In this document: positions 1 to 64,000 of the stretch, one piece after another | Position numbering within the stretch: position 1 is the stretch's first letter | How the letters are laid out: every line of letters starts with the position of its first letter | Source: Phycisphaerales bacterium | GTDB lineage: Bacteria > Planctomycetota > Phycisphaerae > WQYP01 | DNA: 64,000 nucleotides | NCBI GenBank assembly: GCA_009781185.1 | Contig: WQYP01000003.1 | Location: 7,219-71,218, forward strand | Direction of reading: 5' to 3' | Made by a program: the position numbers and the translations under genes | The notes under the pieces: model-generated | Databases searched by the model: none | Seen by the model: the letters and a program-made list of their open reading frames with translations, nothing else | What the model was told of the DNA's origin: nothing

Positions 1-564
1 GCTGCAAGCCTGGCCTACGTCGCACTGCATCAGCAGGATTCAGCGGGGCTCGCGGTCTTCGATCAAAAAGTCCGACGATTCATCAAACCCAGCAACAATC
101 CCCGCCAATGGCGAGTGATCGTCGATGAACTCACCACCATTGCAAAGAATCAGAAAACGCAAACAGGCACGATTCTCGATGAAATCGCAGAACAGTTGCA
201 CCACCGTTCGCTGATCGTACTGATCAGCGATCTTTTTGATGATCCGCGAAATATCGTCAAAGGTATACAGCATCTGCGTTATCGGCGGCACGATCTGATC
301 GTGCTGCAGATTCTCGACCACGACGAATTGGAGTTCCCTTTTGAGAGCACGACGCTGTTCAAAGGGATGGAGGAGATGGGCGAATTGGTGGTCGAGCCGC
401 GGGCACTGCGGGAGACGTACATCGACGAACTTCGGAAGCATTCGCAGATTTTGCGAGATGAATGCCATAAGCTGCATGTGGATTATGTGCAGGTGGATAC
501 AAGTATGCCATTAGATGTGACGCTGCCTGGATTTTTGGCGACGCGCGCAGCGAGGATGAAGTGA
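1..564 (+). CDS. DUF58 domain protein, C-terminal part. The 5' end lies upstream of the window; frame 1 is open from nt 1.
   Basis: Open frame from position 1 to the stop at 562-564. Translation has a DUF58-like C-terminal region (…LIVLISDLFDD…DLIVLQILDHDELEFPF…). It sits immediately upstream of BatA-like genes, as in MoxR-DUF58-BatA operons. Confidence 0.6.
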   Translation, partial: AASLAYVALHQQDSAGLAVFDQKVRRFIKPSNNPRQWRVIVDELTTIAKNQKTQTGTILDEIAEQLHHRSLIVLISDLFDDPRNIVKGIQHLRYRRHDLIVLQILDHDELEFPFESTTLFKGMEEMGELVVEPRALRETYIDELRKHSQILRDECHKLHVDYVQVDTSMPLDVTLPGFLATRAARMK

Positions 565-565
565 A

Positions 566-2824
566 ATGCTCGATCACTTGAACATCCTAGCATTCGGTTT
601 CCTGGCACCGTGGCTTTTTGCGGCGGGTGCGGCGGCGACTTCGATCCCGATCATTATTCATCTGCTCAATAAGCGGAAGTTCCGGATCATTGTCTGGGCG
701 GCGATGGAGTTTTTGCTCGCGGCGCAGCGGCGAAACGCACGGCGCCTGCGATTTCGGCGATGGCTGCTGCTGGCGGTCAGATGCCTCGCATTGCTGGTGC
801 TCGCGGCGGCGGTCGGGCAAATGGTGCTCGACAACACGGCGATCGGATCGCTCTTCGGCGGACAACGCGCCATCATCGTGATCCTCGATGATTCCTATTC
901 CATGGCATATCAACGGCCCGGCACAGCGTCGGCCTTTGAGCGTTCCAGAAAACTGCTCAAGGACTGGCTCGGAAAACTTTCATCGTCAGATAAGGTAATG
1001 TTGATCCGTGCAAGTCGCGGAGGCGTACAGGCGGGCAATCGCGCAACGTCCGATCATGCCGGGCTCGAGTCGCAGATCAAGGCAATGGAAGTTTCGGACG
1101 CGGGGACCGATCTTGCCGCAGCATTGGACCAGGCGGCCGAAACGCTCAAGGAGATGGAACGGACCGTCCCGACGCGTGATGTGATGCTGCTGACCGATTT
1201 TTCGAACAGCTCAATCCAGGATCCTCCGAAAGGCATCGAGCAGACGCAGCGGGCGAGGAACCTGGAAGGCGAACGTCTGAAGAAAGCGGTAGAAACGGTC
1301 AAGGCTCACGCTACACAGTTCCGCGTTTTCGACCTTGGCACGGATGACCAAATGAACATAGCTGTGACAGATTTGAGGACGGAGCGGCCGGTAGTGATTG
1401 CCGGGCAGCCTTCAATTTTCAATGTTACGGTAATGAATGCGAAGCAGGATTCTGAGATCGATGTGCCGTTGACGATTTTTCTCGACGGTGTCGCGGTGCA
1501 GACGGAGAAGCTGCCGAAGCTTGAAGTTGGCAGTCCGCGAACGGTGCCGGTGAAGGTAATCGTTCCGACGCCGGGACGCCATTTGATCGAAGCGCGTATT
1601 CCTGACGAGATGGACTTTTTGCCGATCGACAACGTTCGGCATTTGATGATTGACGCGAGGCGAGAAATTCCGATCCTGCTGGTGGAAGGCGATCCCGGCG
1701 ACGGGGGGCGGACCAGTTGGGGCAGTACGTCCTACGTTCGCACGGCATTGCCGTCGGCGGCACAGTTGGGCGTTTTTTCCCGCAAAACGATCACCGATCT
1801 CGAACTGCCCACGGTTCCGCTGGAGCCGTTCTCGGTGGTGATTCTTACGGATTCGCCGGCCCCTCGCAGCGCTGCCTTGCGGGAAAATCTGCGGAAATAC
1901 GTGGACAAGGGCGGCGTGCTGATGATCTTCCCCGGAGCGAATACCAACGTCCGTGAGATGAATGATTTGCTGGGAGACGCGGGCATACAGTTGCTGCCGG
2001 CGACGCTTGGCCAACCGATGGATATGGGTACAGGCGTCGGCTTCGATATAGCAGGCAGCAATCATCCGGTGATTGATAAACTTAAACGCCATTTTGAAGG
2101 GGGCGAAGATCCTGGGTTTAAGTCGGTGCAGACGATGCGTTATTTGAAGCTGGGGGTGCCGCTGGATGGCAGTGCGGAGGTGATTCTGAACTATGCAAAC
2201 GGAGGGAGAGGTGGCGAAACGAAAAACGACGCGGCGGTGGTGATGCGGCGTGTTGAAAAGGGGAAGGTGGTGCTATTTGCCAGTTCCGCAGATACAAGTT
2301 GGAATACATGGGGCGGGAAGCCGTCGTTTTTGCCGTTTATGGTGGAACTGGTTTATCACACGATTTCCGCGGATGGCGGCGGGCTGACGCTGAGTGTGGG
2401 CGATCAGATCAATCTGCCGGGCGAAGTCGAAAATCCGGGCGCGTGGACGGGGCCAAGAGGTATTCGATTCAGCGTCAATTCAGCGTTGGACCAGGACGGT
2501 CGGCCGCGACTGACGAGCATGGGGCTTCCGGCGGCCGGTGTTTATGGGCCTGAAGGACGCGCCGTAGTTGCGGTAAATCCTGATGCGGAGGAAGTTGATA
2601 TTCGCCATGTGAGCGCTGCTCAGATGGCCGGGGCAATGGGTATTCAGAGCGACGAGATTGTCACCCCGTTAGCCCCCGGCTCTGCCGGGGGTTCGGCCTG
2701 GCTTGTCGCGGCGGACTCGAAAAACACTGGCGGCTCGGAGCTCGCCCGGAATCTGCTCCTCGCCGCCTTCGCTTTGTTCCTTGTTGAAACTTTGCTCGCT
2801 CGTATATTCTCGGTTTATCGATGA
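566..2824 (+). CDS. BatA-like aerotolerance-operon protein: N-terminal double-TM domain plus von Willebrand factor A domain.
   Basis: N-terminus MLDHLNILAFGFLAPWLF…HLLNKRKFRII…RRWLLLAV matches the BatA N-terminal double-TM domain. VWA MIDAS-like motif IIVILDDSYSM. 752 aa. Start is 2 nt after the upstream stop. Confidence 0.75.
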   Translation: MLDHLNILAFGFLAPWLFAAGAAATSIPIIIHLLNKRKFRIIVWAAMEFLLAAQRRNARRLRFRRWLLLAVRCLALLVLAAAVGQMVLDNTAIGSLFGGQRAIIVILDDSYSMAYQRPGTASAFERSRKLLKDWLGKLSSSDKVMLIRASRGGVQAGNRATSDHAGLESQIKAMEVSDAGTDLAAALDQAAETLKEMERTVPTRDVMLLTDFSNSSIQDPPKGIEQTQRARNLEGERLKKAVETVKAHATQFRVFDLGTDDQMNIAVTDLRTERPVVIAGQPSIFNVTVMNAKQDSEIDVPLTIFLDGVAVQTEKLPKLEVGSPRTVPVKVIVPTPGRHLIEARIPDEMDFLPIDNVRHLMIDARREIPILLVEGDPGDGGRTSWGSTSYVRTALPSAAQLGVFSRKTITDLELPTVPLEPFSVVILTDSPAPRSAALRENLRKYVDKGGVLMIFPGANTNVREMNDLLGDAGIQLLPATLGQPMDMGTGVGFDIAGSNHPVIDKLKRHFEGGEDPGFKSVQTMRYLKLGVPLDGSAEVILNYANGGRGGETKNDAAVVMRRVEKGKVVLFASSADTSWNTWGGKPSFLPFMVELVYHTISADGGGLTLSVGDQINLPGEVENPGAWTGPRGIRFSVNSALDQDGRPRLTSMGLPAAGVYGPEGRAVVAVNPDAEEVDIRHVSAAQMAGAMGIQSDEIVTPLAPGSAGGSAWLVAADSKNTGGSELARNLLLAAFALFLVETLLARIFSVYR
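2668..2693. repeat. 26-nt palindrome gttagcccccggctctgccgggggtt inside the BatA-like CDS.
   Basis: Identical 26-mer at 34250-34275 (inside the GT39 CDS). The core also forms the rpsA terminator (34536-34554), and a variant lies at 28998-29020. Confidence 0.75.
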
Positions 2825-5361
2825 TGATCCACCCTGCAAAGCAGGGTTGCTACTTGGGTTGCCTGGTAAATATGTTGCAAAATGTTTTTGAATTTCTGTT
2901 TTCGTTGAATCGCGTGTCGATAACGCCGGGGACGCGGTTTCATTTTGCGGTGGATTGGCGGGGGTGGATTCTACCGGCAGTGATTACGCTTTTCGCTATC
3001 GGGTGGTGGTCGTATCGGCGGCAGAGCGTGGCGACGGGGCGGCGAGTCTGGCTGTGGATCGTGCGAGGAACGCTACTGGCGGCGCTGTTTATGCTGTTTT
3101 GCCGGCCGGAACTGGTGCTCGATCGGGAGGAGCGAATTCGCAGCGTCGTGGCGGTGTGGGTGGATTCGTCAGCGTCCATGACGCTGGAAGACTCCTATAA
3201 AGATGCGCCGATGGCAGAATTCGTCAGGCAATTGGCCCAACAGAATAACGGCGTGCCGCCCGACCAGACGCGGCTCAATCGCTATCAAGTTTCCGTCGCT
3301 ACATTGAACAACGCACAGTGGCTCAAAACGCTCGCTGAAACGCAGGACATTTCTTTCTATAGCGGCTCTTCGCATGCGCGGCTCCTGGGCACCGCGTACT
3401 CGCCGCAGCAAGTGCAAACATGGGTCGATCAGCTTAAGGCGGAAAAACCCACCGGCGAGAGCACCGATGTGCCGACCGTCATCCGTGAAATTCTGCAAAG
3501 CGTGCAGGGGACGCATGTGAGCGCTTTGGTGCTGCTGACGGATGGGCAGACCAATGAGTCAGGGTCGCGGATGGATCAATCGATTGCTCTGGCGCGAAGT
3601 TCAAATGCAAAGGTTTTCGCGTTGCCATTGGGGCAGAAGGAAGAGCCCTTCAATTTGAAACTTTCGAATATGCAGGTTCCGCCGCAGGCATTCGTACATG
3701 ATCCGGTGGCGGTAAAGGTGCGGATTTCCGGCACAGGCATTGACCGGCCGACACAGATCAAGGCGTCGCTCTATCGTAAGCAGGACGAAACTTTGACGCT
3801 GCTGCACGATCGACAGGGGGCTCCCGTCGAGAAGGTTTTTACGCTGGAGCCGGGGCACGCACAGATCGACACGGAGCTTATTTTCAATCCTGATAAGAAG
3901 GGGGGGGATGCCGAGGATTTTGATTTGATTGCAAAGATCGAGCCGGTGGATATGACGGCAGGCGAGGAACTGACAGTTGCGGATAATCAGCAGAACGGGC
4001 GTACACGAGTGATCGATGCGCAAATTAACGTTTTGTATGTCGATGGCTACCCGCGTTGGGAATTCCGCTATTTGAAGAATGAATTGATCCGGGAGCGAAC
4101 GGTGAATGTCTCGGCGCTGCTGCTGAGCGCGGATATGGACTTTGCACAGGAAGGCGATCCGCGAATCGTCGACTCAAGCGGACATGAAAAGTTTCCGGGG
4201 CCGATTACTCGCTTCCCGGAGACTGCGGAAGAACTTCGCCCGTATGACGTGATTCTGATCGGCGACGTCGAAGCTTCGTATTTCAGCCCATCGCAACAGA
4301 AGCTGATTCTCGATTTCGTCAAGAACAGCGGAGGCGGCGTCGGATGGATCGCAGGCCCAAATTTCAATCCCGAAACTTACAAAGGAACGCCGCTCGAATC
4401 ACTGCTGCCGATTTTACCGGATGAAGTTGATCTGCGGATGCGAGTGATGCCGTTGGTTGATAACAAGGGCTTCAATCTCGAGCTCACGGCAGCGGGCAAA
4501 GAGAGCAACCTATTTCGTTTCTTCGATGATCCCGAGGCAAACGTCAAGCAGATCGCCGACATGCCGCCGATGTACTGGTACAAACCGATCGTGGGCCTGC
4601 GTCCGGCGGCGGAGGTGCTGGCGGTACATCCGACCGACAAGCAGGGCGGACTGCCCGTACCGCTGATCGTCACCGGCCGCAACGGCAAGGGCCGCACCAT
4701 GTTCAGCGCCGTCTGCGACACTTGGCGATGGCGACGTTATACCGGCGAACCCCTCTTCCAGAGTTATTGGTTGCAGATGTGTCGGCTTCTGTATGAAGGC
4801 AAGGCGACCGGCGACGCGGGACGTCTGCAACTGATCGCCGAGTCCAGCCGCGTGGAGGTCGGCAAGCCGATCAAGCTGAAACTGGCGATCCACGATCCGA
4901 CGCTGCTCGGCCAGATTCCCACCAAGGTTCCGGTCACCGTGACGGATAACGCCGGCCACGCCATCGCCACAATCGTTCTGCAACGTTCCACCACCGGCAG
5001 CGAAGAACGTCTGGAAGGAATGACCACCGCAACACAGATCGGCGAAATGACGCTGCGAATCGAACCTGGCGTTCTGCCAACAACGGTGGAAAACCTACAG
5101 ATCCTCATCGAACGTCCAGGCCGCGAAATGCAGACCACCACGGCAGACCTCGACAGCCTCGAAACCCTCGCCACCCGCACCACCGGCGAAGTACTCCCCC
5201 CCTACCGAGCCGATCAACTCAGCAAGCTTATTCCGGATCGCGGTCTGCCGACGATTCATTCGCTGTCGGAGGAACTCTGGGACAAGCCGATTGCGCTGGT
5301 GCTGGTGGTAGGATTGGCAACCATCGAGTGGCTTTTGCGCAAGCGCGCGGGGCTGATTTAG
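2821..5361 (+). CDS. Second BatA/BatB-like VWA-domain membrane protein with a DUF4159/ThuA-like C-terminal domain. The alternative start at 2872 (MLQNVFEFLFSL…) may be the true start.
   Basis: TM helix, then VWA motif VVAVWVDSSASM. The C-terminal region (YVDGYPRWEFRYLKNEL…VILIGDVE…GGGVGWIAG) is typical of BatA-family proteins of Planctomycetes. ATGA 4-bp overlap with the upstream gene. C-terminal TM helix. Confidence 0.7.
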   Translation: MMIHPAKQGCYLGCLVNMLQNVFEFLFSLNRVSITPGTRFHFAVDWRGWILPAVITLFAIGWWSYRRQSVATGRRVWLWIVRGTLLAALFMLFCRPELVLDREERIRSVVAVWVDSSASMTLEDSYKDAPMAEFVRQLAQQNNGVPPDQTRLNRYQVSVATLNNAQWLKTLAETQDISFYSGSSHARLLGTAYSPQQVQTWVDQLKAEKPTGESTDVPTVIREILQSVQGTHVSALVLLTDGQTNESGSRMDQSIALARSSNAKVFALPLGQKEEPFNLKLSNMQVPPQAFVHDPVAVKVRISGTGIDRPTQIKASLYRKQDETLTLLHDRQGAPVEKVFTLEPGHAQIDTELIFNPDKKGGDAEDFDLIAKIEPVDMTAGEELTVADNQQNGRTRVIDAQINVLYVDGYPRWEFRYLKNELIRERTVNVSALLLSADMDFAQEGDPRIVDSSGHEKFPGPITRFPETAEELRPYDVILIGDVEASYFSPSQQKLILDFVKNSGGGVGWIAGPNFNPETYKGTPLESLLPILPDEVDLRMRVMPLVDNKGFNLELTAAGKESNLFRFFDDPEANVKQIADMPPMYWYKPIVGLRPAAEVLAVHPTDKQGGLPVPLIVTGRNGKGRTMFSAVCDTWRWRRYTGEPLFQSYWLQMCRLLYEGKATGDAGRLQLIAESSRVEVGKPIKLKLAIHDPTLLGQIPTKVPVTVTDNAGHAIATIVLQRSTTGSEERLEGMTTATQIGEMTLRIEPGVLPTTVENLQILIERPGREMQTTTADLDSLETLATRTTGEVLPPYRADQLSKLIPDRGLPTIHSLSEELWDKPIALVLVVGLATIEWLLRKRAGLI

Positions 5362-5383
5362 CCTTGCGTGGAAACGCAAGGCT
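5359..5383 (+). repeat. Stop-codon-embedded stem-loop tagccttgcg-tggaaa-cgcaaggct; second copy at 12735-12764.
   Basis: Perfect 9-12-bp stems, each starting with the stop codon of the upstream gene. No U-tract. Confidence 0.7.
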
Positions 5384-5508
5384 GCGAACGCCAGAGACCC
5401 TCATGGAACGCATGTGTTCGACACGCAGGAGGCGTTAAGCCTCGCGTGTCCCACACAAGGCTATTGAAATAGGGCAGAACCGGCGGCAACGTTGAATCAG
5501 GTGAAACT

Positions 5509-8500
5509 ATGTCACAAGCAACTGCAACCACCGACACACATCCGCTCGTGGAACGCATCACCCGGATGCGCAGCCGCGTACGGACGGTGGTCGGGCTTTT
5601 CGGCGGCGGCGTACTGGTGAGCGCCGGCGTTGGGGGGATGGCGGGGTTGATGATGGGGGACTATTTGATTCATCTGTCGGCAATGCAGCGGCTTGTGCTG
5701 ATGATCATGTGGGTTATGGCTCTGGGCGCCATCGCATGGCGCGTTCTGATTCATCCGCTTTCCACGCGGCTCACGGATCAGTTCCTTGCCAGCCGTGTGG
5801 AAAACGTTCACAAAGATCTCGAAGACGAACTGATGTCCGCAGTGCATTTCATCCATGCGGGCACAACGAAAACGAACGCTCTCGCTGCACGGCACGTGGA
5901 CGCGGCGGCGGCCAAGACAGCGTCAATTCGGTTTGAAGAAGCGATAGATTTCCGCCGATCCGGCAAGGCGTTGGGGATTGCGGCGCTGGTCGTCGTGGTG
6001 ACGACGATGATTGTTGCCTTGAATCCAAATCTCGGGCGTATCGCTCTTTCACGCTGGTTTTCCGCCAGTCCACTGGATTGGCCGCGGTTTACTACAGTGA
6101 TGTTCGCATGGGGAACGGAAGGCAACAAACCACCTACGGTGCTGCCCATCGGCGAACAGCTTCTTGTGCAAGCCAAAGTGGTGCAGGGCGGCTCGCCATC
6201 GCAGCGAGTATACCTGCGTGCATGGGGTGATCATGAAAGTGCTCGAAGCGAACTGATGACGTACCAGCCGGCGATGAGTGGCGACAATGAATTCGTCTAC
6301 GAACGGACTCTCGAACCTCGTGGCGAACGCACCCTTTCTCTGAAAATCGAAGCCGGCGACGACACCGAGCAACCGCCCGTCAACATCCGCCTCGCCCCGC
6401 GACCGATCATCAACGAGCTCACGGCTTCGATCACGCCGCCGGATTATGTGCGAGATCTGAAGGATGCTTCGAAGCCGGCGCCTGCCGTCACGACCGACAT
6501 GATGATTCGGGAAGGCCGCGCTGTGGAGGGGGCGACGGTCAAGTTTCGCATTCATGCCACGAAGCCGTTCCTGTGCGACGATCGCGGGGAAAGGAGGGGG
6601 CCTGAAGTGAAGCTGCTCTCCGATGCAAAAGATGTCGATGTAAGTATTGGTTCCAGCCGTCGGCTTATTGACGCAAATACCGCAGAGATGACTTTCCAGG
6701 CGAAGGAGTCGTGGAATGCACGGATCATCATGCGAGATACCGACGGCTTCGAAAATCATGCGGGCGGTACCGTGCGACTGGTCGTGGTGCCTGATGGTTT
6801 GCCGTCCGTGGTGATCACCGAGCCGCGGCGTCTGAGCGATCGCAGTCCGACGGCGATGGTGAGCATTGTCGTGCAAGGAACGGACGATCTGGGGCTCGAC
6901 GGCGTGAAGCTCGTCGCCGAGAAGTACAACGCCAAACCCGGCGATGCTCCGGTTTTTGAGACGCCGCTTGCGTGGGCGGAATTAACGGTGGATCAAGCCT
7001 CCGGCAGCACTTCCGGACGGGCAAATTATCGGTGGGACCTCTCGCTGCTGAATCTGCAGCCGGAAGCCCGTCTGAGTTTTTATGCGATGGTGCAGGATAA
7101 CTACAGCGTCAACGGAACGCGTCATCCGTGGGTGAAATCGGGGGCGATGACGCTGCAGATTCGCAGCGCCAGCGACATCGAGCGCGAAGCTCGCCAGCAG
7201 CTCAACGACATCAAGGATCGTATCAAATCACTCAAGGCCGCAGAGGAAAAGAATCAAGGCCAGACGGACGTGATCAAGGCGGCTGCCGAAAAAACCGGCG
7301 TAACAACAGCACAGCAGAAAGAACAACTCGCCCAGCTTTCGCAGCAGGAAAGCCAACAAGCGTCCACCGCGATGTCCATTCAACAGAAACTCGAACAGAT
7401 TCGCGGCGATCTTGCGGAGAACAAACTCACCGATGGCGAACTGGCGAAGCTGGCACAAACAATTTCGCAGGGCATGAATGATATCGGTCAGAACGATATG
7501 CCCAAGGCCGCGAGTGAATTGGGCAAGGCGCACGACGCCGCGGGCAATCAGGAACCCGGCAAACAAAACGAACAATCAAAGTCCGAAGCGAAGCAAACCG
7601 CACAAGCCGCATCAAATGCAAGCCAAAAACAGGCCGAAGCGATCGCCAAGATGGAGAACATGATCGACCAGTTGGGAGCCGCAGGCGATTTGGCAGAGGC
7701 GCAACGGGTGCTCCGCGACATCAAGGCTCGGCAGGATAAGCTCAACACGGATACCAACCGCACCGCCATCGACACCCGCGGCAAAGACGTCAAAGACCTC
7801 ACACCCGATGAGAAAAAACGTCTCGATGCGTTAGCGAATCGCCAGCAGCAATTGCACCAGGAAACGCAAAGCGCCATCAAGGACATGGAGGATTCAGCGC
7901 GTCGGGCAAAACAGAATGATCCGGCTGCTTCGGAAAGCCTCTCGCAGGCTGCCAGGTCCGGCAGAGAAAACGACGTCCCCGGCAAACAGGACGAAGCATC
8001 AAAAAATATCAGCAAAAACCAGACAGCAACCGCGTCTGGCAATCAGGGCCAGGCGAGCCAGGGCCTGCAACAAATGCTCGACGAACTCAACAAGAACGAA
8101 AAGCGAGCGCTGGAGCAATTGCAGCGGCAACTTGCGGACCTGATCAGAGAAGTCAAAAAACTCAAGAACGACCAGGAGCAAATCAAAGACGACACAGAAG
8201 CGGCGGGAGGAAGGGGGGGGAAAAACTCGAAACTCGAAACTCGAAACTCGAAACTGGGTGACCGCCAGGAAACGCTGCACATGAACACGATCGTCGTGCA
8301 AAAAAAGGCATTGAACACGAAGGACGGCAAGGAGGCTGCGGCAGATATCCGTGACGCTGCTGAGCAGATGGGGCTTGCCGCCGCGGCTCTCTACGGCAAC
8401 AAACAGCCGGCCGCGATTGCTCCGGAAGACAATGCCGTCGCCTGCCTGGCTGAGGCCATTAAAAAACTGGAAAATCTCAAGGAAAAAGTCGACAACGCAT

Positions 8501-9159
8501 TGAAAACAAACGATCTCGCGGAGTTCATCAAAAAGTATGAAGCGATCCGCGATGCCCAGATCAACATGAAGAAAACGACGGATAACGTCGAAAGTCGACG
8601 GCTGGCATCGGAGGAAAAGGAGTTCGACCACCTGGGTCTCAAGCAACTCGCGGACCTCGTTAAAACGCAGCAGGATCAGATCGACCGGATCGCCAAACTC
8701 TCCAGCGATGAAAAACTCAAGGAATATGACATCGTCGTATGGATGAATGGCCAGATCATCGAGGCAATGGGCACCAGCAAAACCGGCCTGAGCAAGGCAC
8801 AACTCGGTCGCCAAATCGCCTCCGCCCAGCAAACCGCGATCGACCGCATCCAGGACATTATCGACGCTCTCAAAGAGGAAAAGAATAAGTCGGAGTTCGA
8901 ACAGGATTCCAACGGCGGCGGCGGCAGCGGAAACGGCGGTCAGCAAAAGCGGCCCCTGCTGCCGCCGATAGCGCAGATGAAGCTCATCAAAGCCATGCAG
9001 AAAATCGTCATCACGCAAACAGTGAATGTCGATAAGGCCCTGCAAACCGCGACGTCAGAATCCGAAAAAACGCGACTAAAAGAAGAAGCCGCCAAAATCG
9101 GCAAAACGCAGGGCGACCTCAAAGCGGTGGTAAAAAAGACCATCGAGCAGATGCAGTAA
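5509..9159 (+). CDS. Large membrane protein (1216 aa): N-terminal TM helices, a beta-rich middle, and a ~600-aa Q/K/E-rich coiled-coil C-terminal half. DUF4175-like, Bat-operon associated.
   Basis: Long ORF with high GC3. Purine-rich aggtga 8 nt upstream of the ATG. Two N-terminal hydrophobic segments. C-terminal half is low-complexity and coiled-coil. Contains an in-frame G8 tract and a heptamer array at 8211-8249. Confidence 0.6.
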   Translation: MSQATATTDTHPLVERITRMRSRVRTVVGLFGGGVLVSAGVGGMAGLMMGDYLIHLSAMQRLVLMIMWVMALGAIAWRVLIHPLSTRLTDQFLASRVENVHKDLEDELMSAVHFIHAGTTKTNALAARHVDAAAAKTASIRFEEAIDFRRSGKALGIAALVVVVTTMIVALNPNLGRIALSRWFSASPLDWPRFTTVMFAWGTEGNKPPTVLPIGEQLLVQAKVVQGGSPSQRVYLRAWGDHESARSELMTYQPAMSGDNEFVYERTLEPRGERTLSLKIEAGDDTEQPPVNIRLAPRPIINELTASITPPDYVRDLKDASKPAPAVTTDMMIREGRAVEGATVKFRIHATKPFLCDDRGERRGPEVKLLSDAKDVDVSIGSSRRLIDANTAEMTFQAKESWNARIIMRDTDGFENHAGGTVRLVVVPDGLPSVVITEPRRLSDRSPTAMVSIVVQGTDDLGLDGVKLVAEKYNAKPGDAPVFETPLAWAELTVDQASGSTSGRANYRWDLSLLNLQPEARLSFYAMVQDNYSVNGTRHPWVKSGAMTLQIRSASDIEREARQQLNDIKDRIKSLKAAEEKNQGQTDVIKAAAEKTGVTTAQQKEQLAQLSQQESQQASTAMSIQQKLEQIRGDLAENKLTDGELAKLAQTISQGMNDIGQNDMPKAASELGKAHDAAGNQEPGKQNEQSKSEAKQTAQAASNASQKQAEAIAKMENMIDQLGAAGDLAEAQRVLRDIKARQDKLNTDTNRTAIDTRGKDVKDLTPDEKKRLDALANRQQQLHQETQSAIKDMEDSARRAKQNDPAASESLSQAARSGRENDVPGKQDEASKNISKNQTATASGNQGQASQGLQQMLDELNKNEKRALEQLQRQLADLIREVKKLKNDQEQIKDDTEAAGGRGGKNSKLETRNSKLGDRQETLHMNTIVVQKKALNTKDGKEAAADIRDAAEQMGLAAAALYGNKQPAAIAPEDNAVACLAEAIKKLENLKEKVDNALKTNDLAEFIKKYEAIRDAQINMKKTTDNVESRRLASEEKEFDHLGLKQLADLVKTQQDQIDRIAKLSSDEKLKEYDIVVWMNGQIIEAMGTSKTGLSKAQLGRQIASAQQTAIDRIQDIIDALKEEKNKSEFEQDSNGGGGSGNGGQQKRPLLPPIAQMKLIKAMQKIVITQTVNVDKALQTATSESEKTRLKEEAAKIGKTQGDLKAVVKKTIEQMQ

Positions 9160-9369
9160 CGCGGGCGTCTCGCCCTCGTGTCATCAGAGCCGCGACCGCA
9201 AGGTCGCCTCGCGATTATCAGAGCTGCGAGCGTAAGCTCGCCTCCTACGCCCGAAGGGCGTCAACATACGTAGCCGGGGGCAACGCCCCCGGTGAACATA
9301 CCCCCACAGACGTCATGCCCTGAAAGGGCACGACATCTTGTGATACCCATAACGAAACGGAACCATGGC
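9160..9369 (+). repeat. Array of five or more short GC hairpins with GNRA/tri-loops between the large coiled-coil gene and the next gene.
   Basis: gcgacc-GCAA-ggtcgc; gcgagc-GTAA-gctcgc; cgccc-gaa-gggcg; ccgggggc-aac-gcccccgg; tgccct-gaa-agggca. The first two units begin with cagagccgcga, like the CDS-inserted family. Confidence 0.55.
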
Positions 9370-10137
9370 ATGATGACGACGATGAAAACAACCTGCACAT
9401 GGCTGATTGCAATGGCATTAACGATCTCAACTGCGTCGTTGCGCAGCGAAGATCTGCTAGACCATGTCTTGAACGACAAGCCTCCCCCCGCCCCCACCAG
9501 CACCACCAAGCCCGCCGAGCCACCCCCCCCCACCCCCATTCGTCCAAACATGCCCGACCTCATCAGTCCCGACGCGGCCAAGCAACTCGACGATCAGGAC
9601 CTGCTCAACAAACTCACCGGACAGAGCAACACCGGCGCTGAAAGCGGCGGAGGGGGGGGGACCGCGGCCAAGATGAACCAGATCATGGAACGCATGGGCC
9701 AGAGCCAGGAACGACTCTCCAAAGAAAAAGATACCGGCCTGACCACGCAGGAAGTGCAGAGCCGCATCATGGTCGACATCGACGGAATAATCGAGTTGCT
9801 CAAGAAGCAGCAGTCGCAATCACAATCGCAGGGCAAGGGCCAGCCGAAGGAAGGCGACCAACGCCAACAATCGCAGCAACAGGGCCTGCAGCAGACGCAA
9901 GACAATCAGGCCGCTACCGAGAGTCGGCTGCCCGGCGGCGGCATCAGCAACCCGGGCGGCCCGGACGCCGAAATGCGAGAAGGACGCCTCACCTGGGGCG
10001 AACTGCCGGCAAAGGACCGCGACCTCGTCGCCAACGGCGCCAAGGAAAAATTCCTGCCTGAATACGAAGATATGATCAAACATTATTATGAAGCCCTCGC
10101 CGAACTGGGCAAATCCGATAAGTCAGATAAGGAATAA
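9370..10137 (+). CDS. Secreted Q/S-rich low-complexity protein (signal peptide MMTTMKTTCTWLIAMALTISTASL). Hypothetical.
   Basis: The ORF track begins at 9292, but the signal-peptide-like Met-Met at 9370 is the more plausible start. Proline-rich then glutamine-rich sequence; conserved C-terminal end (…KFLPEYEDMIKHYYEALAE). Contains C8 and G9 homopolymer tracts in frame. Confidence 0.45.
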   Translation: MMTTMKTTCTWLIAMALTISTASLRSEDLLDHVLNDKPPPAPTSTTKPAEPPPPTPIRPNMPDLISPDAAKQLDDQDLLNKLTGQSNTGAESGGGGGTAAKMNQIMERMGQSQERLSKEKDTGLTTQEVQSRIMVDIDGIIELLKKQQSQSQSQGKGQPKEGDQRQQSQQQGLQQTQDNQAATESRLPGGGISNPGGPDAEMREGRLTWGELPAKDRDLVANGAKEKFLPEYEDMIKHYYEALAELGKSDKSDKE

Positions 10138-10165
10138 TAATCAATGCGAAACATGCTGAAATATC

Positions 10166-10281
10166 GGATGGCCCCGGCAGGGGCCGAAGCTTTTAGCCCA
10201 CGGCAAGCGGCGGCAGCCGCGCCGCCGTGGGTAACCAGCCAAAAGAAAACGCCGTCGCCCCGGCAGGAGCGAAAGCTCGCG
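10166..10281 (+). promoter_or_regulatory. ~115-nt structured leader element, copy A. Copy B is at 11376-11492, in front of the next gene.
   Basis: ~90% identity over the core. Contains hairpins ggcccc-ggca-ggggcc (x2) and cccacggc…gccgtggg around cggcggcagccgcgccgccg. The middle segment is variable. Confidence 0.6.
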
Positions 10282-10305
10282 AAATGGCTCTTCCTGACGG
10301 CCACC

Positions 10306-11343
10306 ATGATGCTCACCATCACCATTCCCGCAACTCACGCACAACAATCCCCAACCATCGCACCCGGCGGCGGAAACACCCGCTCCACCACCGGCGGCAC
10401 TGGCCCCATGAAAAATGAGCTCACTCCAGAAATGCAGAACCACATCAACCTCGGCCTGAAATGGCTCTCCAAAAACGTCGGAAACGCATCCGCCGACATG
10501 TCTGGATACGGCAATGAAGTCGGTATCATCGCCCTGGCAGGCCTCGCCTTCATGGCCGACGGCAGCATGCCCAACGAAGGCCCCTACGGCAAAGAGGTCG
10601 AAACGATCCTCGAGCACGTGATGAAGAACTGTCAGGCGTCGGGACTGATCGCTTCGCCGCAGGGCGGATCGCCGATGTATGGACATGGGTTTGCGACGCT
10701 GTTCCTTGCCGAGGTTTATGGCACAGGGGGGGGGGGGACGCAGCGGGAGGATGTCAAGGAAAATCTCCGACGGGCCGTCGCCCTGATCTGCAGTACGCAG
10801 AATAATGAAGGCGGCTGGCGGTATCAGCCGGTGAAAAATGATGCCGACATCTCGGTGACGATCTGCCAGGTGATGGCATTGCGAGCGGCGAAGGGCGCAG
10901 GCATCAAGGTGCCCAAGTCGGTGATCGACAAGGCGATCGACTACGTCAAGAAATCGCAGGAGCCCGACGGCGGATTTTCCTACATGCTCCAGGGACGCGG
11001 CTCCGGCTACGCACGCTCCGCGGCGGGACTGGCCTGCCTGTTTTACTCAGGCATTTATCAAGGAAAGGAAATTGAAAACGCCATCAAGTATCTGACCAAG
11101 ACCACCGGCCGAGGCAGCAATGAAGGACATTACTATTACAGTACCTATTACGCCACGCAGGCAATGTTCATGGGCGGCGGAAAATCGTGGGAAGACTTCT
11201 GGCCAACGATGAGCAAGGACCTGATCAAGCGCCAGCAGCCCGACGGCCGCTGGACCGGCGACGCCAGCGATCTCTACGCGACCTCCATGGCTCTGATCGC
11301 GCTCCAAGTCCCCAATCGCCTGCTGCCGATCCTGCAAAAGTAA
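10306..11343 (+). CDS. Prenyltransferase/squalene-oxidase-like (alpha/alpha-toroid) repeat protein, secreted. Start uncertain: the ORF is open from 10144.
   Basis: Repeated motifs of terpenoid-cyclase-like repeats (…GGWRYQP…, QVMALRAAKGAG, …PDGGFSY…, PDGRWTG). The upstream 160 nt of the ORF is occupied by a repeat element also found in front of the next gene, so the start at MMLTIT (10306) is preferred. Confidence 0.5.
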   Translation: MMLTITIPATHAQQSPTIAPGGGNTRSTTGGTGPMKNELTPEMQNHINLGLKWLSKNVGNASADMSGYGNEVGIIALAGLAFMADGSMPNEGPYGKEVETILEHVMKNCQASGLIASPQGGSPMYGHGFATLFLAEVYGTGGGGTQREDVKENLRRAVALICSTQNNEGGWRYQPVKNDADISVTICQVMALRAAKGAGIKVPKSVIDKAIDYVKKSQEPDGGFSYMLQGRGSGYARSAAGLACLFYSGIYQGKEIENAIKYLTKTTGRGSNEGHYYYSTYYATQAMFMGGGKSWEDFWPTMSKDLIKRQQPDGRWTGDASDLYATSMALIALQVPNRLLPILQK

Positions 11344-11512
11344 CAAGAAGATGACGACTAGATTGCGGACAAATCGGGTGGCCCCGGTAGGGGCCGGAGC
11401 TTTTAGCCCACGGCAAGCGGCGGCAGCCGCGCCGCCGTGGGTCATCATCACCCACAAAAACGCCGTCGCCCCGGCAGGGGCGAAAGTCCGCGTTATTTTT
11501 CGGAGCAGCCAT

Positions 11513-12736
11513 ATGCTGATGAATCGAATCGTTTTCGTGCTCGCCCTTTCGCTCGCCTGTCCGTTGCACGCGGATTGGACGCTGCTCAAGAGTGACCTTA
11601 CGGAGCAAAAAAGCGTCACGGTCAATACCTGGGATCTCTCGGCCGGACTGTCGATCACCGAGGCTGGAAAACTCGAAAAAGTCGAGACGCGAAATGTGCT
11701 GTCGCTGATGTCGGAGCGTCCGGCCGGTAGCGATTCGGCTGCCGCGGGATGGAAGCTGATGCTGAGAAATGGGGATTGTCTTTACGGCAAGCCGAGCCGT
11801 TTTAGTGGACAGTCGATGGAGTTTGAGATGCCGGAGGTGGGGAAGATTCTTGTGCCGCTCAAGTCGGTGGCGGGGATGACGGATGCGTCCGCTGCGGCGA
11901 CTGTGGGGGCTGTTGGTTCCGCTGAGGAGAAGGATCAGATTCAGCTCAAGAACAATGACGTGCTCGCCGGGTTCATCATCAGCATCGACGCGGAGAAACT
12001 ACAGATCGCCACCGGCCCGAACGACGAAACCACCACCGACATCGATCTCTCCCGGATCGCACGTCTGAGCTTCGGCGGCGTTACGCCGGCACGCGGCATG
12101 CCGACCCTCTCGGCCCGCATCCACTTCATTTCCGGCTCCGTGCTCACTATTCCACTTAATTTAAATAAAGACATAAACACAACTAAAAATATATTCTCGT
12201 GGACCATCAGCGATCTGGCCTTCAAGGACCCCGCCGGCAAGGATCGTAAGGCCAGTGCCGACACTGTTGCGGCGATTGACATCGTGGGTGGACGCGTTGT
12301 GTATCTCACCGATCTCGACCCGGCGAAAGAGGAACAAACCACGCTGATGGGCACACGCTGGAACACGCAGATCAATCGGAACGTGATGGGCGAACCGCTG
12401 GTCGTCGGCAGGAAAACCTATCTCCGCGGCATCGGCGTCCACACGACAAGTTCGCTGCTCTACACTCTTGACGGCAGCTTTGAGACGCTGAAATTCCAGG
12501 TCGGCATGGACGACTCGGCGGCGCCGCAGGGGTCGGCGAACGTCGCGGTGGTGCTGGATGGCAAGGTGCTCTGGGAGGCCAGAGGCATGAAAGCTGGAGA
12601 GGCGGCGGTCGAAGTCTCCGTACCGGTCAAGGGCGGCAAACAGCTCGAACTGCGGGCAACACCGGCTCTGGGCAACGGCAAACTCGACGTCCTGGGCCGC
12701 GTTAACTGGCTCAACGTCGCTCTGCTACGACCGTAA
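11513..12736 (+). CDS. Secreted protein with a C-terminal NPCBM/NEW2-like carbohydrate-binding module.
   Basis: Good signal peptide MLMNRIVFVLALSLACPLHA at 11513 (the ORF is open from 11351 through the duplicated leader element). C-terminal region …YLRGIGVHTTSSLLYTLDGSFETLKFQVGMDDSA…VAVVLDGKVLWEA…LELRATPALGNGKLDVLGRVNWLNVALL fits the NPCBM pattern. Confidence 0.55.
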   Translation: MLMNRIVFVLALSLACPLHADWTLLKSDLTEQKSVTVNTWDLSAGLSITEAGKLEKVETRNVLSLMSERPAGSDSAAAGWKLMLRNGDCLYGKPSRFSGQSMEFEMPEVGKILVPLKSVAGMTDASAAATVGAVGSAEEKDQIQLKNNDVLAGFIISIDAEKLQIATGPNDETTTDIDLSRIARLSFGGVTPARGMPTLSARIHFISGSVLTIPLNLNKDINTTKNIFSWTISDLAFKDPAGKDRKASADTVAAIDIVGGRVVYLTDLDPAKEEQTTLMGTRWNTQINRNVMGEPLVVGRKTYLRGIGVHTTSSLLYTLDGSFETLKFQVGMDDSAAPQGSANVAVVLDGKVLWEARGMKAGEAAVEVSVPVKGGKQLELRATPALGNGKLDVLGRVNWLNVALLRP

Positions 12737-12791
12737 TAGCCTTGCGTGGAAACGCAAGGCTATTGCCATTCCAAGGCTACAATATCACAAT

Positions 12792-13616
12792 ATGCGTATG
12801 AACTACCAGATCACATGCCTCTGCGGTAACCAGTTTCGCATCAATGATGAGCAGCTCAAGGGGCCTGTTATTTGTTCGGTCTGCAAACGGGCGTTGAGCC
12901 CGATCGTCTCGCCGCATCCACCCATTTCCGCGCCGGCCACGCCCGCCGCTGCGGAAAATAAGGAGACTGCCGTGACTACTCTGCCCGACGAACCTACGAA
13001 ACGCTGTCCCTATTGCGGCGAGGTGATTCTTGCGGTCGCCAAGAAGTGCAAACACTGCGGGGAATTCCTGGATCGCCCCGCCACCGCTCCCTCCACCGTT
13101 CCTGGGCAATCTACGGTCGCTGCGAGCGACGCGGCTGCCGAAGAACCGCCGATCTACGAGCTCTCCGTTTCGCAGTGGGACAATTTCTGGAAGTACCTTA
13201 TCTGTTTGGGCATCGCGGTGGTTGTTTCGACGGTGTTCATTAAGTGGCTGCCGCAATACGGAATGCCGGGCGTGCTTTCCACGCTCGTGATCCTCGGACT
13301 TATCGCGTGGTTCTTCTATCTTTCCGCTCGCAACTCGCGATGCACCATCCGATCCGTACGCATCGAGACCGAAGTCGGCATTCTCTCCAAAGACATCAAC
13401 ACCCTGGAACTGTTCCGCATCACCGACCTGTCGCTCAAGCAAAACATGATGGAACGTCTGCTGGGCGTCGGCACCATCCACATCACCTCCAACGATCCGA
13501 GCACGCCTGAACTGATGCTCTACAAGATTCCGCAGGTGAAGCAAGTCTACAAGTATTTGCAACAGCAGGTTCCGATCGTGGCTCGCCAGCGCGGCGCCGT
13601 GTACTTCGAAAAGTGA
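12792..13616 (+). CDS. Membrane protein with two N-terminal zinc-ribbon motifs and a bacterial PH (bPH_2/YdbS-like) domain.
   Basis: CxC…CxxC and CPYCG…CKHCG motifs, then two TM helices and a bPH_2-like segment (…ILSKDINTLELFRITDLSLKQNMMERLLGVGTIHITS…). Confidence 0.5.
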   Translation: MRMNYQITCLCGNQFRINDEQLKGPVICSVCKRALSPIVSPHPPISAPATPAAAENKETAVTTLPDEPTKRCPYCGEVILAVAKKCKHCGEFLDRPATAPSTVPGQSTVAASDAAAEEPPIYELSVSQWDNFWKYLICLGIAVVVSTVFIKWLPQYGMPGVLSTLVILGLIAWFFYLSARNSRCTIRSVRIETEVGILSKDINTLELFRITDLSLKQNMMERLLGVGTIHITSNDPSTPELMLYKIPQVKQVYKYLQQQVPIVARQRGAVYFEK

Positions 13617-13683
13617 TTGCCAATCCATCCGCGACCAGCGTCCGCGAGTAATACCTGACGAGAGCGATATCGCAGGTATACGC

Positions 13684-15162
13684 ATGACTGTGTCTACATC
13701 CGGAACTCTGCTTAGCCTTTCGGCGAAGACGCCGCGAAAACGGCCGTTGCGAAGGACGATTCAGCGACATGTGGTACGGCTTTTCACGGTGTTCAGTATT
13801 ATCTGCTCGCTGATTTTCCTGGCCGTTCCTTTTCTTGAGCGGCGGTACGAGTTGTCGGGCAGCGTTGCGATTTCGATTCCGAGCTTTTTGGCGAACCTGC
13901 CGCAAAGCACGCTGGCGGAATTCCAGCAGCAACCGGCAAGCGAGGGCGTCCGAGTTGTGCTCCAAGATTCGGCGGCACAATTCTCCGCCATCGCCCCAAC
14001 TTACAACGCGGCATGGACGCATCTCCATCACGCTGCAGATCAGTTTGCGATCATGCTGAATCATCGCGTGGAGGAGCAACAACGCTCGCTGCAATCCTCC
14101 GCGGAACGCCTTGCGGCAAGTGAACAGGCAATCATAAAAGAGATTGACGCTTATCGTTTGACGCATCACGGCATGCTGGGGGAGGGGCCAAATAATCCTA
14201 ACAGCGTACAGGCACAGTTCGACAAGATCCGCGGCAAACTGGACGATCAACGAGAACGGCTGCAATTTGTCACGGGACAGATTGTTCGGCTGCGATCGCT
14301 GAAGGCACCCGTTGTTTCGGAGACGATTGCCAGGCCGGCGGAACATGATCCCGAGGTGATGACGATCCGGGCACAGATGCAACTGCTGGACGAGCAGCTT
14401 GCGGAGCAGCTCGGAACGATGCAGCGGACGGAACGGCATCCGTATGTGGTGGCGTTGCGTGCGAAGGAATCGGAATTGAAAAAGAAATTGGAGATTGCGC
14501 AGGAGCGCGTGGCCGCTGGGCGGCCGCCATCGGATGCAGCGATGGGGAACGTTGCGGGTAAATCGAACGTCGAGTTGCAACTGGAGATTCTGCTGGCGGA
14601 TCAGGAAACGCTCGAAGCGCAAGTCAAACGGCTGACATCGCAGCGCGATCAATTGCAAAAGCAGGTGGATGAACTGCTGCCGATACGCCGGGAGTTCGAG
14701 AAGTTGACGGATCAGCTTGCCAGCGTGCGGAAGGAGCGGGAAACGGTGAAGGAGAGGGATGTGGTGAAGGTGGGAGCAGTGGGGGTGTTGGGGATGGGCG
14801 CCGACGGAACGCTGCCGCGATTTCCGAGGTTGATTCCGACGTATGTGTTGGGCATTGCGCTGGCGGCCGGAGTGACAATGTTGGGGGCCCTGGTGGTTCA
14901 TAAACGGGACCATGCGATGCATACATTGCAGGAAGTTTCGGCGGCGATCGATTTGCCGATCCTGGGGGTGATTTCGGATATTCGTTCGCCGGCACAGCGG
15001 CAGTGGCATCGTTTGTGGCGGAGCTTCGGGCGGCCGGGGGTTGTTGTGGTTGGCGCGGTGATGATGCTGGGGAGTGCGGTGCTCTGCTATTACCAGCTTT
15101 CCAATGATGAAATATCTTTGGAGCCCCGCATGGTAATGCGGGGCTTGGGGAAGATTGCGTAG
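13684..15162 (+). CDS. Polysaccharide chain-length determinant (Wzz/GumC/EpsF-like polysaccharide co-polymerase).
   Basis: N-terminal TM, long coiled-coil periplasmic region, C-terminal TM (LGIALAAGVTMLGALVVH). Directly followed by a BY-kinase ATPase gene. Confidence 0.6.
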   Translation: MTVSTSGTLLSLSAKTPRKRPLRRTIQRHVVRLFTVFSIICSLIFLAVPFLERRYELSGSVAISIPSFLANLPQSTLAEFQQQPASEGVRVVLQDSAAQFSAIAPTYNAAWTHLHHAADQFAIMLNHRVEEQQRSLQSSAERLAASEQAIIKEIDAYRLTHHGMLGEGPNNPNSVQAQFDKIRGKLDDQRERLQFVTGQIVRLRSLKAPVVSETIARPAEHDPEVMTIRAQMQLLDEQLAEQLGTMQRTERHPYVVALRAKESELKKKLEIAQERVAAGRPPSDAAMGNVAGKSNVELQLEILLADQETLEAQVKRLTSQRDQLQKQVDELLPIRREFEKLTDQLASVRKERETVKERDVVKVGAVGVLGMGADGTLPRFPRLIPTYVLGIALAAGVTMLGALVVHKRDHAMHTLQEVSAAIDLPILGVISDIRSPAQRQWHRLWRSFGRPGVVVVGAVMMLGSAVLCYYQLSNDEISLEPRMVMRGLGKIA

Positions 15163-15172
15163 AGAGTAAGCC

Positions 15173-16093
15173 ATGAGTTCAATCGCGGAAGCGCTAAAGC
15201 GGGCGGAGCGGGAACGGGAACGGATGCGGGCGAAGGAAGTGCCGGCGACCACGGGAGGCCTTGCGGAAGTGGTTCTGTGGAAGAATTTTGTCGAGGCGAC
15301 GGTAACACCGGTGGCCTCGGCGATTCAGCAGACGCCTGTGGCGCAGGCGCCGGCGGTGCGGACGCGGCAGCAGGCGACAGAGACGATCGTTGAGGATTAC
15401 ACGTCGAAGCACAAGCTGAATCTGCCGGCGTCGCTGGTGGTGTATCACGAGCGAGCGGGGCGGGTGGCAGAGCAGTATCGGCGAATCCGGGAAAGGCTGA
15501 TGGCGGAGAACGCCAAGCGCGAGCCGCAGATGCTGGTGGTGACGTCGGCGGTGGCAGGCGAAGGGAAAACAACGACGGTGCTGAACCTGGGACTGTCGCT
15601 GGTGGAAATTCGTGCCAATCGTGTGCTGCTGATCGATGGGAATTTACATGCGTCGAGAAAGGGGGGGGCGTCGCTGTCGGGGCTGCTGAAGTTGCAGACG
15701 CAGCCGGGGCTGGTGGAGATGCTCTCGTCGGAGGAGGAACAGTTGGAGTATTTTAGTTTTATTCAAGCGACGCCGTGGCATCACTTGTACGTGTTGCCGA
15801 CGAAGGTACAAGGGGGGGGGGGGACGGCGGAGCGGGCGGTGGAACTGCTCAAATCGCCGAAGCTGCATGCGGGACTGCGAGCGTTGCGGTCACAATTCGA
15901 CTGGGTGCTGATCGATTCGCCGGCAGCGCTGGACCTGCCGGATGCGGGGATTCTGGGGGGAGGAGGAGGGGCGGACGGGATAATGATGACGGTGGCGTTG
16001 CATCGTACGCCGGAGGAACGGGTGCTGCGAACGTTGCGGTTGCTGCGGTCGATGAATCTGCCGGTGAAATCGTGCATTTTGACGAGGCCGTGA
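15173..16093 (+). CDS. BY-kinase (CpsD/CapB/EpsG-like tyrosine autokinase) ATPase domain protein.
   Basis: Walker A VTSAVAGEGKTTTVLNLGLSLV, Walker A' VLLIDGNLH, Walker B-like DWVLIDSPA. Three in-frame poly-G tracts (G8, G12, and GGGGG codons) fall in loop regions. Confidence 0.65.
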   Translation: MSSIAEALKRAERERERMRAKEVPATTGGLAEVVLWKNFVEATVTPVASAIQQTPVAQAPAVRTRQQATETIVEDYTSKHKLNLPASLVVYHERAGRVAEQYRRIRERLMAENAKREPQMLVVTSAVAGEGKTTTVLNLGLSLVEIRANRVLLIDGNLHASRKGGASLSGLLKLQTQPGLVEMLSSEEEQLEYFSFIQATPWHHLYVLPTKVQGGGGTAERAVELLKSPKLHAGLRALRSQFDWVLIDSPAALDLPDAGILGGGGGADGIMMTVALHRTPEERVLRTLRLLRSMNLPVKSCILTRP

Positions 16094-16162
16094 GAAGAAG
16101 CCAGAAGTTTTGAATAAGCCACAAACTCGCAACCTTCTGGCTTCTGGCTTCTTCCTCTTTTT
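16094..16162 (+). terminator. Rho-independent terminator hairpin after the BY-kinase gene, built from an AGCCAGA heptamer array.
   Basis: gaagaagccagaag …(loop)… cttctggcttctggcttcttc, followed by ctcttttt. Confidence 0.6.
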
Positions 16163-16203
16163 GGTTTGACTTCAGGGGGCTGGAACTGCTTCAATAGCGG
16201 AGC

Positions 16204-17367
16204 ATGATTATCGCGTTAGATGCTCGTCCGTTGGTCCACCGCCAAGTTGGCGGCGTGGAGCAGCGTGGGCGGAACATATTCAATGCGTGGCTGGCCAGCG
16301 ACGAGATGTCGCGTGAGCATCAGTTTCACCTGATTTATGCCAGGCCGGAGAAGGCGGAGCTGTTTGACGGGTCGGTGTTGGCGGCATTGCCCGAGAACTT
16401 TCGGCCGCACGAGATTTCGTCGTATCACATGCCGTCGCGATTGCATTTGGGGACGCGGGTGTTTAATGCGCTGGCGCGGACGCTGCGGACGATCAAAGCG
16501 GATGTGTATCACGCGTTCACGCCGCTGGCGCCGAGGACGGCGACCTGCCCGGTGGTGCCGACGATTCACGATCTGTCGTTCGAGCTGGACCCGACGGTGC
16601 GACGCACGCTGGAAGGGCGGGAACTGCGCTGGATGACGCAGCAGGGCGTGGATTACGCCAGCCGCCTGATCGCGATTTCGTCACAGACCAAGGACGACAT
16701 CGTTTCGATTTACGGGATGGATGCGGAACATGTGGATGTGGTGTACAACGGGATCGATCCGGTGTTTACGCCGAGCGCGGAGGTGCGGATGCTCCAGTCG
16801 GTGCATCGGGCGAGCCGGATCAGCGGGACGTATCTGCTGACGGTGGGTGCGGACATTCCGCGTCGGAATTATTCGCGGATGCTCGCGGCGATGCGACAGG
16901 TGTGGGAGTCGGGATCCAAAGCGCTGTGGGTGCTGGCGGGACGAGATAATTGGCAAGCGTCAAATATCTATACGGAAGCACGCAAAGCGGGCGTGATCGA
17001 TAAAATGCGGTTCGTGACCTCGCCGAGCAACCGGGAATTGGCGGATTTGTATCGCGGGGCGGCGATAACCTGCTGCGCGTCGAGCTTCGAGGGGTTCGGG
17101 CTGAGCGTGCTGGAATCGATGGCCTGCGGCGTGGCGGTGGCGTGCTCGGATATGCAGTCGCTGCGGGAAGTAGCGGGGGAGGCGGCGGTCTACTTTCCGC
17201 ACGACGACGCCGAGGCGATGGGGCAGGCAATTGAAGGATTGCTGGAAGATGCCGAGTACCGGCGGCAACTAAAGTACAGAGGACTCCATCGGGCAAGTCT
17301 CTTCACCTGGACGACGGCGGCCCAATTGACGCTCGAATCGCTGACCAGAGCGGCGATGAAAAGTTGA
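16204..17367 (+). CDS. Glycosyltransferase family 4 (GT-B, RfaB-like).
   Basis: C-terminal GT4 signature …SSFEGFGLSVLESMACGVAVACSD…; 387 aa. Confidence 0.7.
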   Translation: MIIALDARPLVHRQVGGVEQRGRNIFNAWLASDEMSREHQFHLIYARPEKAELFDGSVLAALPENFRPHEISSYHMPSRLHLGTRVFNALARTLRTIKADVYHAFTPLAPRTATCPVVPTIHDLSFELDPTVRRTLEGRELRWMTQQGVDYASRLIAISSQTKDDIVSIYGMDAEHVDVVYNGIDPVFTPSAEVRMLQSVHRASRISGTYLLTVGADIPRRNYSRMLAAMRQVWESGSKALWVLAGRDNWQASNIYTEARKAGVIDKMRFVTSPSNRELADLYRGAAITCCASSFEGFGLSVLESMACGVAVACSDMQSLREVAGEAAVYFPHDDAEAMGQAIEGLLEDAEYRRQLKYRGLHRASLFTWTTAAQLTLESLTRAAMKS

Positions 17368-17401
17368 AAGTATAAAAGTTAAAAGTTAAAAGCAGGAATA
17401 T

Positions 17402-18412
17402 ATGGATAATATAACGCATATTTTATTGGGCGGGGCGATGGCCTATGCGATGGCGGGGAAACGCGCTGGGAAAATAGCGTTTTTTGTCGGTGGGTTGGCG
17501 GCAACAATACCGGATTTGGATGTGTTTGTTCGAACGGGTGATGCGCTGTGGAATCATCTGATGCATCGGTCTTTCATGCATTCGCTGGTGATCGTGCCGG
17601 TGCTGGCGGCGGTGGCGATGCTACCGTTCCTGCGGTCGGCGAAGGTGCGAGGTAACTGGCTGCGCGTCTATCTGGCGGCGATGGCGGCTTGTGCGACGCA
17701 CACAATCCTCGACATGCTCACGTCGTACGGAACGATGATCCTCTGGCCGTTCTCGCAGCGGCGATTTGCGCTCGACATCGTGGTGATCGTGGATGTGTTC
17801 TACACACTGATACTGGCGATCGGCGTGGCGGTGGCGCGGCGATGGAAGACGGCGAAAGGAAAGTGGCGGGTGGTGATCGCAACGCTGGTGCTTTCGACGA
17901 TGTACCTGGGCATCGATGCGATGCAGCATGAACGTGCGATGGCGGCACAGCGGGAACTCATGGCGTTGCGGGGGCAGACGGGGGCGGAGAGGGGGCGGGT
18001 GTTGCCGCAGATCGGAATGGGGATGAATTACCGATCAATTTACATGTATCATGGGCGTATTTATGCGGATGCGATTCGTGTGAGGCCGTTTGCGGAAGTG
18101 CAGGTGCGTGAGGGGACGAGCGTCGAACAGGTCAGTGCGGATGCAAGCAGGGAGAAAAAGTTCTGGGAGTTTGCCGACGGCTTTGTGGCGCGAATGCCGG
18201 GGGAGACAGAGGGGGAAGGGACGCTTGGGGATATGCGTTACACGCTGACGCCGGAGGGATTTGACGCAATCTGGGGCATTTCCGCCGACACCGGCGAGTG
18301 GCGGAACTTCATACGAAGACGAATGGTGGGACGGTTCTGGAGAGAACTGGTGCATCCGACGGGGTATTTGCCGCTGTCGGTGGTGCATGCGGGAGACAAG
18401 GTGACAAGGTGA
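17402..18412 (+). CDS. Membrane-bound metal-dependent hydrolase (YdjM/DUF457-like) with a C-terminal extension.
   Basis: N-terminal MDNITHILLGG…PDLDVF…HRSFMHSL pattern typical of LexA-regulated YdjM-type inner-membrane hydrolases; multiple TM helices. Confidence 0.5.
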   Translation: MDNITHILLGGAMAYAMAGKRAGKIAFFVGGLAATIPDLDVFVRTGDALWNHLMHRSFMHSLVIVPVLAAVAMLPFLRSAKVRGNWLRVYLAAMAACATHTILDMLTSYGTMILWPFSQRRFALDIVVIVDVFYTLILAIGVAVARRWKTAKGKWRVVIATLVLSTMYLGIDAMQHERAMAAQRELMALRGQTGAERGRVLPQIGMGMNYRSIYMYHGRIYADAIRVRPFAEVQVREGTSVEQVSADASREKKFWEFADGFVARMPGETEGEGTLGDMRYTLTPEGFDAIWGISADTGEWRNFIRRRMVGRFWRELVHPTGYLPLSVVHAGDKVTR

Positions 18413-18506
18413 CAAGGAGCACCACGTGGCAACGCGGTGGTGATTGGGAATGCAAGGACAAACCTCCGCGTTACCACGCGGTGCTCCTTGTCACTTTGTC
18501 ATCTTG
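18413..18506. terminator. Long imperfect inverted repeat (~25-bp stem) between convergent genes; candidate bidirectional terminator. Flanked by gacaagg direct repeats that extend into both stop codons.
   Basis: caaggagcaccacgtggcaacgcggtgg … ccgcgttaccacgcggtgctccttg. Direct repeats gtgacaaggtgacaagg on one side and gtcactttgtcatcttgtcac on the other. Confidence 0.5.
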
Positions 18507-20807
18507 TCACTTGGTTTTCGGTGCGTTTCGCCAGGCGAAGAGGACGAGGTTGCGGGCGAGGGCGGTGGCGGATTCCTGGGTGTAGCCGTCGATGCCCCAG
18601 ATGTTGGTGCCGAGGAGGCCGCTGGTGAGGTCTTCGGGCGAAAAGAAGATGGCGGCGCGGCGATTGATGTTCATGTATTGGATACGCGGGACGGTGATGA
18701 AACCGTGCTGGAGGGTCCAGGAACGGCGGAAGGCGACTTCGGAAATGTTCAAGGCGTCGGGTGAAAAGACGCCGGTGTAGAGGGTGTAAGTCGAGGGGAC
18801 GATTTTGAGCGGGGAATCGGGGAAGGCGGTTTTGAGGGCGGCGGCGGCAGAGGTGGCGAAGGGCTCCTTGCCGCCGAGGGCTTCGACGAAGAGCGTGCCG
18901 CCGGCGTTGACGTAGTCGCGGAGAGCTTGGGTTTCTTCGGGGGTAAGCGCGAATTTTTCGGTGCCGGCGAGATGGGCGAGCGCGGGCATCGGAGTGAGCT
19001 TGGGGAGGTCGAGGATGGGGAGGGATTTAAGGGTGAGATCGGTGTTGGCGCGGAGGGCCATGATGCGTGAGAGCCGCGGCCAGGCGCCGGGCTCGGGGTC
19101 CCAGTTGGCATTATTTTGGAGACGGACGACAGTGACCTGCCGACCGGGCGGCGTGAGAGGCGGAGCGACGGCGAGTGTTTGGAGGCGACTGCGAAGACCT
19201 TCTTTACCCGCGACATAAAACAGGAGATTCGCGGGAATGTCCCAGGCTTCGGTCCGTGAACGGTTCACGGATTGCCATGCGGCACCGAGGTCCTGCGGAC
19301 AGTGGATCCAGAGTTCGCGGATGCCGTTGCTGAGGCCGTAGAGTTTGGGAACGCTGGGGATGTTGCCTCGGATGGTGAAGATGGGGTGATCGGGCGGCAG
19401 TTCCCGGAAGGTCGCGTTGTTGTTGGGGGAGAGGCGGATTTGTGAAGCGTAAGTGGTCATGGCGGCGGTGAAGTCCTTGGAGTCGCCGTCGGCAACGGAA
19501 AAGATGACGCCGCCGTAGTTGATGAACTGGCGGAGTTTGTCGACATCGTCGGGAGTGAAGCCGGGGTCCTTGGAGCCGGTGATGAGGAGGACGGGCGCTT
19601 CGAGCCAATCTTCGGGGAAGGAGGTGATGGGGACGGATTGCCAGTTGAGGTGGCGTTCGTATTCACGGGCGAGATAGGAGTGTAGGTTGGCGGCGTCTCT
19701 GGGGCGCGCGTTCCATGGGCCGTCGTATTGGAGCTTGTTCATGACGACCGGAGCGCGTCCGCGGCTGAGGATGAGGATGGCGTAAGCGGTGGAACGCGGG
19801 TCGTTGGAGCCGGTGAATTGAGAGCGGAAGGAGCCGTCTTTGCTGTTCTGGCGTTTGAGGATGTTGACGGCGATGTGGCGGTACCAGTCGTATTGCCCGA
19901 AAAACTTGGATCCGCTGGCGAGGCCTGCGCGTTCGACGCCGTAGAGGTAGTAGAAGTCTGCGGAGTCCGGATCGAAGTTAGCCAGGAGAGCGGAGAGTCC
20001 GTCATTGATCGCGTCGCTGCGGCGAGGTTCCAAGGCGGTGGAACGATTGAGAAATTCATCGCAGACGTAGAGGCTGGCGATGCCGGCGGCGGTCATGCTC
20101 TTGGTGGGAGACTCGCTGGACCTGTAGCCCCAGCCCCTGGCGCCCTGGGCAGATTTCCAGAATTCGCTGGTTTCTTTCCAGTAGTTGGGAGCGAACATGG
20201 AGATATTGACACCGGAATCGGCAGCCGCCCAGACGGCAAGGAGAGCGTACTGGCTGTTGGAGCCGTCGCAGACGTTGCCATCGGAGCCGTCGAGGTGGTA
20301 GGTGTAACCGCCGGTCTTGGTGCGTCCCTTGGCGAGCTTGGAGGCGCAGCGTGTGAGAGCGGCTTTGACTTCGACGGTGGCTGGGAGCTGGGAAAGAGCA
20401 AGAGCCTGAAGGGAAGTGTGGTAGGTCTGGTTGGAATCGTATTGTTGGAGGATTTCGACGAACGTTTTGAGAGGCTCGTCGCGAATACTCAGACGCCGGT
20501 CCTTGAGATTGGAGCCTACGTAAAGGAGTGAATAGGTTTCCAGGAGGGCTTCGCCGTTGTCTGTGATGCAGTCAAACTTGGAGCGCTGGGGGTGCGATTG
20601 GTAGTCGAGGAGTTTCTGGTTGAGGTCTTTGAGGAGGTAGTCGATGCCGCCGGAGATGGCGGAGACGACTTGCTCGTCGGTGAGGGTTCGAGGCGTGAGA
20701 TTGGCAGGGAGAGAAGGAGCGGTTTGGGCGCGGGAGGTGGGTGCAAGGAGGGCGAGGAGAGTGAGCAGGAGCATGCCCAGAAAGACTCGGGAGTGAGGGG
20801 GGGACAT
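18507..20807 (-). CDS. Secreted large protein with N-terminal prenyltransferase-like repeats and DUF4159/ThuA-like domains.
   Basis: Signal peptide MSPPHSRVFLGMLLLTLLALLAPTSRAQ (the ORF is open to 20840; the second Met is preferred). GATase1-like/DUF4159 segments (PVLLITGSKDPGF…, GGTLFVEALGG…). Confidence 0.5.
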   Translation of the reverse strand: MSPPHSRVFLGMLLLTLLALLAPTSRAQTAPSLPANLTPRTLTDEQVVSAISGGIDYLLKDLNQKLLDYQSHPQRSKFDCITDNGEALLETYSLLYVGSNLKDRRLSIRDEPLKTFVEILQQYDSNQTYHTSLQALALSQLPATVEVKAALTRCASKLAKGRTKTGGYTYHLDGSDGNVCDGSNSQYALLAVWAAADSGVNISMFAPNYWKETSEFWKSAQGARGWGYRSSESPTKSMTAAGIASLYVCDEFLNRSTALEPRRSDAINDGLSALLANFDPDSADFYYLYGVERAGLASGSKFFGQYDWYRHIAVNILKRQNSKDGSFRSQFTGSNDPRSTAYAILILSRGRAPVVMNKLQYDGPWNARPRDAANLHSYLAREYERHLNWQSVPITSFPEDWLEAPVLLITGSKDPGFTPDDVDKLRQFINYGGVIFSVADGDSKDFTAAMTTYASQIRLSPNNNATFRELPPDHPIFTIRGNIPSVPKLYGLSNGIRELWIHCPQDLGAAWQSVNRSRTEAWDIPANLLFYVAGKEGLRSRLQTLAVAPPLTPPGRQVTVVRLQNNANWDPEPGAWPRLSRIMALRANTDLTLKSLPILDLPKLTPMPALAHLAGTEKFALTPEETQALRDYVNAGGTLFVEALGGKEPFATSAAAALKTAFPDSPLKIVPSTYTLYTGVFSPDALNISEVAFRRSWTLQHGFITVPRIQYMNINRRAAIFFSPEDLTSGLLGTNIWGIDGYTQESATALARNLVLFAWRNAPKTK

Positions 20808-21084
20808 GGATGGGGTCCTTTCGCTGATGTAGTGTAGCATGCGCCCCCGCCACCCCGCAAAGCGGGGTCGCTACCTGCATGTCGTGCGGGTGCATCCGCC
20901 AATAGTGGCAATTCCGAAAAAATGTCCGTAGCGACCCCGCTTTGCGGGGTAGCGGTGGGGGAAAATATTGGATACGCCCGGAATTGCCACTCATTCAGGA
21001 TGCACCCATGTCGTGCTAAACCCACGCGGCCTAGACCCACTCCCTCGAAAGCTCTAAGATATCCGTCTGAAAGGATTCTTAGCC

Positions 21085-22683
21085 GTGTGTTCCCCCTCCT
21101 CTTCCCCCCCTTCTGGCCATTCCTCTTCCGCGCCTCCGGCCGTCTCGCGCATCCACCCTCAGGTGACCGAGCCTGAAGAATCACCGATTCTGGCTTATGC
21201 GACCCTCGAGCGTCCCCGCACCCGCGCTGACCTGCCTGTCAATTACCGTACCATTCTCGCGATCGCCTTGCCGACGCTGATCGAGCAATTGGTCACCTTC
21301 GGCGTTCGGGCGACCGACGTTGTCGTCGCCGGTCGCACGGGTAACGACGGCCCCGCCCGCGCCGCTTCCGCCGCCGCCGTGGGGACCATGACTTACCTCC
21401 AATGGTTCGCCGCCCTGGTCACCGCCGCCATCGGGGTGGGCGCCACCGCCATCGTCGCTCGCTCCATTGGCGCCAGGCGACCACGTCTTGCCAATCGCGT
21501 CGCCGGCACCGCATGCTCCGCATCCTTCCTCATCAGCGCCTGCGTCGCTCTGTTTTTCTTCCTCTTCCCTGGCGCCGTCGTCCATCTCATGGGCCTCCAT
21601 GGGCAGGTCGAAATCCTCGCCCGCCAATACCTCCAAATCATGGTCTTCACCGTCTGCTTCCAATCCCTCTCCCTCATCGGCAACGCATGCCTTCGCGGCG
21701 CCGGCGACACCCTCCGGCCCATGATCACCACCATCACCTCCACCGTCATCACCGTCACCGTCGTGCCCGCCCTCTCCTTCGGCTGGTTCGGACTCCCCTC
21801 CATGGGCATCCGAGGCAACGCCTTCGGCACGCTCGCCGCCTTCGCCACCGCCGCCGGCATGACGCTCATTTTCCTGCTCTCCGGTTCCGCCGGGCTCAAG
21901 CTCCAACGTCGCCATTTCAAGATTGTTCCCCACATGCTCGGGCGTGTTTTGAAGATCGGCCTCCCCTCCGGCCTGGAAAACCTTCTCATGTGGGGCGGTC
22001 AGGTTTTTATTGTCGTGATGGCTACCACACGCACCGATCGCGCCCTGACTCTCGCTGGCATGACCCATGCCGCCCAGCAAACGACGATGCCGGAGCAGGC
22101 GGGGACGGTGGAAGAATGGGTCGTCAGCGGCGTGACCATGGCGGCCCACCAGGCGACCGTCACGATTGAATCGCTGGCCTTCCTCCCCGGCTTTGGTTTG
22201 GGCATCGCCTGCTCCGCCCTCGTGGGACAATACCTGGGCGCCCGGAAGCCCAACGAAGCCGCCCATGCCGTGACGCTTTGCCAAAGACTCGCCGTCGCCA
22301 CGATGACCTTCGCCGCCCTCGTGATGGTCTTCTTCCCCGGACAGATGCTCCACCTCGTCGTCAAATCCCAGGAAGTCATCAACATCGGCGTGGTCCCCCT
22401 CATCCTCGCGGGACTCGCTCAACCCGCCTTCGCCATCCAAATCATCAAGTCCTCCTCACTTCGCGGAGCTGGCGATACCATCTCCCCCATGATCACCACC
22501 ATCACCGGCATCCTCCTGCGCGTCCTGCTGGTGGCCGCCCTTCTGATCCTCTTCGCTCATTACGGCTACGCCCAGTACGGCCTGACCGCCGTCTGGATCG
22601 CCATCTTCATCGACCTCCACTACCGCGGTTTCCTCAACAACATCTTCTATCACCGCGGTAAATGGAAAAATCAAAAAGTCTAA
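21085..22683 (+). CDS. MATE family efflux transporter.
   Basis: 12 predicted TM segments in two MatE-like halves (…LIEQLVTFGVRATDVVVAG… and …LAFLPGFGLGIACSALVGQYLGARKP…). Confidence 0.7.
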   Translation: MCSPSSSPPSGHSSSAPPAVSRIHPQVTEPEESPILAYATLERPRTRADLPVNYRTILAIALPTLIEQLVTFGVRATDVVVAGRTGNDGPARAASAAAVGTMTYLQWFAALVTAAIGVGATAIVARSIGARRPRLANRVAGTACSASFLISACVALFFFLFPGAVVHLMGLHGQVEILARQYLQIMVFTVCFQSLSLIGNACLRGAGDTLRPMITTITSTVITVTVVPALSFGWFGLPSMGIRGNAFGTLAAFATAAGMTLIFLLSGSAGLKLQRRHFKIVPHMLGRVLKIGLPSGLENLLMWGGQVFIVVMATTRTDRALTLAGMTHAAQQTTMPEQAGTVEEWVVSGVTMAAHQATVTIESLAFLPGFGLGIACSALVGQYLGARKPNEAAHAVTLCQRLAVATMTFAALVMVFFPGQMLHLVVKSQEVINIGVVPLILAGLAQPAFAIQIIKSSSLRGAGDTISPMITTITGILLRVLLVAALLILFAHYGYAQYGLTAVWIAIFIDLHYRGFLNNIFYHRGKWKNQKV

Positions 22684-22723
22684 GAAATCTGGTGCATCTG
22701 GTACGTCTACGCCGACCGTGCGA

Positions 22724-23077
22724 TCAAGGCGCAATTGGCGGATCCGGGAGCGTTTTTTGTTCGAGGGCCGCCAGGCGAAGTTCCAAGTCGTCCAGCTTTT
22801 TGAGTGTGCTATGCGCCACAGATGCGACGGCCATTCCGGTATGCAAGAAACCTGCGATCGTGAGGAACGCTCCGCATCCGAGGCTTAAAAGGGTCACAAT
22901 CGTGTCGTCGTTCACTTCTTTCAATCGGAATACGACGATAGCGCCACAAACTGCTCCGCCGATCCAGAAGAAAAGCATGGGGACAAGAATCGTAGCGCTC
23001 CCCGTATTGCGCCAGATTCCTGCAAAGGTGATGAGGTCATCCCGATCCAGACGATTTTTCCAATACCAGCCGTTCAT
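22724..23077 (-). CDS. Small membrane protein (117 aa), hypothetical; 15 nt downstream of asnB.
   Basis: Two hydrophobic helices. Same strand as, and immediately after, asnB. No recognisable family. Confidence 0.35.
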   Translation of the reverse strand: MNGWYWKNRLDRDDLITFAGIWRNTGSATILVPMLFFWIGGAVCGAIVVFRLKEVNDDTIVTLLSLGCGAFLTIAGFLHTGMAVASVAHSTLKKLDDLELRLAALEQKTLPDPPIAP

Positions 23078-23092
23078 GATTTCCTCTCTGCT

Positions 23093-25117
23093 TTATTCAA
23101 GCGTTGGGGCGAAATGTTGCCAGAAAAGTTCAAGGGTGAGCAGGGCGAAGAGGCGGTGGGTGTGGTCGCGAAGAGCGGTGTGGTGTTCGTGGAGGAGGCG
23201 TTCGATGATTTGGGGTTGTAGATAGTTTCTCGTAAAGGATTGTTGCGAGAGGAGCAGATCGGTGAGCGGTGCGCGCAGGTCGCCCCCCCCCTGATTGTTA
23301 AACCATTGGCCGATGGGGACGCCGAAGCCTTTTTTGCGGCGGTGGAGGACGGCGGGTGGGAGATCGTTTGCGAAGAGTTGGCGGAGCGGGGCCTTTCCTT
23401 GGCCGTTGTGGATGAGAGCGGAATCGGGAAAGGAGTTGCCCAGTTCGACGATGCGGTGGTCGAGGAAGGGGGAGCGGACTTCGAGGGCGTCGCCGCTTGC
23501 TGAGCACATGGAGGCGGAGTCAACTTTCCAGAGAACGTCGCCGGGGAGATATTCGGATTGGTCGCGGAGCATGGCGAGGCGGAGCGGAGAAACATCATCC
23601 GGAAGACCGTACTCTTCGGGAAGCGGGAAGTAATCCAGCACCGGCTCGCCCATAAGTTCTTCGATAAATGGGCGTGGGAAAATGTCGACGAGGCGAGTGT
23701 ATTGTTCGGAGGGAATCTTGGATTTGGCGGCGGCGGCGAGGCGGCGGTAACGCTCTCTTTTGGAAAGAGAGCCCAAAGGGGAGGATTGGGGGAGAAATTT
23801 AACGAGGGGGCGGAAGCGGTTGAGGAGAATCATGGCGCGGTAGCGATCGTAGCCGGCGAAGAGTTCGTCGGCACCGTCGCCGGAGAGAGCGACGGGGGCC
23901 CTCCCCCCTACTTGGCGGGCGGCTCGGGAGAGGTGGTAGGTGGGGAGGATGGAGGAGTCGGCGAAGGGTTGGCCGAGGGATTTTTGCATGAGGAGACTGA
24001 GCGTGGCGAAAACGTCTTGCCTGGCGTGGACGGTGAGTTGGGTGTGGCGGGATTGGATTTTTTGTGCGACGGCCTGGGCGTATGGAGATTCGTCGAAGTC
24101 GGACTCTGTAAAGCCGACGGAGACGGTTTGGATGGGATCGCCGCCGGCTCTTTGGACGGCATCCTGGGCGAGCGTTGCGATGATGGAGGAATCGATGCCG
24201 CCGGAAAGGAAACAGGTGATGGGTGTATCGGCGATGAGTTGCGAGGAAACGGCAAGAGTGAGATTCTCGCGAAGATTTTCGATTTTCGATTTTCGATTTT
24301 CGATTTTTGATGTGGGTGTCCAGTAGCGGTCGCCGTCGAGAAGGTCATTTTGGAGGCGGAGCCAAGCGCCGGGGAGAAGTTGGTTCACGTCGCGGAAGAT
24401 GGTTTGCGGAGCGGGGAAGTAGCCAAGCAGAAGGTAGAGAGCGATTTGTTCTTTGGGGACGCGGCGGGGGACTTCGGGCCAGGCGAGGACGGAGGGGATG
24501 GTGGAGCCGAAGACAAGGCCGTCTTCGAGAATGGCGTAGAAGAGCGGTTTTTGGCCCATGCGATCGCGGGCGAGGAAAAGGGTGTGTTTCTGCCCTCCCC
24601 CTTGTGCCATCGGAGCCGCGACCGTAAGGGAGCGACCCCGCGGTAATGCGTCGGGAGAGCCGGTCGCTCCCTCACGGTCGCGGCTCTGATAGTCTGCGCT
24701 GCGTGTGTCCCAGATGGCGAAGGCGAACATGCCCAAGAGTTTGGTGGGGAGGTCGGTGCCCCACTGCTCCCAGCCGTGGACGAGGACTTCGGTGTCGGAA
24801 TGGTCGGATTTGAAGATATGTCCGTGGGATTGGAGTTCGCGGCGGAGTTGTGCGTGGTTGTAGATTTCGCCGTTGAAGACAACATGGACATTATTGGCTT
24901 CGTTAGCCATGGGTTGGTGGCCGCCGGAGCGGTCGATGATGGCGAGACGGGAATGGAGGAGTGCGGCGTGATTGTCGGCGAAGAGGCCGTGGCCGTCGGG
25001 ACCGCGATGAGCGATGGCTTGCGACATAGCCATGAGCGGTGCGAAACTGGAGGGGCGGGGGCCCCAGGGGGGCGGGCGGGAGGAGAGGTATTTGATGATG
25101 CCGGCGATGCCGCACAT
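23093..25117 (-). CDS. asnB: Asparagine synthase (glutamine-hydrolysing).
   Basis: N-terminal MCGIAGI Ntn-amidotransferase start; PP-loop FLSGGIDSS; 674 aa. Carries two in-frame foreign inserts: the palindromic element at 24608-24690 and the gattttc heptamer array at 24274-24309. Confidence 0.85.
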   Translation of the reverse strand: MCGIAGIIKYLSSRPPPWGPRPSSFAPLMAMSQAIAHRGPDGHGLFADNHAALLHSRLAIIDRSGGHQPMANEANNVHVVFNGEIYNHAQLRRELQSHGHIFKSDHSDTEVLVHGWEQWGTDLPTKLLGMFAFAIWDTRSADYQSRDREGATGSPDALPRGRSLTVAAPMAQGGGQKHTLFLARDRMGQKPLFYAILEDGLVFGSTIPSVLAWPEVPRRVPKEQIALYLLLGYFPAPQTIFRDVNQLLPGAWLRLQNDLLDGDRYWTPTSKIENRKSKIENLRENLTLAVSSQLIADTPITCFLSGGIDSSIIATLAQDAVQRAGGDPIQTVSVGFTESDFDESPYAQAVAQKIQSRHTQLTVHARQDVFATLSLLMQKSLGQPFADSSILPTYHLSRAARQVGGRAPVALSGDGADELFAGYDRYRAMILLNRFRPLVKFLPQSSPLGSLSKRERYRRLAAAAKSKIPSEQYTRLVDIFPRPFIEELMGEPVLDYFPLPEEYGLPDDVSPLRLAMLRDQSEYLPGDVLWKVDSASMCSASGDALEVRSPFLDHRIVELGNSFPDSALIHNGQGKAPLRQLFANDLPPAVLHRRKKGFGVPIGQWFNNQGGGDLRAPLTDLLLSQQSFTRNYLQPQIIERLLHEHHTALRDHTHRLFALLTLELFWQHFAPTLE
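24608..24690. repeat. Palindromic element (family 'cagagccgcgaccgtNagggagcgac') inserted in-frame in asnB.
   Basis: ggagccgcgaccgtaagggagcgacc…ggtcgctccctcacggtcgcggctct. Translated on the minus strand as …QSRDREGATG…GRSLTVAA…. Confidence 0.8.
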
Positions 25118-25128
25118 GAGAGACTTCT

Positions 25129-26295
25129 TTAGTGTTTATAAGCATTGAAGCGTTGGGGATCAACATGCCAGCCGAGGCCGGGCGTGGTGGGAATTTGGAG
25201 TTTGCCGTTTTTGATTTGGAAATCGAAAATGTCGGTGCGGAGGGGGTTGGGGTTGATGTCCCATTCGCAAAGAGGCGGTGCGTTGGCGGCGGAACAGCCG
25301 GAGGCGAGGTGGAGAGAGGCGGCCTGGCCCAGAGCGCTGCCGAGGTAGTGGGGGATGACTTTTTTGTTCCGGCCTTTGGCGAGCGGGATCAGATCGACGG
25401 CTGCGATCGGAGGGCAATTCTTCGTGATGTCGGGTTGCAGAATGTCGACGGGGAAGTCGGCGAGTTGGGCGAGGGTTTGGGGATCGCCACAGTTCACCCA
25501 GACGTTTTCGCCGGCGGAGAGCGGGACGCTACGGAGCCACCCCCCTTTTTGCAGAGCGGGATAGTGCGATTCTTCGTCGGCGCGGAGGGCCTCTTCGAGC
25601 CAGCGAACGTTGTGGTCCTTGAGGATCGGAAGCCACTCGGCGGCTTCGGCGGCGGTCCAGTGGCGATTGGTGTCAATCGCTATCTGAGCCCCCCCCCCCC
25701 TATCACCACCGAAATGCTTTTCGAGGGTTTTGATGTTGGCGAGGTCTTCGGCGCCGAAGCCGACCTTGAGCTTGAAGATGCGAACGCCACGTTCGAGCAT
25801 CGCGTCGATCTCTTTCATCGGCAGCGGCGAGTTGATGCCGGAGGCGTAGATTTCGACCTCTTTCGCTGGGTTTGCGGGGGGGGAGAACCAGAGCTGATTC
25901 ATGGGGACGTTTTTGGTTTTCGCTTCGAGGTCCCACAGGGCGAGTTCGACGGCACAGAGTTCCGCGATGAGCGAACCGACATTGTTGGCCTGAATGGCAG
26001 GACCGACGAAGGCATTGAACATTTGCATCATGAACTGGCGGACCCCTCCCCTCTCCTCCACCACCTCGCGCCCTTGCAGGTAGGGAAAGTAAGCCTGCTG
26101 AAAAGCGGCGAGGCGTTCGAAAGGAGACCAGACAGGGAAATTGATCCACGATTCTCCCCAGCCCCACCGGTCACCGTCATCTCGAAGCCCGATGAAAATA
26201 GCATGACGCTGCCCCATGACGCCCCAGGAAGTCTTAATGACGCGATCGGAGGCGGCACGAAGATGGTGAATGGCGGTGTTGGTGATGGTGAACAT
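25129..26295 (-). CDS. Enolase-superfamily enzyme (mandelate racemase/muconate lactonizing enzyme family; dipeptide-epimerase/OSBS-like).
   Basis: KLKVG, …IAIDTNRHWT…, WLEEAL and SAGENV motifs consistent with MR/MLE metal ligands. The ORF extends to 26367, but the start at MFTITN avoids overlap with rnd. Confidence 0.55.
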   Translation of the reverse strand: MFTITNTAIHHLRAASDRVIKTSWGVMGQRHAIFIGLRDDGDRWGWGESWINFPVWSPFERLAAFQQAYFPYLQGREVVEERGGVRQFMMQMFNAFVGPAIQANNVGSLIAELCAVELALWDLEAKTKNVPMNQLWFSPPANPAKEVEIYASGINSPLPMKEIDAMLERGVRIFKLKVGFGAEDLANIKTLEKHFGGDRGGGAQIAIDTNRHWTAAEAAEWLPILKDHNVRWLEEALRADEESHYPALQKGGWLRSVPLSAGENVWVNCGDPQTLAQLADFPVDILQPDITKNCPPIAAVDLIPLAKGRNKKVIPHYLGSALGQAASLHLASGCSAANAPPLCEWDINPNPLRTDIFDFQIKNGKLQIPTTPGLGWHVDPQRFNAYKH

Positions 26296-26329
26296 GAGCC
26301 CCTGCGAAAAAATCAAAAATCGAAGATTC

Positions 26330-27559
26330 TTATGATTGAGTGAAATCTGCGTGGAGTGCGTTTTCATTCATAGCAAGATGGATGTGGAGGTTTTGGTGGA
26401 TGAAGTGGAGGAGTTTTTTGCCGAGGCATTCGTGGCGCCACCCGGTCATGAGAGGGTGTTTATCAGGGCTCTTTTTCTTGTGGAGGAGGCGGGCGAGGGA
26501 GAGGATTTCGTTCTGGCAGGTGACGAGGGCCGGGGTCACGCTCTGGCCAAGACAGATCACCTGTGCGGCGACCCAAAGCGTTTCGGCAAGACGTTTGACC
26601 TCGGCGGAGTCTTCGGGAGGAATGTGGATTGAGGGGCGCTGGTCTTTCGGAACGGCACGGCCGCGAGCGATGGCCTCGACGAATTCGCTGCCGTGGGCTT
26701 CGATGATCTGCCTGGGCACATCGCGAATGGCGGCAAGAGCGGATTCCTTCTCAGGCATGCGAACGGCCATGTCGAGAAGAGGATCGTCCTTGAGAATGTT
26801 CTTCGACGGAAGATCTCGATCGCACGCGAGCTGTTCACGAAGAGCGGCAAGCTCGCGGAGCACGGAAAGCTGCACCGGACTCAGTGAACCAGCACCACGG
26901 ACTTTGACGAACATCTTGCGAGCGTCGACAGGATTGGCCGCTTCCGTGCACAGATCGCGGCAGGCGGCGGTCATCCAGTCGAGATGCCCGAGAGCATCGA
27001 TACGCCTGAACATTTCACTGTGGATAGCGGGCAGGTAGCGGACGTCGTCGATGGCGTAAGCGAACTGTGCCTGGCTCAAGGGGCGGCGATTCCAGGCAGA
27101 GTAAGTGTGTGCCTTGGCCAAGGTGACGCCTGAGAAATGTTCGACGACTCGCCAGAGGGCGGTGGGGTAGGCGATGCCGAGCATGCCGGCGCCGATCTGG
27201 GTGTCGAAAATATTCTGCGGAACGTGGTGGCCACCTTGCAGCCAGGTGATCTCGAGATCCTGGTCGCCAGCGTGGCAGATTTTCTCGATGGAAGCATCGG
27301 CTAAAATATCCCAGAGCGGTTGTACCCCCCCTACCGACTTGGCCAAAGCGAGAGGGTCGATCAACTCAACGCGCTCGGCGGTGGCGACCTGCACGAGGCA
27401 GAGGATGGGGTGATAGGTATTTTCGCCGATGAACTCGGTGTCGAAGGCGAAACATCTGGCAGCGCGGAGATGATCACAGACGGCAGCAAGGGCCTCAGGA
27501 GTGCTGACCAGATCATGAGGAACGGCAGGAAGATGTCCCGTTTTCGACATGCCCGCCAT
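26330..27559 (-). CDS. rnd: Ribonuclease D (DEDDy 3'-5' exonuclease + HRDC).
   Basis: …FAFDTEFIGENTYHPILCLVQVA… exonuclease motif I; …HAGDQDLEI…; C-terminal HRDC-like region. Start at MAGMSK (the ORF is open to 27742). Confidence 0.7.
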   Translation of the reverse strand: MAGMSKTGHLPAVPHDLVSTPEALAAVCDHLRAARCFAFDTEFIGENTYHPILCLVQVATAERVELIDPLALAKSVGGVQPLWDILADASIEKICHAGDQDLEITWLQGGHHVPQNIFDTQIGAGMLGIAYPTALWRVVEHFSGVTLAKAHTYSAWNRRPLSQAQFAYAIDDVRYLPAIHSEMFRRIDALGHLDWMTAACRDLCTEAANPVDARKMFVKVRGAGSLSPVQLSVLRELAALREQLACDRDLPSKNILKDDPLLDMAVRMPEKESALAAIRDVPRQIIEAHGSEFVEAIARGRAVPKDQRPSIHIPPEDSAEVKRLAETLWVAAQVICLGQSVTPALVTCQNEILSLARLLHKKKSPDKHPLMTGWRHECLGKKLLHFIHQNLHIHLAMNENALHADFTQS

Positions 27560-27890
27560 AGTACGGCGAAACGATCCAATTGACGAGTTGCCCACCCCTT
27601 TTTCCTCCCTCCGAAAAAAGCCCCGGGATTGCAATCCCGGGGCTTCGTTCAGAGTTGATCTTCTCGTTGGTTTGAACCGACGCGTCACGCAGCCTTCGCT
27701 TGTAATCAAAAAATCCCTGATACGACACCTTCTCCCGTTCACAGAATGCTTTGATGCTCAAACCGCTTGCCGCCTGCCTGCCAAAGAGTTCTTTCCAATG
27801 TGCACGTCGTTGGGATGGCGTCATTCGTGACGATTGTGCTATTGACGCTTGTGTCGCTGGCGAATCTTGCGCTAGGACCGATTGGGTCAT
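27513..27890 (-). pseudogene. IS-transposase N-terminal HTH fragment (IS3/IS66-type OrfA-like). Remnant: the 3' part is out of context and overlaps rnd.
   Basis: …TPSQRRAHWKELFGRQAASGLSIKAFCEREKVSYQGFFDYKRRL… resembles transposase OrfA HTH. There is no full transposase gene downstream. Confidence 0.35.
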
Positions 27891-28051
27891 GGAAACCTCC
27901 GTTCAAAACGGAAGCATCGTCACAAAATTCTCGCCGAACGAGAAGACGGGTTTCACCGGACGCTTACGAAATGTAACGCCAATATTGACGAATGCAAATG
28001 AAATTTCAGTAGATTCGCGCTTGGGACAGCTTTGTGCCACCATCAACTCTT

Positions 28052-28690
28052 TTATTGGGGTTTGATAGCGGCGATGGCATTAAAAGTGCGGCCTTCGGCG
28101 ATGTACTTACGCTCGAAATTGCTGCCGACGAGGGAACGGGGGGGGGAGCCGGGCGGGAGTGGGAGTGGGGAATCGAAGGGGACGATTTGCAGGTCGCTTT
28201 GGGCGCTGAGCATCTGCTGCATGTGGGCGAAATAGTCGGCGTGATCGGTGACGAGGCGTAACTTGCCGCCGGGGATGAGAATGCGATGAACTTCCTTGAG
28301 GAAGGGGAGCTGAATGAGGCGTCGTTTGTGGTGGCGAGTCTTGGGCCAGGGGTCGGGGAAGTAGATGTGGAGGGCGGTCAGAGAGGCTGCGGGAACGTGG
28401 CAGCGGATCCACCAGAATGCCTCGGCTTTCACGAGACGCGCGTTTTCCATCTTGTGGCGGCGAAGACGATCGGCGGCAAAATCGGCGTAGGCGCTGGCGT
28501 ATTCGATGCCGACGAAGTTGGACTGCGGCATGGCACCCGCGATGGCCAGCAGAAAAGTGCCCTTGCCGGAGCCGATCTCCAACTCGACGGGATGATCGTT
28601 GGCGAAGATTTCACGCCAGGCAATGGTGCCGACCTCGTCGGGAATCTCGAGGAGGAAATGCTGAGGATCAAGGTTGGGTCGTAGCGGCAT
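28052..28690 (-). CDS. trmB: tRNA (guanine46-N7)-methyltransferase.
   Basis: …VELEIGSGKGTFLLAIA… SAM-binding motif, …IYFPDPWPK…, …FERKY… . Start at MPLRPN. A heptamer array lies immediately 5' of the start. Confidence 0.8.
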   Translation of the reverse strand: MPLRPNLDPQHFLLEIPDEVGTIAWREIFANDHPVELEIGSGKGTFLLAIAGAMPQSNFVGIEYASAYADFAADRLRRHKMENARLVKAEAFWWIRCHVPAASLTALHIYFPDPWPKTRHHKRRLIQLPFLKEVHRILIPGGKLRLVTDHADYFAHMQQMLSAQSDLQIVPFDSPLPLPPGSPPRSLVGSNFERKYIAEGRTFNAIAAIKPQ

Positions 28691-29108
28691 AGTCGATTTT
28701 CGATTTTTGATTTTCAATTGTAGGGCAAAAATAAAAATGCCGCCACGGGGCTGCCGAGTGGGGCGCGACAGCTTGCGTACAGGCAAAGTGGGAACCCGTA
28801 CGGTGGCGGCGAGGATCGAAACCTCACAAGTCAAGCCAATAGACGCAAAACTTGTGAAAATAATTGACTTGTCACTGCTCGATCAATCCAATGACTTGAC
28901 GATGACCTTAAAAGCTACCCGCAGAAAATCGCTTCGTCAACCGTTTCTTGGTCAATTCTTAATCACTTCTTCAGGGGAATCGGTGAGGGCAATCATTGGA
29001 TGTCCGCCCCCGGCTCTGCCGAGGGCTCGCACGCCGGGAATGCTCCTTCCGCCATCACATCACCGGCATAACCCAATGGCACTCAATTGGGCGCGGTTCC
29101 GGTGAGCG

Positions 29109-31865
29109 TTATGACCGACGTCGCCGGGCGAGCAGGCCCACCGCCCCCAGCCCCAGCAGCGCCAGACTCGTCGGTTCCGGCACCAGCGCGAACTGACCGT
29201 TCTGGCTCAGCACCGCCCAGCTCCAACCCACTCCCTGACCGTCAATGTAATAGCCCCAACTGCCCACTGGCACGTCGCTCAAGCCGCCATTGTCGTTCAA
29301 GAATTCCTCGAGGCTCAAGTTCTCGTGGAATTCGCTGGGATCTCCGACGTACCCCCAGTTATCGAAGCTGACCATGTAGGGGAGTTCGCCTATCGCAAGA
29401 TTGATATCACCGAGATTGAAGGAGATTTCCAGGGCGTATTTGCCACCGAAAGCCTCGGCGGCACCGGTGACGTTGACAACGTCGGAGATCAGTGCCTTCT
29501 CGGTGGTGCTGAAGATGCCACTGGGATCGCCGATGTTGCCAGGGTAAACTTCGTCGGTCATGCGAGCTCGCCATTCCATGGTGACTTGCCCGTCATCGCT
29601 GGCGTTGCCGATGATGGTGGCCGTGGTGCCGACCATGGCAGCGCCTTGGTCGCTGCCGGTCGTTCCCGCAACGGTGGAGGAGAAGCTGTTCAATCCGGCT
29701 TTGACCGCCTTGACGTCCGGGGTGCCGAAGGTGTGACGATCATTGCTGTTATCGGCGAGGATCGGACCGCCGGGACCGCCGCCGCCGTTGACCTCGTAAG
29801 CGAAGAGGATTTGCCCATTCCCATTGTCTGTGATGCTGTAGTTTTTGAAGTCAATGCCGCTCCAGCTTGTGCCGCCAAGAACGATGGAGCCGGGGGTGCC
29901 GCCATAAGTCGTATCCACAAAGCCCGACACGTTGCTGTAGGTGAACAGCGTGAAAGAGCCTTCCGCTCCCGGCGCGAACGCGGAAGTGCCGCCCACCACG
30001 TTCAGGGAGACGGTACCGGGGAAGGCCAGCGTGCCGCCGACGACTGTAATGCTGCTGGGAGTTGCCGTGTTAAAGGCATAATCAAGAGTAGCGCCATCGC
30101 TGAGCGTCAACCCGCCAGCGCTGTTGAATGCCGCATTGTTCAGGGCGCTGAAAGTCAGCGTGCCCGCCGGAGCGAGGGTACCGTTGACGCTGAAGGGGGA
30201 GCCCGTCTGCCCATAGACCTTACCGGAGCCAGCGAGAGTCTGGCTGGAGGGAGTCGCAAAGTTGGCGATGCTGGAAACATCGAAGACCGCTCCACTGCTG
30301 ATGTCGATCTTCTCCGATTTTGCAATGGTATTGATGCCTGTGATCTTCAGTATGCCTTCCTGGATGACAGTCGCACCGGTGTAGGCGTTGGCAGAATGGC
30401 TAAGGGTCAGGGTACCGGTGCCGACTTTGATCAGTGACGCCGTGGTATCCAGCGTGATTGGCGTACCCGAATTAACGACAGTCGAACCGATGTTGGCGAT
30501 TCTTCCCGCGAAGCTGGAGTTGCCGGGTTGGCCGGGATTGCCGATGGTAAGCGTTTGCCCATCGCCGATTTCGATCAAATCACGAATATCGTTGCCGTAC
30601 CCGGATGTTGTCGGTGTTAGCTGATAGATGTGCCCGGAGCTTGGTTGTCCATCGCCATCTTTGAGCACGATATGACAGTTCGCCGTGAAAGTGGTTGGTC
30701 CAGTGCCAAGCCCTTCGCCGTAGAACTGGAGAACTAACCAAGGAGTAGAGCCATTATTGGTAGTCATCGTGACGCCGCCGGTGAAATTGGGATTATTTGC
30801 TCTTGTAATAACAAGCGACTTTCCCGCGGAGATTTTTCCGTCGCCGGTGATCTCGCCGGAGAAGGTGAAGCTTGCCGGTGCGGAGGAGGAGGCGTGCGAG
30901 AGAGTGAGGGTAGTTCCGCTGGCGATACTGACATCGCCAGACAATGTAACGTTTCCTATGGATGCCGCGTTGATCACCTTGTTGGTCCCGCCGCCCGCCA
31001 CGACAATCGGAGTGGTGAACGTGTAATCGGTGTTGCCACTACCACTTATGTAAATCCGAGCCTCACTGCTGTCCGCCCCCAGGTAAATGGCCGTCGCATT
31101 GGGGAGCCGCATGGTGGTGTTGCTGCCGTTTTCAAATGTGAGAATACCACTCATGACATGGATCGTCCCGGTGAAATCCGGGCTGGCCACACTATCAAAC
31201 CGCAAAGCGGTGTTGCTGTTTTGGGTGATATCGGCAACGTTGGCGCCGATGACACCTCTTACAGAGGTGCCAGCAGAGCCCGTCGTCGTCAGGCCGACAC
31301 CGTTACTGTTAATAGCACTGGCGGAGACAGCCGTGCCGGAGTTGGTGATGGTATTTGCCGGATCGTACGACGCGAAGTTAATGCCGCCGGAGAGAATGAG
31401 GGAATTGGCTGAATTGTTGGCGATCGTCAAAGCGGTGTCCTGGATGGAAATGGGAGCACTGATGATGTCGGCAAAGCTGCCCACGACATGGGTGATGTAA
31501 GTGCCACTGCCGCCGCCGTTAAGGGTTAAGTTATTCGCTGCACTGCCACCGAGCGTGAAGGCGGCAGTGGAGGACGAATCGATGATGAGCGTTTTCGCGA
31601 TGCCCGGGGAGCTGATGGTGGCGCCTGTCGTGAAAGTGACATCATCGCCGACGTCGGGGTAACTGAGGGTGGGTGACCCGCCGGTGAGAGCCCAGTTATT
31701 TGTGTCATTCCACGCGCCCGCGGCTCCCCCTTGCCAAGTGAAAGTTGCCGCCGAAGCCGCCTGCAGTGCCATTGCCGCGGCAATGGCGGCCACGCTTAGG
31801 ATGCCGTACTTTTTGAACGAGCGACTGCCGAAGGTTTTGTGACTGGCCATTTTGATGATCTCCAA
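29109..31865 (-). CDS. PEP-CTERM-anchored secreted protein with autotransporter-like beta-helix repeats (918 aa).
   Basis: Signal peptide; many …GTLTLS…/…GGTL… beta-strand repeats. C-terminus …ALVPEPTSLALLGLGAVGLLARRRRS is the canonical PEP-CTERM sorting signal (VPEP, TM helix, Arg cluster). Confidence 0.75.
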   Translation of the reverse strand: MEIIKMASHKTFGSRSFKKYGILSVAAIAAAMALQAASAATFTWQGGAAGAWNDTNNWALTGGSPTLSYPDVGDDVTFTTGATISSPGIAKTLIIDSSSTAAFTLGGSAANNLTLNGGGSGTYITHVVGSFADIISAPISIQDTALTIANNSANSLILSGGINFASYDPANTITNSGTAVSASAINSNGVGLTTTGSAGTSVRGVIGANVADITQNSNTALRFDSVASPDFTGTIHVMSGILTFENGSNTTMRLPNATAIYLGADSSEARIYISGSGNTDYTFTTPIVVAGGGTNKVINAASIGNVTLSGDVSIASGTTLTLSHASSSAPASFTFSGEITGDGKISAGKSLVITRANNPNFTGGVTMTTNNGSTPWLVLQFYGEGLGTGPTTFTANCHIVLKDGDGQPSSGHIYQLTPTTSGYGNDIRDLIEIGDGQTLTIGNPGQPGNSSFAGRIANIGSTVVNSGTPITLDTTASLIKVGTGTLTLSHSANAYTGATVIQEGILKITGINTIAKSEKIDISSGAVFDVSSIANFATPSSQTLAGSGKVYGQTGSPFSVNGTLAPAGTLTFSALNNAAFNSAGGLTLSDGATLDYAFNTATPSSITVVGGTLAFPGTVSLNVVGGTSAFAPGAEGSFTLFTYSNVSGFVDTTYGGTPGSIVLGGTSWSGIDFKNYSITDNGNGQILFAYEVNGGGGPGGPILADNSNDRHTFGTPDVKAVKAGLNSFSSTVAGTTGSDQGAAMVGTTATIIGNASDDGQVTMEWRARMTDEVYPGNIGDPSGIFSTTEKALISDVVNVTGAAEAFGGKYALEISFNLGDINLAIGELPYMVSFDNWGYVGDPSEFHENLSLEEFLNDNGGLSDVPVGSWGYYIDGQGVGWSWAVLSQNGQFALVPEPTSLALLGLGAVGLLARRRRS

Positions 31866-32380
31866 AGAGGACTCTCACTTCAATTCAGCTTCCCAAGCGG
31901 GAAGCAAAAACGCCAAAGGGAACGACAAGCCACCGAAAACTCGCTATTGTCAGCGAGATTTCGAACGTTGCTCTCGTTCCCTCTTTTGTCTTGAACGTCC
32001 CGAACTCAGTTCATGAGCTGTCCGGGCTGATGATGTAACATGGGCATCCTGCCCGCAAAACGCTCCCTGACGGTCGCGTTTCGGATTGGTTGCCGCGTCT
32101 CGAATTCGTGGGGAAAAATCAAATAATTAATGTTAAACTGGGGGGGGGGGGCAAGTTGGATAATTTGACCAAGGAAGTCTGACAATATTTTTCGCGATTC
32201 ATCGCGGCCGGAGAAAAACGCCGAGAAAATGTCGCAATTTTGCGTCATCATTGAGCTTACGCTCACCCTTGCCAACCAATACCCTCGCGCAACCGCCACA
32301 CGACAGCACGCGACATGTTCCCTATACCACAGATTTCGGGAAAAACAAGAATATTTTATTTTTTTTGCATCGTAAGCTCA

Positions 32381-34339
32381 TCAGCCACTGGACGCCCCCC
32401 CGGCAAAGCCAGGGACTGACGAGGGTGCAGGTGGTGGGATGCGTTGCCAGACGCGGGTGCGCCAGGTGTTGTAGACGTAGAAACGCCATTCGAAATAGAG
32501 GCGATAGGATTTTTCTTCGACGAGTTTCCAGTTGGGGCCGAGCTTCAGGCTGAGGGATTCGGTGGAAAGCGATTCGGTGGCGGGGGTGAGGTCGCCGCAT
32601 TTGTCGGTGATGATGATGGTGTGGATTTCGGGGGTGGTACGTGTGCGGCGGAGGAAGTCGTGGAGGCGGGCGATCTCGTACATGCCGTAGGCGAAGTTTT
32701 GTTCGGGGAGGAAATAGCTGCCGTCGGACATGGGGCGGACGTGGCGTGCGAGTGCGTAGGTGACGGGGATCACGACGCCGGGAATGGTGAGATTTAAGTG
32801 TGCAACTGCGAGGGTTTTGCGGTTTTTGGCGTCGAAATAGTCGGGTTTTGTCGCGATTTGGGCCGCGATGTGAAAGGGGGGATTGCGATAGACGAAATAG
32901 TTGGAGCAGGCGGAGGCCAGGGATGCGGCGATGACGAAACTGATGGCGAGGGTCCGGACGGGCCAGGTGGGCAGGCGTCGGAGCGAGGCGGCCAGCCAGA
33001 GGATCAGCGGAGCAATGATCGCTCCGACGTATCGCGGTTCCCAGAGCGGAGAGATTTTGTCGTAGCTCTGCCAGACGACTTTGTACCAGGTGGAATCTCT
33101 TGGGATCCAGGTGAGGGCGAGGGCGGCGGGCGGGAGAAGGATCCAGAGGGCCAGCCACCATGAGGGGGAGAAGGGGAGAGGTGGGGAGGGGGATAGGGAG
33201 CGCCGTCGGCCTCGCCAAGGGATCAGGCCGAGGATGAGAATGGCGGCGAAAATCAGGGCAACGTAAAACTCCGCGACAGCGAGCCAAGGCATCGAGCGAG
33301 TGGCGGCGTGCAGGTTGAAGTCGGAGTTGCCCAGGTTGAACCAGGTGCGGACCATCGGGTCGGGCGGGTAGCTGGGGTAGAGGTAACCTAACAGGTGGGA
33401 GCAGGGGAGCGAGGCGATGGTTTTCCATGTCATGTCGGTGTAGCTGAGGACCCAGGAGAGGGTCGTGTCGCCGCGACGTTCGATGAGGCGGTCCCACCAG
33501 TAGGTGCCGTTGAGGTACCAGTAGATCGGCAGGAGCGACATGATGCCGGCGGCGAGGGCGAAAAGGGGGCCGTCAAGGCAGCGCAGGCGCGGACGCGTGA
33601 GCAGGAAGATCAGTTGCAGAGCGATCATGAACCAGGCGGTGGAGTGCATGGCGGTCATGACGAAGCCGGTGAGGACGTAGAGCGGGAACCATAACAGGTG
33701 CTTGTGCGTGGTCTGCCATTTGAAAAAGAGGGCGGCGTTGAGGATGAGGAAGAGCCACATCGGGCCGTACATTTTGATGTCACGCGAATAGTAGATGAGG
33801 TACGGATTGACGGCAGTGAGCAGGGCGGCGAGGAGAGCACCCCTGCGATCGGTGAACTGGCGTGCGAGGAAGTAGACGGCAAGGACGGTGAGCGTTCCGA
33901 GAATGGCGGTGAGGGATCGGGTGGCAAGTGGCGTGAGAGCGGTATAAGCGGGATTTGCGGCACTGCCGAGAATCTTGGTCCACCAGTGATCGGGGCTCAC
34001 GAAGTATTCGATGAAGAGCGTCCACCAGCGAAGGAGAGCGTACCAGCCGGGGGGGAAACCCTGATTGGAGAGCGAAGCGAGCATCTGCTGGAAATTGCCC
34101 TGAACGCGATTGACGGTGTAGGACTCGTCGGTCCAGTAGCACTGATAGGAGATGCGAAAGAATCGCAGGAAGGCGGCCAAAAGTGTGATGGCGGTGAGAG
34201 TCAGGGTGAGCTGTTTACGAGAAGGAAACCGCGGCCATGCGTTGGATGTGTTAGCCCCCGGCTCTGCCGGGGGTTGACTGGCAATTGCGATTGCACCTGG
34301 CATATCAGGCACCGGCGATGTCTGCGAGGCGATGGTCAT
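32381..34339 (-). CDS. Membrane glycosyltransferase family 39/83 (PMT_2, ArnT-like, dolichyl-phosphate-mannose-type).
   Basis: ~12 TM helices. N-terminal region …YTVNRVQGN…PPGWYALLRWW…AILGTLTVLAVYFLARQF…AVNPYLIYYSRDIKMY fits ArnT/PMT_2. Carries the 26-nt palindrome in-frame near its N-terminus. Confidence 0.55.
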   Translation of the reverse strand: MTIASQTSPVPDMPGAIAIASQPPAEPGANTSNAWPRFPSRKQLTLTLTAITLLAAFLRFFRISYQCYWTDESYTVNRVQGNFQQMLASLSNQGFPPGWYALLRWWTLFIEYFVSPDHWWTKILGSAANPAYTALTPLATRSLTAILGTLTVLAVYFLARQFTDRRGALLAALLTAVNPYLIYYSRDIKMYGPMWLFLILNAALFFKWQTTHKHLLWFPLYVLTGFVMTAMHSTAWFMIALQLIFLLTRPRLRCLDGPLFALAAGIMSLLPIYWYLNGTYWWDRLIERRGDTTLSWVLSYTDMTWKTIASLPCSHLLGYLYPSYPPDPMVRTWFNLGNSDFNLHAATRSMPWLAVAEFYVALIFAAILILGLIPWRGRRRSLSPSPPLPFSPSWWLALWILLPPAALALTWIPRDSTWYKVVWQSYDKISPLWEPRYVGAIIAPLILWLAASLRRLPTWPVRTLAISFVIAASLASACSNYFVYRNPPFHIAAQIATKPDYFDAKNRKTLAVAHLNLTIPGVVIPVTYALARHVRPMSDGSYFLPEQNFAYGMYEIARLHDFLRRTRTTPEIHTIIITDKCGDLTPATESLSTESLSLKLGPNWKLVEEKSYRLYFEWRFYVYNTWRTRVWQRIPPPAPSSVPGFAGGASSG

Positions 34340-34527
34340 GGAAGAGAAACGATGAGGAGGGAAAGTTATTGGGTATTGATGAAGAAGCCGGAAGCTGGAA
34401 GCCGGGAAAATTCGAAACTCGAAATTCGAAACAAATTCGAATGTTCGAATGACTGAAACAAGACTGCCTAAGATGCGTGGATTATTTTCTGTGATCAGTC
34501 GCGATGCAAATACCCAAGAGCATCCAT

Positions 34528-34556
34528 GAAAAACCCCCGGCAGAGCCGGGGGCTGA
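34528..34556 (-). terminator. Rho-independent terminator of rpsA (cccccggctctgccggggg + T5 on the minus strand).
   Basis: On the minus strand: cgtcagcccccggctctgccgggggttttt. It lies 28 nt after the rpsA stop codon. Confidence 0.65.
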
Positions 34557-34583
34557 CGATAGCTGCGATTGTTTTTTGGGGGG

Positions 34584-36320
34584 TTATTCGAGACCGCCTT
34601 TGTATTTTTTTGCGGGTTTGCCGTCTTCGGTGAGTTCGGGAGCGTCGGAGAGGTCGCCGCCGGCGCCCCATTGGGCGCGTTTGAGGGAGAGGCCGATCTT
34701 GCGGTCGTCGATGTCGACGCGGAGGATTTTGACTTCGACGTCGTCGCCGATCTTGACGACGTCGGTGGGGTTCTCGACTTTTTCGTCGGAGAGTTCGCTG
34801 ACGTGGAGGAGTCCTTCGAGGCCGGGTTCGAGTTCGACGAAGACGCCGAAGTTGGTGATCTTGGTGATCTTGCCTTTGACGATCATGCCGGGCTGATAGT
34901 TGGTGGGGATCGCGTGGAGCCAGGGGTCTTCGGTCATTTGCTTGAGGCCCAGGGCGACGCGGTTCTTTTCCTGGTCGACGGAGAGGACGACGCATTGCAG
35001 ATCGTCGCCTTTCTTGAGTACTTCGGAAGGATGGGCGACTTTTTTGGTCCAGGAGAGGTCGGAAACGTGCAGGAGGCCGTCGATGCCTTCTTCGATTTCG
35101 ACGAAGGCGCCGTAGTTGGTGAGGTTGCGAACTTTGCCGGTGATGACGGTACCGGGGGGATATTTCTCGGCGAGCAGCGTCCAGGGATTCGCTTCGGTCT
35201 GCTTCATGCCCAGCGAGATTTCCTGTTTGGTTTTGTTGACGTCGAGGACGACGACGTCGATTTCTTCGCCGACGCTGACCATTTCGCTGGGGTGGTTGAT
35301 GCGTTTGGTCCAGGACATTTCGGAGATGTGCACGAGTCCTTCGACGCCTTCCTCGAGCTTCACGAAAGCGCCGTACGACATGATGTTCGTAACGGCGCCC
35401 TTGACGCGTGTGCCTACCGGGTACTTCTCCTCGGCGTGCTCCCACGGAGAAGCTTGTTTCTGCTTGAGCCCAAGAGCGATCTTCTCCTTCTCCTTATCGA
35501 CGTTGAGCACGACGACTTCGAGTTCCTGATCGAGTTTGACCATGTCGGAGGGGTGATTAATGCGGCCCCAGGACATGTCGGTGATGTGGAGGAGACCGTC
35601 GACGCCACCGAGGTCGACGAAGGCGCCAAAGTCCGCGATGTTCTTGATGACGCCCTTGCGGGTCTGGCCGATCTGGATTTCGCCGAAGAGTTTTTGCTTG
35701 GCTTCGCCACGGAGTTTTTCGAGGAGCTTGCGGCGGCTGATGACGATGTTGCGGCGTTCGAGGTCGATCTTGAGAATCTCGGCGTCGATGATACGGCCGA
35801 TGTATTCGCCGATGTCGGCAGGGCGGCGGATGTCGACTTGAGAGGCGGGGAGGAAGACCGGAACGCCGACGTCGACAAGGAGGCCGCCTTTGATTTTGCG
35901 GGTGACTTTGCCTTGGACGGGGTCGCCTTCTTTTTTGGTTTCGATGATTTTGTTCCAGCCGGTGATGCGGTCGGCTTTGCGTTTGGAGATGACGACGAGG
36001 CCGGAGTCGGATTCGACTTGTTCAAGGAGGACGGTGACATCGTCGCCAACTTCGATGTCGGACATTTCTTCGGGGTCCCATTCGCGGGAGAGTGAGAGAA
36101 CGCCTTCGGACTTGAGGCCGATTTCGACGACGACGTCGTCGCCGTGGATGTTGACGATTTTGCCTTTGAGGATGGCGCCGTTGGCAAAGGAAGCGCCTGT
36201 GGAATCGAGCAGGGCGCCGATTTCCTTGTCGTCGAATTGATCCTGGAATTCCTGTTCGATAGCGGCCTGGGATTGCTGTTCGTCAAGGCCGAGTTCTTTC
36301 AGGAGGGCAAAATTAACCAT
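34584..36320 (-). CDS. rpsA: 30S ribosomal protein S1.
   Basis: Six S1 domains (repeating …GxxVxGxVxxIxxFGAFVxL… units). The ORF extends to 36344; start at MVNFALLKE preferred. Confidence 0.85.
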   Translation of the reverse strand: MVNFALLKELGLDEQQSQAAIEQEFQDQFDDKEIGALLDSTGASFANGAILKGKIVNIHGDDVVVEIGLKSEGVLSLSREWDPEEMSDIEVGDDVTVLLEQVESDSGLVVISKRKADRITGWNKIIETKKEGDPVQGKVTRKIKGGLLVDVGVPVFLPASQVDIRRPADIGEYIGRIIDAEILKIDLERRNIVISRRKLLEKLRGEAKQKLFGEIQIGQTRKGVIKNIADFGAFVDLGGVDGLLHITDMSWGRINHPSDMVKLDQELEVVVLNVDKEKEKIALGLKQKQASPWEHAEEKYPVGTRVKGAVTNIMSYGAFVKLEEGVEGLVHISEMSWTKRINHPSEMVSVGEEIDVVVLDVNKTKQEISLGMKQTEANPWTLLAEKYPPGTVITGKVRNLTNYGAFVEIEEGIDGLLHVSDLSWTKKVAHPSEVLKKGDDLQCVVLSVDQEKNRVALGLKQMTEDPWLHAIPTNYQPGMIVKGKITKITNFGVFVELEPGLEGLLHVSELSDEKVENPTDVVKIGDDVEVKILRVDIDDRKIGLSLKRAQWGAGGDLSDAPELTEDGKPAKKYKGGLE

Positions 36321-36731
36321 ATGCAGAGAAACCTTTCGTCTCACGCGGTCGGTCTTTTCCGCCTGTTACGGAACATCCGCAGCAAGCCGAAGTCACCCGC
36401 GCCGATCGCACGGCGGGCGCCCGCTGAGCGAGTGCCGATAGGCGCTCTGAAGACCCAGAGGGGAAACGAGTAAGTATAGCGGAGAGAGAGAGTTGGGGAA
36501 AGCGAGATGAAAAGAGCGGACTCGTAAAATTTGTAAAATGGGTGAAAGTCGTAAAATGCGTGGAGAGGGGGCGGAGCACCGCATGGTAATGCGGTGGTTG
36601 AATACCATGAGGCGGCCAAACCACCGCATTACCCTGCGGTACTCCCAAAGATGCAATCTTACGATACGGCTCTGATGATTTGCGGGACAATGCGTGGACG
36701 GCTATGGTTGCGTATATGAGGTGAATGGCTT

Positions 36732-37613
36732 ATGCGGCAATGTGCTCGATGTTTTGCGGTATTGGTGGTTCTGGGGGCTACGTCGCAGGCTTGGGGGCAG
36801 GAGGAAAGTTATCCCATTCGATTACGCCGAGCGTTGAAGGTTGGCGATGTTTACGACACGCATGTGACTTTGGAACAGACGGAAACCGCGACGATTATCG
36901 TTGCGCAGTTGGTGCCGCAGGAGAAGAGCCGGGAGAGGAAAGTGGATCTGCAGGGGCGGTGGAAAGTATTGGAGGTGAACGCGGATGGCAGACCCACGTT
37001 GCTGGAACTGACGGTGAAGAAGTTTACGGATGAGACGGGGCAGAGCCTGATTCATGCCAACAAGGTGATCGAAGTCAAGCGTGAAGCGGAGCAGTCGGAT
37101 TTCTCAATGAAGGGCGGCGGGGAGATATCGGAGGATGCCAAGGCCATTTTGAGGATACTGAATCGGCCAGTGCGGGAGGGAGACTTGAATGAGGATGACG
37201 TTTCTGGCAGCAAGATGCCGCGGAAGGTGGGTGAATCGTGGGCGATCCATTCTGAAAACGGCGTGAAGGTTGCTTCGCGGGATGGGCTGACGATCGATCC
37301 GAAAGACATGACGGGGCATATGACGCTCAAGGGGGTGGAGACGATCAATGGAGGGAAGGCGTTGCGGATAGTTGGGACGGTGGAGATGACCCATCTCAAG
37401 TTGCCGGTGCCGCCGGGAGTGACTCTTGAGAGTTGCGACGAGAAGGTGCAATGCAGTGGGTTGTACCCGGTGGATCTTTCGCAGCCGCATGCGGAGAATG
37501 AGACCATCACGGACAGGAGGGTCGTGATGAGCAGGAACGGGGCGAAGACCGAAGTCAAGGCACATGGTGTGCTGAAGGAAACAATGACGCCCGTTTCCCC
37601 AGTGAAAAAATAG
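36732..37613 (+). CDS. Secreted hypothetical protein.
   Basis: Signal peptide MRQCARCFAVLVVLGATSQAWG. No recognised domain. Confidence 0.4.
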   Translation: MRQCARCFAVLVVLGATSQAWGQEESYPIRLRRALKVGDVYDTHVTLEQTETATIIVAQLVPQEKSRERKVDLQGRWKVLEVNADGRPTLLELTVKKFTDETGQSLIHANKVIEVKREAEQSDFSMKGGGEISEDAKAILRILNRPVREGDLNEDDVSGSKMPRKVGESWAIHSENGVKVASRDGLTIDPKDMTGHMTLKGVETINGGKALRIVGTVEMTHLKLPVPPGVTLESCDEKVQCSGLYPVDLSQPHAENETITDRRVVMSRNGAKTEVKAHGVLKETMTPVSPVKK

Positions 37614-37628
37614 TGGAGTGGGTTCGGT

Positions 37629-38588
37629 ATGAATGAGACGCTTGCGAAGGTGCCGGTGCTGGTGACGGGGGGCGCCGGTTTTATTGGCGGGCATCTGGTG
37701 CAGGCGCTGGTGGAGGCGAGAGCAAGGGTGCGGGTGCTGGATGATTTTTCGGCGGGGGCGGAGGGGAATTTGCCGGCGAATGGAGTTGAGGTTTTGCGGG
37801 GGGATGTTCGGAAGGTGAGTGATTGCGCGAAAGCGGCGGCGGGGTGTACGGTGGTGTTTCATTTGGCGGCGTTGGGGTCGGTGCCACGGTCGATGGAAGA
37901 ACCGGAGCTTTACAATGAGGTGAATGTGGGGGGGACGCTCAATGTGCTGGAGGCGGCGCGGGCGGCGGGGGTGAGGCGGATGGTGTATTCGGCAAGTTCG
38001 TCGGCGTATGGCGATACGCAGGTGTTGCCGAAGGTCGAGACGATGACGCCGATGCCGATGAGTCCGTATGCGATTACGAAGTTGGCGGGGGAGTATTACT
38101 GCCGGGTGTTTGCAAAGGTGCATGGGGTGGAGACGGTATCATTACGATATTTCAATGTGTTCGGCCCTCGGCAGAATCCGCGGTCGCAGTATGCGGCGGT
38201 GGTTCCGGCGTTTATCAGTGCGCTGCTGGAAAAACGACCTCCGACCATTTACGGCGATGGCGAACAGACACGGGATTTTTGCTTCGTGGCAAATGTGGTC
38301 AAGGCGAATCTGTTGGCGGCGGCTGCGACAAGGAAGTTCAGTGGGGAGGTGGTGAATATTGCGTGCGGGGAGCGGATTAGTTTGAATGCGATGCTGGCGA
38401 AGATGCAGGAGATTCTCGGGACGCGGATCGCTCCTGTTTATTTGGTGGCGCGAGCCGGTGATGTGCGGGATTCGTTGGCGGATATCAGGGCGGCGGGCGA
38501 ACTATTGGGATATGAGCCGGAAGTGTTGTTTGAGGAAGGGTTGAAGCAAACCGTGGCGGCGTACGTATCCAAGGCAAACGAGCGTTGA
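37629..38588 (+). CDS. NAD-dependent epimerase/dehydratase (extended SDR; GalE/WbpP-like nucleotide-sugar epimerase).
   Basis: VLVTGGAGFIGGHL Rossmann motif; catalytic YxxxK (PYAITKLAGEYY). Confidence 0.7.
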   Translation: MNETLAKVPVLVTGGAGFIGGHLVQALVEARARVRVLDDFSAGAEGNLPANGVEVLRGDVRKVSDCAKAAAGCTVVFHLAALGSVPRSMEEPELYNEVNVGGTLNVLEAARAAGVRRMVYSASSSAYGDTQVLPKVETMTPMPMSPYAITKLAGEYYCRVFAKVHGVETVSLRYFNVFGPRQNPRSQYAAVVPAFISALLEKRPPTIYGDGEQTRDFCFVANVVKANLLAAAATRKFSGEVVNIACGERISLNAMLAKMQEILGTRIAPVYLVARAGDVRDSLADIRAAGELLGYEPEVLFEEGLKQTVAAYVSKANER

Positions 38589-38672
38589 TCTTCGATCAAC
38601 GGCTAAACTGTCACCTCAACCACCCCACAAAGGGGGGTCGCTGCCGCGGGTATTGAGCTTTACAATAGGGGA

Positions 38673-39881
38673 ATGGATAAGGATGTTGTGGTGACGAACT
38701 TGGATGTACGGCCGTATGTGGAGACGCTCTTTGCAAGGGCGTTGGCGGAGGAGGCGTCGGATATTCATGTGGAGCCGACGGCAGATGGGGCGGAAGTGCG
38801 GTTGCGGGTGGATGGGCTGCTTCAGACGATTGATCGGATGACGGGGGAAATGGGGCGGAGTACGGTGTTGCGGCTGATGGTACTGGCACAGTTGTTGACG
38901 TATCGATTGGACATTCCGCAGGAAGGGCGGGTGACGTGGGAGGTGGGGCATCGGAGCCGCGACCGTGAGGGAGCGACGGGTGCCGATTCTGAGTCGCACG
39001 GTCGCTCCCTGACGGTCGCGGCTCTGAACTTCCCTGAGGAAATGGGAGGGAAGCGGATTGATTGTCGGTTAGCGATTATGCCCACGGCGCATGGGCTGCG
39101 GGCGGTGGTGCGGATGCCGGCGGATTTGGTGCAGCCCAAGTCGCTGGGAAGTTTGGCGTTGCCGGCGGCGGTGATGGGGGCGTTGGAGCGGTTTGCGAAG
39201 CACGACCAGGGAATGCTGCTGGTGACCGGACCGGCGGGGTCGGGCAAGACGACGACGATTTATGCATTGCTGGAGCATATCGCGGCGGGAACGGGGGGGG
39301 AGGCGAGCGGGTTGTCGATTATCAGTTTGGAGGATCCGGTGGAGCGGCTGTTGCCGGGGGTGACGCAGATCGAAGTGACGCCGCATGGGCAGTTGACGTA
39401 TGAGCGGGCGCTCAAGTCGATCTTGCGGCAGGATCCGCAGGTGCTGATGCTCGGGGAGATTCGGGATGTGGCGACGGCGTCGATCGCGGTGCAGGCGGCG
39501 TTGTCGGGACATCGGTTGATTGCGACGCTGCACGCCGGTGAACCGGCGATGGCGCTGGCGCGGCTGCTGGAGATGGGTATTGAACCTTATCAGTTGACCA
39601 GTAGTTTGTTTGGGATTTTGAGTCAGCGGCTGTTACGGAAGCGATCGTCAGCCTCCGCAAGCCGTTATCGTGGGCGGGTGCCGGTGGCGGAGTTCGCACA
39701 GCTTGATACGGACGTACGTGCGGCGGTCTTGCAACGAGCAGATGCAGATTCTTTGAAAAATAGATTTGCCCAACAATCCGGCTATGTTACGATGCGAACT
39801 GTAGCAGAAGATTTGGTGGCACGCGGTGTGACGGACGAGGAGGAAGTGCAACGGGTTCTGGGTTTAGTACAGCGATCGTGA
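38673..39881 (+). CDS. GspE/PilB-like secretion ATPase (short form lacking the N1 domain).
   Basis: Walker A GPAGSGKTTT; Asp/His boxes; …EGRV…RIDCRLAIMPTAHGLRAVVRM. The palindromic element is inserted in-frame at 38950-39028. Confidence 0.7.
   Translation: MDKDVVVTNLDVRPYVETLFARALAEEASDIHVEPTADGAEVRLRVDGLLQTIDRMTGEMGRSTVLRLMVLAQLLTYRLDIPQEGRVTWEVGHRSRDREGATGADSESHGRSLTVAALNFPEEMGGKRIDCRLAIMPTAHGLRAVVRMPADLVQPKSLGSLALPAAVMGALERFAKHDQGMLLVTGPAGSGKTTTIYALLEHIAAGTGGEASGLSIISLEDPVERLLPGVTQIEVTPHGQLTYERALKSILRQDPQVLMLGEIRDVATASIAVQAALSGHRLIATLHAGEPAMALARLLEMGIEPYQLTSSLFGILSQRLLRKRSSASASRYRGRVPVAEFAQLDTDVRAAVLQRADADSLKNRFAQQSGYVTMRTVAEDLVARGVTDEEEVQRVLGLVQRS
38950..39028. repeat. Palindromic element of the same family, in-frame in the gspE-like gene.
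   Basis: ggagccgcgaccgtgagggagcgac gggtgccgattctgagtcgcac ggtcgctccctgacggtcgcggctct, encoding …HRSRDREGATG…GRSLTVAA…. Confidence 0.8.
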
Positions 39882-39905
39882 GGGATCGCCCAGCGGCATG
39901 CAAGC

Positions 39906-41174
39906 ATGCCGGCTAAATATACGCATGGCGAGAGGTTTATGGTGAGTACTGCAGATACAGAAAAACCTTCATCGCGTCTGTCACAGTTTGCATACGAAGC
40001 GCAGAGTCCGCAGGGGCTGACGTTGCGTGGGACGTTGGAGGCCGAGTCGCTTGCGGCGGCGACGAGCCAGTTGCAATCGCTCTGGCTGCGGGTGTTATCC
40101 ATTCAGCACGTTCCCGAGCAGGCAGCGCCCAGGCGTCTGGGCGTTGATGATTTTGTGTTGTTTAATCAGCAGTTGGCGCATCTGACGCAGGCGGGTCTGC
40201 CGGTGGAACGGGGACTGCGATTGATCGCGGCGGACCTGCGATCCGGCAAACTCGCGGCCGCGGCGAACGCGGTGGCCGCAGACCTGGAACGAGGCCTGTC
40301 GCTGCAGGAAGCGTTCCATCAGCATGCAAACCAGTTTCCCGATCTGTATGCACGATTAGTGGATGCGGGGGTGAAAACAGGCAATTTGCCCGGGATGCTC
40401 TTCGCCATGGGCCGGCACCTGGAGCTGGTGAAACGCGTACGCTTCGCGCTCTGGCGTGTGTTGACGTATCCGGTGATGGCGCTGGTGGCGCTTGCTGCGG
40501 TGATGCTGTTCGTTTCGATGACCGTTTTGCCGCAGTTACGGGATATTTACCGTGAGTTCGGCGGCGACGACGCAAGGCTGCCGCTCGTGACGGAATGGAT
40601 ACTGGCGTTCGGGCGTTATTATCCGATGATACTGCTGGTGCTGGGGTGCATGGTGGTGGTGATCGCCGCGGTACTGCTGTTATTGCGGTCGTCCGGGCGA
40701 TGGGGCTATTTCAGCGATTACGTGCTGCTGCCAATGCCGGTCATTGGCCCGGTGTTGAAAGCGAGTTTGTTGGCGCGTTGGTGCGATGGGCTGCGGATCG
40801 GGGTGGCATCGGGTCTGGACTTACCGCAGGCCATCGCGCTGACGTCCGATGCGATGGCGTCGCCGAAGTTGCAGCAGGATGCCAGGCGACTGACCACTGT
40901 GATTGCAACGGGGCAGAAATTCGATCAGTTCCGCAGCCATCTGCTGCCGGCGACCGTGCCTGCGGCCATCGAGCTCTCCGGCCAAAGCGGCGACCTTGCC
41001 TCGACCCTGGCAATCATCACGCAAATGTACGAGCAGCAGGCGGAGCAGCGATTGAAAATGATACCCGTGATCTTAACGCCGGTGATGATGGTGGTGGTGG
41101 TCTGCGGGATCGGGTTGACGATCACCGCGTTGTTTATGCCGCTGGTTAAGATAATTACCAGCTTGACGTTCTGA
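39906..41174 (+). CDS. GspF/PilC-like inner-membrane platform protein (two T2SSF domains).
   Basis: Two T2SSF-like repeats (…FNQQLAHLTQAGLPVERGLRLIA… and …LARWCDGLRIGVASGLDLPQAIA…); 3 TM. Confidence 0.65.
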   Translation: MPAKYTHGERFMVSTADTEKPSSRLSQFAYEAQSPQGLTLRGTLEAESLAAATSQLQSLWLRVLSIQHVPEQAAPRRLGVDDFVLFNQQLAHLTQAGLPVERGLRLIAADLRSGKLAAAANAVAADLERGLSLQEAFHQHANQFPDLYARLVDAGVKTGNLPGMLFAMGRHLELVKRVRFALWRVLTYPVMALVALAAVMLFVSMTVLPQLRDIYREFGGDDARLPLVTEWILAFGRYYPMILLVLGCMVVVIAAVLLLLRSSGRWGYFSDYVLLPMPVIGPVLKASLLARWCDGLRIGVASGLDLPQAIALTSDAMASPKLQQDARRLTTVIATGQKFDQFRSHLLPATVPAAIELSGQSGDLASTLAIITQMYEQQAEQRLKMIPVILTPVMMVVVVCGIGLTITALFMPLVKIITSLTF

Positions 41175-41185
41175 GGAGGATTGTT

Positions 41186-42634
41186 TTGGTCCAGGACAGC
41201 CAAACGCCTCTGGAATACCAGACGCCAGTGCGGGTTGTGGCGTCCGACTTGCCGCTTTGGCAGCAGGCGCTGATGCTGCTGTTCGTGTGGGCACCGCTGG
41301 GGCTTGTTTTCGTGGCGATCGTGGGGGTGGTGATGGGAATGTCGTGCAGTTATATGGTGGGGCAGGTCGGGATGCCGATCGGGGTGCTGTTCTGTGCTTA
41401 CGCGATTTACCGGATGCAGCGTGCGCGGCGACGACGGCGGGCCATGGCGATCTTGTCATACGTGGAAACAGCGACGCGTCTCAATTTGTCGTTGAATGAA
41501 TACCTGCTGGCGGCGGAATTGAGCGAGCGCGGTGCGACGCGGGAAAGGTTAAGCGACCTGCGGCGACGGTTCATGAGCGGGGCCTCAATCTCCACAGCGT
41601 TATACGAAGCGGTGCCGGAGATGCCCGCTTCGATCATCGCCACCGCACGCGTCGGCGAATCGCTCGGACAGGTACAACCCACATTGCGGCGACTGGTCAA
41701 CGAGGTCGCCAGACCCACCCTTCCGCCCAATGAACGCATGCCGTTTTACTGGTTTTACGGCATCGGCTTGTGCGTGGCGGTCTTTAACCTCGCCGCATGG
41801 CTCATGGTGTACATCATGCCAAAGTTCAAGGAGATCTTCCGCGACTTCAGCTCCCGCGGCACCGGCGTGACCCTTCCACCGGCGACGGCAAACTTGATCG
41901 TTTTTTACGATCGCATGGGGGACATGGGAGTGGTGTTCTTAGTGATCGAGGCCGTGGTATTCCTGGGACTTGTCGGATGGCTGCTGGAGCGGGCGTTCAC
42001 GTTGCGGCGTGAATCGCAACGGCGTTTGGCGCTGATCGACAAAATGCTCTGGAACTTGCCGGTGCTGGGACGGCTGAATCGGGCAAGATCGATGAGCGAC
42101 ATTTGCAACGTGCTGGCGGAAAGCACGCGTGCAGGCATACCGCTGCCGCAGGCGCTGGAGCGTGCCGAGGATCTGAACATCAACAACGAAGCGAAGCGTC
42201 AGGTGAAGTTGTGGCAACAGGGCGTGACGTCCGGTCAATCGCCGGCGAAAGCGGCACAGGCGGCGAAAATGCCGGAACTGCTCGTCGGACTCATCAATCC
42301 CGCACAATCACAAAGCGGGCATGACGATCAGAGCCGCGACCGTGAAGGAGCGACAGGTGCTATGGAGGAGACGCTCAAGCGTGAACTCCGGGGTCGCTCC
42401 CTGACGGTCGCGGCTCAGAACCTGCATGCCGTCACCAACGTGTTTGAATTCCTGGCACGCTATTACCGCGGACAGTTCTCGCGGCTGATGATCACGCTGC
42501 AAGCCGCAAGCGAGCCGCTCCTGGTCATCGCCCTGGGCATCATGGTGGCGTGGATGACCATGACGGTGATCTCGCCGGTCGCGGCGCTGGTGCAAGCGAT
42601 CATCAAGGTATACTGGGGAGGGGACGTCTTATGA
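41186..42634 (+). CDS. Second GspF/PilC-like platform protein paralog.
   Basis: T2SSF-like repeats. The palindromic element is inserted in-frame at 42328-42418. Confidence 0.55.
   Translation: MVQDSQTPLEYQTPVRVVASDLPLWQQALMLLFVWAPLGLVFVAIVGVVMGMSCSYMVGQVGMPIGVLFCAYAIYRMQRARRRRRAMAILSYVETATRLNLSLNEYLLAAELSERGATRERLSDLRRRFMSGASISTALYEAVPEMPASIIATARVGESLGQVQPTLRRLVNEVARPTLPPNERMPFYWFYGIGLCVAVFNLAAWLMVYIMPKFKEIFRDFSSRGTGVTLPPATANLIVFYDRMGDMGVVFLVIEAVVFLGLVGWLLERAFTLRRESQRRLALIDKMLWNLPVLGRLNRARSMSDICNVLAESTRAGIPLPQALERAEDLNINNEAKRQVKLWQQGVTSGQSPAKAAQAAKMPELLVGLINPAQSQSGHDDQSRDREGATGAMEETLKRELRGRSLTVAAQNLHAVTNVFEFLARYYRGQFSRLMITLQAASEPLLVIALGIMVAWMTMTVISPVAALVQAIIKVYWGGDVL
42328..42418. repeat. 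Palindromic element of the same family, in-frame in the second gspF-like gene.
   Basis: agagccgcgaccgtgaaggagcgac …35-nt loop… ggtcgctccctgacggtcgcggctca, encoding …QSRDREGATG…GRSLTVAA…. Confidence 0.8.
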
Positions 42635-43032
42635 CGATGCGAAATGAGAGACGAGCGGTGCGGCGGAGCCGCGGGTTTTTCGCCATGGAAGCGGCCTGGT
42701 CGCTGGGGCTGGCGCTGCTGCTGTTGATGATCATGACCGTGATGGTCATGCAGCAGAATAAGGCGGAAATGAAGTTATCACTGATTCGCAGCGCCTCACG
42801 GGCGACGGAAACGGCACTGCTGGAATTGAAGGCGGGCAAGCCTTTGCCTGCGGGCTTTCAACTCGAAAAACTGCCGGATAAGGCGCCGCAAGGCTATGCA
42901 TGGGTTCGCGTGACCGGGCAATCCAACGGCAACGAGCGAACGGAAAAAGTATACCGTGAACGATGCTCGCTGGTGGGACTGACACCTTCCGAGCCGCGAC
43001 CGTCAGGGAGCGACCCCGGAGGTGCGCGATGA
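42631..43032 (+). CDS. Small membrane protein in the pilus/secretion cluster; possible minor pseudopilin or assembly component.
   Basis: ATGA overlap with the upstream gene. RGFFAMEAAWSLGLALLLL hydrophobic N-terminus. Its C-terminal 30 nt are a half palindromic element. Confidence 0.35.
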   Translation: MTMRNERRAVRRSRGFFAMEAAWSLGLALLLLMIMTVMVMQQNKAEMKLSLIRSASRATETALLELKAGKPLPAGFQLEKLPDKAPQGYAWVRVTGQSNGNERTEKVYRERCSLVGLTPSEPRPSGSDPGGAR

Positions 43033-43514
43033 AAACGACCGCGAAATATCGCCAAGCACACGGCTACATTCTCACGGAAATGCTCATCGCGGTGGCGATT
43101 ATGGGAGTACTGGCAGTGCTGGTGGGCGATCTGTTCATGATCTCGTTCGGATCGATGCGGAAAGCGAGTTCGCGTGATAATCTTCTGTATCGCATGGACG
43201 CGGCAATCGGATCGCTGCGACGCGACACATGGGCGGCAGAAAAAATCAGCATGGACGCTGCAAACCACGTCGATCTGAAGATGCCGTCAGGGGAGCAGGT
43301 ATCGTGGCGGATGTCGGAGAAGGGCGTTCTCTCTCGCACGCTGCAGCGGAAAGGCGAGGCGGCACAGAATCAGACATGGCCGGAATTGCCGGAGATACGG
43401 TTTTTGCTTTCGTCGGACGGAGCGCTGCTGGAACTCAGCGTGCGTTCCGCCCCCGGCCAGGACGAATCGCTCACGCTGGTAAGTCAATCGATGCTGCAGG
43501 GGAGGAAGCGATGA
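43029..43514 (+). CDS. Type IV pilin/pseudopilin-like protein.
   Basis: Prepilin N-terminus …AHGYILTEMLIAVAIMGVLAV (G-Y/F-T-L-x-E motif). Confidence 0.6.
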   Translation: MKTTAKYRQAHGYILTEMLIAVAIMGVLAVLVGDLFMISFGSMRKASSRDNLLYRMDAAIGSLRRDTWAAEKISMDAANHVDLKMPSGEQVSWRMSEKGVLSRTLQRKGEAAQNQTWPELPEIRFLLSSDGALLELSVRSAPGQDESLTLVSQSMLQGRKR

Positions 43515-43951
43515 AGATCTGGTACCGCGACCGTCAGGGATCGCGTGGATTCACGCTGATTGCGGTGATTTTCATGTTCATCGTGATAGCCGCAGCGGTG
43601 GCGGCGATGACGGTCCTCTTCGCAACGGAAAATCGTCGGACGATCGGAACGCATTCAGGCACACAACTCCGGCAATTGCTCCTCGCCAGTGCGCCAGCAG
43701 CGGAAGAGGAACTGAAGTTGCACGGATCTGCCGCAAGAGAATGGACGCTTCCCACTCCCCTACCGGAAGCAAAGGTAACACTGACGTTCAAGCCCGTCAG
43801 CGAAGGAAAAGCAGACGTCCGCATCGACGTCAAAATGGGCAGATCGTCCGCATCGCAGACGCTTCGCTACATCCATAGCGGCCAGTCCTGGGCGCTGGAA
43901 TCCGCAACGTTGCACGCCGACGGCTCCCGCATCAGCACTTCGAACCCATGA
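43511..43951 (+). CDS. Pseudopilin-like protein.
   Basis: …SRGFTLIAVIFMFIVIAAAV prepilin-like N-terminus; 4-bp overlap with the upstream gene. Confidence 0.5.
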   Translation: MKIWYRDRQGSRGFTLIAVIFMFIVIAAAVAAMTVLFATENRRTIGTHSGTQLRQLLLASAPAAEEELKLHGSAAREWTLPTPLPEAKVTLTFKPVSEGKADVRIDVKMGRSSASQTLRYIHSGQSWALESATLHADGSRISTSNP

Positions 43952-43992
43952 AAGCCACCCGAAAAATAAAACCATCCGGCGTGCCCGTTTTT

Positions 43993-44150
43993 CTGGGCAA
44001 GGGGTGTGATCATCTTTTGTGGCAAATGGCGAAAATGGTTGAAAATCAGAGCCGCGAGCGTAAGCTCGCGCAGTGGTGATCACAATCGCACGGCGCGAGC
44101 TTACGCTCGCGGCTCTGATTTGCCACAAAAGATGGCCACACCCTGGGCAA
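43993..44150. repeat. Large nested palindrome (~65-bp arms); MITE/REP-like intergenic element.
   Basis: ctgggcaagg…catcttttgtggcaaat…cagagccgcgagcgtaagctcgcg // cgcgagcttacgctcgcggctctgatttgccacaaaagatgg…cttgcccag. The core shares the cagagccgcga start with the CDS-inserted palindrome family. Confidence 0.7.
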
Positions 44151-44213
44151 GCCATTTTGATTCGTTTTTTTATTTTTTATGAAATATATGGTACCTTTGC
44201 TGTTTGATCTTTT

Positions 44214-44888
44214 ATGCGAAATATGAACAGTATGAGGGATCGTCGGCGTATGCACAGATGGAAGCACAATCGTAGTAAGCCGGTGATCGGGATTACCGGA
44301 GGGATTGGATCGGGGAAGTCGACTGTTGCGCAGATGTTTGCGTCGCAAGGGTGTGCGGTGATCGATTCGGATCGACTGGCGCACGAGGTGTTGCAGTCGC
44401 GGGAGGTGAAGGAGGAGTTGCTGGCGTGGCTGGGACAGGAGGTTTTCAATGCGGATGGGTCGGTGAATCGGCGAGAGGTGGCAAAGCGTGTGTTTGCGGA
44501 TGCGTCGCAGACAGAGAGGCTTAATGGGTTGATTCATCCGCGAGTGGATCGGCGGCGACGGGAACTGATGGAGGGGTATCTGGCGGATGATGGGGGGGGG
44601 GGGGTGGGGGCAGTGGGGTGGGGTGTGCCGTTACTTTTTGGGGTAGGGTTGAATCGCGAATGCGATGCGGTGATTTTTGTGGATGTACCGCGGCCCATAA
44701 GGTTGCGGCGGCTGCGGGAAAACCGCGGGTGGACGGCGGAAGAACTGGATCGGCGAGAAAAATTACAATTTCCACTGGACAAGAAGGCGCAATTAGCAGA
44801 TTATTGTATGGATAATAGCTCTGATCAGGCCTCCACCCTTCGCCTGGTTCAGCAGGTTCTTTCCCAGATACTAGCTCCGTCGGTTTGA
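44214..44888 (+). CDS. coaE: Dephospho-CoA kinase.
   Basis: [15 protein letters not shown]-loop; …VPLLF…; contains an in-frame G13 tract (…[12 protein letters not shown]…). Confidence 0.7.
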
Positions 44889-45000
44889 GTCATTGGTTCT
44901 CAGCCAAGCTGTCTTTTACCTTCGCGGAGCGCGACAGGAAACAGACTCATCAAGCTTCATCTCTCACACATCTCGACAATCATTCGGAGGACAACCGTCT

Positions 45001-46704
45001 ATGGCACGTGTCACACGCACCCGTAAACATCACTCGCAACATCGTTCCCCATCCGCGGAGACCACTCCCGAGACAGCGGCAGTTGAGGGTGCCGCTCCTG
45101 AGGAAGTAGAGCAGACCGCAACCGCGGTGGAGGCAGTGGTGGAACAGCCCGCGGAACAATCCGCTCCTGTGGCCACTGTTGTGGAGCCACCGACGCCTGC
45201 CCCGCCCCCCCCACCTGCCCCGGCTGTTGCTGAACCGGTTGTCGAGCAGCCTGCGTCTCAGCCCAAGCCGTCGATGCCTGTTCCGGCGCCTGCCGAGCCG
45301 CAGCGGAAGCCGAACAATAAGATTGTTGGTCAGCCGCAGGGGGAGGTGATGATCGGCAAGGCGATGAATGCGGCCGGCATGCAGGATGACGATATTGATG
45401 AAGCCTACGACGAAGCGACGCATCAGAAATATGAGCAGGTCAAACGCGCGGAACTGCATCTGGTGGACCTGCAGCGGATGACGGCGGCGGAGTTGCACGA
45501 GGTCTGCAAGAAAGAGGGGATCGAGGATTACATCGGGCTCAAGAAGCAGGATTTGATCTTCAAGGTGCTCAAGAAGCGGATTCAAGATAATGGGTTGATG
45601 GTGGGGGAGGGGGTGTTGGAGATATTGCCGGATGGGTTCGGGTTTTTGCGGTCGCCGGAGTACAACTATTTGCCGTGCCCGGATGATATTTATGTCTCGC
45701 CGTCGCAGATTCGGCGGTTTGGGTTGAAGTCCGGTTGTATCTTGACGGGGCAGATTCGACCGCCGAAGGAGAATGAGAAGTATTTTGCGCTGCTGCGGGT
45801 GGAGGCGATTAATTTTGAGGAGCCGTCGCTGTTGACGGAGAAGGTGAACTTTGAGGATTTGACGCCGCTGCATCCGACGAAGCGGCTGATTTTGGAGACG
45901 GATCCCCGCGAAGTGAATATGCGGATCGTGGATATCGTTACGCCGATCGGGAAGGGGCAGCGGATGTTGATCGTGGCTCCACCGCGGACGGGGAAGACGG
46001 TGCTTTTGCAGAAGATGGCGAATGCGATTTCGCATAACCATCCTGAGTGTTATTTGATGATTCTGCTGATCGACGAGCGGCCGGAAGAAGTGACGGAAAT
46101 GCAGCGGTCGACGAAGGCGGAAGTGGTGAGCTCGACGTTTGATGAACCGGCGTCGCGGCATGTGCAGGTCGCGGAAATGGTCATTGAGAAGGCCAAGCGG
46201 CTCGTGGAGTACGGGCGGGATGTCGTGATTCTGCTGGATTCGATTACGCGTCTGGCACGTGCGTACAACACGGAAGTACCACACTCGGGCAAGATCTTGA
46301 CCGGCGGCGTGGATGCTAACGCATTGCAGAAGCCCAAACGATTCTTCGGCGCTGCACGCAACATCGAAGAAGGCGGATCGCTGACGATCATCGGAACGGC
46401 ATTGGTGGACACCGGCTCGAAAATGGATGAAGTCATCTTCGAAGAATTCAAAGGCACCGGCAATTCCGAGCTCCACCTCGATCGCCGCCTAGTGGAACGA
46501 CGCACCTATCCCGCGATCAACATCGCCATGAGCGGCACACGTAAGGAAGAGTTGCTGCTGGATCCGAAGGAGTTGGAACTGGTGTATCGTCTGCGGAAGG
46601 TGCTTTCGGATATGAATCCGATCGAGGCGATGGAGTTGCTCAAAGGGCGGCTCGAGAAGAAAGGCACGAATCGCGAATTCCTGCTGACAATGAATTTGGC
46701 GTAA
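45001..46704 (+). CDS. rho: Transcription termination factor Rho with an N-terminal low-complexity extension.
   Basis: …[35 protein letters not shown]… RNA-binding domain; Walker A …[17 protein letters not shown] 13 nt upstream of the ATG at 45001 (the ORF is open from 44893). Confidence 0.85.
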
Positions 46705-46724
46705 TACGCGGGTAAAATAACGGC

Positions 46725-47288
46725 ATGAAGACTCCGATTGCGAAAATTTCGGCAGAGCAGTTTCACCACATCGAGGTGCCGGGAGGGATACGGTTGGAAT
46801 TGGTTGATGGAGAATTGATAGTGAGTCCAAGCCCAAGGTCGCATCATTCCCGTGTTGTCATCCATTTGATTGGGATTCTACACGCACACATTGAGGCGCA
46901 TAATCTGGGCCAGTTGTTTACAGAGTTGGACACGGAGTTCAGCTCGTTTGACGTGCGGCGGCCGGACCTGATGTTCGTTACGAAGGAACAATTGAAAAAA
47001 ATGGATCCAGACAGTGCCGCGAGTTCAGGCGATGTGGAACTTGCGGTGGAAGTGATCAGTCCCAGCTCGGAACGTACCGATCGGAAGATCAAATTTCAGC
47101 AGTACGCCAAGGCGGGGATTCGTTACTATTGGATCGTTGATCCGCAGTGCCGGACATTCGAGGCGTATGAGCTTGCGGGGGAATCCTACTGTTTGCAATT
47201 GAAGGCGGATGGCGATGCGGTGGTGCGGGCGAAGCCGTTCACGGAGTTGGCGATTCCGCTGCAGAAGCTCTGGTGGAGAGAGCGGTGA
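46725..47288 (+). CDS. Uma2-family (DUF820) putative restriction-endonuclease-like protein.
   Basis: …LELVDGELIVSPSPRSHHSRVV…FDVRRPDLMFV…AVEVISPSS…YAKAGIRYYWIVDP matches Uma2. Confidence 0.65.
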   Translation: MKTPIAKISAEQFHHIEVPGGIRLELVDGELIVSPSPRSHHSRVVIHLIGILHAHIEAHNLGQLFTELDTEFSSFDVRRPDLMFVTKEQLKKMDPDSAASSGDVELAVEVISPSSERTDRKIKFQQYAKAGIRYYWIVDPQCRTFEAYELAGESYCLQLKADGDAVVRAKPFTELAIPLQKLWWRER

Positions 47289-47346
47289 CAAGGTGAATGG
47301 GTGAGGGGGTGACAAGATTCATTCGCGGTAAAGCGTGAACTCCGGG

Positions 47347-48108
47347 TTAATAGATCAGCGGCAGCCTCCTGGTTTTTTTCTCGTTGGCTTCGAGGATGGC
47401 GGGGGTAGGTGGGGTGAGTTCGATGGCGGTGATGTAGGTGATGTCTTTGAGCGTTTCGTCGAGTTTGCCGTGGTATTTTTTGTAGAGGGCGAGGGTGCGA
47501 CGTTTAGGGGGGGAGGCAGAGTCGGCAGTATAGATCGGGGCGACGACGGTACCTTCGATGGTTTGGTCGTTGAGGAGAGTGAATTGGTAGGCGAGTTCGA
47601 CGTTGGGATATTTTTTGCCGGAGTAGATTTTCTGGTCGGAGCCTTCCTTGAGCCAGCGCCAATCGTCTTCCATGGTTTGTGAGAGGACTTTCACGTCGAT
47701 GCGTTTGATCAGGGAGAGATCGATGTCGCGGTAGGTTTTGGTTTCCTCCAGCCAGACGCGGAAGGGGGTTTCGAGGGTGGTCCAGATTTGGCCTTCGACG
47801 GTGATGCCGTTGCTGAGTTTGACGGTGCCGGTGCGGGCTCCGGCGGGAGGCTTTTCGGTGAGGGTTCCGAGCGCGTCGGTTACGCCTTGGGTGGTGGGGG
47901 CGGTCGCTTCGGCAGGGGCTGTGGCAACGGGCGTGGTGGCGATATCGTTAACGTCGTCGTCGGCGAGGGTGAGTGAATTAGCCACAGACAGACACAGACA
48001 GACACGGACAAAATTCGAAATTCGAAATTCGAAATTCGAATTTTGTCCGTGTCTGTCTGTGGCTAATTTAGGTCGTCCGCAGGTTATAGTAGGGTGATTC
48101 TTGAGCAT
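47347..48108 (-). CDS. Hypothetical protein; start uncertain. The only in-frame ATG (48108) places a 90-bp palindrome inside the N-terminal coding region.
   Basis: High-GC3 coding signal from ~47975 down to 47347 with no ATG/GTG/TTG before the palindrome. ATG at 48108, or GTG at 47985 inside the palindrome, are the only candidates. The C-terminal 200 aa have no recognised domain. Confidence 0.35.
   Translation of the reverse strand: MLKNHPTITCGRPKLATDRHGQNSNFEFRISNFVRVCLCLSVANSLTLADDDVNDIATTPVATAPAEATAPTTQGVTDALGTLTEKPPAGARTGTVKLSNGITVEGQIWTTLETPFRVWLEETKTYRDIDLSLIKRIDVKVLSQTMEDDWRWLKEGSDQKIYSGKKYPNVELAYQFTLLNDQTIEGTVVAPIYTADSASPPKRRTLALYKKYHGKLDETLKDITYITAIELTPPTPAILEANEKKTRRLPLIY
47976..48068. 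repeat. Palindromic element: GACA/TGTC-rich arms flanking a gaaattc x4 heptamer array.
   Basis: attagccacagacagacacagacagacacggacaaa attcgaaattcgaaattcgaaattcgaa ttttgtccgtgtctgtctgtggctaat. Its right arm is identical over 24 nt to the element in the sufS-sufT spacer. Confidence 0.75.
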
Positions 48109-48117
48109 GGAGCTATT

Positions 48118-49119
48118 ATGCCCGCACCACGCGGACTTGTTCAACAGCTTGATCAGGAGTTGCATAAGAGCGGTCTGCTGCCGCGGGAGGCGACGCTGCT
48201 GTTGGCGGTCTCGGGTGGGGCGGATTCGGTGGCAATGCTGCGGCTGATGCATCGGATCAACCAGTCGGATTACTGGCAATGGAAGCTGATCGTTGGGCAT
48301 GTCGATCATGGCATACGTGGGCGAGCTAGCCGGGCGGATGCGAAATTTGTGAAGGAGCTTGCGGCGAGGCTGGGGGTTCCGTGTGTTATTCGCACGCTTC
48401 GGCTTGGTGGGCGCGCGAGTGAACAGGCGGCGCGTGTGGCGCGGCATCGTACGCTTGAGGCGATGGCGAGTGCACGACGTTGTTATGCTGTGGTGATGGC
48501 GCATCATGCGGACGATCAGGCGGAGACGGTGCTGCTACGGCTGTTTCGTGGGGCAGGTTTGGAGGGGCTGGCTGGCATCGCTACGGATACGACTGTGAAT
48601 GGGATGCGGATTCTTCGGCCACTGCTGGGGCTGCGACGGGATGAACTGCGCGATTATCTGGGACAACTTCGGCAAGGGTTTCGTGAGGATGCCAGCAATG
48701 CCTCCGACCGATACACCCGCAACCGGCTGCGCAAGGATGTTCTTCCCGCGATTGCCGAACTGGCGCCAGGCGCGATGCAGGCGATCATTCGCACGGCTTC
48801 GCTCGTTCGGCAGGCACAGCATCTGGTGGAAAGCGACCTTCGGCATCTGCTGGCGGAAGCGGTTATTCTCAGGACGCCGCGGCGTGTGCATTTGGATCGT
48901 GAACGGTTGCGGGCTGCCGATGCGTTTCTTTGCAGTATGGCCCTGCGCGATGCGATTGTTCATGTGGGCGGTTCGACGGAATCGGCGGATTTTGAACGGC
49001 TGCGGGAAGCGGTGCGGATTGTTTGTTCGACGGCAGGAGATAAAGAGGTGGAACTCGGCAGAGGGGTTCATCTGCATGTGACGTGCTCCGCGGTAAGCGT
49101 TTGGCGGAGGAGCGAATGA
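48118..49119 (+). CDS. tilS: tRNA(Ile)-lysidine synthetase.
   Basis: PP-loop LLLAVSGGADSVAML; alternative GTG at 48094. Confidence 0.75.
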   Translation: MPAPRGLVQQLDQELHKSGLLPREATLLLAVSGGADSVAMLRLMHRINQSDYWQWKLIVGHVDHGIRGRASRADAKFVKELAARLGVPCVIRTLRLGGRASEQAARVARHRTLEAMASARRCYAVVMAHHADDQAETVLLRLFRGAGLEGLAGIATDTTVNGMRILRPLLGLRRDELRDYLGQLRQGFREDASNASDRYTRNRLRKDVLPAIAELAPGAMQAIIRTASLVRQAQHLVESDLRHLLAEAVILRTPRRVHLDRERLRAADAFLCSMALRDAIVHVGGSTESADFERLREAVRIVCSTAGDKEVELGRGVHLHVTCSAVSVWRRSE

Positions 49120-50381
49120 CTCCATGGAAAAATCAACATTCGGAACCTCGTCAAATCCCGGCTAAAGCCGGGGCTATATGGGGGGAGCGGAAGATTCTTC
49201 TTGGGATCGTCGCGCTGGCTGTTGTTTTGCGGGTCGCGATGGCGTTCGTTTATCCGTTTGAATTTCCGGATTCGAAGGACTACGACGCGCTGGCGAGAGC
49301 GATCGTCGAGCAGCGTGATTATCAGGTCGATGGGTTGTATGCGACTCGCATGCCGGGGTATCCGATTTTTATCGCGGCGATTTATATGGTTTGCGGCTAT
49401 TCGATTAAAGCAGTGCTGATCGTGCAGGCGTTTCTTGGTGGAGCGATTGTTTATCTGGTGCATCGACTGGCACGGCGTGTCGTTGGGGCACCCGATAGTC
49501 TGCCTCTGATCGCGGCGGCTTTGGCGGCGGTGGATCCGCTGTCGATTGCGTTTTCGGCAAGCTTGCTTACTGAGACGCCCTTTACGCTGTGCCTGGTCGG
49601 GGGGATATATCTTTGTGTGAAGCTTATGGATCGTCCGCGGCTTGGCTGGTGGGTGGCGATTAGCGCGATCTGGGCGGTTGCGGTGGAACTTCGCGCGTCG
49701 CTGTATTGGTGCATCGTGCCGCTGGCGGTTGTTTTGATGGTGATGGCGAGAACTTGGCGGGACAGGCTTATCCACGTCGCGGGGCTTGGGATTGTGTTGT
49801 TGATATTATTTGTTTCGCTGCTGCCGTGGGAGCGGCGGAATGATGGTCTTTTTGCGCCGGCTCGGGTTCATTTCACGACGTTGGAGGGCATTTCGCTTTA
49901 TGAGGCGGTTTATCCCGGTGCGACCGGCGGGCCGAAGCAGGATGTTCTTGTGCTGCCCGCTGAGATGGAACCGCTCAACGAAGCGCAGCGCAACGCGGAA
50001 TGGTCGCGGCGGGCATGGGAATGCGTGCGGAACGATCCGGCGCGTGTTGCTGCGTTGGCTGTTCGTAAAGTTGCTCGTATGTGGTCGCCGGTTCTCAATG
50101 CGGCGGAGTTTCAGAATGTGCTGTTGCAGATCGCCCTGGCGGCGTGGCACATCCCGTTATTTGTGGCGGCAATTGTCGGGCTCATCGGATTGGTTTTGCC
50201 GATGAGATGGAAGATACTGCTGCTGGTGCCGATGGTTTATTTCTCGGCGATTCATGCGATTTTTTTGGGATCGGTTCGGTACCGTGTGCCGTTAACTCCA
50301 TTCTTGTGCATTTTCGCTGCCGCGGGGATCGTGCGAGTTATACAATATACAAACCAACGAAAACGGCTTTGGGAGGTCTAA
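49116..50381 (+). CDS. Second GT39/83 (PMT_2/ArnT-like) membrane glycosyltransferase.
   Basis: ATGA overlap with the tilS stop. …YPFEFPDSKDYDALARAI…RMPGYPIFIAAIY…; multiple TM. Confidence 0.5.
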   Translation: MTPWKNQHSEPRQIPAKAGAIWGERKILLGIVALAVVLRVAMAFVYPFEFPDSKDYDALARAIVEQRDYQVDGLYATRMPGYPIFIAAIYMVCGYSIKAVLIVQAFLGGAIVYLVHRLARRVVGAPDSLPLIAAALAAVDPLSIAFSASLLTETPFTLCLVGGIYLCVKLMDRPRLGWWVAISAIWAVAVELRASLYWCIVPLAVVLMVMARTWRDRLIHVAGLGIVLLILFVSLLPWERRNDGLFAPARVHFTTLEGISLYEAVYPGATGGPKQDVLVLPAEMEPLNEAQRNAEWSRRAWECVRNDPARVAALAVRKVARMWSPVLNAAEFQNVLLQIALAAWHIPLFVAAIVGLIGLVLPMRWKILLLVPMVYFSAIHAIFLGSVRYRVPLTPFLCIFAAAGIVRVIQYTNQRKRLWEV

Positions 50382-50418
50382 GACTCTATCAGTAAGGAAT
50401 GCACAATGTACCCACCCC

Positions 50419-53400
50419 GTGGAAGGGGTGGGCTTAGGATGTGATTTGATTTACGCTCGCGGCAATCCGGCAAGATGGTGGACGTCCCGTTCGTGCGGGA
50501 TCGTCAGCCGTGCGCCGGCTTCCATCGGAGGCATCGGGAACTTTCGCAAATGGATCAGCGCGTCGCTGCTGGTGACGCTGATCCTCATCGTCGTGGGGGT
50601 GTGGTATGTCACCAATCCGGTACGCGTCAAGCGTCTGGCGGAGGTTCTGCTGACGAACGTTTTCGGCGGGCCGGTCACGGTGCAGAGCGCTCGCCTGTCG
50701 ATCTCCGGCACGCTCCTGCTCTCGGGTGTTGAGCTGGAGACCGCGGTAACGCCCGGTTCGCCGCAGCCGCTGCCGGTGTTTTCGGCGGATCATATCGAGG
50801 TACGTTTTGACTGGCTGAGTCTGGTGGCGGGGCGTCTTTCGGCTACGCAACTGGTCGCCGTCAAGCCGACGCTGTTTCTCGTCGAGGATCCCGCGACCGG
50901 CCATTGGAATTACGAACAGCTTCGGTCCGCTCCGCCTGCTAAGGGGTCGCATCATCCCTCCGCGAGTGCTCCGCTCGCTTTGCCGGTGGTCATTCTCCGC
51001 GATGCGTGCATTCAGTGGTGCGAGGTTCACGGTGGCCGCATTGAGTCGACCGGTCTGTCCGTTGTCGACGGGCAGTTGGTTCCCGAACCGGGCTCTTCGG
51101 TTTATCATTTTCAGATCATGCGCCACGCCGGCGAATTGCCGCAGTTGAATGTGGCGGATTTGGGAAGAGGAGGGGAGGGAGGAAGAACGCTGGTCACTGG
51201 CACGTGGGACGTCGGCAATAACCACTTCTCGGCGGTGATGGAGCAGATCACACTGACCGACGATCTCAAAGTGGCGCTTCCGCGGTCGCTTCGCACCTGG
51301 TGGGACGAGCATCGTCTGCGGGGATCGCTCTCTCGCTTTCAGGTCAGTTTCGACAATAAGGACGGGCTGGTGCTGGACGTTCATTTGGACGGTGTTTCAT
51401 TTGTGCATGAAATGCGACCGCATTCGGAGGGGGGGGGAGGGGAAACGTTTCCTGTTCCGTTTCGCAATCTCCGCGGTTCGGTGCGGCTGGGCGTCACGAA
51501 GCCGAGTTTGCAGGTAAAGCATCTTACCGGCAAGGTGATGACGTTTGCGTTTTCCGCGGAGGCGGATCTTCGTGGGTTGAGTCCGGAGTCGCCGTTCGAT
51601 CTGGCGCTGCGTTTTCGTGATGCGCATCTCAGCCGCGATTATCCGCCACTGTTTATGGCGTCGCTGCCGGTGCAGGATCTGCTGGCGAGAGTTGCACCGT
51701 GGGGGAATTTTAATTTGGATCTTTCGATTCGGCGGCAGAGCTGGAACGGGCCGCTTGCTTTCAACGGCGACCTTTTCGCCAACAACGCGAACATGCGGTT
51801 CTGCCATTTTCCTTTCCCACTGCACGATGTGACCGGGCGAATCCACTTCGACAATCAATGCGTCGAATTCCATCGCGTTACCGCTCGCGCGGATGAGTCA
51901 CACGTGATCATTGATGGCAAGGTGGGCACGCACTCGGATACGCCGGAGATCGATTTGACGGTAAGTTCCGACGATGTGACGTTCGACGATCGCGTCGGCG
52001 CGTGTCTGCCCGAGCAATACAAGAGCGTGTGGGATCAGTTCTCGCTTCGCGGCCGGGGGGGATTCGTGTGCAGGGCTACGCGAGCCTCCGCGGCGGCGTC
52101 TGCCCCGGTGGCCATCAACGTTACCGTCGATCTGGAGCATGGAGATGGCTACATTAAGATGCTTCCGTATCACGTCAGCGGCGCGACGGGGCGGCTCGTC
52201 TTCACGGCCGACAAAACGCTGGTCCAAAATCTCACCGTGCATTCCGGCGAGGATCATTCGGGCATGCTTACGTTTAACGGCGTGGTAAAACATCCGCATG
52301 GGGACGTGGCGCACTTAATGCCGGAGCTTGAGCTTGTTGCCGATGTGCCGATCGACCGCGAATTGATCGCTCAATTGCCGGCGGGGTACGCGGAGCAGCT
52401 CAAGGACATTGAACTTGCGGGGCGTGTTGGATTTAGCGGGATGATCCGCAGGACCGCTACGACGGCGGCGTCGCTGCCCGCGGAGATCGTCGGCGATCTG
52501 ACGCTGAAAAACGCCTCCCTGAACGTTCCCGCGAAGCAACTCAAGTTCGAGGAGTTGTCCGGCAAGGCGCATATCGCCAGCACGGTGCTGAGCGGCATTG
52601 CCCTTGCCACGCAGACGTCGGAGGGGCTGCATCTGACCGGCACAGGCTCGGCGGATTTGGCGGCGGGCGCCGGGACGTTCAGGATTCTTGCCGCGGGCGA
52701 GAAGTTGCCGATTCCGGAGGAACCACCGTTGGTGCTGCCAGAATCCGCTCGCGGTCTGTGGGCGGCGTACAGGCCTGCCGGGACCGTCGATGTGTCGGCA
52801 TCCGTCGATATTGCCATCAGCGATGCAATTGCTGTCAAGGACTGGTCGTTGACGATCACTCCCAAGGTTTTGACGTTGAGCAAGGCGTCCTGGCCGGAAT
52901 CGATTCACGACATCGTCGGGACTATTTCCGCCAATCCGCGAAAGGTGACGTTTGACAGCATTCACGGCGTTACCGGGCCGGTGAGCTTCAGACTGAACGG
53001 TTCGTACGAAATCGCATCTGGCCGCTGCATTCTCAGCGGCTCGGCTGTTGCGGACGAATCGCCGGTACAGTGGTATTCCAAACTACCTGCGGGCCTTGCC
53101 GATTTTCTGAGCGTCAACAAGCTCAGCGGGCAGTTTCAACTGACGGTGAATCGTCTTGAGCGTGCCGCGCCCGATTCGCCGTGGGTTTTTGATGGAACGT
53201 TCAACGCCGCTTCCGCCGCCATTCAGGAGAGGGGGGGACCGTCTACCTCGGTTGCGCTGAGTGCCGGGCATCTTTCGGCCAATGTGAAAGGAACATACGA
53301 TCCTTCGGCCGGCCTAGATGTGACGGGGACGCTGGCGGCGGCGGATTTCGCCGTGTCGGGAAAGAACATCGAGACGGTGCAAACGGAGATTTCCGCTGCC

Positions 53401-54099
53401 GCGGCCGACAAGTCGCTGAAATTGTCCAACATCAACGGCAAGGTCGCCGGCGGCGAACTGCACGGCAATCTCACCGTGCAGTTCCGCGACAATCCCGGTT
53501 TTCAGGGCGAGTTGACGCTGCACGACGCCAGTCTTGCCGAGTTGGCATTGCCCAAAGATGCCGGCGAGGAAGAGCGTAAAAAAATCGGCGACGGCCGCGT
53601 GACGGCAACGCTGGCGCTTCAGCAAACTTTCGGCGACACGAACGGCAAAGGAGCTGATCGCACCGGACGCGGAGACCTGATTGTCCGAGACGGCAAGATG
53701 TACAACGTGCCGCTGGCGATGGGACTCATGCAGGTCGCCACGCTACGGCTGCCGGTGTCGAACGCTTTCAATCAGGCTTCCATGACCTACTACCTTCGCG
53801 ATAACCATGTGGTGTTTGAAAAAGTGTTGCTGGAGAGTCCGGGCATCAATCTTGGGGGGAACGGTTCGATGTCGCTCAAGACCGTTCCGCCGACGCTGGA
53901 TCTGAGCTTCGTGACGGAATCTCCTCATGAGATGCAGATACCGCTGGTGACGGATATTTTTCGGGGTGCGCGTAACGAGCTGTTGCAGATTGCCGTGACT
54001 GGGCCGTTGGATAATCCCAAGGTAACGCCGGTGCCGCTGAATCCGGTTTTCTCCGCGATCCAGGCACTGCTGAAGAAGCCAGTAGCCAGAAGCCAGTAG
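50419..54099 (+). CDS. AsmA/TamB-like very large envelope protein (1226 aa).
   Basis: N-terminal TM (…LLVTLILIVVGVWYV…), then a long beta-rich region with repeated …G…L…G…L…L patterns. Ends in an agccag(a/t)ag heptamer array. Confidence 0.4.
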   Translation: MEGVGLGCDLIYARGNPARWWTSRSCGIVSRAPASIGGIGNFRKWISASLLVTLILIVVGVWYVTNPVRVKRLAEVLLTNVFGGPVTVQSARLSISGTLLLSGVELETAVTPGSPQPLPVFSADHIEVRFDWLSLVAGRLSATQLVAVKPTLFLVEDPATGHWNYEQLRSAPPAKGSHHPSASAPLALPVVILRDACIQWCEVHGGRIESTGLSVVDGQLVPEPGSSVYHFQIMRHAGELPQLNVADLGRGGEGGRTLVTGTWDVGNNHFSAVMEQITLTDDLKVALPRSLRTWWDEHRLRGSLSRFQVSFDNKDGLVLDVHLDGVSFVHEMRPHSEGGGGETFPVPFRNLRGSVRLGVTKPSLQVKHLTGKVMTFAFSAEADLRGLSPESPFDLALRFRDAHLSRDYPPLFMASLPVQDLLARVAPWGNFNLDLSIRRQSWNGPLAFNGDLFANNANMRFCHFPFPLHDVTGRIHFDNQCVEFHRVTARADESHVIIDGKVGTHSDTPEIDLTVSSDDVTFDDRVGACLPEQYKSVWDQFSLRGRGGFVCRATRASAAASAPVAINVTVDLEHGDGYIKMLPYHVSGATGRLVFTADKTLVQNLTVHSGEDHSGMLTFNGVVKHPHGDVAHLMPELELVADVPIDRELIAQLPAGYAEQLKDIELAGRVGFSGMIRRTATTAASLPAEIVGDLTLKNASLNVPAKQLKFEELSGKAHIASTVLSGIALATQTSEGLHLTGTGSADLAAGAGTFRILAAGEKLPIPEEPPLVLPESARGLWAAYRPAGTVDVSASVDIAISDAIAVKDWSLTITPKVLTLSKASWPESIHDIVGTISANPRKVTFDSIHGVTGPVSFRLNGSYEIASGRCILSGSAVADESPVQWYSKLPAGLADFLSVNKLSGQFQLTVNRLERAAPDSPWVFDGTFNAASAAIQERGGPSTSVALSAGHLSANVKGTYDPSAGLDVTGTLAAADFAVSGKNIETVQTEISAAAADKSLKLSNINGKVAGGELHGNLTVQFRDNPGFQGELTLHDASLAELALPKDAGEEERKKIGDGRVTATLALQQTFGDTNGKGADRTGRGDLIVRDGKMYNVPLAMGLMQVATLRLPVSNAFNQASMTYYLRDNHVVFEKVLLESPGINLGGNGSMSLKTVPPTLDLSFVTESPHEMQIPLVTDIFRGARNELLQIAVTGPLDNPKVTPVPLNPVFSAIQALLKKPVARSQ

Positions 54100-54125
54100 C
54101 CAGAAGAAAGGGTATCATTCCGCAC

Positions 54126-55034
54126 ATGAGCACGACTCCACGCATCGGAATCATTGGTGGATCAGGGTTGGGCAATGCCCTCATCGCGGCGGGCGGTGGG
54201 GGCGAGCGTGCGCAGACTGTGGATGCGGATACGCCGTTTGGGAAACCGTCTGCGCCTGTCACGTTGGCGGATTGGAATGGCGTGCCGATCGCGTTTCTGC
54301 CACGACATGGGATTGCTCACACGATTCCTCCGAGCGGCGTGCCTTTTCGAGCGAATATCTGGGCACTCAAGGCAGTCGGGTGTCAGTGGATCATCGCTTC
54401 GGGCGCGGTGGGAAGTCTACGGGAAAATATCGCTCCGCAGGACCTGGTGCTGGCGGACCAGGTGATCGATAAGACGACGCGGCGAGTTGGAACGTTCTTT
54501 GATGATGCGGGGGCGGCGGTGCATGTTGAGTTTGCGGAGCCGTTTTGTCCAAGGCTGCGAGCGATTTTGCAATCAGTTGTTGACGGTTTGCCGGCGATTA
54601 AGATTCATGCTGCTGGTACATATGTTTGCATGGAGGGTCCTACGTTTTCGAGCCGTGCGGAATCGCTGATGCATCGGAAATGGGGCGGCGATCTGATCGG
54701 CATGACGGCGATGCCGGAGGCGAAGCTGGCGAGGGAAGCGGAAATTTCATACGCCCTGATTGCGTTGGTCACCGATTACGACTGCTGGCGGCCGCACGTT
54801 CACAAGCCCGGCGAAACGCGGCAGACGCTTTTGGCTGAGATTCTTGGGCACATGCAGCATGCCACGGATCATGCGTTGACGCTGATCCAGGCAGCGGTAC
54901 CGCTGGTGTGGGCTCGGCGGCAGGAATCCTTCGAGATCCATCGGGCATTGGAACTGGCGATCTGGACGGACAAAAATAAAATCTCCGCGGCTCAGAAGGC
55001 TCGTCTTGCGCTGCTTTGGGCGAAGTACATGTGA
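54126..55034 (+). CDS. mtnP: S-methyl-5'-thioadenosine phosphorylase.
   Basis: …PRIGIIGGSGL…PFGKPS…GVPIAFLPRHG… PNP family-2 signature. Confidence 0.75.
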   Translation: MSTTPRIGIIGGSGLGNALIAAGGGGERAQTVDADTPFGKPSAPVTLADWNGVPIAFLPRHGIAHTIPPSGVPFRANIWALKAVGCQWIIASGAVGSLRENIAPQDLVLADQVIDKTTRRVGTFFDDAGAAVHVEFAEPFCPRLRAILQSVVDGLPAIKIHAAGTYVCMEGPTFSSRAESLMHRKWGGDLIGMTAMPEAKLAREAEISYALIALVTDYDCWRPHVHKPGETRQTLLAEILGHMQHATDHALTLIQAAVPLVWARRQESFEIHRALELAIWTDKNKISAAQKARLALLWAKYM

Positions 55035-55038
55035 TACC

Positions 55039-55215
55039 CTAGCTGCCGGTCTCGATTGGCTGGTTGTCGATTCGTTGGCGGGCCGTTTTCTGATCGACGG
55101 CAAAGTCGTAGCCGTGGTCCAAGGATTTGAGGATGTTAGCGACCTCCTTCGCAATCGCCGGATCGTCTTCAATAACAAGAGCTTGGGGTTTGTGAACAGG
55201 GGCTTTGTGAATCAT
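55039..55215 (-). pseudogene. 58-aa ORF resembling the N-terminus of a response-regulator receiver domain; truncated remnant.
   Basis: MIHKAPVHKPQALVIEDDPAIAKEVANILKSLDHGYDFAVDQKTARQRI… then stop. Far too short for a receiver domain. Confidence 0.25.
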
Positions 55216-55376
55216 GATTCACTCTCCATTTCTGCGCCAGCGGCAGCGTGACCGTTGCGTTTGACGACGCTGTCAAATCCCAAAGCGCCGTGGGCAAAGA
55301 CGTTTCGCCCGCGATGGAGAAGTTTATGTTCTGACGGTGAATATTCAGACGGTCAAGGAAGTCGCCCGCAATAGAA

Positions 55377-55595
55377 GTGGATATCATACGATACTGCGAC
55401 GCTTTCATCCCGTTGAAACAGTGGTGGCGTGGTGTGCTACCGAGCTTAACGCTACGGAGCATCCAACGCCGACTCGATGATTATCAATTTTGGTACAACG
55501 AGCATCGCATCCACAGTGCCCTGGGAGTTCCACCTTACGGTCTTGCTTCGGTTTGTCATCGGCATTGTAGCATCCCGACTACCCACCCGATATAA
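55377..55595 (+). pseudogene. Transposase (rve/integrase core) C-terminal fragment; IS remnant.
   Basis: …RRLDDYQFWYNEHRIHSALGVPPYGLA… is the typical C-terminal tail of IS3/IS481-type DDE transposases. No catalytic domain upstream. Confidence 0.5.
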
Positions 55596-55602
55596 TCATT
55601 GC

Positions 55603-55827
55603 ATGGTAACGCTTAACGCACATTTCGACGGGAGAACCATCGTTCCAGATGAACCTCTCGCTCTACCGTTTCGGTCGGGTGCAAGGCTTCGTGTTCAGGT
55701 GGAAACTGTCGAATCGTCAGCGGCAAATGGCCGCGTTAATACGTTTAAGCCGCTCGATATTCACATTGCCCCGGAGCTTTCGCAGGCGATCGCCGAGGAT
55801 CCTCAATTCAACATTGAGGAATCCTGA
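55603..55827 (+). CDS. DUF104-type antitoxin (VapB-like partner of a PIN toxin).
   Basis: MVTLNAHFDGRTIVPDEPLALPFRSGARLRVQVE fits the DUF104 pattern (M..i.A.Y.nG...P.ePl.L.eG..v.V.v). Perfect TATAAT at 55591-55596, 6 nt before the ATG. 2-nt gap to the PIN gene. Confidence 0.5.
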   Translation: MVTLNAHFDGRTIVPDEPLALPFRSGARLRVQVETVESSAANGRVNTFKPLDIHIAPELSQAIAEDPQFNIEES

Positions 55828-55829
55828 AA

Positions 55830-56327
55830 ATGCCCCTCGATATTCCCGATGGCACAACATGTTTCCTTGATTCCACGATCTTTTATTACGCTCTTGTTCC
55901 TACGTCGCCGTTTTCGACGCCTTGCCTCGAACTGCTCAATCGCATCATCGCGGGGCGAGTCTCTGCCGTCACCAGTGTTGCCGTGCTCAGCGACGCCATG
56001 CACAAAGTCATGATTTCCGAGGTCGCTTCGCTGACGGGCCGCGATCGCGCCGGCCTCATCGGCTATCTTGGCAAACATCCGGAAGTAATCGCCAGACTCA
56101 CACAATATCCGCTTGTTGCCGAGCGTCTCGAATCCGTGCCGATGACGATTCTTCCCGTCGATCAGCAACTTCTCGGCGACACGTCCCGCATCGCCGTCCA
56201 ACACACCTTGCTAACCAACGACGCGACGATCATCGCTCTGATGCAGCGTCACAATCTCACCCACCTCGTCACCAACGACGACGATTTCGACCAACTCCCC
56301 GGCATCTCCGTTTGGAAGCCGCGATAG
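55830..56327 (+). CDS. PIN-domain toxin (VapC-like).
   Basis: N-terminal …CFLDSTIFYY… and C-terminal …LTNDATIIALMQRHNLTHLVTNDDDFDQLPGISVW acidic residues diagnostic of PIN. Confidence 0.65.
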   Translation: MPLDIPDGTTCFLDSTIFYYALVPTSPFSTPCLELLNRIIAGRVSAVTSVAVLSDAMHKVMISEVASLTGRDRAGLIGYLGKHPEVIARLTQYPLVAERLESVPMTILPVDQQLLGDTSRIAVQHTLLTNDATIIALMQRHNLTHLVTNDDDFDQLPGISVWKPR

Positions 56328-56555
56328 TCAATCCGAGACGCGACCGTCAGGAAGCGTTTTTTCGAACCCGTGATCCGCGAAGCACGGGTCTGCGAATTAC
56401 GCAGACCCGTGGCACCCAAAAACTCTACCCCGGCCACCCGCCTGCGGTTGCCCAACCACATATCGTGGTCACAAACAGAACCATCAGAGCCGCGACCGTC
56501 AGAAAATTTGTCAGCTTCATGTGTTCATTTCCTAAAAGACGGGTGGCCAGAGTAT

Positions 56556-56590
56556 CGGGTGCCACAGGTCTGGGACGATCTCGGTCCCAG
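56556..56590 (-). terminator. 13-bp stem hairpin immediately downstream of the sufT stop. Likely terminator of the suf operon, but with no U-tract.
   Basis: cacaggtctggga cgatctcgg tcccagacctgtg. A second 12-bp stem hairpin lies at 56385-56413 (cacgggtctgcg aatta cgcagacccgtg). Confidence 0.4.
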
Positions 56591-56611
56591 ACCTGTGCCC
56601 AGTATTCAGAA

Positions 56612-57091
56612 CTAAACCATCCCCAGCTCCAACCTCGCCGCCTCGCTCAACCGCTCCCGCGTCCACGCCGGCTCCCACACCAGTTCCACTTCCGCCCGCC
56701 CCCGTCCCACCTCCGCCACGCCTTCCACCTTCTTTTTCACCGCCGCCACCAACTCCCCCGCCACCGGGCACCCCGGCGCCGTCAGCGTCATCTCAACCTT
56801 CACCCGATTCGTCGCATCAATCGTCAATTTATAGATCAACCCAAGATCGTAAATATTCAGCGGAATCTCCGGATCATAAATAGTTCGAATCGCTTCTATC
56901 ACTTTTTCCACCATCATTTTTTGCTCCATCGTCTCCGCCCCCACAATCTCCGTCGCCACTCCTTGTCCCTGTATTCCCGCCAAATCTCCCAATTTTTCCC
57001 GCCGCACCCTCTCTAAACGCTCCTCCTCTCCCCCTCCAAATTGAGCTAACGAAATCTTCTTCTTTTCTTCACTCATACTATCCGTATCCAT
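56612..57091 (-). CDS. sufT: Fe-S assembly DUF59/MIP18-family protein (SufT-like).
   Basis: …IYDPEIPLNIYDLGLIY…LTAPGCP… DUF59 signature; last gene of the suf operon. Confidence 0.65.
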   Translation of the reverse strand: MDTDSMSEEKKKISLAQFGGGEEERLERVRREKLGDLAGIQGQGVATEIVGAETMEQKMMVEKVIEAIRTIYDPEIPLNIYDLGLIYKLTIDATNRVKVEMTLTAPGCPVAGELVAAVKKKVEGVAEVGRGRAEVELVWEPAWTRERLSEAARLELGMV

Positions 57092-57140
57092 CCGTGGCCA
57101 TTCACATCATCTGTCTGTGTCTGTCCGTGTCTGTCTGTGG

Positions 57141-58874
57141 CTAATTTATATTGCCAATCGCCGCCGCCATTTCTCGAATTCGCTTTACCATTCCCGCCAG
57201 TCCATTCCGCCGTTGCGACGTAATAAACTGTTCCAGTCCGATTTGTCCGAAGAACCCTTCCACATCAAACCTCGCCACGTCGCCAGCCTTTTGCCCTGAA
57301 TAAATTTTTTCCAGCACCGCGATCAGCCCCCGCACAATCTCCGCATCCGCATCGGCCACGAATTCAAATACATCTTTCGTCCCCGGCCTTTTCCGCCCCA
57401 CCATATACACCTCGCTCATGCACCCCCGCACCCGCGGCGAAACCCGCTTGAGCATCCCCCACAACCTCGGCAACTCCTTCCCCAACTCCAACACATACTC
57501 GCTCTTCGCCTCTCGATCTTCCAGCAGCGCAAAGTCCGCCGTCAACGCCTCCGCCGCCGCTTCCACCCCCATCGCCGTCGCCACCGGATACTCAATCTCC
57601 TGGCTTCTGGCTTCTGGCTTCTGGCTTCTCTCCCCCGCGATCTTCTTCAATCCCTCGACAAGCGTATCGACTTCTGTCCGCGTATTATAAAACGCAAACG
57701 ATGCCCGCGCCGTCGCCATGACGCCGAACCGTTCCATCACCGGCATACAGCAGTGATGCCCCGTCCTCACACAAATCCCCTCACGATCCAATTTCACCCC
57801 GATATCCATCGTTGAGACTGCATCCATCACAAACGAAATCACCGCACTTTTCCGTTTCGCCGTCCCCACAATTCTTAATCCCGGCACCTCCCGCAGACGC
57901 TCCGTTGCATACTTCAGCAATTCTTGTTCATACGCTCCAATCCACTTCAGCCCTAAATCTTGCAAATAATCAATCGCCGCCCCCAGCCCCGCCACCCCCG
58001 CCACGTTCGGCGTTCCCGCCTCAAATTTCGCCGGCAACTCCGCGTACTCCGTCTTCTCAAACCGCACCGACGCAATCATGTCTCCCCCCCCCTGATACGG
58101 CGGCATCTTCTCCAGCAACGCTCGCTTCCCATACAATACTCCAATCCCCATCGGCCCCATCAACTTGTGTCCGCTGAACGCATAAAAATCACAATCCAAA
58201 TTTTGCACATCCGTCACCCCATGCGCTACCCACTGCGCCCCGTCAATCAGCACCATTGCCCCCCTCGCATGTGCCATCGCAACGATCTCCTTCACCGGAT
58301 TCACCGTACCCAGCGAATTACTGACATGATTCACTGCGACCATCTTCACCCACCCGCTCCTTAGCAATTCCTCCAAAATATCCAGCCGAATCTCCCCCTC
58401 GCCGGTAATCGGAATCACTTTGAGCTTCGCCCCCGTCGCTTCGCACACCATTTGCCACGGCACAATGTTCGAATGATGCTCCAAGTGCGAAATCACCACC
58501 TCATCCCCCACTTTCAAGTTTGCACGTCCCCAGCTCGACGCTACCAGATTAATCCCCTCGGTAGTTCCTTTCGTGTAAACAATCTCTGCTATCTCCGCCG
58601 CGTTGATAAAGTTGCGAACTTTTTCCCGTGTCTCCTCGTATACCGCCGTCGCCTCCTGGCTCAGCTTATACACCCCCCGATGCACGTTCGAATTCTGTTC
58701 CCGGTAAAACCGTTCCTCCGCCTCCATCACCGCCCGCGGCTTCTGTGCCGTTGCCGCGTTATCCAAATATATCAACGCCCGTCCATCCTCTCGCCTCCCC
58801 AAAATCGGAAAGTCCTTCCGCACCTTCTCCACATCCCACGCTACCGCACTAAAAATGCTCTCAATCGTACTCAT
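57141..58874 (-). CDS. sufS: Cysteine desulfurase SufS fused to a C-terminal SufE domain.
   Basis: Class V aminotransferase motifs (…FSGHKLMGPMGIGVLY…, …RTGHHCC…). C-terminal 140 aa …RVRGCMSEVYM…ADADAEIVRGL…QRRNGL… match SufE. The linker carries an in-frame ggcttct x3 array. Confidence 0.75.
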   Translation of the reverse strand: MSTIESIFSAVAWDVEKVRKDFPILGRREDGRALIYLDNAATAQKPRAVMEAEERFYREQNSNVHRGVYKLSQEATAVYEETREKVRNFINAAEIAEIVYTKGTTEGINLVASSWGRANLKVGDEVVISHLEHHSNIVPWQMVCEATGAKLKVIPITGEGEIRLDILEELLRSGWVKMVAVNHVSNSLGTVNPVKEIVAMAHARGAMVLIDGAQWVAHGVTDVQNLDCDFYAFSGHKLMGPMGIGVLYGKRALLEKMPPYQGGGDMIASVRFEKTEYAELPAKFEAGTPNVAGVAGLGAAIDYLQDLGLKWIGAYEQELLKYATERLREVPGLRIVGTAKRKSAVISFVMDAVSTMDIGVKLDREGICVRTGHHCCMPVMERFGVMATARASFAFYNTRTEVDTLVEGLKKIAGERSQKPEARSQEIEYPVATAMGVEAAAEALTADFALLEDREAKSEYVLELGKELPRLWGMLKRVSPRVRGCMSEVYMVGRKRPGTKDVFEFVADADAEIVRGLIAVLEKIYSGQKAGDVARFDVEGFFGQIGLEQFITSQRRNGLAGMVKRIREMAAAIGNIN

Positions 58875-58933
58875 ACTCTTATTCTACCATATCTGTGTCT
58901 GTCAGTGTCTGTCTGTGGCCAATTCCTGTCTCA

Positions 58934-60172
58934 TCACAGCAGCGCCACATCGTGCCGTGCCTCATCCGTGATCCGCAAATCCTGCGGCAGCCCATGCTGC
59001 GCCGCCATGAAATCCTCAATTCGCGTCCGCACCGGCGCCACTCGGATCCGCCGTGTGATATCCGCCGCGAACGCATAGGTCATCAGGTGCCGCGCCTGCG
59101 CCAAACTTAAACCTCGCGACACCAGATAAAACACCGCATTTTCATCCACAGGGCCGGTCGTCGATCCGTGCGTGCATTTCACATCATCCGCATAAATCTC
59201 CAGCGACGGCTGCGCGTTCATGCACGCCGTATCGGTCAAAAGCAGCGACTTACTCGTTTGCTTCGAGTCTGTTTTCTGTGCATCTTTCTGTACAAAGATT
59301 TTTCCTTTGAACACCGCCGTCGCCTTGCCGTCGAGTACATGCTTATATAGTTCGTGACTCGTGCAATGTCCCTTTTCATGATGCAGCAGCGTATGGTTAT
59401 CGATATGCTGCTCGTCCTTTGCAATTACCAGACCATTGAGCGTCGCCTCCGCCTCCTCGCCGCCCAAAAACACCTGCAGATCGTTCCGCGCCAGCTTGCT
59501 TCCCAGGCTCGTCGAATGGCTGACAAACAAACTCTTCGCCTCCAGATTTACCTGCTGCACCGCCACGTGATACGCCCCCATCCCCTCCTGCTGCAGTTTG
59601 TTATGATCCATCCGCGCCGATGGGCCCAGTACCATTTCCGTGATGGCATTGGTTAAATACTCCCCCCCCGCATCCTCTCCGCTGCCCGCATACGTTTCCA
59701 CCACCGAACATTCCGAATTCTCTTCCGCCACCACCAGCACCCGCGGAAAACTCGCCGCCACCGCCTCGGAAGGAGAGTGGGGAGCCACGGTTAAGAACAT
59801 CAGATGAATCGGCCGCTTGCACGCTGCTCCTCTGCCCACGTGTACTACTACCCCCCCACCGCCACCCGTGTTGATCGCCGCAAATGGATGCTCCGCAATC
59901 CTTGCATACTTGCCCAGATGTTTCCGTATCAGCACATCATCTTTTGCAATCGCCTCTTCCAGGCTCATCACGCGCACTCCCCCCATCCCAGGCAGACTGT
60001 CCAATGTCGACAGTTCCGCTTCGAAGTGTCCGTTCACGAACACCATTTCCGCCGCCGCCTGTTTCCCGAACGAATACGTCTCGGCCAATTCCCTCGCCGC
60101 AGCTTGCTCCGCACGTTCCGCTGGTGCAAAGTTCATTTCCGCCAGTATCTTGAAATTGAATGCGTCATTCAT
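58934..60172 (-). CDS. sufD: Fe-S cluster assembly protein SufD.
   Basis: Position between sufC and sufS; SufB/D-family C-terminal beta-helix region. The ORF is open to 60274 and would overlap sufC by ~95 nt, so the start at MMNDAFNF is preferred. Confidence 0.6.
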   Translation of the reverse strand: MNDAFNFKILAEMNFAPAERAEQAAARELAETYSFGKQAAAEMVFVNGHFEAELSTLDSLPGMGGVRVMSLEEAIAKDDVLIRKHLGKYARIAEHPFAAINTGGGGGVVVHVGRGAACKRPIHLMFLTVAPHSPSEAVAASFPRVLVVAEENSECSVVETYAGSGEDAGGEYLTNAITEMVLGPSARMDHNKLQQEGMGAYHVAVQQVNLEAKSLFVSHSTSLGSKLARNDLQVFLGGEEAEATLNGLVIAKDEQHIDNHTLLHHEKGHCTSHELYKHVLDGKATAVFKGKIFVQKDAQKTDSKQTSKSLLLTDTACMNAQPSLEIYADDVKCTHGSTTGPVDENAVFYLVSRGLSLAQARHLMTYAFAADITRRIRVAPVRTRIEDFMAAQHGLPQDLRITDEARHDVALL

Positions 60173-60179
60173 CATTTCA

Positions 60180-60956
60180 TTATTTCGCAGCGACTTCGTT
60201 TTCAACCCAGTCATATCCTCTTTCTTCCAATACCAGCGCCAGTTCCTTTCCGCCGCTCTTGATGATGCGCCCATCGATCATCACATGCACTTTGTCCGGC
60301 ACGATGTAATTCAGCAGCCGCTGGTAATGCGTTACCAGCAGAATCGCTTTTTTCGAATCCGACCGATGAATCTTGTTTACACCGGCCGCCACCGTTTTGA
60401 GCGCATCAATGTCCAGCCCCGAATCGGTTTCATCGAGCAACCCCAGCAGCGGATTGATCACTGCCATCTGGAACACTTCATTCCGCTTTTTTTCGCCGCC
60501 GGAAAAACCTTCGTTGATTGCCCGGTTCATGAAACTTTTGTCCATGCCGAACATCGCCATTTTTTCGTGGATCAGTTTCAGGAACTCCACTGCCGAAAGT
60601 TCTTTAAGTCCGTGATGTTTCCGAGTTTCGTTTACCGCCGCCTTCAAAAAGTAGCTCGTCGAAACTCCGGGAATCTCCACGGGATACTGAAACCCCAGAA
60701 ACATCCCTTCACGCGCCCGCTCCTCCGGCGACATCTTCAGCAAATCCTTCCCATTGAAGATCACCTGCCCCTGCGTCACCTCGTACACCTCCCGCCCGGC
60801 GAGCACCTGGCACAGCGTCGACTTACCCGACCCATTCTTCCCCATGATCGCATGCACCTCCCCCTCTTCAATAACCAAATCCACCCCCTTCAAAATATCT
60901 TTCCCCTCCTTTACCCGCGCACACAAATTCGATATCTCAAGCAAACCCATATTCAA
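60180..60956 (-). CDS. sufC: Fe-S cluster assembly ATPase SufC.
   Basis: Walker A GKNGSGKSTL, ABC signature LSGGEKKR, Walker B ILLVTHY. Confidence 0.85.
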   Translation of the reverse strand: MNMGLLEISNLCARVKEGKDILKGVDLVIEEGEVHAIMGKNGSGKSTLCQVLAGREVYEVTQGQVIFNGKDLLKMSPEERAREGMFLGFQYPVEIPGVSTSYFLKAAVNETRKHHGLKELSAVEFLKLIHEKMAMFGMDKSFMNRAINEGFSGGEKKRNEVFQMAVINPLLGLLDETDSGLDIDALKTVAAGVNKIHRSDSKKAILLVTHYQRLLNYIVPDKVHVMIDGRIIKSGGKELALVLEERGYDWVENEVAAK

Positions 60957-61011
60957 AACCTTTTAACTTTTAACTTCCTTTTATACTTTTATTCTTTGTA
61001 ACTTTTACTCT

Positions 61012-62493
61012 TCACCCCACCGATCCTTCCAAAGAAACCCCAAGCAATTTTTGGGCTTCCACCGCAAATTCCATCGGCAGCTCACGGAACACCTCCTTGC
61101 AGAACCCGCTAACAATCATGTTGATCGCATCCTCCAGCGAGATTCCTCGCGTTTTGCAGTAAAATAACTGATCTTCGCCGATCTTCGACGTCGAAGCTTC
61201 ATGCTCCACCCGCCCGGTCTTGTTCCGCACTTCAATATGCGGCGATGTATGCGCCCCGCACTTGTCACCCAGCAGCAACGAATCGCACTGTGTATAGTTC
61301 CGTGCATTCTCCGCCCGCGGCATGACCTTCACAAGACCGCGATATGTATTTTGCCCGAAACCCGCCGAGATGCCCTTCGACACGATTGTTGAGCGGGTAT
61401 TCTTGCCGATGTGGATCATTTTCGTCCCGGTGTCCGCCTGCTGGTAATGATGGGTCAGTGCCACCGAGTAAAACTCGCCGACCGAGTTATCTCCCTGCAA
61501 AATGCAGCTCGGATACTTCCACGTGATCGCGCTGCCTGTTTCCACCTGTGTCCATGTGATCTTTGAGTTCGTGAACGCTTTGCCGCGTTTGGTCACGAAA
61601 TTGTAAATGCCGCCCTTGCCGCTCCTGGGGTCGCCTGGATACCAGTTCTGCACGGTGGAATACTTGATGGTCGCTCCATCGAGCGCCACTAATTCAACAA
61701 CTGCCGCATGCAGTTGATTTTCATCACGGCGCGGAGCCGTGCAACCTTCCAGATAACTCACCGACGCTCCTTCATCCGCCACGATCAGCGTCCGTTCAAA
61801 CTGGCCCGTATTTTTCGCGTTAATTCGGAAATACGTCGACAGTTCCATCGGGCACTTAACGCCCTTGGGAATGTATGCAAACGACCCATCCGTAAACACC
61901 GCGGAATTGAGCGTTGCAAAAAAATTATCCGAGTACGGCACCACCGTCCCCAGATACTTCCGTACCAGCTCCGGATGCTTTTTCACCGCCTCCGAAAACC
62001 CACAGAAAACGATCCCCAAATCCGCCAACTTCTTCTGAAACGTCGTCGTCACCGATACCGAATCAAACACCGCATCCACCGCAATCCCTCCCCCCGTTTC
62101 CCCCTCAGTTCCCCCCTCAGTTTCAACGCCCGCCAACGCCGCCCGCTCATGCACCGGCACCCCGAGCTTCTCATAAACCTTCAGCAACTCCGGATCCACC
62201 TCATCAAGCGACTTGAGCTTCGGCTTGGGCGCCGAGTAATACTTGATCCCCTGATAATCAATCGCCGGATACGTCGCCTTCGCCCACCGCGGCTCCTTCA
62301 TCGTCAGCCAATGCCGGAACGCTTTCAGACGCCACTCCAGCAGCCACTCCGGCTCCGCTTTCTTGTGCGAGATGAACCGAATGATTTCCTCGTTCAGACC
62401 GAACGGCGCCTCGTCCGCTTCGATATCGATCGTCCATCCCCACTTGTATTCCTGGCCCGCCATCTGTTCGATTGTCTTTGTTGAGGTTGGCAT
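61012..62493 (-). CDS. sufB: Fe-S cluster assembly protein SufB.
   Basis: 493 aa. Conserved SufB C-terminal region (…[35 protein letters not shown]…). Confidence 0.8.
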
Positions 62494-62771
62494 CTGTATC
62501 GTTCCCCGGAGTGTCTCATGACACGGGCATTTTGTCCGTGCAAGCCGGGCGGAGGCACCCCACTATGCCTCCAACCTCGGCACCCACTATCCTACGCTCA
62601 ATTCTCCCAAATAGGTAGCGATTTTGAGACTGAATATCATTTAGACGGCACAAATTTCGCAACAACGATTATTTTAGCCATATTTGCTCTGTTGTCGGGC
62701 ACTTTTCTGGTATCATGGTGTTCACAAATTGGAGTAAAATCGCTCCAAAAAGTCACAAAGGAGCATGAAAA

Positions 62772-63101
62772 ATGCCCATTATTCTCTCTGAAACTGCCGC
62801 CAAAGAGATCAAAAATATCATTCAGAAGGAGGGTCTTTCCGAAGCTGTTGCTCTTCGCGTCGGCGTCAAGGGCGGCGGCTGTTCGGGCTTCTCTTACGTT
62901 CTCGACCTGACCGAAGCCGCCCCGGAAAACGACAAGGTCATGGAATGCCAAAACATCAAGATATTTTCGGATGAAAGAAGTTATCACTATCTCGACAACA
63001 CCGAAATCGATTTCAAGGACGACGTCACTGGCCACGGTTTTGTCTTCAAGAATCCCAATGCCACTCGCTCCTGCAACTGCGGCTCCTCTTTCTCTGTATA
63101 A
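62772..63101 (+). CDS. erpA: Fe-S cluster insertion protein (IscA/ErpA/SufA, HesB family).
   Basis: …GGGCSGFSY… and C-terminal …CNCGSSF three-Cys signature. Confidence 0.8.
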   Translation: MPIILSETAAKEIKNIIQKEGLSEAVALRVGVKGGGCSGFSYVLDLTEAAPENDKVMECQNIKIFSDERSYHYLDNTEIDFKDDVTGHGFVFKNPNATRSCNCGSSFSV

Positions 63102-63162
63102 AATTTCGAGTTTCAAGTTTCGAGTTTCAAATACGGTTTCTATAGCACGGAGGCTATACAAA

Positions 63163-64000
63163 TGGACACATTGATTATTGAAGGCGGCGTCCGTCTTCGC
63201 GGTTCGATCAAAGTCAACGGTTCGAAAAACGCTTCGCTTCCCATCATGGCTGCGGCCCTTCTTGCCAACGGACCCACGGCACTTAAGGAAGTGCCGAACC
63301 TTTCCGACATCAATCATCAAATCACGCTGCTCCGCGAGTTGGGCTGCAGCGTCGAGCGTCAGGCCGACGGGACGATGAAGATCGAAGTCACCGACGAGAA
63401 GAACTCTCACGCTCGCTACGATCTTGTTCGCAAGATGCGAGCCAGCATTTGCGTTCTCGGGCCGCTATTGGCCAAGCGTAGATTTGCACGTATTTCCATG
63501 CCAGGAGGCTGCGCCATCGGCGATCGGCCCGTCGATATCCATCTCCGCGGACTCGAAGCTTTGGGGGCCGTCATCGATCTTGACGGCGGCGATATTATCG
63601 CTCGCGCCGACAAACTCGTCGGCGCCGAAATTTTCCTCGGCGGCAACTTCGGCTCCACCGTCCTGGGCACCGCCAACGTCCTCTCCGCCGCTACGCTCGC
63701 CAAAGGCACCACCGTGATCGAGTCCGCCGCCTGCGAACCCGAAATCGTCGACCTGGCCAACATGCTCAACGCCATGGGCGCCAAGATCAGCGGCGCCGGT
63801 TCGCCTCGCATCGTGATCGAAGGCGTCAGTGAACTCCGTGGCGTGACCCACACGGTGATTCCCGATCGCATTGAGGCCGGCACTTTCATGGTGGCCGCCG
63901 CCATCACCAACGGTGAAGTCCAACTCGAAAACGTCCGCCTCAGCGACCTCATGGCCACCATCGACAAATTCCGCTCCATCGGCGTGATCGTCGAAAAAAA
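63163..64000 (+). CDS. murA: UDP-N-acetylglucosamine 1-carboxyvinyltransferase, 5' part (continues beyond the window).
   Basis: MDTLIIEGG…LRGSIKVNGSKNASLPIMAAALLA…; active-site Cys region …PGGCAIGDRPVDIHL…; no stop before the window end. Confidence 0.85.

Follow-up and report, generated by a model that had tools for sequence, protein, structure and literature searches.

The window analysed here is a stretch of 64 kb from a Phycisphaerales MAG. At 23093..25117 on its minus strand lies an intact gene of 674 aa for an AsnB-family glutamine amidotransferase, an assignment based on the ORF, Pfam, TIGR01536, an AF2 model and dN/dS. No interruption occurs over the 674 codons, the N-terminus is MCGIAG and LSGGIDSS is present, just as a first, sequence-only reading of this DNA had stated when it described the frame as intact through two repeats. 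The protein is identical to MCL2645521.1, an 'asparagine synthase-related protein' from a Phycisphaerales MAG. Pfam recognizes GATase_7 (E = 3.5e-39), GATase_6 (E = 2.2e-37) and Asn_synthase PF00733 (E = 8.7e-78). A nucleophile Cys follows directly on the initiator Met and belongs to a class-II GATase domain, as in Ntn amidotransferases, and both the PP-loop SGGxDS and the C-terminal Asn_synthase domain are there. When the protein is aligned with 21 homologues (22 sequences), 150+ columns are invariant. These include R57, N82-G83-E84, D108 and S305-G306-G307-x-D309-S310, and Cys2 is nearly invariant. The AF2 model (pLDDT 81.8) has a confident fold outside the palindrome insert described below, and its TM-score against 1ct9 and 7ylz, normalised to the target, is 0.79-0.82. 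The gene adjoins rnd in a conserved neighbourhood.

The sequence-only reading called this an essential housekeeping enzyme, and that says too much. The protein passes the generic TIGR01536 (401 bits vs a cut-off of 267), but it stays below the cut-off of NF006949, the E. coli-type model for 'asparagine synthase B' (236 vs 499). The best-scoring model is TIGR03108 (PEP-CTERM amidotransferase), yet this is sub-threshold too (470 vs 817). The closest solved relative is the hydroxyamidotransferase TsnB9. Small extra Gly-rich segments (GGR, QGGG) are missing from most homologues. The nearest orthologue (L001) is 82% identical, which is about 17% amino-acid divergence. The dN/dS of 0.135 between the two (590 codons) averages the whole period since they diverged and not just the period after the palindrome was inserted. 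The gene is under purifying selection, and judging from its sequence the protein has probably retained enzyme activity.

The first of the two repeats is a REPIN-like palindromic element, copy 1, at 24609..24690. The earlier reading had placed it at 24608-24690, which is correct to one base. Its arms (24609-24637 and 24662-24690) are 29 nt each and 93% complementary, with a 24-nt loop (24638-24661) between them. Folded as RNA it reaches -66.7 kcal/mol (z = -8.5). Codons 143-170 of the gene (24608-24691, 84 nt, minus strand) encode YQSRDREGATGSPDALPRGRSLTVAAPM. This segment is missing from 21 of 21 aligned homologues, the 82%-identical orthologue included, and at the insertion column they have a gap or 0-13 aa. 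Copy 1 adds ~28 aa to the protein, and the net difference from the nearest orthologue is 35 aa. It is also one copy of a dispersed family, so the view that it is RPE-like and inserted was right. In the AF2 model residues 146-174 have a pLDDT <50 and lie between confident strands 133-137 and 179-184. By this model, copy 1 occupies a glutaminase-domain beta-hairpin turn whose length varies naturally. Homologue alignment and structure mapping were the checks proposed beforehand, and they place a palindrome unique to the window gene at a low-pLDDT turn. The segment QSRDREGATG...GRSLTVAA is probably a disordered, hydrophilic loop of about 28 aa. It would be translated together with the host gene, and the tryptic peptides predicted from it are EGATGSPDALPR and SLTVAAPMAQGGGQK.

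The second repeat is a heptamer microsatellite at 24274..24311 on the minus strand. It reads (GATTTTC)5.4 on the plus strand, or (GAAAATC)n on the gene strand. TRF gives period 7, 5.4 copies, 96% matches and a score of 69. Four perfect GATTTTC units (24274-24301) are followed by GATTTTT and then GAT. The array spans AsnB residues 270-282, in the linker that joins the glutaminase domain to the synthetase domain, and encodes S270-L282 = SKIENRKSKIENL, the peptide that had been read from it before. For the 10-residue block 271-280 the AF2 model gives a mean pLDDT of 65. The same reading took this array for a foreign insert, and here the comparison speaks against it. The nearest orthologue has the array at the same place (ATCGAAA ATCGAAA ATTGAAA ATAGAAA), with the same codons and the same unit count, only more degenerate. 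The linker is not lengthened either, at 22 residues vs 21-22 in homologues. On the evidence of the two sequences the array is an old microsatellite made in place, predating the split from this orthologue. The linker columns of the alignment are hypervariable, and one homologue (P0024) has 7-aa repeats of the KSQISNL type there. These may also be of heptamer origin, as far as the protein can tell.

Among perfect tandem repeats with three or more copies, the window has only those of period 7, in four arrays. At periods 4-6 and 8-12 it has no such array, and 30 shuffled sequences produced no period-7 one. The array in the AsnB-like gene thus belongs to a genome-wide class of microsatellites with this one period. 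A second in-frame array, (CTGGCTT)4.3 at 57600..57629 on the minus strand, encodes RSQKPEARSQE in the SufS-SufE interdomain linker of ORF 57141..58874. A third, (AAACTCG)4.7 at 8223..8255 on the plus strand, encodes KNSKLETRNSKL in the 1216-aa ORF 5509..9159, in which Pfam found no domain. The remaining heptamer arrays are intergenic. The genic ones are oriented so that they encode charged, hydrophilic peptides. One can imagine that SufS and SufE were fused by read-through of a heptamer-bearing spacer, but we rejected this because the fusion is conserved across Phycisphaerae. That microsatellites of period 7 only should occur in interdomain linkers is a separate, smaller curiosity. A literature search for heptanucleotide repeats in Planctomycetes gave nothing relevant.

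The palindrome has more copies in the window, two of them in frame in other genes, which the sequence-only reading had missed. Copy 2 (38951..39027) is in frame in the GspE/PilB-like ATPase ORF 38673..39881 (plus strand) and encodes ...HRSRDREGATGADSESHGRSLTVAAL... Residues 93-124 of this ORF are extra relative to PilF (5oiu), and its T2SSE match begins at residue 124, profile position 87. Copy 3 (42328..42419) is in frame in the GspF/PilC-like ORF 41186..42634 (plus strand) and encodes ...DQSRDREGATGAMEETLKRELRGRSLTVAAQ... Relative to PilC (3jc8) this ORF has about 37 residues more, at ~377-417, and the best T2SSF match, residues 307-371 (profile 2-69), ends just before the copy. The peptide common to copies 1-3 is ...SRDREGATG...GRSLTVAA... 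An intergenic sister palindrome at 44038..44126 has the same termini (TCAGAGCCGCGA) and the arm hairpin GCGAGC-GTAA-GCTCGC instead. It is nested in a composite element at ~43996-44140 with outer inverted repeats GGGGTGTG...CACACCC. The outer repeat is also found in Ga0316217 contigs, where loop and outer repeats are well conserved; the intragenic copies of the window are without it. The hairpins are very stable when folded (-61 to -71 kcal/mol, z = -6.7 to -8.6).

There are solo arms as well. One at 42988..43015 (plus strand) provides the C-terminus (SEPRPSGSDPGGAR*) of ORF 42550..43032, another at 32061..32078 (minus strand) is intergenic, and further ones are at 43526 and 56339. Two tandem solo units of variant types lie at 9184..9241 (plus strand), directly 3' of the stop of ORF 5509..9159. 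They are TCAGAGCC-GCGACC-GCAA-GGTCGC and TCAGAGCT-GCGAGC-GTAA-GCTCGC. The arm motif occurs 7 times in the 64-kb window vs 0 in 100 shuffles, and the range over all counts is 7-11 occurrences with 0-0.4 expected. Each of the three full main-type copies of the window is in frame in a conserved gene, and three of the four doublets are intragenic. Three out of three in 64 kb is far above what a filter model would predict for a normal REP family, and that model accounts for it only if this sub-family is biased toward genes.

It is worth considering the rest of the genome. The MAG (locus tags FWD61_) has three more proteins with the element: a BlaR1/M56 protein (P0145, FWD61_02510), a CitMHS_2 transporter (P0167) and P0146. 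With the AsnB-like, GspE-like and GspF-like proteins this makes at least 6 in one MAG. In related metagenomes the element is carried by ATP synthase subunit a (L123) and MnmE (L157). Without exception the intragenic copies read SRDR[EKQ]GAT in their left arm, and those examined all preserve the frame of the host gene and are free of stop codons. The three additional MAG proteins come from an exhaustive profile search. When the element peptide was used in a word-indexed protein search, the matches were 22 short ORFs, all spurious, and the proteins of the window itself were not among them. The top two matches of the profile search (P0143 and P0144) are translated CRISPR arrays with FNSRPREGAT repeats and were discarded.

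The family as a whole consists of two inverted ~27-nt arms (TCNGAGCC-GCGACCGTNAGGGAGCG) flanking a variable loop. The repeat unit is the tag TCNGAGCC followed by CGCGACC-GTNA-GGGAGCG, and the arms of the FWD61_ sub-family end in ...GAGCGACNGG. Members were found in at least 118 genome stretches from MAGs of Planctomycetota, Acidobacteriota, Gamma- and Alphaproteobacteria and Desulfobacteraceae. In most of these loci the copies are mostly intergenic, unlike those of the window. They occur as solo arms, as inverted doublets and, in one locus (L024), as a tandem arm array with 29-nt spacing. Just outside the search pattern, GA precedes GCC in 237-242 of 242 arms and is itself preceded by T-C-[C/A], among the matches listed. 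The conserved tag is T-C-[C/A/G]-GAGCC, and a GTAG or CGTC tag was not encountered. The free position N is identical in both arms in 70 of the 121 copies among the matches listed, and a majority of the copies listed have 3-4 of 6 reading frames open. The loop consensus is loose within the FWD61_ sub-family, and across genomes the loops are unrelated. The main unit folds weakly on its own (z = -0.3 to -0.7), while the variant units GCGAGC-GTAA-GCTCGC and GCGACC-GCAA-GGTCGC fold well singly (z = -3.4 and -2.9). In 10 of 13 copies of the sub-family 'AT' stands on both sides, but as it also prolongs the palindrome it is not separable from a target duplication.

The palindrome is not an RNA family known to Rfam. 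The whole window had no Rfam match at the gathering threshold, and the element at a relaxed E-value had only sub-threshold matches to eukaryotic miRNA hairpins. On inspection it is not an attC site, a CRISPR repeat or a terminator either: R'/R'' boxes, a regular spacing and a T-run are all lacking, and copies lie within ORFs. A literature search for the arm sequence gave no relevant paper.

We argue that a Y1 (HUH, IS200/RAYT-like) transposase probably mobilises the palindrome in trans by acting on the hairpin. The candidate comes from a Bryobacteraceae MAG (L083), in which ORF 2426-2977 matches Pfam Y1_Tnp with 27.3 bits (cut-off 23) and has a family doublet on either side (2322-2403 and 2963-3047). 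Its match to the RAYT model is weak, at 18 bits vs a cut-off of 80. Against this mechanism, the 64-kb window yielded no transposase, and ~0.8 Mb of flanks yielded only this one. An all-against-all BLAST of 1896 ORFs from 118 loci gave no transposase cluster, and tblastn with the candidate gave no second copy. Widely spaced inverted arm pairs around a gene were seen in this case only. A PDB sequence search with the protein gave no solved relative. For the palindrome family, no parent insertion sequence or target-site duplication was identified.

Four known systems invite comparison. As PMC10969869 and PMC3733652 describe them, the RPE of Ogata et al. (2000, Science 290:347) are in-frame palindromes in many unrelated conserved genes, and these genes stay functional. 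Like RPE, ours is a short palindromic family that sits in frame in unrelated conserved genes at positions compatible with the fold, with a family-specific peptide (SRDR[EKQ]GAT...GRSLTVAA in six MAG proteins and in AtpB and MnmE of related metagenomes). Unlike RPE, which are ~100-150 nt long and live in a reduced intracellular alphaproteobacterium, the element is 79-94 nt long with two conserved arms and a poorly conserved loop, and its host is a G+C-rich Planctomycetota MAG. The arms also occur in several phyla, mostly intergenic, which again is unlike RPE. By this comparison the palindrome of the Phycisphaerales MAG looks like an analogue of RPE, not a member.

REP/REPIN and RAYT were reportedly treated by Nunvar in 2010 and by Bertels & Rainey in 2011. 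As in those systems, a unit of ~27 nt occurs alone, as hairpin-forming inverted doublets and in tandem clusters. Copies are mostly extragenic in most genomes with occasional genic ones, and in one locus doublets flank a candidate Y1-transposase gene. REPs inside ORFs have been reported (Di Nocera et al. 2013, PMC3733652). The REP super-families described so far carry a GTAG or CGTC tag (PMC3733652), whereas this one carries TCNGAGCC, and its main unit is a weak hairpin alone. It also differs from REP/RAYT in that the candidate transposase is below the RAYT cut-off and the intragenic fraction in the FWD61_ MAG is unusually high.

Coding-capable bacterial MITEs such as ERIC/IRU were reportedly described by Delihas in 2007. 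The palindrome resembles MITEs in being small and non-autonomous, with terminal inverted repeats and at times an in-frame fusion with a host ORF, and in being nested within a larger outer-repeat element (the Ga0316217 contigs and 43996-44140). Unlike MITEs it comes with no identified target-site duplication or parent insertion sequence, and its genic window copies are without outer repeats. Coxiella QMITEs are a further case (PMC5896051), and coding-capable bacterial MITEs have been reviewed (PMC10969869). Heptanucleotide repeats, finally, are known as cyanobacterial STRR and from the simple-sequence contingency loci of Haemophilus and Neisseria (PMC2651432). As there, 7-nt tandem arrays are over-represented in the genome and a unit of a length not divisible by three stands within an ORF. 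However, the unit types (GANTTTC and CTGGCTW) and the phylum differ, the sites are linkers between domains of metabolic enzymes, and the sole comparison available, with the nearest orthologue, has no length variation of the kind that contingency loci have.

We consider it likely that this is a functional AsnB-like gene with two unrelated repeats, a copy of a REP/REPIN-like palindrome and a heptamer microsatellite made in place. The palindrome would be a copy of a non-autonomous element, of which the FWD61_ sub-family would have landed within several conserved genes of the Phycisphaerales MAG. The copy would be transcribed and translated along with its host gene and add a surface loop. The heptamer array would have been generated by replication slippage in the hypervariable interdomain linker. 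Intragenic copies would survive because their net length keeps the frame, the G+C-rich unit is stop-free in most frames and the sites are surface loops. The sequence-only reading had suggested that such elements either target loop positions or are tolerated only there. Toleration fits, since both repeats of the AsnB-like gene lie at a length-variable turn or a hypervariable linker, and the segments that are extra in the GspE-like and GspF-like proteins fit as well. Nothing points to active targeting. A selection filter suffices, since 3-4 of 6 frames are open in most of the family copies listed.

The alternative that survives best, unlikely as it is, is that the intragenic hairpin is kept for a function, such as ribosome pausing, mRNA processing or stability, or a DNA site for a host protein. 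The high stability of the hairpins would suit this, as would the finding that all 3 full main-type copies of the window are intragenic. REPs have been reported in termination, mRNA stabilisation and gyrase binding (PMC3733652). The N that matches between arms in 70 of the 121 copies listed would mean that pairing or arm identity is maintained. However, copying of whole doublets can also produce a matching N, there is no Rfam family, and no constant placement with respect to domain boundaries was seen. The host genes have no relation to one another, and their close orthologues function without the insertion.

It is less probable still that the AsnB-like gene is decaying into a pseudogene, or is a dispensable paralogue, and that repeats are tolerated in it because the product is unimportant. 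This would suit an NCBI name that says only 'related', scores below the cut-offs of the E. coli-type AsnB and PEP-CTERM amidotransferase models, and Gly-rich segments that most homologues do not have. It does not suit a frame open over 674 codons with its catalytic and PP-loop motifs kept, more than 150 invariant columns, a dN/dS of 0.135, a confident fold model outside the insert and a conserved position beside rnd. Nor is this gene alone. The element is also in ATP synthase subunit a, MnmE and the GspE-like ATPase, and it is unlikely that all of these are dispensable.

The heptamer array raises a question of its own, whether it is a contingency locus in which adding or dropping a single 7-nt unit would shift the frame and so turn the gene on or off. 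The unit is suited to that, as it is not a multiple of 3 and stands in four perfect copies and an imperfect fifth inside an ORF, and heptamer tracts are specifically enriched in the genome. However, the array of the nearest orthologue has point substitutions and no length change, with unit number and codons the same. The hosts are the AsnB-like and SufS-SufE genes, whereas phase variation typically concerns surface or restriction genes, and other heptamer arrays are intergenic. We regard such a switch as very unlikely and the in-place microsatellite as the better reading.

One can also imagine that the palindrome is an artefact of assembly or binning, a chimeric join induced by a repeat. The source is a MAG, and short-read assemblers may collapse or misjoin repeats. 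A join of this kind would have to leave both flanks of copy 1 colinear with one orthologue and restore the host frame exactly. It would have to do so in three independent in-frame cases on one contig, with more in other contigs and assemblies, and this is highly improbable. Least credible of all is that the element goes untranslated, by ribosome bypass (in the style of the Magnusiomyces 'byps' or T4 gene 60) or by excision from the mRNA: there is a strong hairpin within the coding sequence, and mobile G+C-rich hairpins that ribosomes bypass do exist in yeast mitochondria ('byps', Magnusiomyces), but all intragenic copies examined are frame-keeping and stop-free, a constraint from which bypassed or spliced inserts are free, matching take-off and landing codons were not seen flanking copies 1-3, and we know of no mechanism for bypass or excision of such inserts in bacterial chromosomal genes.

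In-frame colonisation of conserved genes by palindromes is usually viewed as something peculiar to Rickettsia, apart from isolated cases elsewhere. Under the preferred reading, a translated copy of a REP/REPIN-like element in a functional gene, this lineage of Phycisphaerales may be the second clear case after Rickettsia in which a palindromic selfish element systematically colonises conserved genes in frame. The family may be an undescribed, TCNGAGCC-tagged REP super-family of at least three or four phyla with a divergent Y1 transposase. We put both forward tentatively, at somewhat less than even chances. The findings matter in several ways. The family explains frequent spurious short ORFs (RSLTVAA, EPRPSGS and AATVRER peptides) in Planctomycetota and Acidobacteriota, and annotation is affected, as with the PGAP name of the AsnB-like protein, which is only 'related'. 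A widely distributed REP family and a candidate transposase are now open to biochemical testing. The recurrence in a G+C-rich planctomycete MAG, in an AsnB homologue, ATP synthase subunit a, MnmE and secretion ATPases, gives a second system for studying where and how proteins take up about 30 random residues. If the tentative reading holds, the palindrome would naturally and recurrently supply essential proteins of free-living bacteria with new surface loops.

The AsnB-like gene in the window (ORF 23093..25117, minus strand) has 674 uninterrupted codons with the start MCGIAG and the motif LSGGIDSS, so the frame is indeed intact through both repeats. Pfam finds a class-II glutaminase domain at the N-terminus and an Asn_synthase domain at the C-terminus. 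The product is identical to MCL2645521.1 (annotated 'asparagine synthase-related protein'), which comes from a Phycisphaerales MAG with FWD61_ locus tags. Aligned with 21 Phycisphaerae homologues it shares more than 150 invariant columns, among them glutaminase residues and the PP-loop, and the nucleophile Cys2 is nearly invariant. Comparison with the DNA of L001, the closest orthologue (83% identical in amino acids), gives a dN/dS of 0.135. In the window asnB comes after rnd and an enolase-superfamily gene; on a relative's contig it comes immediately after rnd. The invariant columns, the dN/dS and the neighbourhood next to rnd argue that asnB is functional and conserved. Calling it an essential housekeeping asparagine synthetase, as the sequence-only reading did, is unsupported. 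The product is above the NCBIfam cut-off of TIGR01536, the generic glutamine-hydrolysing asparagine synthase model, and below that of the E. coli-type AsnB model. Its best NCBIfam match is the PEP-CTERM amidotransferase model, yet it scores below that cut-off too. The nearest solved structures are the hydroxyamidotransferase TsnB9 and E. coli AsnB. Most homologues lack the short Gly-rich segments (GGR, QGGG) that the window protein also contains.

The palindrome in asnB is real and was correctly read. It has two 29-nt arms (24609-24637 and 24662-24690) that are 93% complementary around a 24-nt loop, and it is one copy of a dispersed element. The arm motif occurs 7 times in the window and 0 times in shuffles; both the palindrome and the heptamer array of this gene are far beyond chance. 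Between FAIWDTR and TLFLARDR the aligned homologues have 0 to 13 residues; some 30 additional ones are found in the window protein and in no other. At this spot the DNA of L001 runs from GACACACGA straight into ACACACATCCGAACCCTCTTC, and the window gene has a net gain of 105 bases over L001, the 82-nt palindrome included. Codons 143-170 (84 nt) encode YQSRDREGATGSPDALPRGRSLTVAAPM. The alignment was used for an AlphaFold2 model (mean pLDDT 81.8, pTM 0.87), in which residues 146-174 have pLDDT below 50 and lie between confident strands at 133-137 and 179-184. The model thus predicts that the insert forms an additional loop where a beta-hairpin of the glutaminase domain turns.

The heptamer array at 24274-24311 (period 7, 5.4 copies by TRF) is another matter. 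On the gene strand it is (GAAAATC)n and encodes SKIENRKSKIENL. It had been taken for a second foreign insert, but L001 has the array at the same codons (ATCGAAA ATCGAAA ATTGAAA ATAGAAA), with the same unit count and frame. The 22-residue linker is no longer than in close homologues. The array is therefore no insertion. That both orthologues have the same number of units also speaks against a phase-variation switch. The linker is a hypervariable block in the alignment, and 7-residue repeats of KSQISNL type are present in it in one homologue (P0024), as a different heptamer would give. The AlphaFold2 model shows the array segment with lower confidence, as a linker that runs up to the first synthetase-domain helix.

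Period 7 is the only period found among perfect tandem repeats of at least 3 copies and periods 4-12 in the window. There are four such arrays, with units of GANTTTC and CTGGCTW types. A second in-frame array, encoding RSQKPEARSQE, falls in the variable linker that joins the two domains of a conserved SufS-SufE fusion, and a third is in frame within a 1216-aa ORF; the remaining arrays are intergenic or upstream of likely start codons. A heptamer repeat gives the identical 7-residue peptide from all three frames of one strand, and all intragenic arrays are oriented on the strand that encodes charged, hydrophilic peptides. In L002-L119 (825 kb of other stretches, mostly Planctomycetota) there are 11 perfect period-7 arrays, against 1, 4, 2 and 0 for periods 6, 8, 9 and 10. 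A preference for heptamers may thus extend to the phylum as a whole, at roughly a fifth of the window density. The SufS-SufE fusion itself (57141-58874, minus strand) is a continuous ORF of 577 aa, conserved across Phycisphaerae. JGI and ENA annotate it in full, NCBI just a 143-aa SufE (MCL2645548.1).

A search with the arm, the roughly 27-nt half of the palindrome, found two further complete copies in the window and several solo arms. One copy (38951-39027) is in a GspE/PilB-like ATPase ORF, where PilF has nothing equivalent to residues 93-124 and the best match to T2SSE picks up again at residue 124, profile position 87. The other (42328-42419) is in a GspF/PilC-like ORF with about 37 residues extra relative to PilC. 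The three full copies are 82, 79 and 94 nt long, differ by multiples of three and share one reading frame, SRDREGATG...GRSLTVAA. An exhaustive profile search found three more proteins with a single full-length match to this peptide: a BlaR1/M56 protein, a CitMHS_2 transporter and a 385-aa protein, all from the FWD61_ MAG. A metagenome scan for the sub-family found copies in frame in ATP synthase subunit a (L123) and MnmE (L157). Given these cases from the window, the FWD61_ MAG and the metagenomes, the sub-family is repeatedly found in frame within conserved genes, and asnB is no oddity. P0143 and P0144 were the top peptide-profile matches, yet they are translated CRISPR arrays (FNSRPREGAT, VSTHAPARGR and FQLTPPRGGD repeats). 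Such 'proteins' in public databases are a trap for peptide-based searches. Solo arms touch coding sequence as well. In the stretch 43512-43570 a solo arm lies in codons 5-11 of a pseudopilin-like ORF (MKIWYRDRQGSRGFTLIAV) and thereby contributes its leader peptide. In the stretch 42988-43032 ORF 42550..43032 owes its final 14 codons and its stop to another solo arm, and this stop overlaps the next ATG.

A scan of species-representative genomes gave more than 118 stretches with the element among the matches listed. Their sources are Planctomycetota (Phycisphaerae, Gemmataceae, Planctomycetaceae, Thermoguttaceae, Singulisphaera, Alienimonas), Acidobacteriota, several Proteobacteria and Desulfobacteraceae MAGs. 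These matches share a conserved unit of about 27 nt, T-C-[C/A]-GAGCC-GCGACCGT-N-AGGGAGCG-G-T; in 70 of 121 copies the two arms have the same base at the free position N, and the loops (12-42 nt) are unrelated from genome to genome. Units occur solo, as inverted doublets or in a tandem array. Variant units in the window have a common tag, TCAGAGCC, followed by a perfect small hairpin, GCGAGC-GTAA-GCTCGC or GCGACC-GCAA-GGTCGC. Loops share a loose consensus within the sub-family of the window and the Ga012335x metagenomes, which suggests that copying there involves the doublet as a whole. At 43996-44140 the palindrome is nested in a longer composite element with outer inverted repeats, GGGGTGTG..TTTTGTGGCA / TGCCACAAAA..CACACCC. 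Many contigs of the Ga0316217 metagenome (L121-L159) have the same architecture with a well conserved loop, and one such copy is in frame in MnmE. An Rfam search of the whole window and the element found no known RNA family for the element.

Other repeats are also present in the window. G/C homopolymer runs lie at 10726-10737, 15812-15823, 25689-25700, 32140-32151 and 44592-44604, four of them exactly 12 nt and one 13; runs of at least 9 nt number 11, where about one would be expected. The enolase-superfamily gene adjoining asnB reads through the run at 25689-25700 in frame (RGGGA). A CAGACAGACA-type decamer family is found at 47976-48068, 57110-57139 and 58895-58917, in the first case as a 93-nt palindrome centred on an (AAATTCG)4.3 heptamer array. 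Another palindrome family (18395-18508 and 36573-36645) has the common core GGAGCACCRC.TGG...GCGGTGGT, and one of these is preceded by (GACAAGGT)x3. Two interleaved inverted-repeat pairs (20844-21007) lie just upstream of a MATE transporter gene.

Loops might be tolerated or they might be targeted. Tolerance fits the predicted position of the asnB insert, at a beta-hairpin turn with pLDDT below 50; nothing in the data shows active targeting. The element is most likely a non-autonomous mobile hairpin. Landing in a gene would normally destroy the gene, and the copy would be lost. An intragenic copy would persist if it adds a net length that leaves the host frame intact, is open in that frame and sits in a surface loop. 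Most family copies among the matches listed are open in 3-4 of 6 frames because of their composition. A surviving copy would be translated as a hydrophilic, probably disordered loop, and loop location would be the outcome of a selection filter. Most copies among the matches listed are in short open stretches or beside gene ends, i.e. intergenic. In the 64-kb window, by contrast, 3 of 3 full main-type copies are intragenic, far more than the filter would predict for an ordinary REP family.

In-frame palindromic elements are already known as the Rickettsia RPE, and REPs and MITEs within ORFs are listed for several bacteria (PMC3733652, PMC10969869). Our element works like RPE, as an in-frame palindrome in genes, but is not assignable to an RPE family. 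It is built like a REPIN, with solo units, inverted doublets and a tandem array; on anatomy REP/REPIN would be the best fit and MITEs the second. The GTAG and CGTC tags of the REP super-families (PMC3733652) are missing, so on tags it falls outside them. In L083, a Bryobacteraceae MAG, an ORF at 2426-2977 has family doublets on both sides, the arrangement described for REP-associated transposases. It is divergent and IS200-like with an HVH motif, above the Pfam Y1_Tnp threshold and weak against the RAYT model. This Y1 transposase is a candidate mobilising enzyme for the palindrome family; no second doublet-flanked case was found in the window or the flanks of the listed loci. What is notable is that a free-living-type planctomycete has the element repeatedly in central genes, and that its unit is spread across phyla.

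Follow-up and report, generated by a model that had tools for sequence, protein, structure and literature searches.

A 26-nucleotide palindromic repeat, probably of a REP-like Planctomycetota family, lies in frame within two genes and downstream of rpsA in a Phycisphaerales genome

The window examined here, a 64-kb (64,000-nucleotide) stretch of DNA from a Phycisphaerales metagenome-assembled genome (MAG), contains a gene for a BatA/VWA protein, a gene for a family 39 glycosyltransferase (GT39) and rpsA, and copies of a short palindromic repeat lie within and between the genes of this stretch. A protein identical to the BatA/VWA product is on record from a Phycisphaerales MAG, under the name BatA domain-containing protein. 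The genes and repeat copies were as follows.

566..2824, + strand: BatA N-terminal domain and VWA protein, 752 aa (Pfam BatA 2.7e-14, VWA_2 1.8e-11)
2668..2693, + strand: intact unit in the BatA/VWA gene, sense orientation, read as PLAPGSAGGS (residues 701-710)
29002..29027, + strand: decayed intergenic copy, GTCCGCCCCCGGCTCTGCCGAGGGCT, 85% identical to the unit and still able to fold
32381..34339, - strand: family 39 glycosyltransferase (PMT_2), 652 aa (Pfam PMT_2 3.3e-9; homologues found)
32395..32420, - strand: decayed copy in the GT39 C-terminal tail, GTCAG followed by TCCCTGGCTTTGCCGGGGG, read as SVPGFAGG
34250..34275, + strand: intact unit in the GT39 gene, antisense to the gene; the mRNA reads QPPAEPGAN (residues 22-30)
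34529..34557, - strand: unit with one mismatch (GTCAG) plus T5, a terminator-like hairpin 26 nt past the rpsA stop
34584..36344, - strand: rpsA (ribosomal protein S1) with six S1 domains (Pfam S1 5.6e-100, 6 stretches)

Within the window, the sequence GTTAGCCCCCGGCTCTGCCGGGGGTT was matched exactly (26/26) at 2668-2693 and at 34250-34275, both on the + strand, and both ORFs read through it, as the original prediction of an exact 26-mer in two coding sequences had stated. A third copy, matching at 25/26 positions with GTCAG replacing GTTAG, lies on the - strand at 34532-34557. The unit as it stands in the window comprises GTTAG, an 8-bp perfect stem with a 3-nt loop, and TT. Its consensus is GTYAG-CCCCCGGCTCTGCCGGGGG-TT, in which a GTYAG head leads into an 8-bp G+C stem closed by a 3-nt loop, and the tail is TT(CG); by sequence and folding, it is a short palindrome of the 20-40 nt class capable of forming a stem-loop. 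The 26-mer had zero matches in 100 dinucleotide-preserving shuffles (3 copies observed versus 0 expected), and the 19-nt core with up to 3 mismatches had 8 matches in the window versus 0.09 expected. Rfam searches of the window and ten loci at gathering thresholds placed no RNA family on any hairpin; the sole match there was a TPP riboswitch in one of the loci (L006).

Besides its 3 intact copies, the 64-kb window contains 2 decayed ones; of the source genome, the analysis covered this window plus 7 kb more. One decayed copy is the variant that had been placed at 28998-29020; it is present, but its actual position is 29002-29027, 84 nt downstream of a PEP-CTERM gene (29109-31865, - strand) and in the orientation opposite to transcription. 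The other, at 32395-32420 on the - strand in the same GT39 gene as an exact copy, had been overlooked in the earlier tally, and its frame is the same as that of the BatA copy (VPGFAGG versus APGSAGG). The sole inverted pair in the window is formed by the copies at 34250 and 34532, which are 256 nt apart, and there is no close doublet. A second repeat family in the window, with insertions of the form SRDREGATG...GRSLTVAA, interrupts AsnB as well as secretion proteins, among the latter a type II secretion ATPase.

Comparisons with homologous proteins showed that both exact intragenic copies are coding, as protein homology was found in the same frame on both sides of each site. The BatA/VWA ORF runs on past the repeat into a conserved C-terminal transmembrane segment. 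Its repeat site is a hypervariable linker that is 4 residues longer than in 39 of 39 aligned orthologues, and in the closest orthologue for which DNA was compared (L122) the linker is 4 aa shorter with no hairpin at the site. The net gain of 4 residues (+12 nt), versus the 9 of a clean 27-nt insertion, means that the copy arose by something other than simple insertion, or else that the linker changed afterwards. In GT39, the start is backed by a motif close to Met1, SP[IV]P, which orthologues have as well; the NCBI gene call begins at Met13, still upstream of the repeat. The intact GT39 copy sits in a variable N-terminal tail ahead of the conserved WxRFPS motif, and the decayed copy in the C-terminal tail, which follows the conserved WRTRVW motif and differs between orthologues in both length and sequence. 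No copy was found at up to 4 mismatches in the GT39 orthologue loci L197 and L198. The BatA and GT39 copies all fall within hypervariable parts of the proteins, either linkers or tails.

In-frame copies were also identified in other organisms: in a class I aminoacyl-tRNA synthetase, a MetRS linker, the interdomain linker of a GT4 transferase, PfkB, and the HHH_6 domain of DnaE, where the 90-position model is stretched across 123 residues. The unit has no stop codon in four of its six frames, which give peptides rich in Pro, Gly, Ala and Ser, and at least four frames are in use at coding sites elsewhere. Such open frames would allow in-frame copies in flexible linkers and tails to be tolerated and simply translated. 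For other REP families, copies within genes, at termini or in linkers, and copies past the ends of ORFs are both on record, and the intragenic REPs of Opitutus terrae are in-frame palindromic repeats in coding genes (PMC3733652).

The copy downstream of rpsA differs from the intragenic copies in what follows the hairpin. It begins 26 nt beyond the rpsA stop, with a T5 run at 34529-34533 directly after the - strand copy, and was predicted to fold with a 10-bp stem (8 G-C, A-U and G.U) at -26.4 kcal/mol in a 61-nt context (z = -3.5). Among the window copies, only 34529-34557 combines a G+C stem-loop with a U-tract past a stop codon; the copy at 2668-2693 is followed by TTCGG, so that in the BatA transcript the hairpin precedes UUCGG, and the GT39 mRNA holds the reverse orientation of the unit from 34250-34275, followed by CUAAC (CTAAC in DNA). 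We infer that the rpsA copy acts as a terminator. This call was made from direct reading and folding instead of the consensus promoter and terminator scan of the window, which did not list the rpsA hairpin, probably because the A-U and G.U extension of the stem consumes two Ts of the T5 run. Past the hairpin, at 34510-34481, a promoter-like site was observed for the gene that follows.

These findings bear on the original prediction in two ways. Its proposal that the same hairpin forms the rpsA terminator stood as regards the hairpin and the T5 run past the stop codon, with the amendments that the unit is a 25/26 match and lies 26 nt from the stop. Its expectation that the intragenic hairpins should cause pausing or termination found no support, since UUCGG or CUAAC stands in place of a U-tract and intragenic termination would not be expected without one. 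The intragenic copies would, in addition, be covered by translating ribosomes.

Searches beyond the window showed that the unit belongs to a dispersed repeat family. Among the matches listed, Planctomycetota accounted for 33 of 120 genome stretches carrying the 19-mer, at unrelated loci, and the exact 26-mer was present in more than 73 metagenome contigs; both are minimum counts, and the matches listed did not include the source MAG. Several MAGs held at least 2-5 copies each among the matches listed. The family reaches two classes of the phylum (Planctomycetia and Phycisphaerae) with the 19-mer invariant, and the flanks beyond the unit are unrelated between Planctomycetota-type loci. These loci were sorted by G at position -1 and A at position -2, hence those two positions are not an independent finding; at the free positions, among the matches listed, -3 was C or T in 96% of copies, +2 was T in 86%, and -4 was T in 75% and G in 10%. 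Identity covers unpaired positions too, namely the GTYAG head, TCT loop and TT tail, at dozens of unrelated sites. The possibility that the TYAG head is the stop codon (CTRA on the opposite strand) of a conserved C-terminal ORF was ruled out by the unrelated flanks. Most copies are intergenic, with no long ORF across them, and many lie 18-45 nt past the end of a same-strand ORF; many copies have no T-run. There was one match in 2.9 million viral contigs, which indicates that the unit is not phage-borne. A full-text literature search for the repeat sequence returned no match, and in the literature searched the family was not found described; its in-frame landing in genes is an event type already known.

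The suggestion that the palindrome is a mobile terminator-like REP agrees well with these data: the unit recurs at many unrelated Planctomycetota loci, usually just 3' of genes, the nearest orthologues of both host genes are without it, and the rpsA copy has the anatomy of a terminator. The same data disposed of the idea that further copies would be missing and orthologues would share the same codons. The alternative suggestion of a very recent transposition did not hold, as the exact 26-mer occurs in those many metagenome contigs and genomes; the two copies are identical because the family consensus is conserved, and their identity gives no date for the events.

In related loci, units were also found as inverted doublets with the heads outside and 32-81 nt between them. 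Seven such doublets, of one lineage and from related samples, have a common 36-nt spacer that is 69-94% identical, whereas their flanks are 45-61% identical, which is the background level. A shared spacer between background-level flanks indicates that the doublets were copied as a unit, as REPINs are; this arrangement is a feature of the related loci and is absent from the window. We considered whether the BatA copy might be a doublet with a decayed second unit, as the downstream TTCG...CTCGAA resembles the doublet spacer; this was rejected because the stretch encodes the conserved GGSELARN common to orthologues.

The 19-mer is identical to both the left-end and the right-end subterminal hairpin of IS200-like elements of ~600-640 bp that encode Y1_Tnp (1.4e-35). 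These elements occur across many phyla, one of them in a Planctomycetota MAG (L062), and their hairpin stem varies by compensatory changes (e.g., CCTCCGG...CCGGAGG). A 245-nt derivative in another locus (L095) has both IS ends and no gene. By this identity, the window unit has a hairpin of the subterminal kind recognized by Y1 TnpA in IS200/IS605 elements; the end-specific flanks, and a tnpA gene between the ends, are absent from the window copies. A profile search for IS200 TnpA gave matches in IS-type loci only and none in the window or the Planctomycetota-type loci (~0.5 Mb of fragments), and a RAYT motif screen (HUH and YxxxNP) of ~0.5 Mb of fragments gave one fragment only, in the Acidobacteriota locus L106. 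The region between two doublets of L029, considered as a site for a RAYT gene, encodes cardiolipin synthase and other proteins, and no Y1 gene. The hairpin identity suggests a Y1 (HUH) single-strand DNA transposase as the most likely means of spread, and the sharing of the 19-mer with IS200 ends could also be convergence on a strong G+C hairpin.

Together, these data make it probable, in our judgment, that the 26-mer is a unit of a REP-like Planctomycetota family, spread most likely by a Y1 transposase, whose in-frame copies are translated. Several other explanations were weighed. Mis-joining of contigs at the repeat, or overextension of ORFs across intergenic hairpins, would be conceivable for a MAG source, and contigs of the second assembly do break beside other repeats; furthermore, N-terminal REPs are often extragenic owing to misannotation (PMC3733652). 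We regard such an artefact as very improbable here because of the same-frame protein homology on either side of each site, because both intragenic sites (2668-2693 and 34250-34275) are 100% identical in the separately assembled contigs of the same population (L121 and L123), and because GT39 offers no other in-frame start codon (ATG, GTG or TTG) from the hairpin up to its first transmembrane segment. Selection at the protein level for a short Pro/Gly-rich peptide would fit the frame that the BatA copy shares with the decayed copy at the GT39 C terminus (APGSAGG and VPGFAGG). It can hardly be credited, however, given that the exact copies are read on opposite strands as unrelated peptides (PLAPGSAGGS versus QPPAEPGAN) with all synonymous positions identical, and that the family is mostly intergenic and uses at least four frames elsewhere.

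Convergent terminator hairpins, each arisen locally by selection at gene ends with no copying, would explain why many copies lie directly past ORF ends; the pairs between convergent genes at L029 and L073 could each be two separate terminators, and an orthologous Bradyrhizobium terminator contains the same 19-mer. Local selection does not readily account for the identity of the unpaired head, TCT loop and TT tail across dozens of unrelated sites, for copies within coding regions, where a terminator is not selected, for doublets that share spacers and not flanks, or for the T-run missing at many copies, and we consider it quite improbable. A spread that needed no dedicated transposase, in which hairpins seed new copies during replication by recombining, switching templates or undergoing gene conversion with one another, and copies are kept for a use as RNA or DNA such as a protein binding site, seems to us unlikely. 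The lack of a transposase nearby in the window and Planctomycetota-type loci, the +12 nt of the BatA linker, which is at odds with a clean 26-27-nt insertion, and the report of CGTC-type REPs without a dedicated transposase (PMC3733652) are consistent with it, whereas the match to the IS200 end hairpin recognized by Y1 transposases and the REPIN-like dispersal of doublets as units argue against it.

Under the preferred reading of a Y1-mobilized REP-like family, units would disperse singly or as ~90-nt inverted doublets to many unrelated sites, with an IS200 TnpA or a RAYT-like relative probably acting in trans as the mobilizer. Most units would come to sit in intergenic DNA just 3' of genes, where the hairpin could terminate transcription if T residues follow, as at rpsA, and could otherwise serve as a protective 3' stem-loop. 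The BatA-like gene would have received one such unit in frame and the GT39 gene two, all of them simply translated, and transcription would not be expected to stop at these copies, which have no U-tract. More tentatively, we speculate that the family is a phylum-wide REP population, in Planctomycetia and Phycisphaerae alike, built on an IS200-type Y1 hairpin, copied in trans by an IS200 TnpA or a domesticated relative, which supplies standard gene-end modules and has time and again colonized linkers of essential proteins such as DnaE and aminoacyl-tRNA synthetases.

These findings define a Planctomycetota repeat family with a testable tie to IS200-type single-strand transposases. An apparent terminator inside genes would accordingly be the footprint of a mobile repeat and no regulatory device, which guards against a reading as attenuation or programmed bypass. 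Repeat-encoded peptides in several conserved enzymes bear on gene calling and on protein family alignments, and metagenome assembly is affected as such repeats break contigs. In Rickettsia, palindromic elements (RPE) lie in frame within genes, including housekeeping genes, and are translated as extra peptide segments. If the phylum-wide reading is true, the family, together with the second one in the window, would make these genomes a free-living parallel to Rickettsia as regards "selfish DNA inside genes".

Of the known systems, the REPs and REPINs that go with RAYT transposases, as in E. coli and Pseudomonas and among the GTAG-tagged REPs described by Di Nocera et al. 2013 (PMC3733652), resemble the unit in the 26-nt stem-loop, the conserved unpaired head, the many copies dispersed across genomes and the preference for the downstream side of ORFs, in the inverted doublets with heads outside and 20-100 bp apart, in a G.U-compatible stem extension that suggests a role as RNA, and in occasional in-frame copies at termini and linkers. 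The differences are a (G)TYAG head in place of the conserved GTAG or GT[AG]G of classical REPs, a perfect stem, no flanked RAYT gene found in the window and Planctomycetota-type loci, and a family that extends across two classes of one phylum with an invariant 19-mer; the peptides of the intragenic R. baltica REPs GTAG-20 and GTAG-21 (PMC3733652 supplement) also differ from those here. With IS200-type elements the unit has in common a 19-nt hairpin identical to both subterminal hairpins. Unlike those elements, the window copies have neither the left flank GGTAAA...ACTCCCAGAGTTTGACA nor the right flank CTTTGAGCGGCTCAC...ATACTTAC, the window has no tnpA, and the IS ends are direct whereas the Planctomycetota doublets are inverted. 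The rpsA copy is like an intrinsic terminator in its 8-10-bp G+C stem, 3-nt loop and T5 run 26 nt past the stop, unlike the intragenic and decayed copies with no U-tract, and the sequence shared between sites reflects membership of a repeat family beyond mere similarity of shape. The RPE are of ~100-150 bp and unrelated in sequence, compared with 26 nt here, or ~90 nt as a doublet, and yet both they and the O. terrae REPs are like the present unit in being palindromic repeats that stand in frame in genes, including housekeeping genes, and are translated.

A search of the window for the 26-nt palindrome, which consists of a GTYAG head, an 8-bp GC stem with a 3-nt loop and a terminal TT, recovered exact copies at two sites and a near-copy after rpsA, as the original prediction had claimed, and shuffles of the window gave zero matches to the 26-mer in any case. 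Allowing at most 3 mismatches in the 19-nt core, which represents the hairpin, identified two decayed copies in addition:

2668-2693, + strand: intact 26-mer GTTAGCCCCCGGCTCTGCCGGGGGTT, exact match
34250-34275, + strand: intact 26-mer GTTAGCCCCCGGCTCTGCCGGGGGTT, exact match
34532-34557, - strand: one-mismatch copy (GTCAG), followed by TTTTT and starting 26 nt past the rpsA stop codon
29002-29027 (core 29007-29025): decayed copy
32395-32420 (core 32397-32415), - strand: decayed copy in the tail of the GT39 gene

The ORF upstream of the 34532-34557 copy was identified as rpsA by its six S1 domains. The variant copy at 29002-29027 had been anticipated, although its coordinates were some bases off, and the copy at 32395-32420 was absent from the original list. 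The same 8 nt, TTGGATGT, precede the copies at 34250 and 29002 (34239-34249 and 28992-29001). This preference was not seen across the wider unit family, and the shared octamer may be due to chance or to a small local duplication.

Both exact copies were confirmed to lie inside coding sequences, as the frame and the homology continue past the repeat. The ORF at 566-2824 combines a VWA domain with an N-terminal BatA domain, and its product has a database entry, from a Phycisphaerales MAG, under the name BatA domain-containing protein. The repeat is translated as PLAPGSAGGS (residues 701-710), and the frame runs on into a C-terminal transmembrane segment (LARxFSVYR) conserved in 39 of 39 aligned homologues; the start of the next gene overlaps the stop codon. 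The ORF at 32381-34339 encodes a PMT_2/GT39 glycosyltransferase whose mRNA has the unit in reverse orientation, giving QPPAEPGAN (residues 22-30). Among its homologues, the N-terminal tail ahead of a conserved WxRFPS motif varies in length, and an SP[IV]P motif near Met1 is common to several of them. From the repeat to the first transmembrane helix there is no in-frame ATG, GTG or TTG, and the NCBI start, Met13, is likewise upstream of the repeat. The decayed copy in this gene lies in the variable tail past the conserved WRTRVW motif; its translation, SVPGFAGG, uses the frame in which the BatA-like copy is read. Contigs from a second assembly were 100% identical across both exact-copy sites, which makes a mis-join unlikely. 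Two contigs of that assembly (L123 and L121; same population, 100% identical) terminate at window positions ~10733 and ~32140, near repeat copies, which suggests that the repeats break up short-read assemblies.

In the orthologue comparison proposed with the original prediction, the examined orthologues of both host genes were without the unit. The BatA-like repeat site falls between GI(D/Q)xxxI and the C-terminal helix, where the protein varies most and exceeds every aligned homologue in length by 4 residues. The nearest relative (L122, 72% identity) gives ...DLGAAPRELEAKASVAGVKSSGGSELARN... in the corrected frame, and its DNA has no hairpin at this site. The two GT39 orthologue loci (L197 and L198), searched throughout with up to 4 mismatches, had zero copies. 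Because the unit is lacking from these orthologues, we interpret the intragenic copies as lineage-specific acquisitions. The net change in the BatA-like linker was +12 nt, less than the 26-27 nt that a clean insertion would add, and with relatives this distant and a linker that evolves this fast, neither the acquisition itself nor any subsequent alteration lends itself to reconstruction. The proposal of a very recent transposition was not supported. The L122 gene was called with a frameshift; frameshifts at 4990-5290 and downstream disrupt both this closest BatA orthologue and the next gene in that assembly, so that the database protein (P0002) has a false C-terminus.

All the unit copies fold as predicted. 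Read in the forward orientation, the rpsA copy has an RNA stem that lengthens to 10 bp via A-U and G.U pairs, and two of the U residues that follow it (five T in the DNA) are able to pair. Judged by sequence, this copy has the anatomy of a terminator, a stem-loop plus T5 shortly past the stop codon, in agreement with the role originally assigned to it; the rpsA hairpin was not among the sites listed by a consensus terminator scan of the window. Just past this hairpin, at 34510-34481, the GT39 gene has a promoter-like site. Termination or pausing had also been expected at the intragenic copies. However, the BatA-like copy is followed by UUCGG and the unit in the GT39 mRNA by CUAAC; because neither has a U-tract and both are translated, intrinsic termination at these sites is unlikely. 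Across the phylum, only about one third of the listed copies have at least 3 T after the unit, and many copies are more likely to be 3' stem-loops than full terminators. Intergenic tandem heptamer tracts of the TTCGAAA/CTCGAAA type were observed at 8219-8261, 24265-24319, 28679-28719, 34404-34432, 48007-48041 and 63106-63132, one of them separating the rpsA hairpin from the GT39 start.

A genome scan with the 19-nt core, using one genome per species, returned at least 120 stretches with a match, which were sorted by their flanks into three groups. Group 3 comprised at least 41 sites in at least 35 stretches, 33 of the 35 listed being from Planctomycetota (Pirellulales, Planctomycetaceae, Lacipirellulaceae, Phycisphaeraceae and Sedimentisphaerales). 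This group was selected by AG directly before the core, and G at -1 and A at -2 are thus 100% by construction; at the free positions of the listed copies, C/T at -3 (96%), T at -4 (75%) and T at +2 (86%) predominated, and flanks further out were unrelated. Based on these frequencies, the Planctomycetota unit is (G)TYAG-hairpin-TT, identical in form to that of the window. Long ORFs span only a minority of the listed sites, many lie 18-45 nt past the end of a same-strand ORF, and several form inverted pairs with the heads outward. A metagenome scan with the full 26-mer identified at least 73 contigs, in which doublets were frequent. Seven doublets from related samples had a common 36-nt spacer (TTCGAAC...CTCCGAA; 69-94% identity) and outer flanks at background (45-61% identity), a signature expected if a ~90-nt doublet were copied as one unit. 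The unit was nearly absent from viral contigs, Rfam held no family for it, and a full-text literature search for its sequence gave no match. The 19-mer also occurs in six Bradyrhizobium genomes (L005, L019, L055, L070, L074 and L104) in one conserved context, ATCATGACGTTG-core-ATTTTGTTTGG, where it looks like an orthologous terminator and not a dispersed repeat.

The fetched loci were screened for ORFs spanning the unit, and Pfam was run on ten such ORFs. A doublet lies inside HHH_6 of DnaE, the 90-position model being stretched over 123 residues, and another splits the domain of a PfkB kinase. Other in-frame units or doublets were seen in a class I aminoacyl-tRNA synthetase (catalytic domain matched as two pieces), in the stretch that joins the catalytic domain of methionyl-tRNA synthetase to its tRNA-binding domain, in the interdomain region of a GT4 glycosyltransferase, in a methyltransferase and in a hexapeptide transferase. 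The unit has six frames, of which four are open (APGSAGGS, PPALPGV, PPAEPGA[DN] and NPRQSRGL), the other two being closed by a stop codon from TTAG or CTRA. Intragenic copies are a recurrent habit of the unit family, consistent with the description of intragenic REPs at termini and flexible linkers, replication and repair genes included (PMC3733652).

A second palindromic family, CnGA-GCCGCGA[C/G]CGY..., has 13 copies in the window versus 0.3 expected, mostly as inverted doublets:

24609-24690, 38951-39027 and 42323-42420: doublets in genes, in one case apparently
near 9185, 9219, 42989, 44047-44117, 56333, 56485 and 32061: other copies

In-frame doublets add ~37 residues to an asparagine synthase, between positions 3 apart in a solved homologue, and 32 residues to a type II/IV secretion ATPase versus none in a solved PilF; a T2SSF protein has an apparent in-frame doublet. 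These insertions are all translated as SRDREGATG...GRSLTVAA. Both families, with the decayed GT39-tail copy included, account for up to six in-frame copies in coding sequences within 64 kb, and for five of the six an alignment (to a Pfam model, an orthologue or a solved structure) shows the site to be an insertion or to fall in a variable region. The intragenic copies originally noted are therefore one instance of a genome-wide habit. Class 3 Y1 transposase genes in Planctomycetes are flanked by high-copy structures (PMC6006769), whose description the CnGA foot matches, which we regard as a lead only. Other repeats were also present. An 84-nt repeat (10154-10237 and 11364-11447; 90% identical, two G+C hairpins) lies ~10 nt inside the annotated 5' ends of adjacent prenyltransferase-like and NPCBM-domain ORFs, and could be a shared leader or a repeat swallowed by the ORF calls. 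Further short families (47976-48010, 57104-57146, 58892-58925; 54074-54116, 57587-57629; 18395-18508), with the sequences TGTCTGTG...GGCTAATT; AGAAGCCAGTAGCCAG; and GACAAGGT tracts forming a 47-nt inverted pair, all appear intergenic.

The remaining groups of the genome scan (1 and 2), drawn from many phyla, both belong to a single IS200-like insertion sequence, of which they are the left and right ends (L004, L017, L082, L084, L100, L106, L120 and ~60 other loci among the matches listed). The left end is GGTAAA-hairpin-ACTCCCAGAGTTTGACA..., followed by a gene matching Y1_Tnp (1.4e-35); at the right end, the gene C-terminus (...LDQLNMW) and more hairpins precede CTTTGAGCGGCTCAC..AAAG-hairpin-ATACTTAC. 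Complete elements have ~600-640 bp between the left and right hairpins, which are the same 19-mer as the window unit or compensatory variants such as CCTCCGG...CCGGAGG and CCACCGG...CCGGTGG. As these stem variants are compensatory, the end hairpin is best read as a selected structure, as expected of a Y1 transposase recognition site. One element, whose tnpA is frameshifted, lies in a Planctomycetota MAG (L062). In L095 (3700-3975, - strand) only 245 nt separate the two ends and this interval holds no transposase gene, which looks like a miniature, non-autonomous derivative.

The Planctomycetota unit uses exactly the IS200 end hairpin, but without the end-specific IS200 flanks, and is not an IS end. 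The general view is that REPs are related to the ends of IS200/IS605 elements and that RAYTs mobilise them (PMC3733652; PMC6006769), and by analogy a Y1 transposase may copy the unit. A RAYT motif screen and an IS200 TnpA profile both came up without a candidate across the window and the Planctomycetota-type loci, fragments that would seldom catch a single-copy gene. The peptides of the R. baltica intragenic REPs GTAG-20 and GTAG-21 (2013 survey supplement, PMC3733652) differ from those of the unit, and the unit departs from a strict GTAG head. In its size, stem-loop, dispersal, position downstream of genes and inverted doublets the unit behaves like a REP/REPIN, which supported its reading as a mobile terminator-like REP, and the ~90-nt doublet copying in this family resembles that of REPINs.

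Follow-up and report, generated by a model that had tools for sequence, protein, structure and literature searches.

In-frame inverted doublets of a class 3 REP-like sequence in conserved genes of a Phycisphaerales bacterium

Results

A repeated arm forms inverted doublets inside three genes

The region analysed is a 64-kb stretch of a Phycisphaerales genome (58% GC), hereafter the window. Three of its genes each contain a short palindromic element: an asparagine-synthase-like gene (asnB; 23093–25117, minus strand; GATase_6/7 and Asn_synthase; 674 aa), a T2SSE-family ATPase gene (GspE/TadA-like; 38673–39881, plus strand; 402 aa) and the second gene for a T2SSF-family (GspF-like) membrane protein (41186–42634, plus strand; 482 aa). 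The elements are built from a 26-nt arm, CAGAGCCGCGACCGTNARGGAGCGAC, which has seven matches in the window with at most one mismatch, against none in 100 shuffles, and whose copies pair three times in inverted orientation. The resulting doublets lie at 24609–24690 in asnB (arms 24611–24636 and 24663–24688, 26-nt loop, 78 nt), at 38950–39028 in the ATPase gene (arms 38952–38977 and 39001–39026, 23-nt loop, 75 nt) and at 42327–42419 in the GspF-like gene (arms 42329–42354 and 42393–42418, 38-nt loop, 90 nt). Counted with 26-nt arms, every doublet length is a multiple of three, while complementarity between paired arms is 89–93% and the loops span 23–38 nt. As RNA the doublets have stems of 26–29 bp and fold at −59 to −71 kcal/mol (z-scores −6.6 to −10.3). 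No direct repeats or target-site duplications flank the three copies.

On either side of each doublet the host gene resumes in an unchanged frame. Host ORF translations through the elements (QSRDREGATGSPDALPRGRSLTVAAP on the minus strand in asnB, RSRDREGATGADSESHGRSLTVAAL in the ATPase gene and QSRDREGATGAMEETLKRELRGRSLTVAAQ in the GspF-like gene) have the peptide SRDREGATG…GRSLTVAA in common, which is the same in asnB despite the opposite orientation of that gene. An initial annotation of this DNA had described both the in-frame inverted-arm palindromes in three genes and the peptide shared across strands, and these observations hold. The shared frame itself is weak evidence: whichever strand is read, two of the three reading frames run through both arms with no stop, and a frame common to three copies has a chance probability of about 1 in 4. 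An example of a tryptic peptide containing SRDREGATG is EGATGADSESHGR.

Solo arms, remnants and variants in the window

The window holds seven full arms and about eight variants or remnants in 64 kb. Full doublets are present in three of its roughly 50 genes, arm fragments in two further genes, and all three of the full doublets are intragenic. A solo arm (42989–43014, plus strand) encodes the C-terminal ...EPRPSGSD... of ORF 42631–43032, with the following start codon 15 nt downstream of it; the ortholog of this ORF in a syntenic locus, L088, stops without the arm-encoded end. A remnant, CCGCGACCGTCAGGGATCG (43525–43543, plus strand), encodes YRDRQGS in the N-terminal leader of the pseudopilin-like ORF 43511–43951. 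In one secretion-type cluster, arms or remnants are found in as many as four ORFs: those of the ATPase and the second GspF-like protein, 42631–43032 and 43511–43951.

Other variants on the plus strand include a degenerate arm with a T run next to it (CCGAGACGCGACCGTCAGGAAGCG, 56333–56356), a truncated arm (CAGAGCCGCGACCGTCAG, 56485–56504) and an intergenic pair of direct, related REP hairpins, CAGAGCCGCGACCGCAAGGTCGC and CAGAGCTGCGAGCGTAAGCTCGC (9183–9242), which have a CAGA foot in common and each form a perfect 6-bp stem with a GNRA loop. A nested intergenic palindrome (44002–44143, fold z −14.3) has as its inner part, 44047–44117, an inverted doublet of the variant CAGAGCCGCGAGCGTAAGCTCGC. 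All of the variants that the initial annotation listed were found again (43525–43543, 56333–56356, 56485–56504, 9185–9242 and 44047–44117), and an intergenic solo arm, ACGCGACCGTCAGGGAGCG (32061–32079, minus strand), is additional to them. A true GTAG REP is present elsewhere in the window, at 20844–20958.

The arm is a published class 3 REP-like sequence

Over its conserved 24 nt the window arm is identical, base for base, to REP-like sequences in Table S1 of Quentin et al. 2018 (BMC Genomics 19:475, PMC6006769), where it matches entries from Solibacter and Legionella, e.g. CAGAGCCGCGACCGTCAGGGAGCGATCG from Solibacter; CAGAGCCGCGACCGTCAGGGAGCG... is another form in which a published unit can be given. 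The family, for which no description had been known to the initial annotation, is thus that of the class 3 TnpA_Y1 REP-like sequences. According to the class 3 passages of PMC6006769, these sequences lie on either side of class 3 TnpA_Y1 genes and have CnGA as their foot; they amount to ~600 copies in Solibacter usitatus and are reported from Solibacter, Legionella and Planctomycetes. The feet of the window arms (CGGA, CAGA, CTGA and CCGA) all have the CnGA form, and across 163 arms from many genomes the foot consists of C (82%), n, G (99%) and A (99%), with the N of the tetraloop free and the remaining positions at least 95% fixed. Taken alone, an arm adopts the fold ......(((..((....))..))).. 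(−9 kcal/mol), the same shape as the weak hairpin ((( ..((....))..))) given in Table S1 of PMC6006769.

Each arm is one REP-like unit of the family linked to class 3 TnpA_Y1 (HUH/Y1) transposases, in which the 5′ foot CnGA precedes a weak hairpin of CCGC-GA-CC, the loop GTNA and GG-GA-GCG(G), with a tandem G.A internal loop. The original picture of a 26-bp stem closed by a loop needs revision: an arm already forms a small hairpin on its own, complete with a CnGA foot, and the elements are inverted REP doublets of REPIN-like type. Rfam returned no family for the whole window at the gathering threshold, and literature main texts gave nothing relevant for the peptide or the arm sequence, the arm match being confined to the supplementary table.

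Inserts are missing from orthologs and lie in variable loops

The initial annotation proposed ortholog alignment and structure prediction as checks, and both agree with its placement of the insertions between conserved blocks. The ATPase insert is missing from the 17 orthologs examined and the AsnB insert from 14, including some orthologs at 82–83% identity, and L088, which has both the ATPase and the GspF-like gene, lacks both inserts. The ATPase loop measures 39 aa in the window and 14 aa in L088, an excess of exactly 25 codons, which is the length of the element; DNA of the filled and empty sites is only ~65% identical with poorly alignable loops, so that the length difference is reliable and the exact boundaries are not. 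For the GspF-like query, most of 150 representatives among the matches listed give two separate aligned segments, and the best of these stops near query residue 375. The AF2 model of the ATPase places the insert between two strands, as a loop of low confidence (pLDDT <50 at residues 95–117). Where inserts survive, the loop that holds them is variable and the blocks on both sides of it are conserved.

An independent ENA assembly, L089, corresponds to 15815–32152 of the window at 99.86% identity (14 mismatches over 16 kb) and encodes an AsnB identical to that of the window, insert included. A one-off error of assembly thus does not account for the AsnB insert.

Arms flank class 3 Y1 transposase genes in other genomes

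At four loci from other genomes (L048, L085, L086 and L087) a Y1_Tnp gene is flanked by arms. In L085, L086 and L087 the arm is in plus orientation upstream and in minus orientation downstream of the gene, and in L048 elements with arms flank a Y1_Tnp ORF that scores 35 bits against PF01797 (cutoff 23). The L048 gene was recognised by reading its ORF; its protein scores 32 bits against the NCBIfam REP_Tyr_transpos model (cutoff 80) and is also below the cutoff of the IS200 model. The linked proteins, of ~175 aa, carry the class 3 signatures NHVH and Y-x4-Q, in line with the class 3 Y1 gene outlined in PMC6006769 (NHVH, Y-x4-Q, about 178 aa). The RAYT motifs P[ND]HxH and YxxxNP[KR], sought as a strict regular expression, had no match over 653 kb of loci; the class 3 motifs differ from that pattern. 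Gene calls run into arm-encoded peptides in 30 of 120 Y1 homologs, compared with one of 120 ATPase and one of 120 AsnB homologs, each of which is the window protein itself. A tblastn search with the L048 protein found no Y1 transposase gene in the 64-kb window.

Doublets outside the window are not confined to lengths of 3n and the majority are intergenic, which fits selection acting on the intragenic copies alone. Exact arm copies are present in non-coding DNA of several phyla. Genic cases include in-frame doublets in the ATP synthase a subunit (L105, from a related metagenome) and in a PMT_2 glycosyltransferase (L068), the latter translated in a different frame; genes outside the window can obtain different peptides from the element by using its other frames. 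In L048, which is from a MAG, three element clusters and a whole Y1 transposase gene lie stop-free inside alaS, whose C-terminal part shows an apparent frameshift. Four further candidates (L065, L117, L093 and L091) were left uncounted, their long frames being high-GC spurious ones or upstream regions. That all three window doublets are intragenic while copies elsewhere are mostly intergenic is not explained by pure neutrality, in a sample of only three.

Discussion

Relation to known repeat systems

To our knowledge, the class 3 Y1-transposase/REP system is so far known from one comparative paper, which itself calls for experiments. The elements described here resemble its class 3 units (PMC6006769) in sequence (a CnGA foot followed by GCCGCGACCGTNAGGGAGCG) and in the predicted weak hairpin, and, as described in its class 3 sections, in host phyla (Planctomycetes and Acidobacteria), dispersed occurrence and linkage to Y1 genes with NHVH and Y-x4-Q. 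Those sections present the units as gene-flanking structures and high-copy repeats, and the corresponding passages contain no in-frame inverted class 3 doublets in housekeeping genes and none in Phycisphaerae. The arm ends in GAC here, as opposed to GG/TC in the Table S1 units of PMC6006769. The window itself also lacks the Y1 gene.

REPINs, as Bertels and Rainey reportedly set out in 2011, are REP doublets that form hairpins and are mobilised by RAYTs. BIMEs belong with them as hairpin-forming REP doublets (see also Ton-Hoang et al. 2012, PMC3333891). Our elements share with them two inverted REP units around a short, less conserved spacer, the folding of the whole as a long hairpin, and units linked to a Y1 transposase gene that is flanked by the same units. 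They differ in that the GTAG foot is missing, the transposase is of class 3 and not class 2 (TnpAREP/RAYT; Bertels groups 2/3), the linked transposase falls below the NCBIfam RAYT cutoff, and the arm sequence is common to several phyla instead of being lineage-specific.

Intragenic REP dimers of the GTAG/CGTC type are known in frame in genes of Opitutus terrae (PVC group), Thauera and R. conorii, where they encode 20–30 amino acids (Di Nocera, De Gregorio & Rocco 2013, PMC3733652). These belong to another repeat superfamily and host lineage, and the arms here have neither a conserved GTAG nor a conserved CGTC. Rickettsia palindromic elements (RPEs; Ogata et al. 2000, as summarised in PMC3733652) are similar in being in-frame palindromes that add a peptide to conserved ORFs and leave the gene intact, but from that summary they differ in their AT-rich Rickettsia hosts and in a longer RPE-1 for which no transposase is known. 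The RPE likeness suggested by the initial annotation stands as far as the effect on the host protein and the selfish type of in-frame palindrome are concerned, while the family itself is an already described, REP-like one. Judging from hosts and base composition, RPEs are probably unrelated in sequence, and a candidate transposase family is at hand here. Since in-frame REP and RPE insertions were already known, the doublets are a new member of a known phenomenon and not a new kind of element.

Origin and persistence of the intragenic doublets

We consider it likely that these are class 3 Y1-linked REP doublets that were moved in trans and that survive within ORFs where their length is 3n and they are stop-free, in loops. 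Two inverted units with a short, fast-evolving spacer form the doublet, a compact version of the longer layout in which arm(+) and arm(−) enclose a Y1 gene. Being non-autonomous, doublets would most likely be copied in trans by a putative class 3 Y1 transposase elsewhere in the genome, through single-strand cut-and-rejoin chemistry as in IS200/IS605 and REP-associated transposases, which leaves no target duplication. Most insertions into genes would be lost, the survivors being those with a 3n length and no stop in the host frame, situated in variable surface loops, where they add 25–30 hydrophilic residues. The identity and anatomy of the arm, its absence from orthologs, its position in a loop and its linkage to Y1 genes in other genomes are observed; that the Y1 enzyme moved the doublets and that the inserts are neutral is what we infer.

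A benefit to the host, compatible with a selfish origin, would be an alternative reason for retention: a stem in the asnB or secretion-operon mRNA could affect how stable the message is, how RNase III processes it or where ribosomes pause, effects that have been suggested for REPs between genes, or the peptide could be useful. The very stable RNA hairpins (−59 to −71 kcal/mol, z down to −10), the four ORFs touched in one secretion-type cluster, the intragenic position of the window's three full doublets and an AsnB insert that is identical in two assemblies differing at 14 positions over 16 kb all speak for such a role. We nevertheless find it improbable, as the host genes are unrelated in function and their orthologs manage without inserts, spacer sequence and length vary freely in an insert predicted to be disordered, and the element is mostly intergenic in other genomes. 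A classical MITE, i.e. a deletion derivative of a DDE-transposase IS with the 26-nt arms as terminal inverted repeats, would likewise account for the inverted arms at the ends, for an interior that is short and variable, and for the scatter of copies. This origin is very unlikely given that none of the three copies has a target-site duplication, the excess of the ATPase over its ortholog equals the element length exactly, each arm is a REP-like hairpin with a conserved foot, and the only gene found between arms, at four loci, encodes a Y1/HUH transposase.

That the palindrome is incidental and the protein segment ancestral or convergent is scarcely conceivable, although the same peptide recurs in three proteins: the ortholog alignments refute it, the segment being missing from every ortholog examined, 82–83% identical ones included, while the DNA arms are 89–93% complementary, have exact copies in non-coding DNA of several phyla and are read in other frames, as different peptides, in other genes. 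An assembly or binning artefact, such as a repeat-induced misjoin, deserves just as little credence. The window does derive from a MAG and a look-up of the ATPase protein gave no second record, but the same gene continues in the same frame on both sides of each element and the independent ENA contig, with its 14 mismatches, has the identical AsnB insert. Integron attC sites, CRISPR repeats, terminators and inteins were also dropped as identities, the elements being intragenic and unarrayed, with no T run and no protein-splicing domain.

Implications

Class 3 REP doublets of probable Y1 origin are of practical value for annotation: the arm-encoded peptides SRDREGA, RAATVRER, EPRPSGS, SLPDGRGS and RSLTVAA account for otherwise puzzling inserts, for small ORFs that are not genuine and for transposase gene calls that extend too far in MAGs of Planctomycetota and Acidobacteriota. 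The AsnB-like, GspE-like, GspF-like and AtpB proteins provide natural examples of loops that tolerate insertions of 25–30 residues. If mobilisation was as we infer, the class 3 Y1/REP system has been active enough in Phycisphaerae to place in-frame insertions in housekeeping and secretion genes. There is an outside chance that class 3 REP doublets in some Phycisphaerae occupy coding sequence regularly and not by accident. Were that so, and were the genes expressed, the doublets would keep supplying essential proteins with loop insertions, an aminoacyl-tRNA synthetase would even include a translated transposase, and such genomes would offer a tractable case for studying how REP-type elements and their transposases persist.

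In-frame palindromic doublets in three conserved genes

The 26-nt arm CAGAGCCGCGACCGTNARGGAGCGAC matched the window seven times with at most one mismatch, compared with no match in 100 dinucleotide-preserving shuffles. Six of these matches form three inverted pairs (24611/24663, 38952/39001 and 42329/42393) with 89–93% arm complementarity and loops of 23–38 nt, and the seventh is a solo arm at 42989. The pairs lie within an asparagine-synthase-like gene (AsnB, 23093–25117, minus strand; Pfam GATase_6/7 and Asn_synthase), a GspE/TadA-like ATPase gene (38673–39881, plus strand; Pfam T2SSE) and a second GspF-like gene (GspF2, 41186–42634, plus strand; Pfam T2SSF). With the 26-nt arms counted, the elements measure 78, 75 and 90 nt, all multiples of three, and every host ORF is open through its element, which is translated as ...SRDREGATG-(loop)-GRSLTVAA... 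in each. The initial annotation, which described a palindromic element with inverted arms in three conserved genes, a preserved reading frame and a common peptide, is thus confirmed. Folded as RNA, the three elements have free energies between −59 and −71 kcal/mol and z-scores between −6.6 and −10.3.

All of the half-copies and variants previously listed elsewhere in the window were present, together with an extra solo arm at 32061–32079. Two arm fragments also form part of predicted coding sequence: the solo arm at 42989 encodes the C-terminal ...EPRPSGSD... of ORF 42631–43032, and the leader of a pseudopilin-like ORF takes its YRDRQGS from an arm remnant at 43525. The orthologs of these two ORFs on a syntenic contig (L088) possess neither arm-derived segment.

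The window derives from a Phycisphaerales MAG. An insert of this kind could be produced by misassembly, but for the AsnB copy an artefact is excluded, since a contig from an independent ENA assembly (L089), 99.86% identical to window positions 15815–32152 (14 mismatches), encodes an identical AsnB, insert included. This contig stops exactly at an intergenic run of ~12 G (32140–32152), which points to a break in the assembly or a tract of variable length.

Inserts are absent from orthologs

The ATPase insert was absent from all 17 aligned orthologs (62–82% identity) and the AsnB insert from 14 orthologs (48–83% identity). In the ATPase the insertion site falls after the invariant PQEGR and before the RLA block, where length varies among the orthologs, and in AsnB it lies between ...FAFA(I/V)WD... 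and TLFLARDR. The L088 contig, which encodes the closest ATPase ortholog, has the syntenic order ATPase, GspF-like 1, GspF-like 2 and three small genes, and carries neither the ATPase nor the GspF2 insert. The TW-to-IDCRL interval of the ATPase spans 39 residues in the window versus 14 in L088, an excess of exactly 25 codons (75 nt), which is the length of the element, and no direct repeat was found at the element's flanks. GspF2 is 482 aa long, compared with 400–450 aa in nearly all of its 150 best cluster representatives; most of these align in two stretches, and the best one stops at around residue 375, just before the insert. In an AlphaFold2 model of the ATPase (mean pLDDT 81.8), residues 95–117 are predicted as a loop with pLDDT <50 between strands 83–90 and 128–138. 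The possibilities raised earlier, that orthologs lack the inserts and that the inserts occupy loops, were borne out, the former for the ATPase, AsnB and the L088 copy of GspF2, and the latter in the model of the ATPase.

Compared with most of its orthologs, the AsnB-like protein has two further short insertions that are lineage-specific, SASGD ahead of ALEVR and QGGG within NNQGGGDLR, both unrelated to the REP repeat. One ATPase ortholog (P0063) contains an unrelated insert (...AGTLRVPFARIPEDARSDATGHGTRSVPATL...) in its C-terminal half (alignment A1, columns ~379–443), which seems to be a separate palindromic repeat that is read in frame, hence such in-frame insertions may be common in the ATPase family.

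The arm belongs to a described REP-like family

The initial annotation knew of no description of this sequence family. Judged by its sequence, the arm family is already described, as the window arm corresponds in sequence and structure to REP-like units in Table S1 of Quentin, Siguier, Chandler and Fichant 2018 (PMC6006769). The table gives CAGAGCCGCGACCGTTAGGGAGCGTCCCG and CAGAGCCGCGACCGTCAGGGAGCGATCG for Solibacter and CCGAGCCGCGACCGTAAGGGAGCGGA for Legionella pneumophila, with the structure .....((((..((....))..)))). for these units. In that report, class 3 TnpA_Y1 is defined as a small class of ~178 aa transposases with the HUH motif NHVH and a Y-x4-Q motif, hosted by Planctomycetes, Acidobacteria and some Proteobacteria, and ~600 class 3-type REP-like structures are counted in Solibacter usitatus (PMC6006769). 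The proposed likeness to Rickettsia palindromic elements is apt, as Di Nocera et al. (2013, PMC3733652) describe in-frame residence within genes both for these elements and for dimers of GTAG/CGTC REPs, encoding 20–30 residues, in Opitutus terrae and Thauera. In-frame REP insertion is therefore a known phenomenon, and the element is a member of a published REP-like family with a candidate transposase. No report of class 3 doublets within conserved genes, or in Phycisphaerae, was found in the searchable literature.

A scan of the 24-nt arm core against one genome per species returned exact cores, among the matches listed, in Phycisphaerae, Planctomycetaceae, Pirellulaceae, Gemmataceae and Botrimarina, in Acidobacteriaceae, Bryobacteraceae and Solibacter, in Verrucomicrobiia and Sumerlaeota, and in single Actinomycetes and Desulfobacteraceae MAGs. 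At the matched loci outside the window, arms were solo or in inverted pairs with 16–60 nt loops, pair lengths were not limited to multiples of three, and most pairs lay in short or spurious open frames, i.e. in intergenic DNA. Across 163 arms all positions were ≥95% fixed, save the free tetraloop N and the last two bases (87% and 80%), and the four bases 5' of the arm read C (82%), n, G, A. Related variants have the common head CAGAGCC and differ in ways that keep a small hairpin; the stem is perfect in GCGACC-GCAA-GGTCGC and GCGAGC-GTAA-GCTCGC, and interrupted by a tandem G.A mismatch in the main family, GCGACC-GTNA-GGGAGC. The N bases of paired arms are non-complementary in three of three window doublets, which indicates that the conserved unit is the single small hairpin and not the long inter-arm stem.

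Association with a class 3 Y1 transposase

In Phycisphaerae MAG_25 (L048, JABWBH010000002.1, 3692–7801), a 1369-codon alaS ORF houses a longer element, delimited by window-type arms, in three clusters. A 174-aa segment between two clusters matched Pfam Y1_Tnp (35 bits versus a cutoff of 23), with NCBIfam IS200 and REP_Tyr_transpos scoring equally, both below cutoff. This class 3 Y1 gene is complete (5318–5839), and both it and the clusters lie within the tRNA-synt_2c domain, in frame and with no stop codon. The C-terminal domain of alaS lies in another frame past the third, tandem cluster (~7345–7650), hence this alaS could be either a pseudogene or the product of a collapsed assembly.

Homologs of the L048 protein number at least 3025 and come from Planctomycetota, Phycisphaerales and Acidobacteriota, many of them labelled “REP element-mobilizing transposase RayT” by JGI, and the Y1 proteins found here share NHVH and Y-x4-Q (YVALHQ, YVSEQQ, YVLDGQ, YVELGQ) with class 3. 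Among the best 120 of these homologs (P0121–P0240), 30 gene calls extended by 20–120 residues through stop-free REP arms into arm-encoded peptides (RDREGA, RARQEA, PDGRGS etc.). Control sets gave one match in 120 ATPase homologs and one in 120 AsnB homologs, each the window protein itself, and two among GspF representatives, both to the loosest pattern, which we take as chance. Such extended calls represent a systematic annotation artefact for the Y1 transposase family and small ‘hypothetical proteins’ in these phyla. On three contigs (L085, L086 and L087), the Y1 gene is preceded by arm(+), within ~50–150 nt, and followed by arm(−), hence the window doublets have the architecture of this unit minus the gene. 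No Y1 transposase gene was detected in the 64-kb window.

Reading frames and proposed mechanism

Arms on either strand leave two of three frames open through both arms: frame 0 (QSRDREGA/RSLTVAA) and frame 1 (RAATVRER/SLPDGRGS), with frame 2 meeting a TGA or TAA stop unless N is favourable. The three window copies would therefore share a frame by chance about one time in four. The window's frame is not obligatory, because a doublet in a PMT_2-family glycosyltransferase of a Planctomycetaceae MAG (L068, 1861–3591) uses the other open frame (RAATVRER...SLPCGRDS). Besides the L048 alaS, a further in-frame case is a 69-nt doublet (DDQSRDREGATDAASHGRSLTVAAP) in an ATP synthase a subunit ORF (ATP-synt_A, 93.6 bits) on JGI metagenome contig Ga0123356_10653439 (L105, 574–1218, minus strand), from the same metagenome as the empty-site contig L088.

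Single-stranded DNA chemistry is established for IS200/IS605 TnpA and E. coli TnpAREP. The best-supported reading is that the elements are non-autonomous REP doublets, which a class 3 Y1 transposase would copy in trans via single-stranded DNA intermediates. Insertion would leave the target unduplicated, which fits the ATPase excess of exactly 75 nt, and selection would purge intragenic copies save stop-free ones of 3n length in tolerant loops. The 26–29 bp RNA stem within the mRNA is a plausible RNase III substrate, with possible effects on expression, harmful or exploited.

Other repeats in the window

At 20844–21007, a GTAG-type REP pair of canonical form (GTAGCGACCCCGCTTTGCGGGGT with its inverse) is interleaved with a second palindrome (20888–20916/20979–21007). 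The pair is of a family distinct from the class 3-type arms, which brings the REP systems of this genome to at least two. An intergenic palindromic family built on GGAGCACCGC(A/G)TGG(T/C)AA(T/C)GCGGTGGT occurs at 18395–18508, where it is joined to GACAAGGT repeats, and at 36573–36645. A near-perfect 90-nt palindrome with CAGACA/GACA and TTCGAAA repeats (95–96% complementary) lies at 47976–48068. At the centre of the nested palindrome at 44002–44143 (fold z −14.3) is a variant REP doublet. A T-rich run comes after the palindrome, which is a possible terminator given its position between the pseudopilin-like cluster and coaE/rho.

Significance of coding-sequence insertion

Among ~240 homologs of the ATPase and AsnB in other genomes, no further class 3 arm-derived peptide was found. 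Most unusual are the density of coding-sequence involvement in the window, where ~50 genes include three with full doublets and two with arm fragments, and the presence of a whole transposase unit, stop-free, inside the alaS of L048.

Follow-up and report, generated by a model that had tools for sequence, protein, structure and literature searches.

Palindromic elements resembling class 3 REPs lie as insertions within pilus and other genes of a Phycisphaerales bacterium

How does a long palindrome come to lie inside a gene for a pilus assembly protein, and what are the similar sequences in the genes around it? The window (the whole 64,000-nt stretch of DNA analysed here) belongs to the metagenome-assembled genome (MAG) of a Phycisphaerales bacterium, a planctomycete, and carries a pilus operon on the forward strand (38673-43951). 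The operon encodes, in order, a GspE-like ATPase (38673-39881; Pfam T2SSE), two GspF-like platform proteins (39906-41174 and 41186-42634, the second of 482 amino acids; both Pfam T2SSF), a small pseudopilin-like ORF (42631-43032), a pilin (43029-43514; Pfam N_methyl motif) and a pseudopilin (43511-43951), the small ORF and the pseudopilin both having pseudopilin-like N-termini. The initial annotation, which gave neither an identity for the element nor a mechanism, placed a palindrome inside the second GspF-like gene (GspF2). It is there, as a 92-nt hairpin on the forward strand at 42328-42419, within the ORF 41186-42634, and is translated as QSRDREGATGAMEETLKRELRGRSLTVAAQ.

The GspF2 hairpin consists of two inverted arms of 27 nt (42328-42354, TCAGAGCCGCGACCGTGAAGGAGCGAC; 42393-42419, GTCGCTCCCTGACGGTCGCGGCTCAGA), which are 89% complementary and separated by 38 nt. 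It had been described as the copy with the longest loop, of 35 nt; the loop is indeed longer, but its length varies with the choice of arm ends and is 38 nt for 27-nt arms. The extra length arises because part of the loop is a unit of another palindromic repeat family, ACGCTCAAGCGTGAACTCCGG (42371-42391, forward strand), which had been overlooked. Each arm is a repeat unit of ~26 nt, in which a CnGA foot precedes an imperfect hairpin, CCGCGACC-GTNA-GGGAGCGG, with an 8-bp stem containing a tandem G/A mismatch and a 4-nt loop. Units in the window read TC(A/G/C)GAGCCGCGACCGTnA(G/A)GGAGCGAC. Across genomes the unit is conserved as tCnGAGCCGCGACCGTnAGGGAGCGGt, and since its variable position is the n of GTnA, the unit reads as a small hairpin, CCGC-GA-CC / GTNA / GG-GA-GCGG. 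Doublets are formed by two such units in inverted orientation, with arms of 27-29 nt and a spacer of 23-38 nt, which is the arrangement of a REPIN.

That a single palindromic family recurs in several genes, as had been annotated, is borne out by the 19-nt core CCGCGACCGTCAGGGAGCG, which occurs 10 times in the window with up to three mismatches compared with 0.05 occurrences expected from shuffled sequences. A further 13 core matches were found in ~55 kb of other contigs from the same genome, so that copies are many and dispersed. All three REP doublets of the window (3/3) lie inside long ORFs: the GspF2 copy, one in the GspE-like gene (38951-39027, forward strand; translated RSRDREGATGADSESHGRSLTVAAL) and one in an asparagine-synthase-like (AsnB-like) gene at 23093-25117 (24609-24690, reverse strand; translated QSRDREGATGSPDALPRGRSLTVAAP). 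The predicted RNA folds of these doublets are -58.9 kcal/mol (z -6.3) for 42328-42419, -66.1 (z -8.8) for 38951-39027 and -66.9 (z -8.7) for 24609-24690. Single units are found within the small ORF of the operon (42987-43016, forward strand) and in two intergenic positions, one between the ORFs 29109-31865 and 32381-34339 (32061-32079, reverse strand) and one ~7 nt past the stop of the ORF 55830-56327 (56338-56356, forward strand). The last of these is followed by a T run and is the only copy that has one; we rejected an identity as intrinsic terminators, as the intragenic doublets are located mid-ORF without a T run.

The window units match, nearly base for base, REP-like sequences listed beside class 3 genes in Table S1 of Quentin et al. 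2018 (BMC Genomics 19:475, PMC6006769), namely CCGAGCCGCGACCGTAAGGGAGCGGA of L. pneumophila and CAGAGCCGCGACCGTCAGGGAGCGATCG of S. usitatus, and a DNA fold gives the same dot-bracket structure. The authors of that study described rare ‘class 3’ HuH-Y1 proteins, principally from Planctomycetes, Acidobacteria and Proteobacteria, whose genes are flanked by the REP-like sequences, with ~600 genomic copies in S. usitatus. Based on this match, the element belongs to an already known REP family, and on its sequence we assign it to the family associated with class 3 HuH-Y1 (IS200-like, RAYT-like) endonuclease genes. Sequence, predicted structure, phyla and multi-copy dispersal are shared with the published class 3 REPs. 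The window units differ in ending with GCGAC, whereas the published ones end with GCGGA/GCGT. In addition, units in this genome occur mostly as doublets and mostly within genes, whereas the published account (PMC6006769) places these REP-like sequences at the flanks of the enzyme gene and reports no in-frame insertion into genes of the host.

An 18-nt core, scanned against 185,579 species genomes, matched at least 119 stretches. Most of the matches listed come from Planctomycetota and Acidobacteriota; Proteobacteria, among them the isolate Legionella shakespearei, are also represented, and a few of those listed are from MAGs of other phyla. The host studied here, as a planctomycete, falls within the three phyla named for the class 3 proteins. 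No Rfam family matched the window at gathering or permissive thresholds, apart from sub-threshold generic hairpin noise, and a full-text literature search for the sequence of the element returned no paper. We also considered the GTAG/CGTC-tagged REP super-families (Di Nocera et al. 2013). These carry a GTAG or CGTC tag, in contrast to the CnGA foot of the window element, and were rejected for that reason; the CGTC within CCGTCAGG is no such tag, as it represents the variable loop position.

Comparison with orthologues and solved homologues shows that the doublets and the single unit in the small ORF are insertions. In GspF2, the element breaks the second T2SSF match, the domain in which it had been annotated: the Pfam match stops at residue 371 (position 69 of 125 in the profile), and in the alignment to PilC (3jc8) the next aligned residues after query 376 / chain 357 are query 418 / chain 362. 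Exactly 37 amino acids, HDDQSRDREGATGAMEETLKRELRGRSLTVAAQNLHAV, are missing from the orthologue P0002 (58% identity) and from the orthologue on the related contig L125; at the DNA level (blastn), each of the two relatives has 11 nt where the window has positions 42311-42432, so that the window is longer by a net 111 nt. The GspE insert (residues ~93-124) is absent from 26 of 26 orthologues at 60-82% identity and from PilF (5oiu), to which query residues 13-92 align with chain 9-88 and 125-323 with chain 88-280. In the AlphaFold model of the GspE-like protein (mean pLDDT 84) the insert is a coil with pLDDT 50-62 between the strands 83-90 and 128-138. Residues 140-179 of the AsnB-like protein replace three residues of 7ylz and are also an insertion relative to 1ct9. 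The boundaries of the doublet insertions are approximate, each insertion being 15-30 nt longer than its palindrome, and they cannot be fixed to the nucleotide because the orthologues are only 58-82% identical. A metagenome scan with GspF2 returned one locus, L123, which ends before the insertion site.

The single unit in the small ORF, ttccgagccgcgaccgtcagggagcgaccc (42987-43016; core 42994-43012), is a clean in-frame insertion of 30 nt relative to the related loci L124 and L125 and adds SEPRPSGSDP at the C-terminus. The window protein ends with ...SLVGLTPSEPRPSGSDPGGAR, versus ...SLVGLIPGGAP and ...SLIGLIRGAQ in the orthologues. The Shine-Dalgarno sequence of the pilin, GGAGGTG, follows immediately 3' of the insertion, and the ATGA stop/start overlap is kept. 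The half copy reported at 42991-43016 is thus real and encodes ...EPRPSGSD..., although the 24-mer quoted for it spans 42991-43014; its place just before the pilin start is confirmed by the ATG at 43029. The second reported half copy is a variant unit, GTACCGCGACCGTCAGGGATCGCG (43521-43545, forward strand; core 43525-43543), in the leader of the pseudopilin 43511-43951, where 43521-43544 encodes YRDRQGSR, residues 5-12, as annotated. The leader between MK and (S/E)RG(F/M)TLI is wholly different in three genomes; that of L124 contains a different perfect palindrome, ccagggattgcaatccctgg, of the family found at window 27609-27654. The element had been proposed to supply codons near starts and stops to three consecutive genes. 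It does supply such codons, but to three of four genes, as the pilin (43029-43514) lies between them without a copy.

The comparison of the pilus locus across relatives to which the initial annotation had pointed gave a clear outcome in L122, L124 and L125. There, the protein segments are themselves absent, as opposed to the same segments being encoded without a palindrome: the 37 amino acids of GspF2 and the 10 amino acids at the C-terminus of the small ORF are missing, and the pseudopilin leader differs completely. The orthologous operon of L125 (6.25 kb) contains no REP unit, even when four mismatches are allowed.

The insertions extend to genes unrelated to pili. The genome sample of ~119 kb, comprising the window and the further contigs L126-L129 (~55 kb), contains at least six doublets located mid-protein in recognisable genes, those for GspE, GspF2, the AsnB-like protein, SelB, a CitMHS transporter and a BlaR1-like protein. 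The last two of these were found with a profile of the three inserted peptides, which had 42 matches among 1.84 billion representative proteins. The seven NCBI-named single-stretch matches (P0129, P0130, P0134, P0140, P0144, P0145 and P0146) are all from this MAG (locus tags FWD61_*) and include the six best single-stretch matches. In P0144, a CitMHS_2 transporter, the insert is inside the domain, and in P0130, an M56/BlaR1-like protein, it follows the peptidase domain. The SelB doublet, which was found outside the profile search, falls between residues aligned to positions 161 and 171 of E. coli SelB. Another doublet on the further contigs is located at a gene edge. Because four extra doublets were found via a protein profile, they are biased towards in-frame copies in ORFs; without these four, 4 of 5 doublets are mid-protein in recognisable genes. 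Two CRISPR-like profile matches (P0132 and P0142) were rejected as unrelated repeat translations.

In other genomes, doublets are mostly outside long ORFs. The ten best intragenic candidates from those genomes, inspected by eye, were rejected, as they lie at gene ends or upstream of starts, or in spurious high-GC ORFs. Our literature search returned no report of in-frame intragenic copies for the class 3 REP family or for planctomycetes.

Given the analyses presented above, we propose, with a probability of roughly 0.8, that these sequences are selfish REPIN-like elements of the class 3 REP family that have inserted into coding genes, were probably moved by a class 3 HuH-Y1 enzyme, and have been filtered by selection. 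An enzyme encoded elsewhere in the genome would copy the element in trans from single-stranded DNA and insert it without a target-site duplication. Selection would then purge insertions that shift the frame, add a stop or harm the fold, so that the surviving copies would look tailored to coding sequence. The inserts would be neutral or slightly deleterious passengers and no functional part of the pilus machinery.

Alternatively, the element may be adaptive, with its hairpins and junction units tuning the operon through ribosome pausing, RNase processing, mRNA stability or translational coupling, or with its peptides conferring a new property. The clustering of 4 of the 7 window elements in the pilus operon (5.3 kb), along with a degenerate and a variant copy, would be in line with such a role, as would the great stability of the hairpins inside genes (-59 to -67 kcal/mol) and the unit directly 5' of the pilin Shine-Dalgarno sequence. 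REPs are also known to affect mRNA stability and translation (PMC3733652). Nevertheless, the same doublet is present in unrelated genes (AsnB-like, SelB, CitMHS and M56), the same operon in relatives works without any copy, the fold around the pilin start is no better than that of shuffled sequences (z = -0.35), and no positional conservation across species was seen. We thus regard a regulatory or adaptive role as unlikely.

Dispersal as a selfish element leads to the question of how copies move. The spacers of different doublets have sequence in common (...ATTC...TTGCCGCACGG), suggesting that, as in REPINs, the whole doublet is what spreads. Neither a consistent flanking direct repeat nor a target-site duplication of fixed length is seen in the eight doublets of this genome. 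Short direct repeats, GCATG (GCATGMCG) and TGGGAGG, are found near some copies, at variable distances and of unequal length, and are missing from 5 of 8. A target-site duplication had seemed possible from GCATGMCG and TGGGAGG near two copies and was rejected once the eight copies were compared. The lack of a consistent target-site duplication fits HuH-type single-strand transposition and argues against a MITE of the DDE type. A classical MITE derived from an insertion sequence, with a DDE transposase recognising 27-nt terminal inverted repeats, would account for the long inverted termini and variable centre of the doublet, and the short repeats could be taken as its footprint. Apart from the inconsistency of those repeats, single 26-nt units insert alone, and each unit has the hairpin and foot typical of HuH substrates and matches a class 3 REP, making this origin very unlikely.

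In line with movement by a class 3 HuH-Y1 enzyme, as we favour, an independent 943-nt contig (L130) carries a class 3 gene with units on either side and one doublet within it. The profile search retrieved the encoded protein, P0157, in which NHVH and Y....Q motifs are present and the Y1_Tnp match is borderline (22.9 bits versus a cut-off of 23). A scan for HuH/Y motifs combined with tblastn using P0157 detected no class 3 gene in the window, in the 119 REP-bearing loci or in L126; the search took in loci up to and including L126. No adjoining transposase gene was detected in the Legionella loci inspected, and all-versus-all BLAST clustering of the 119 loci showed neither a recurrent partner gene nor a RAYT. 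Neither a recurrent neighbour nor a local class 3 gene is to be expected if the repeat is dispersed and the enzyme gene single-copy. As no class 3 gene was found in the sequence examined, published work and L130 are the basis for linking enzyme and element in this organism.

Measured between shared boundaries, (A)TCnGA...TCnGA, the doublets of this genome are 78, 81, 81, 81, 81, 90, 93 and 78 nt long, a multiple of three in 8 of 8; by comparison, the 32 doublets taken from other genomes fall 7/16/9 into the three length residue classes. The inserts are read in one stop-free frame, SRDRxGAT...RSLTVAA. In the GspE and GspF2 copies this is the only stop-free frame of the coding strand, the others being closed by the GTGA and CTGA motifs, and the shared frame therefore acts as a filter. 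We rejected it as evidence of selection on the peptide, as it is the only stop-free frame in 2 of the 3 window doublets. The sites of insertion are a beta-hairpin turn (GspE), a position between helices of the second T2SSF domain (GspF2), a loop of the glutaminase domain (AsnB-like) and, elsewhere, inter-domain linkers, a C-terminus and a cleaved or signal-like leader. The frame and stop statistics suggest that translation runs through the inserts, giving the proteins additional peptide loops or tails. If so, peptides such as SRDREGATGAMEETLK or EPRPSGSDPGGAR would be expected.

The same statistics bear on whether the inserts are left untranslated, through ribosome bypass or removal from the mRNA. 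Programmed bypass is known from phage T4 gene 60 and the yeast mitochondrial ‘byp’ elements, and very stable hairpins inside genes of an essential type might seem to call for it. Bypass or excision would need neither a length in multiples of three nor freedom from stops, yet all eight doublets have both in the host frame, the single-unit insert is exactly 30 nt, and we noticed no pairs of take-off and landing codons; the odds of this explanation are slim indeed. Chance similarity or an assembly artefact, for which nothing speaks beyond the source being a metagenome assembly, is negligible in view of the 10 core matches against 0.05 expected, an independent ENA assembly that is identical over 12.5 kb, and the same proteins in NCBI, JGI, ENA and Logan records. 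Within the species, we saw no site in both an empty and a filled state: L001 matches the window at 100% identity, and L001 and L002 are the same strain.

The Phycisphaerales elements may also form a REPIN subfamily specialised for, or preferentially retained in, coding sequence, with a length fixed at multiples of three, one frame stop-free on both strands, and a hydrophilic, flexible peptide. Such a subfamily would be an ongoing source of loops, tails and leaders, and possibly of intragenic mRNA hairpins that tune operons. We offer this as speculation and consider it rather doubtful. If true, it would be a counterpart, outside Rickettsia, of the Rickettsia palindromic elements.

REPs are extragenic by name, and cases in which most copies are inside intact genes are rare, Rickettsia being the textbook case. 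The Rickettsia palindromic elements (RPEs), reportedly described by Ogata and colleagues in 2000 and summarised in PMC3733652, are said to lie in-frame in functional protein-coding genes. RPEs resemble the element studied here in being palindromic, intragenic and in-frame, and in adding surface peptide segments; the likeness is one of behaviour, and the RPE host is an obligate intracellular alphaproteobacterium, whereas the host here is a planctomycete. We know of no link between RPEs and class 3 HuH-Y1 enzymes. A second comparison is with the REPIN/RAYT systems, reportedly set out by Bertels and Rainey in 2011. As here, an inverted pair that forms a hairpin spreads as one, single units also occur, and a HuH tyrosine enzyme is presumed to act in trans. 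RAYT, however, is a class 2 enzyme, compared with class 3 for the window element, and REPINs are overwhelmingly extragenic, whereas most doublets here are intragenic.

REPs inside ORFs of several species have already been listed (Di Nocera et al. 2013, PMC3733652). In-frame intragenic REPs are thus a known but rare phenomenon, of which this genome is a new example in a little-studied REP family. The MAG provides a second system, remote from Rickettsia, for how selfish palindromes colonise coding sequence. It bears on how proteins tolerate 25-37 extra residues and on the role of the barely studied class 3 HuH-Y1 enzymes. In addition, such inserts inflate protein lengths, break domain matches (T2SSF here) and yield spurious ‘hypothetical proteins’ in the annotation of MAGs.

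Several minor palindromes accompany these copies on the forward strand of the window. A degenerate unit, GTACAGCGATCGTGAGGGATCGC (39866-39890), which the initial annotation did not list, is present at the end of the GspE-like gene, whose TGA stop falls in the GTNA loop of the unit; with 4 mismatches to the core, it is a possible member only. A truncated unit, CAGAGCCGCGACCGTCAG, is found at 56484-56505 and then gives way to unrelated sequence. The different-family unit in the loop of the GspF2 doublet recurs at 47325-47345, and also as a doublet in L123 between the orthologues of GspE and GspF1. Finally, a related variant doublet (44038-44126) is intergenic, with the unit CAGAGCCGCGAGC-GTAA-GCTCGCG and a perfect 7-bp stem; it forms part of a larger palindrome (44002-44143), located between the pilus operon and coaE, and its fold is -71 kcal/mol.

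Palindromic repeats of six or more distinct families are present in the window. Sequences of a second family, CC(A/C)GGGATTGCAATCCC(T/G)GG, are found at window 27609-27654 and at positions 683-702 of L124, a locus of a relative carrying orthologous pilus genes. In L124, this palindrome lies within the leader of the pseudopilin, where it occupies the position held by a REP unit in the window orthologue. Because the two loci carry different palindromes at the same position, the pseudopilin leader seems to be a site where palindromes of more than one kind have landed repeatedly.

A further short repeat occurs at four sites in the window (2668-2695, 28993-29029, 34249-34275 and 34532-34557) and at positions 2011-2047 of L123, another locus with orthologous pilus genes. 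The L123 copy forms the hairpin CCCCGGC-AGA-GCCGGGG and is located between the orthologues of GspF1 and GspF2. The large inverted repeats at window 18395-18508 and 36573-36645 have in common the motif GGAGCACC(G/A)C(A/G)TGG(T/C)AA(T/C)GCGGTGGT, and the former additionally contains tandem copies of GACAAGGT. These inverted repeats constitute a further palindromic repeat family of the same genome. We also identified two nested or compound palindromes, unrelated in sequence and with 31-nt and 37-nt arms, at window 20844-21007 and 47976-48068.

Downstream of the pilus operon, an outer inverted repeat with 26-nt arms that are 92% complementary (window 44002-44143) encloses a variant REP doublet (44038-44126), and the resulting compound palindrome separates the operon from coaE. 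A 33-nt stretch with the small palindrome GTTGATC-TTC-GATCAAC is present at window 38580-38612 and at positions 1388-1420 of L125, a relative's locus whose pilus operon carries no REP unit. The two copies are 97% identical, although the genes of the two genomes are only ~65-70% identical at the DNA level. They occupy different loci, and the stretch supplies the TGA stop codon of an epimerase gene in the window and that of the GspE gene in L125.

On L130, an independent 943-nt contig, the coding sequence of the class 3 HuH-Y1 gene is itself interrupted at positions 595-668, between the HuH and Y motifs, by a doublet of the gene's own REP family, apparently in-frame. In loci from several MAGs of Acidobacteriota, Planctomycetota and Myxococcales (L021, L029, L030, L108 and L112), the REP unit either follows tandem arrays of its own 5' half (for example, repeated ccgagccgcgaccgtaagcta) or lies within 60-nt tandem arrays. 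Such arrays are a mode of amplification different from hairpin doublets.

The GC skew of the window is positive from 1 to 56 kb and changes sign at about 56000, thereafter ranging from about -0.16 to -0.38. The change, which coincides with a switch in gene orientation, may be a landmark of replication, or may reflect no more than the coding strand changing over. An intergenic run of 12 G (window 32140-32151) lies close to the single REP unit at 32061-32079.
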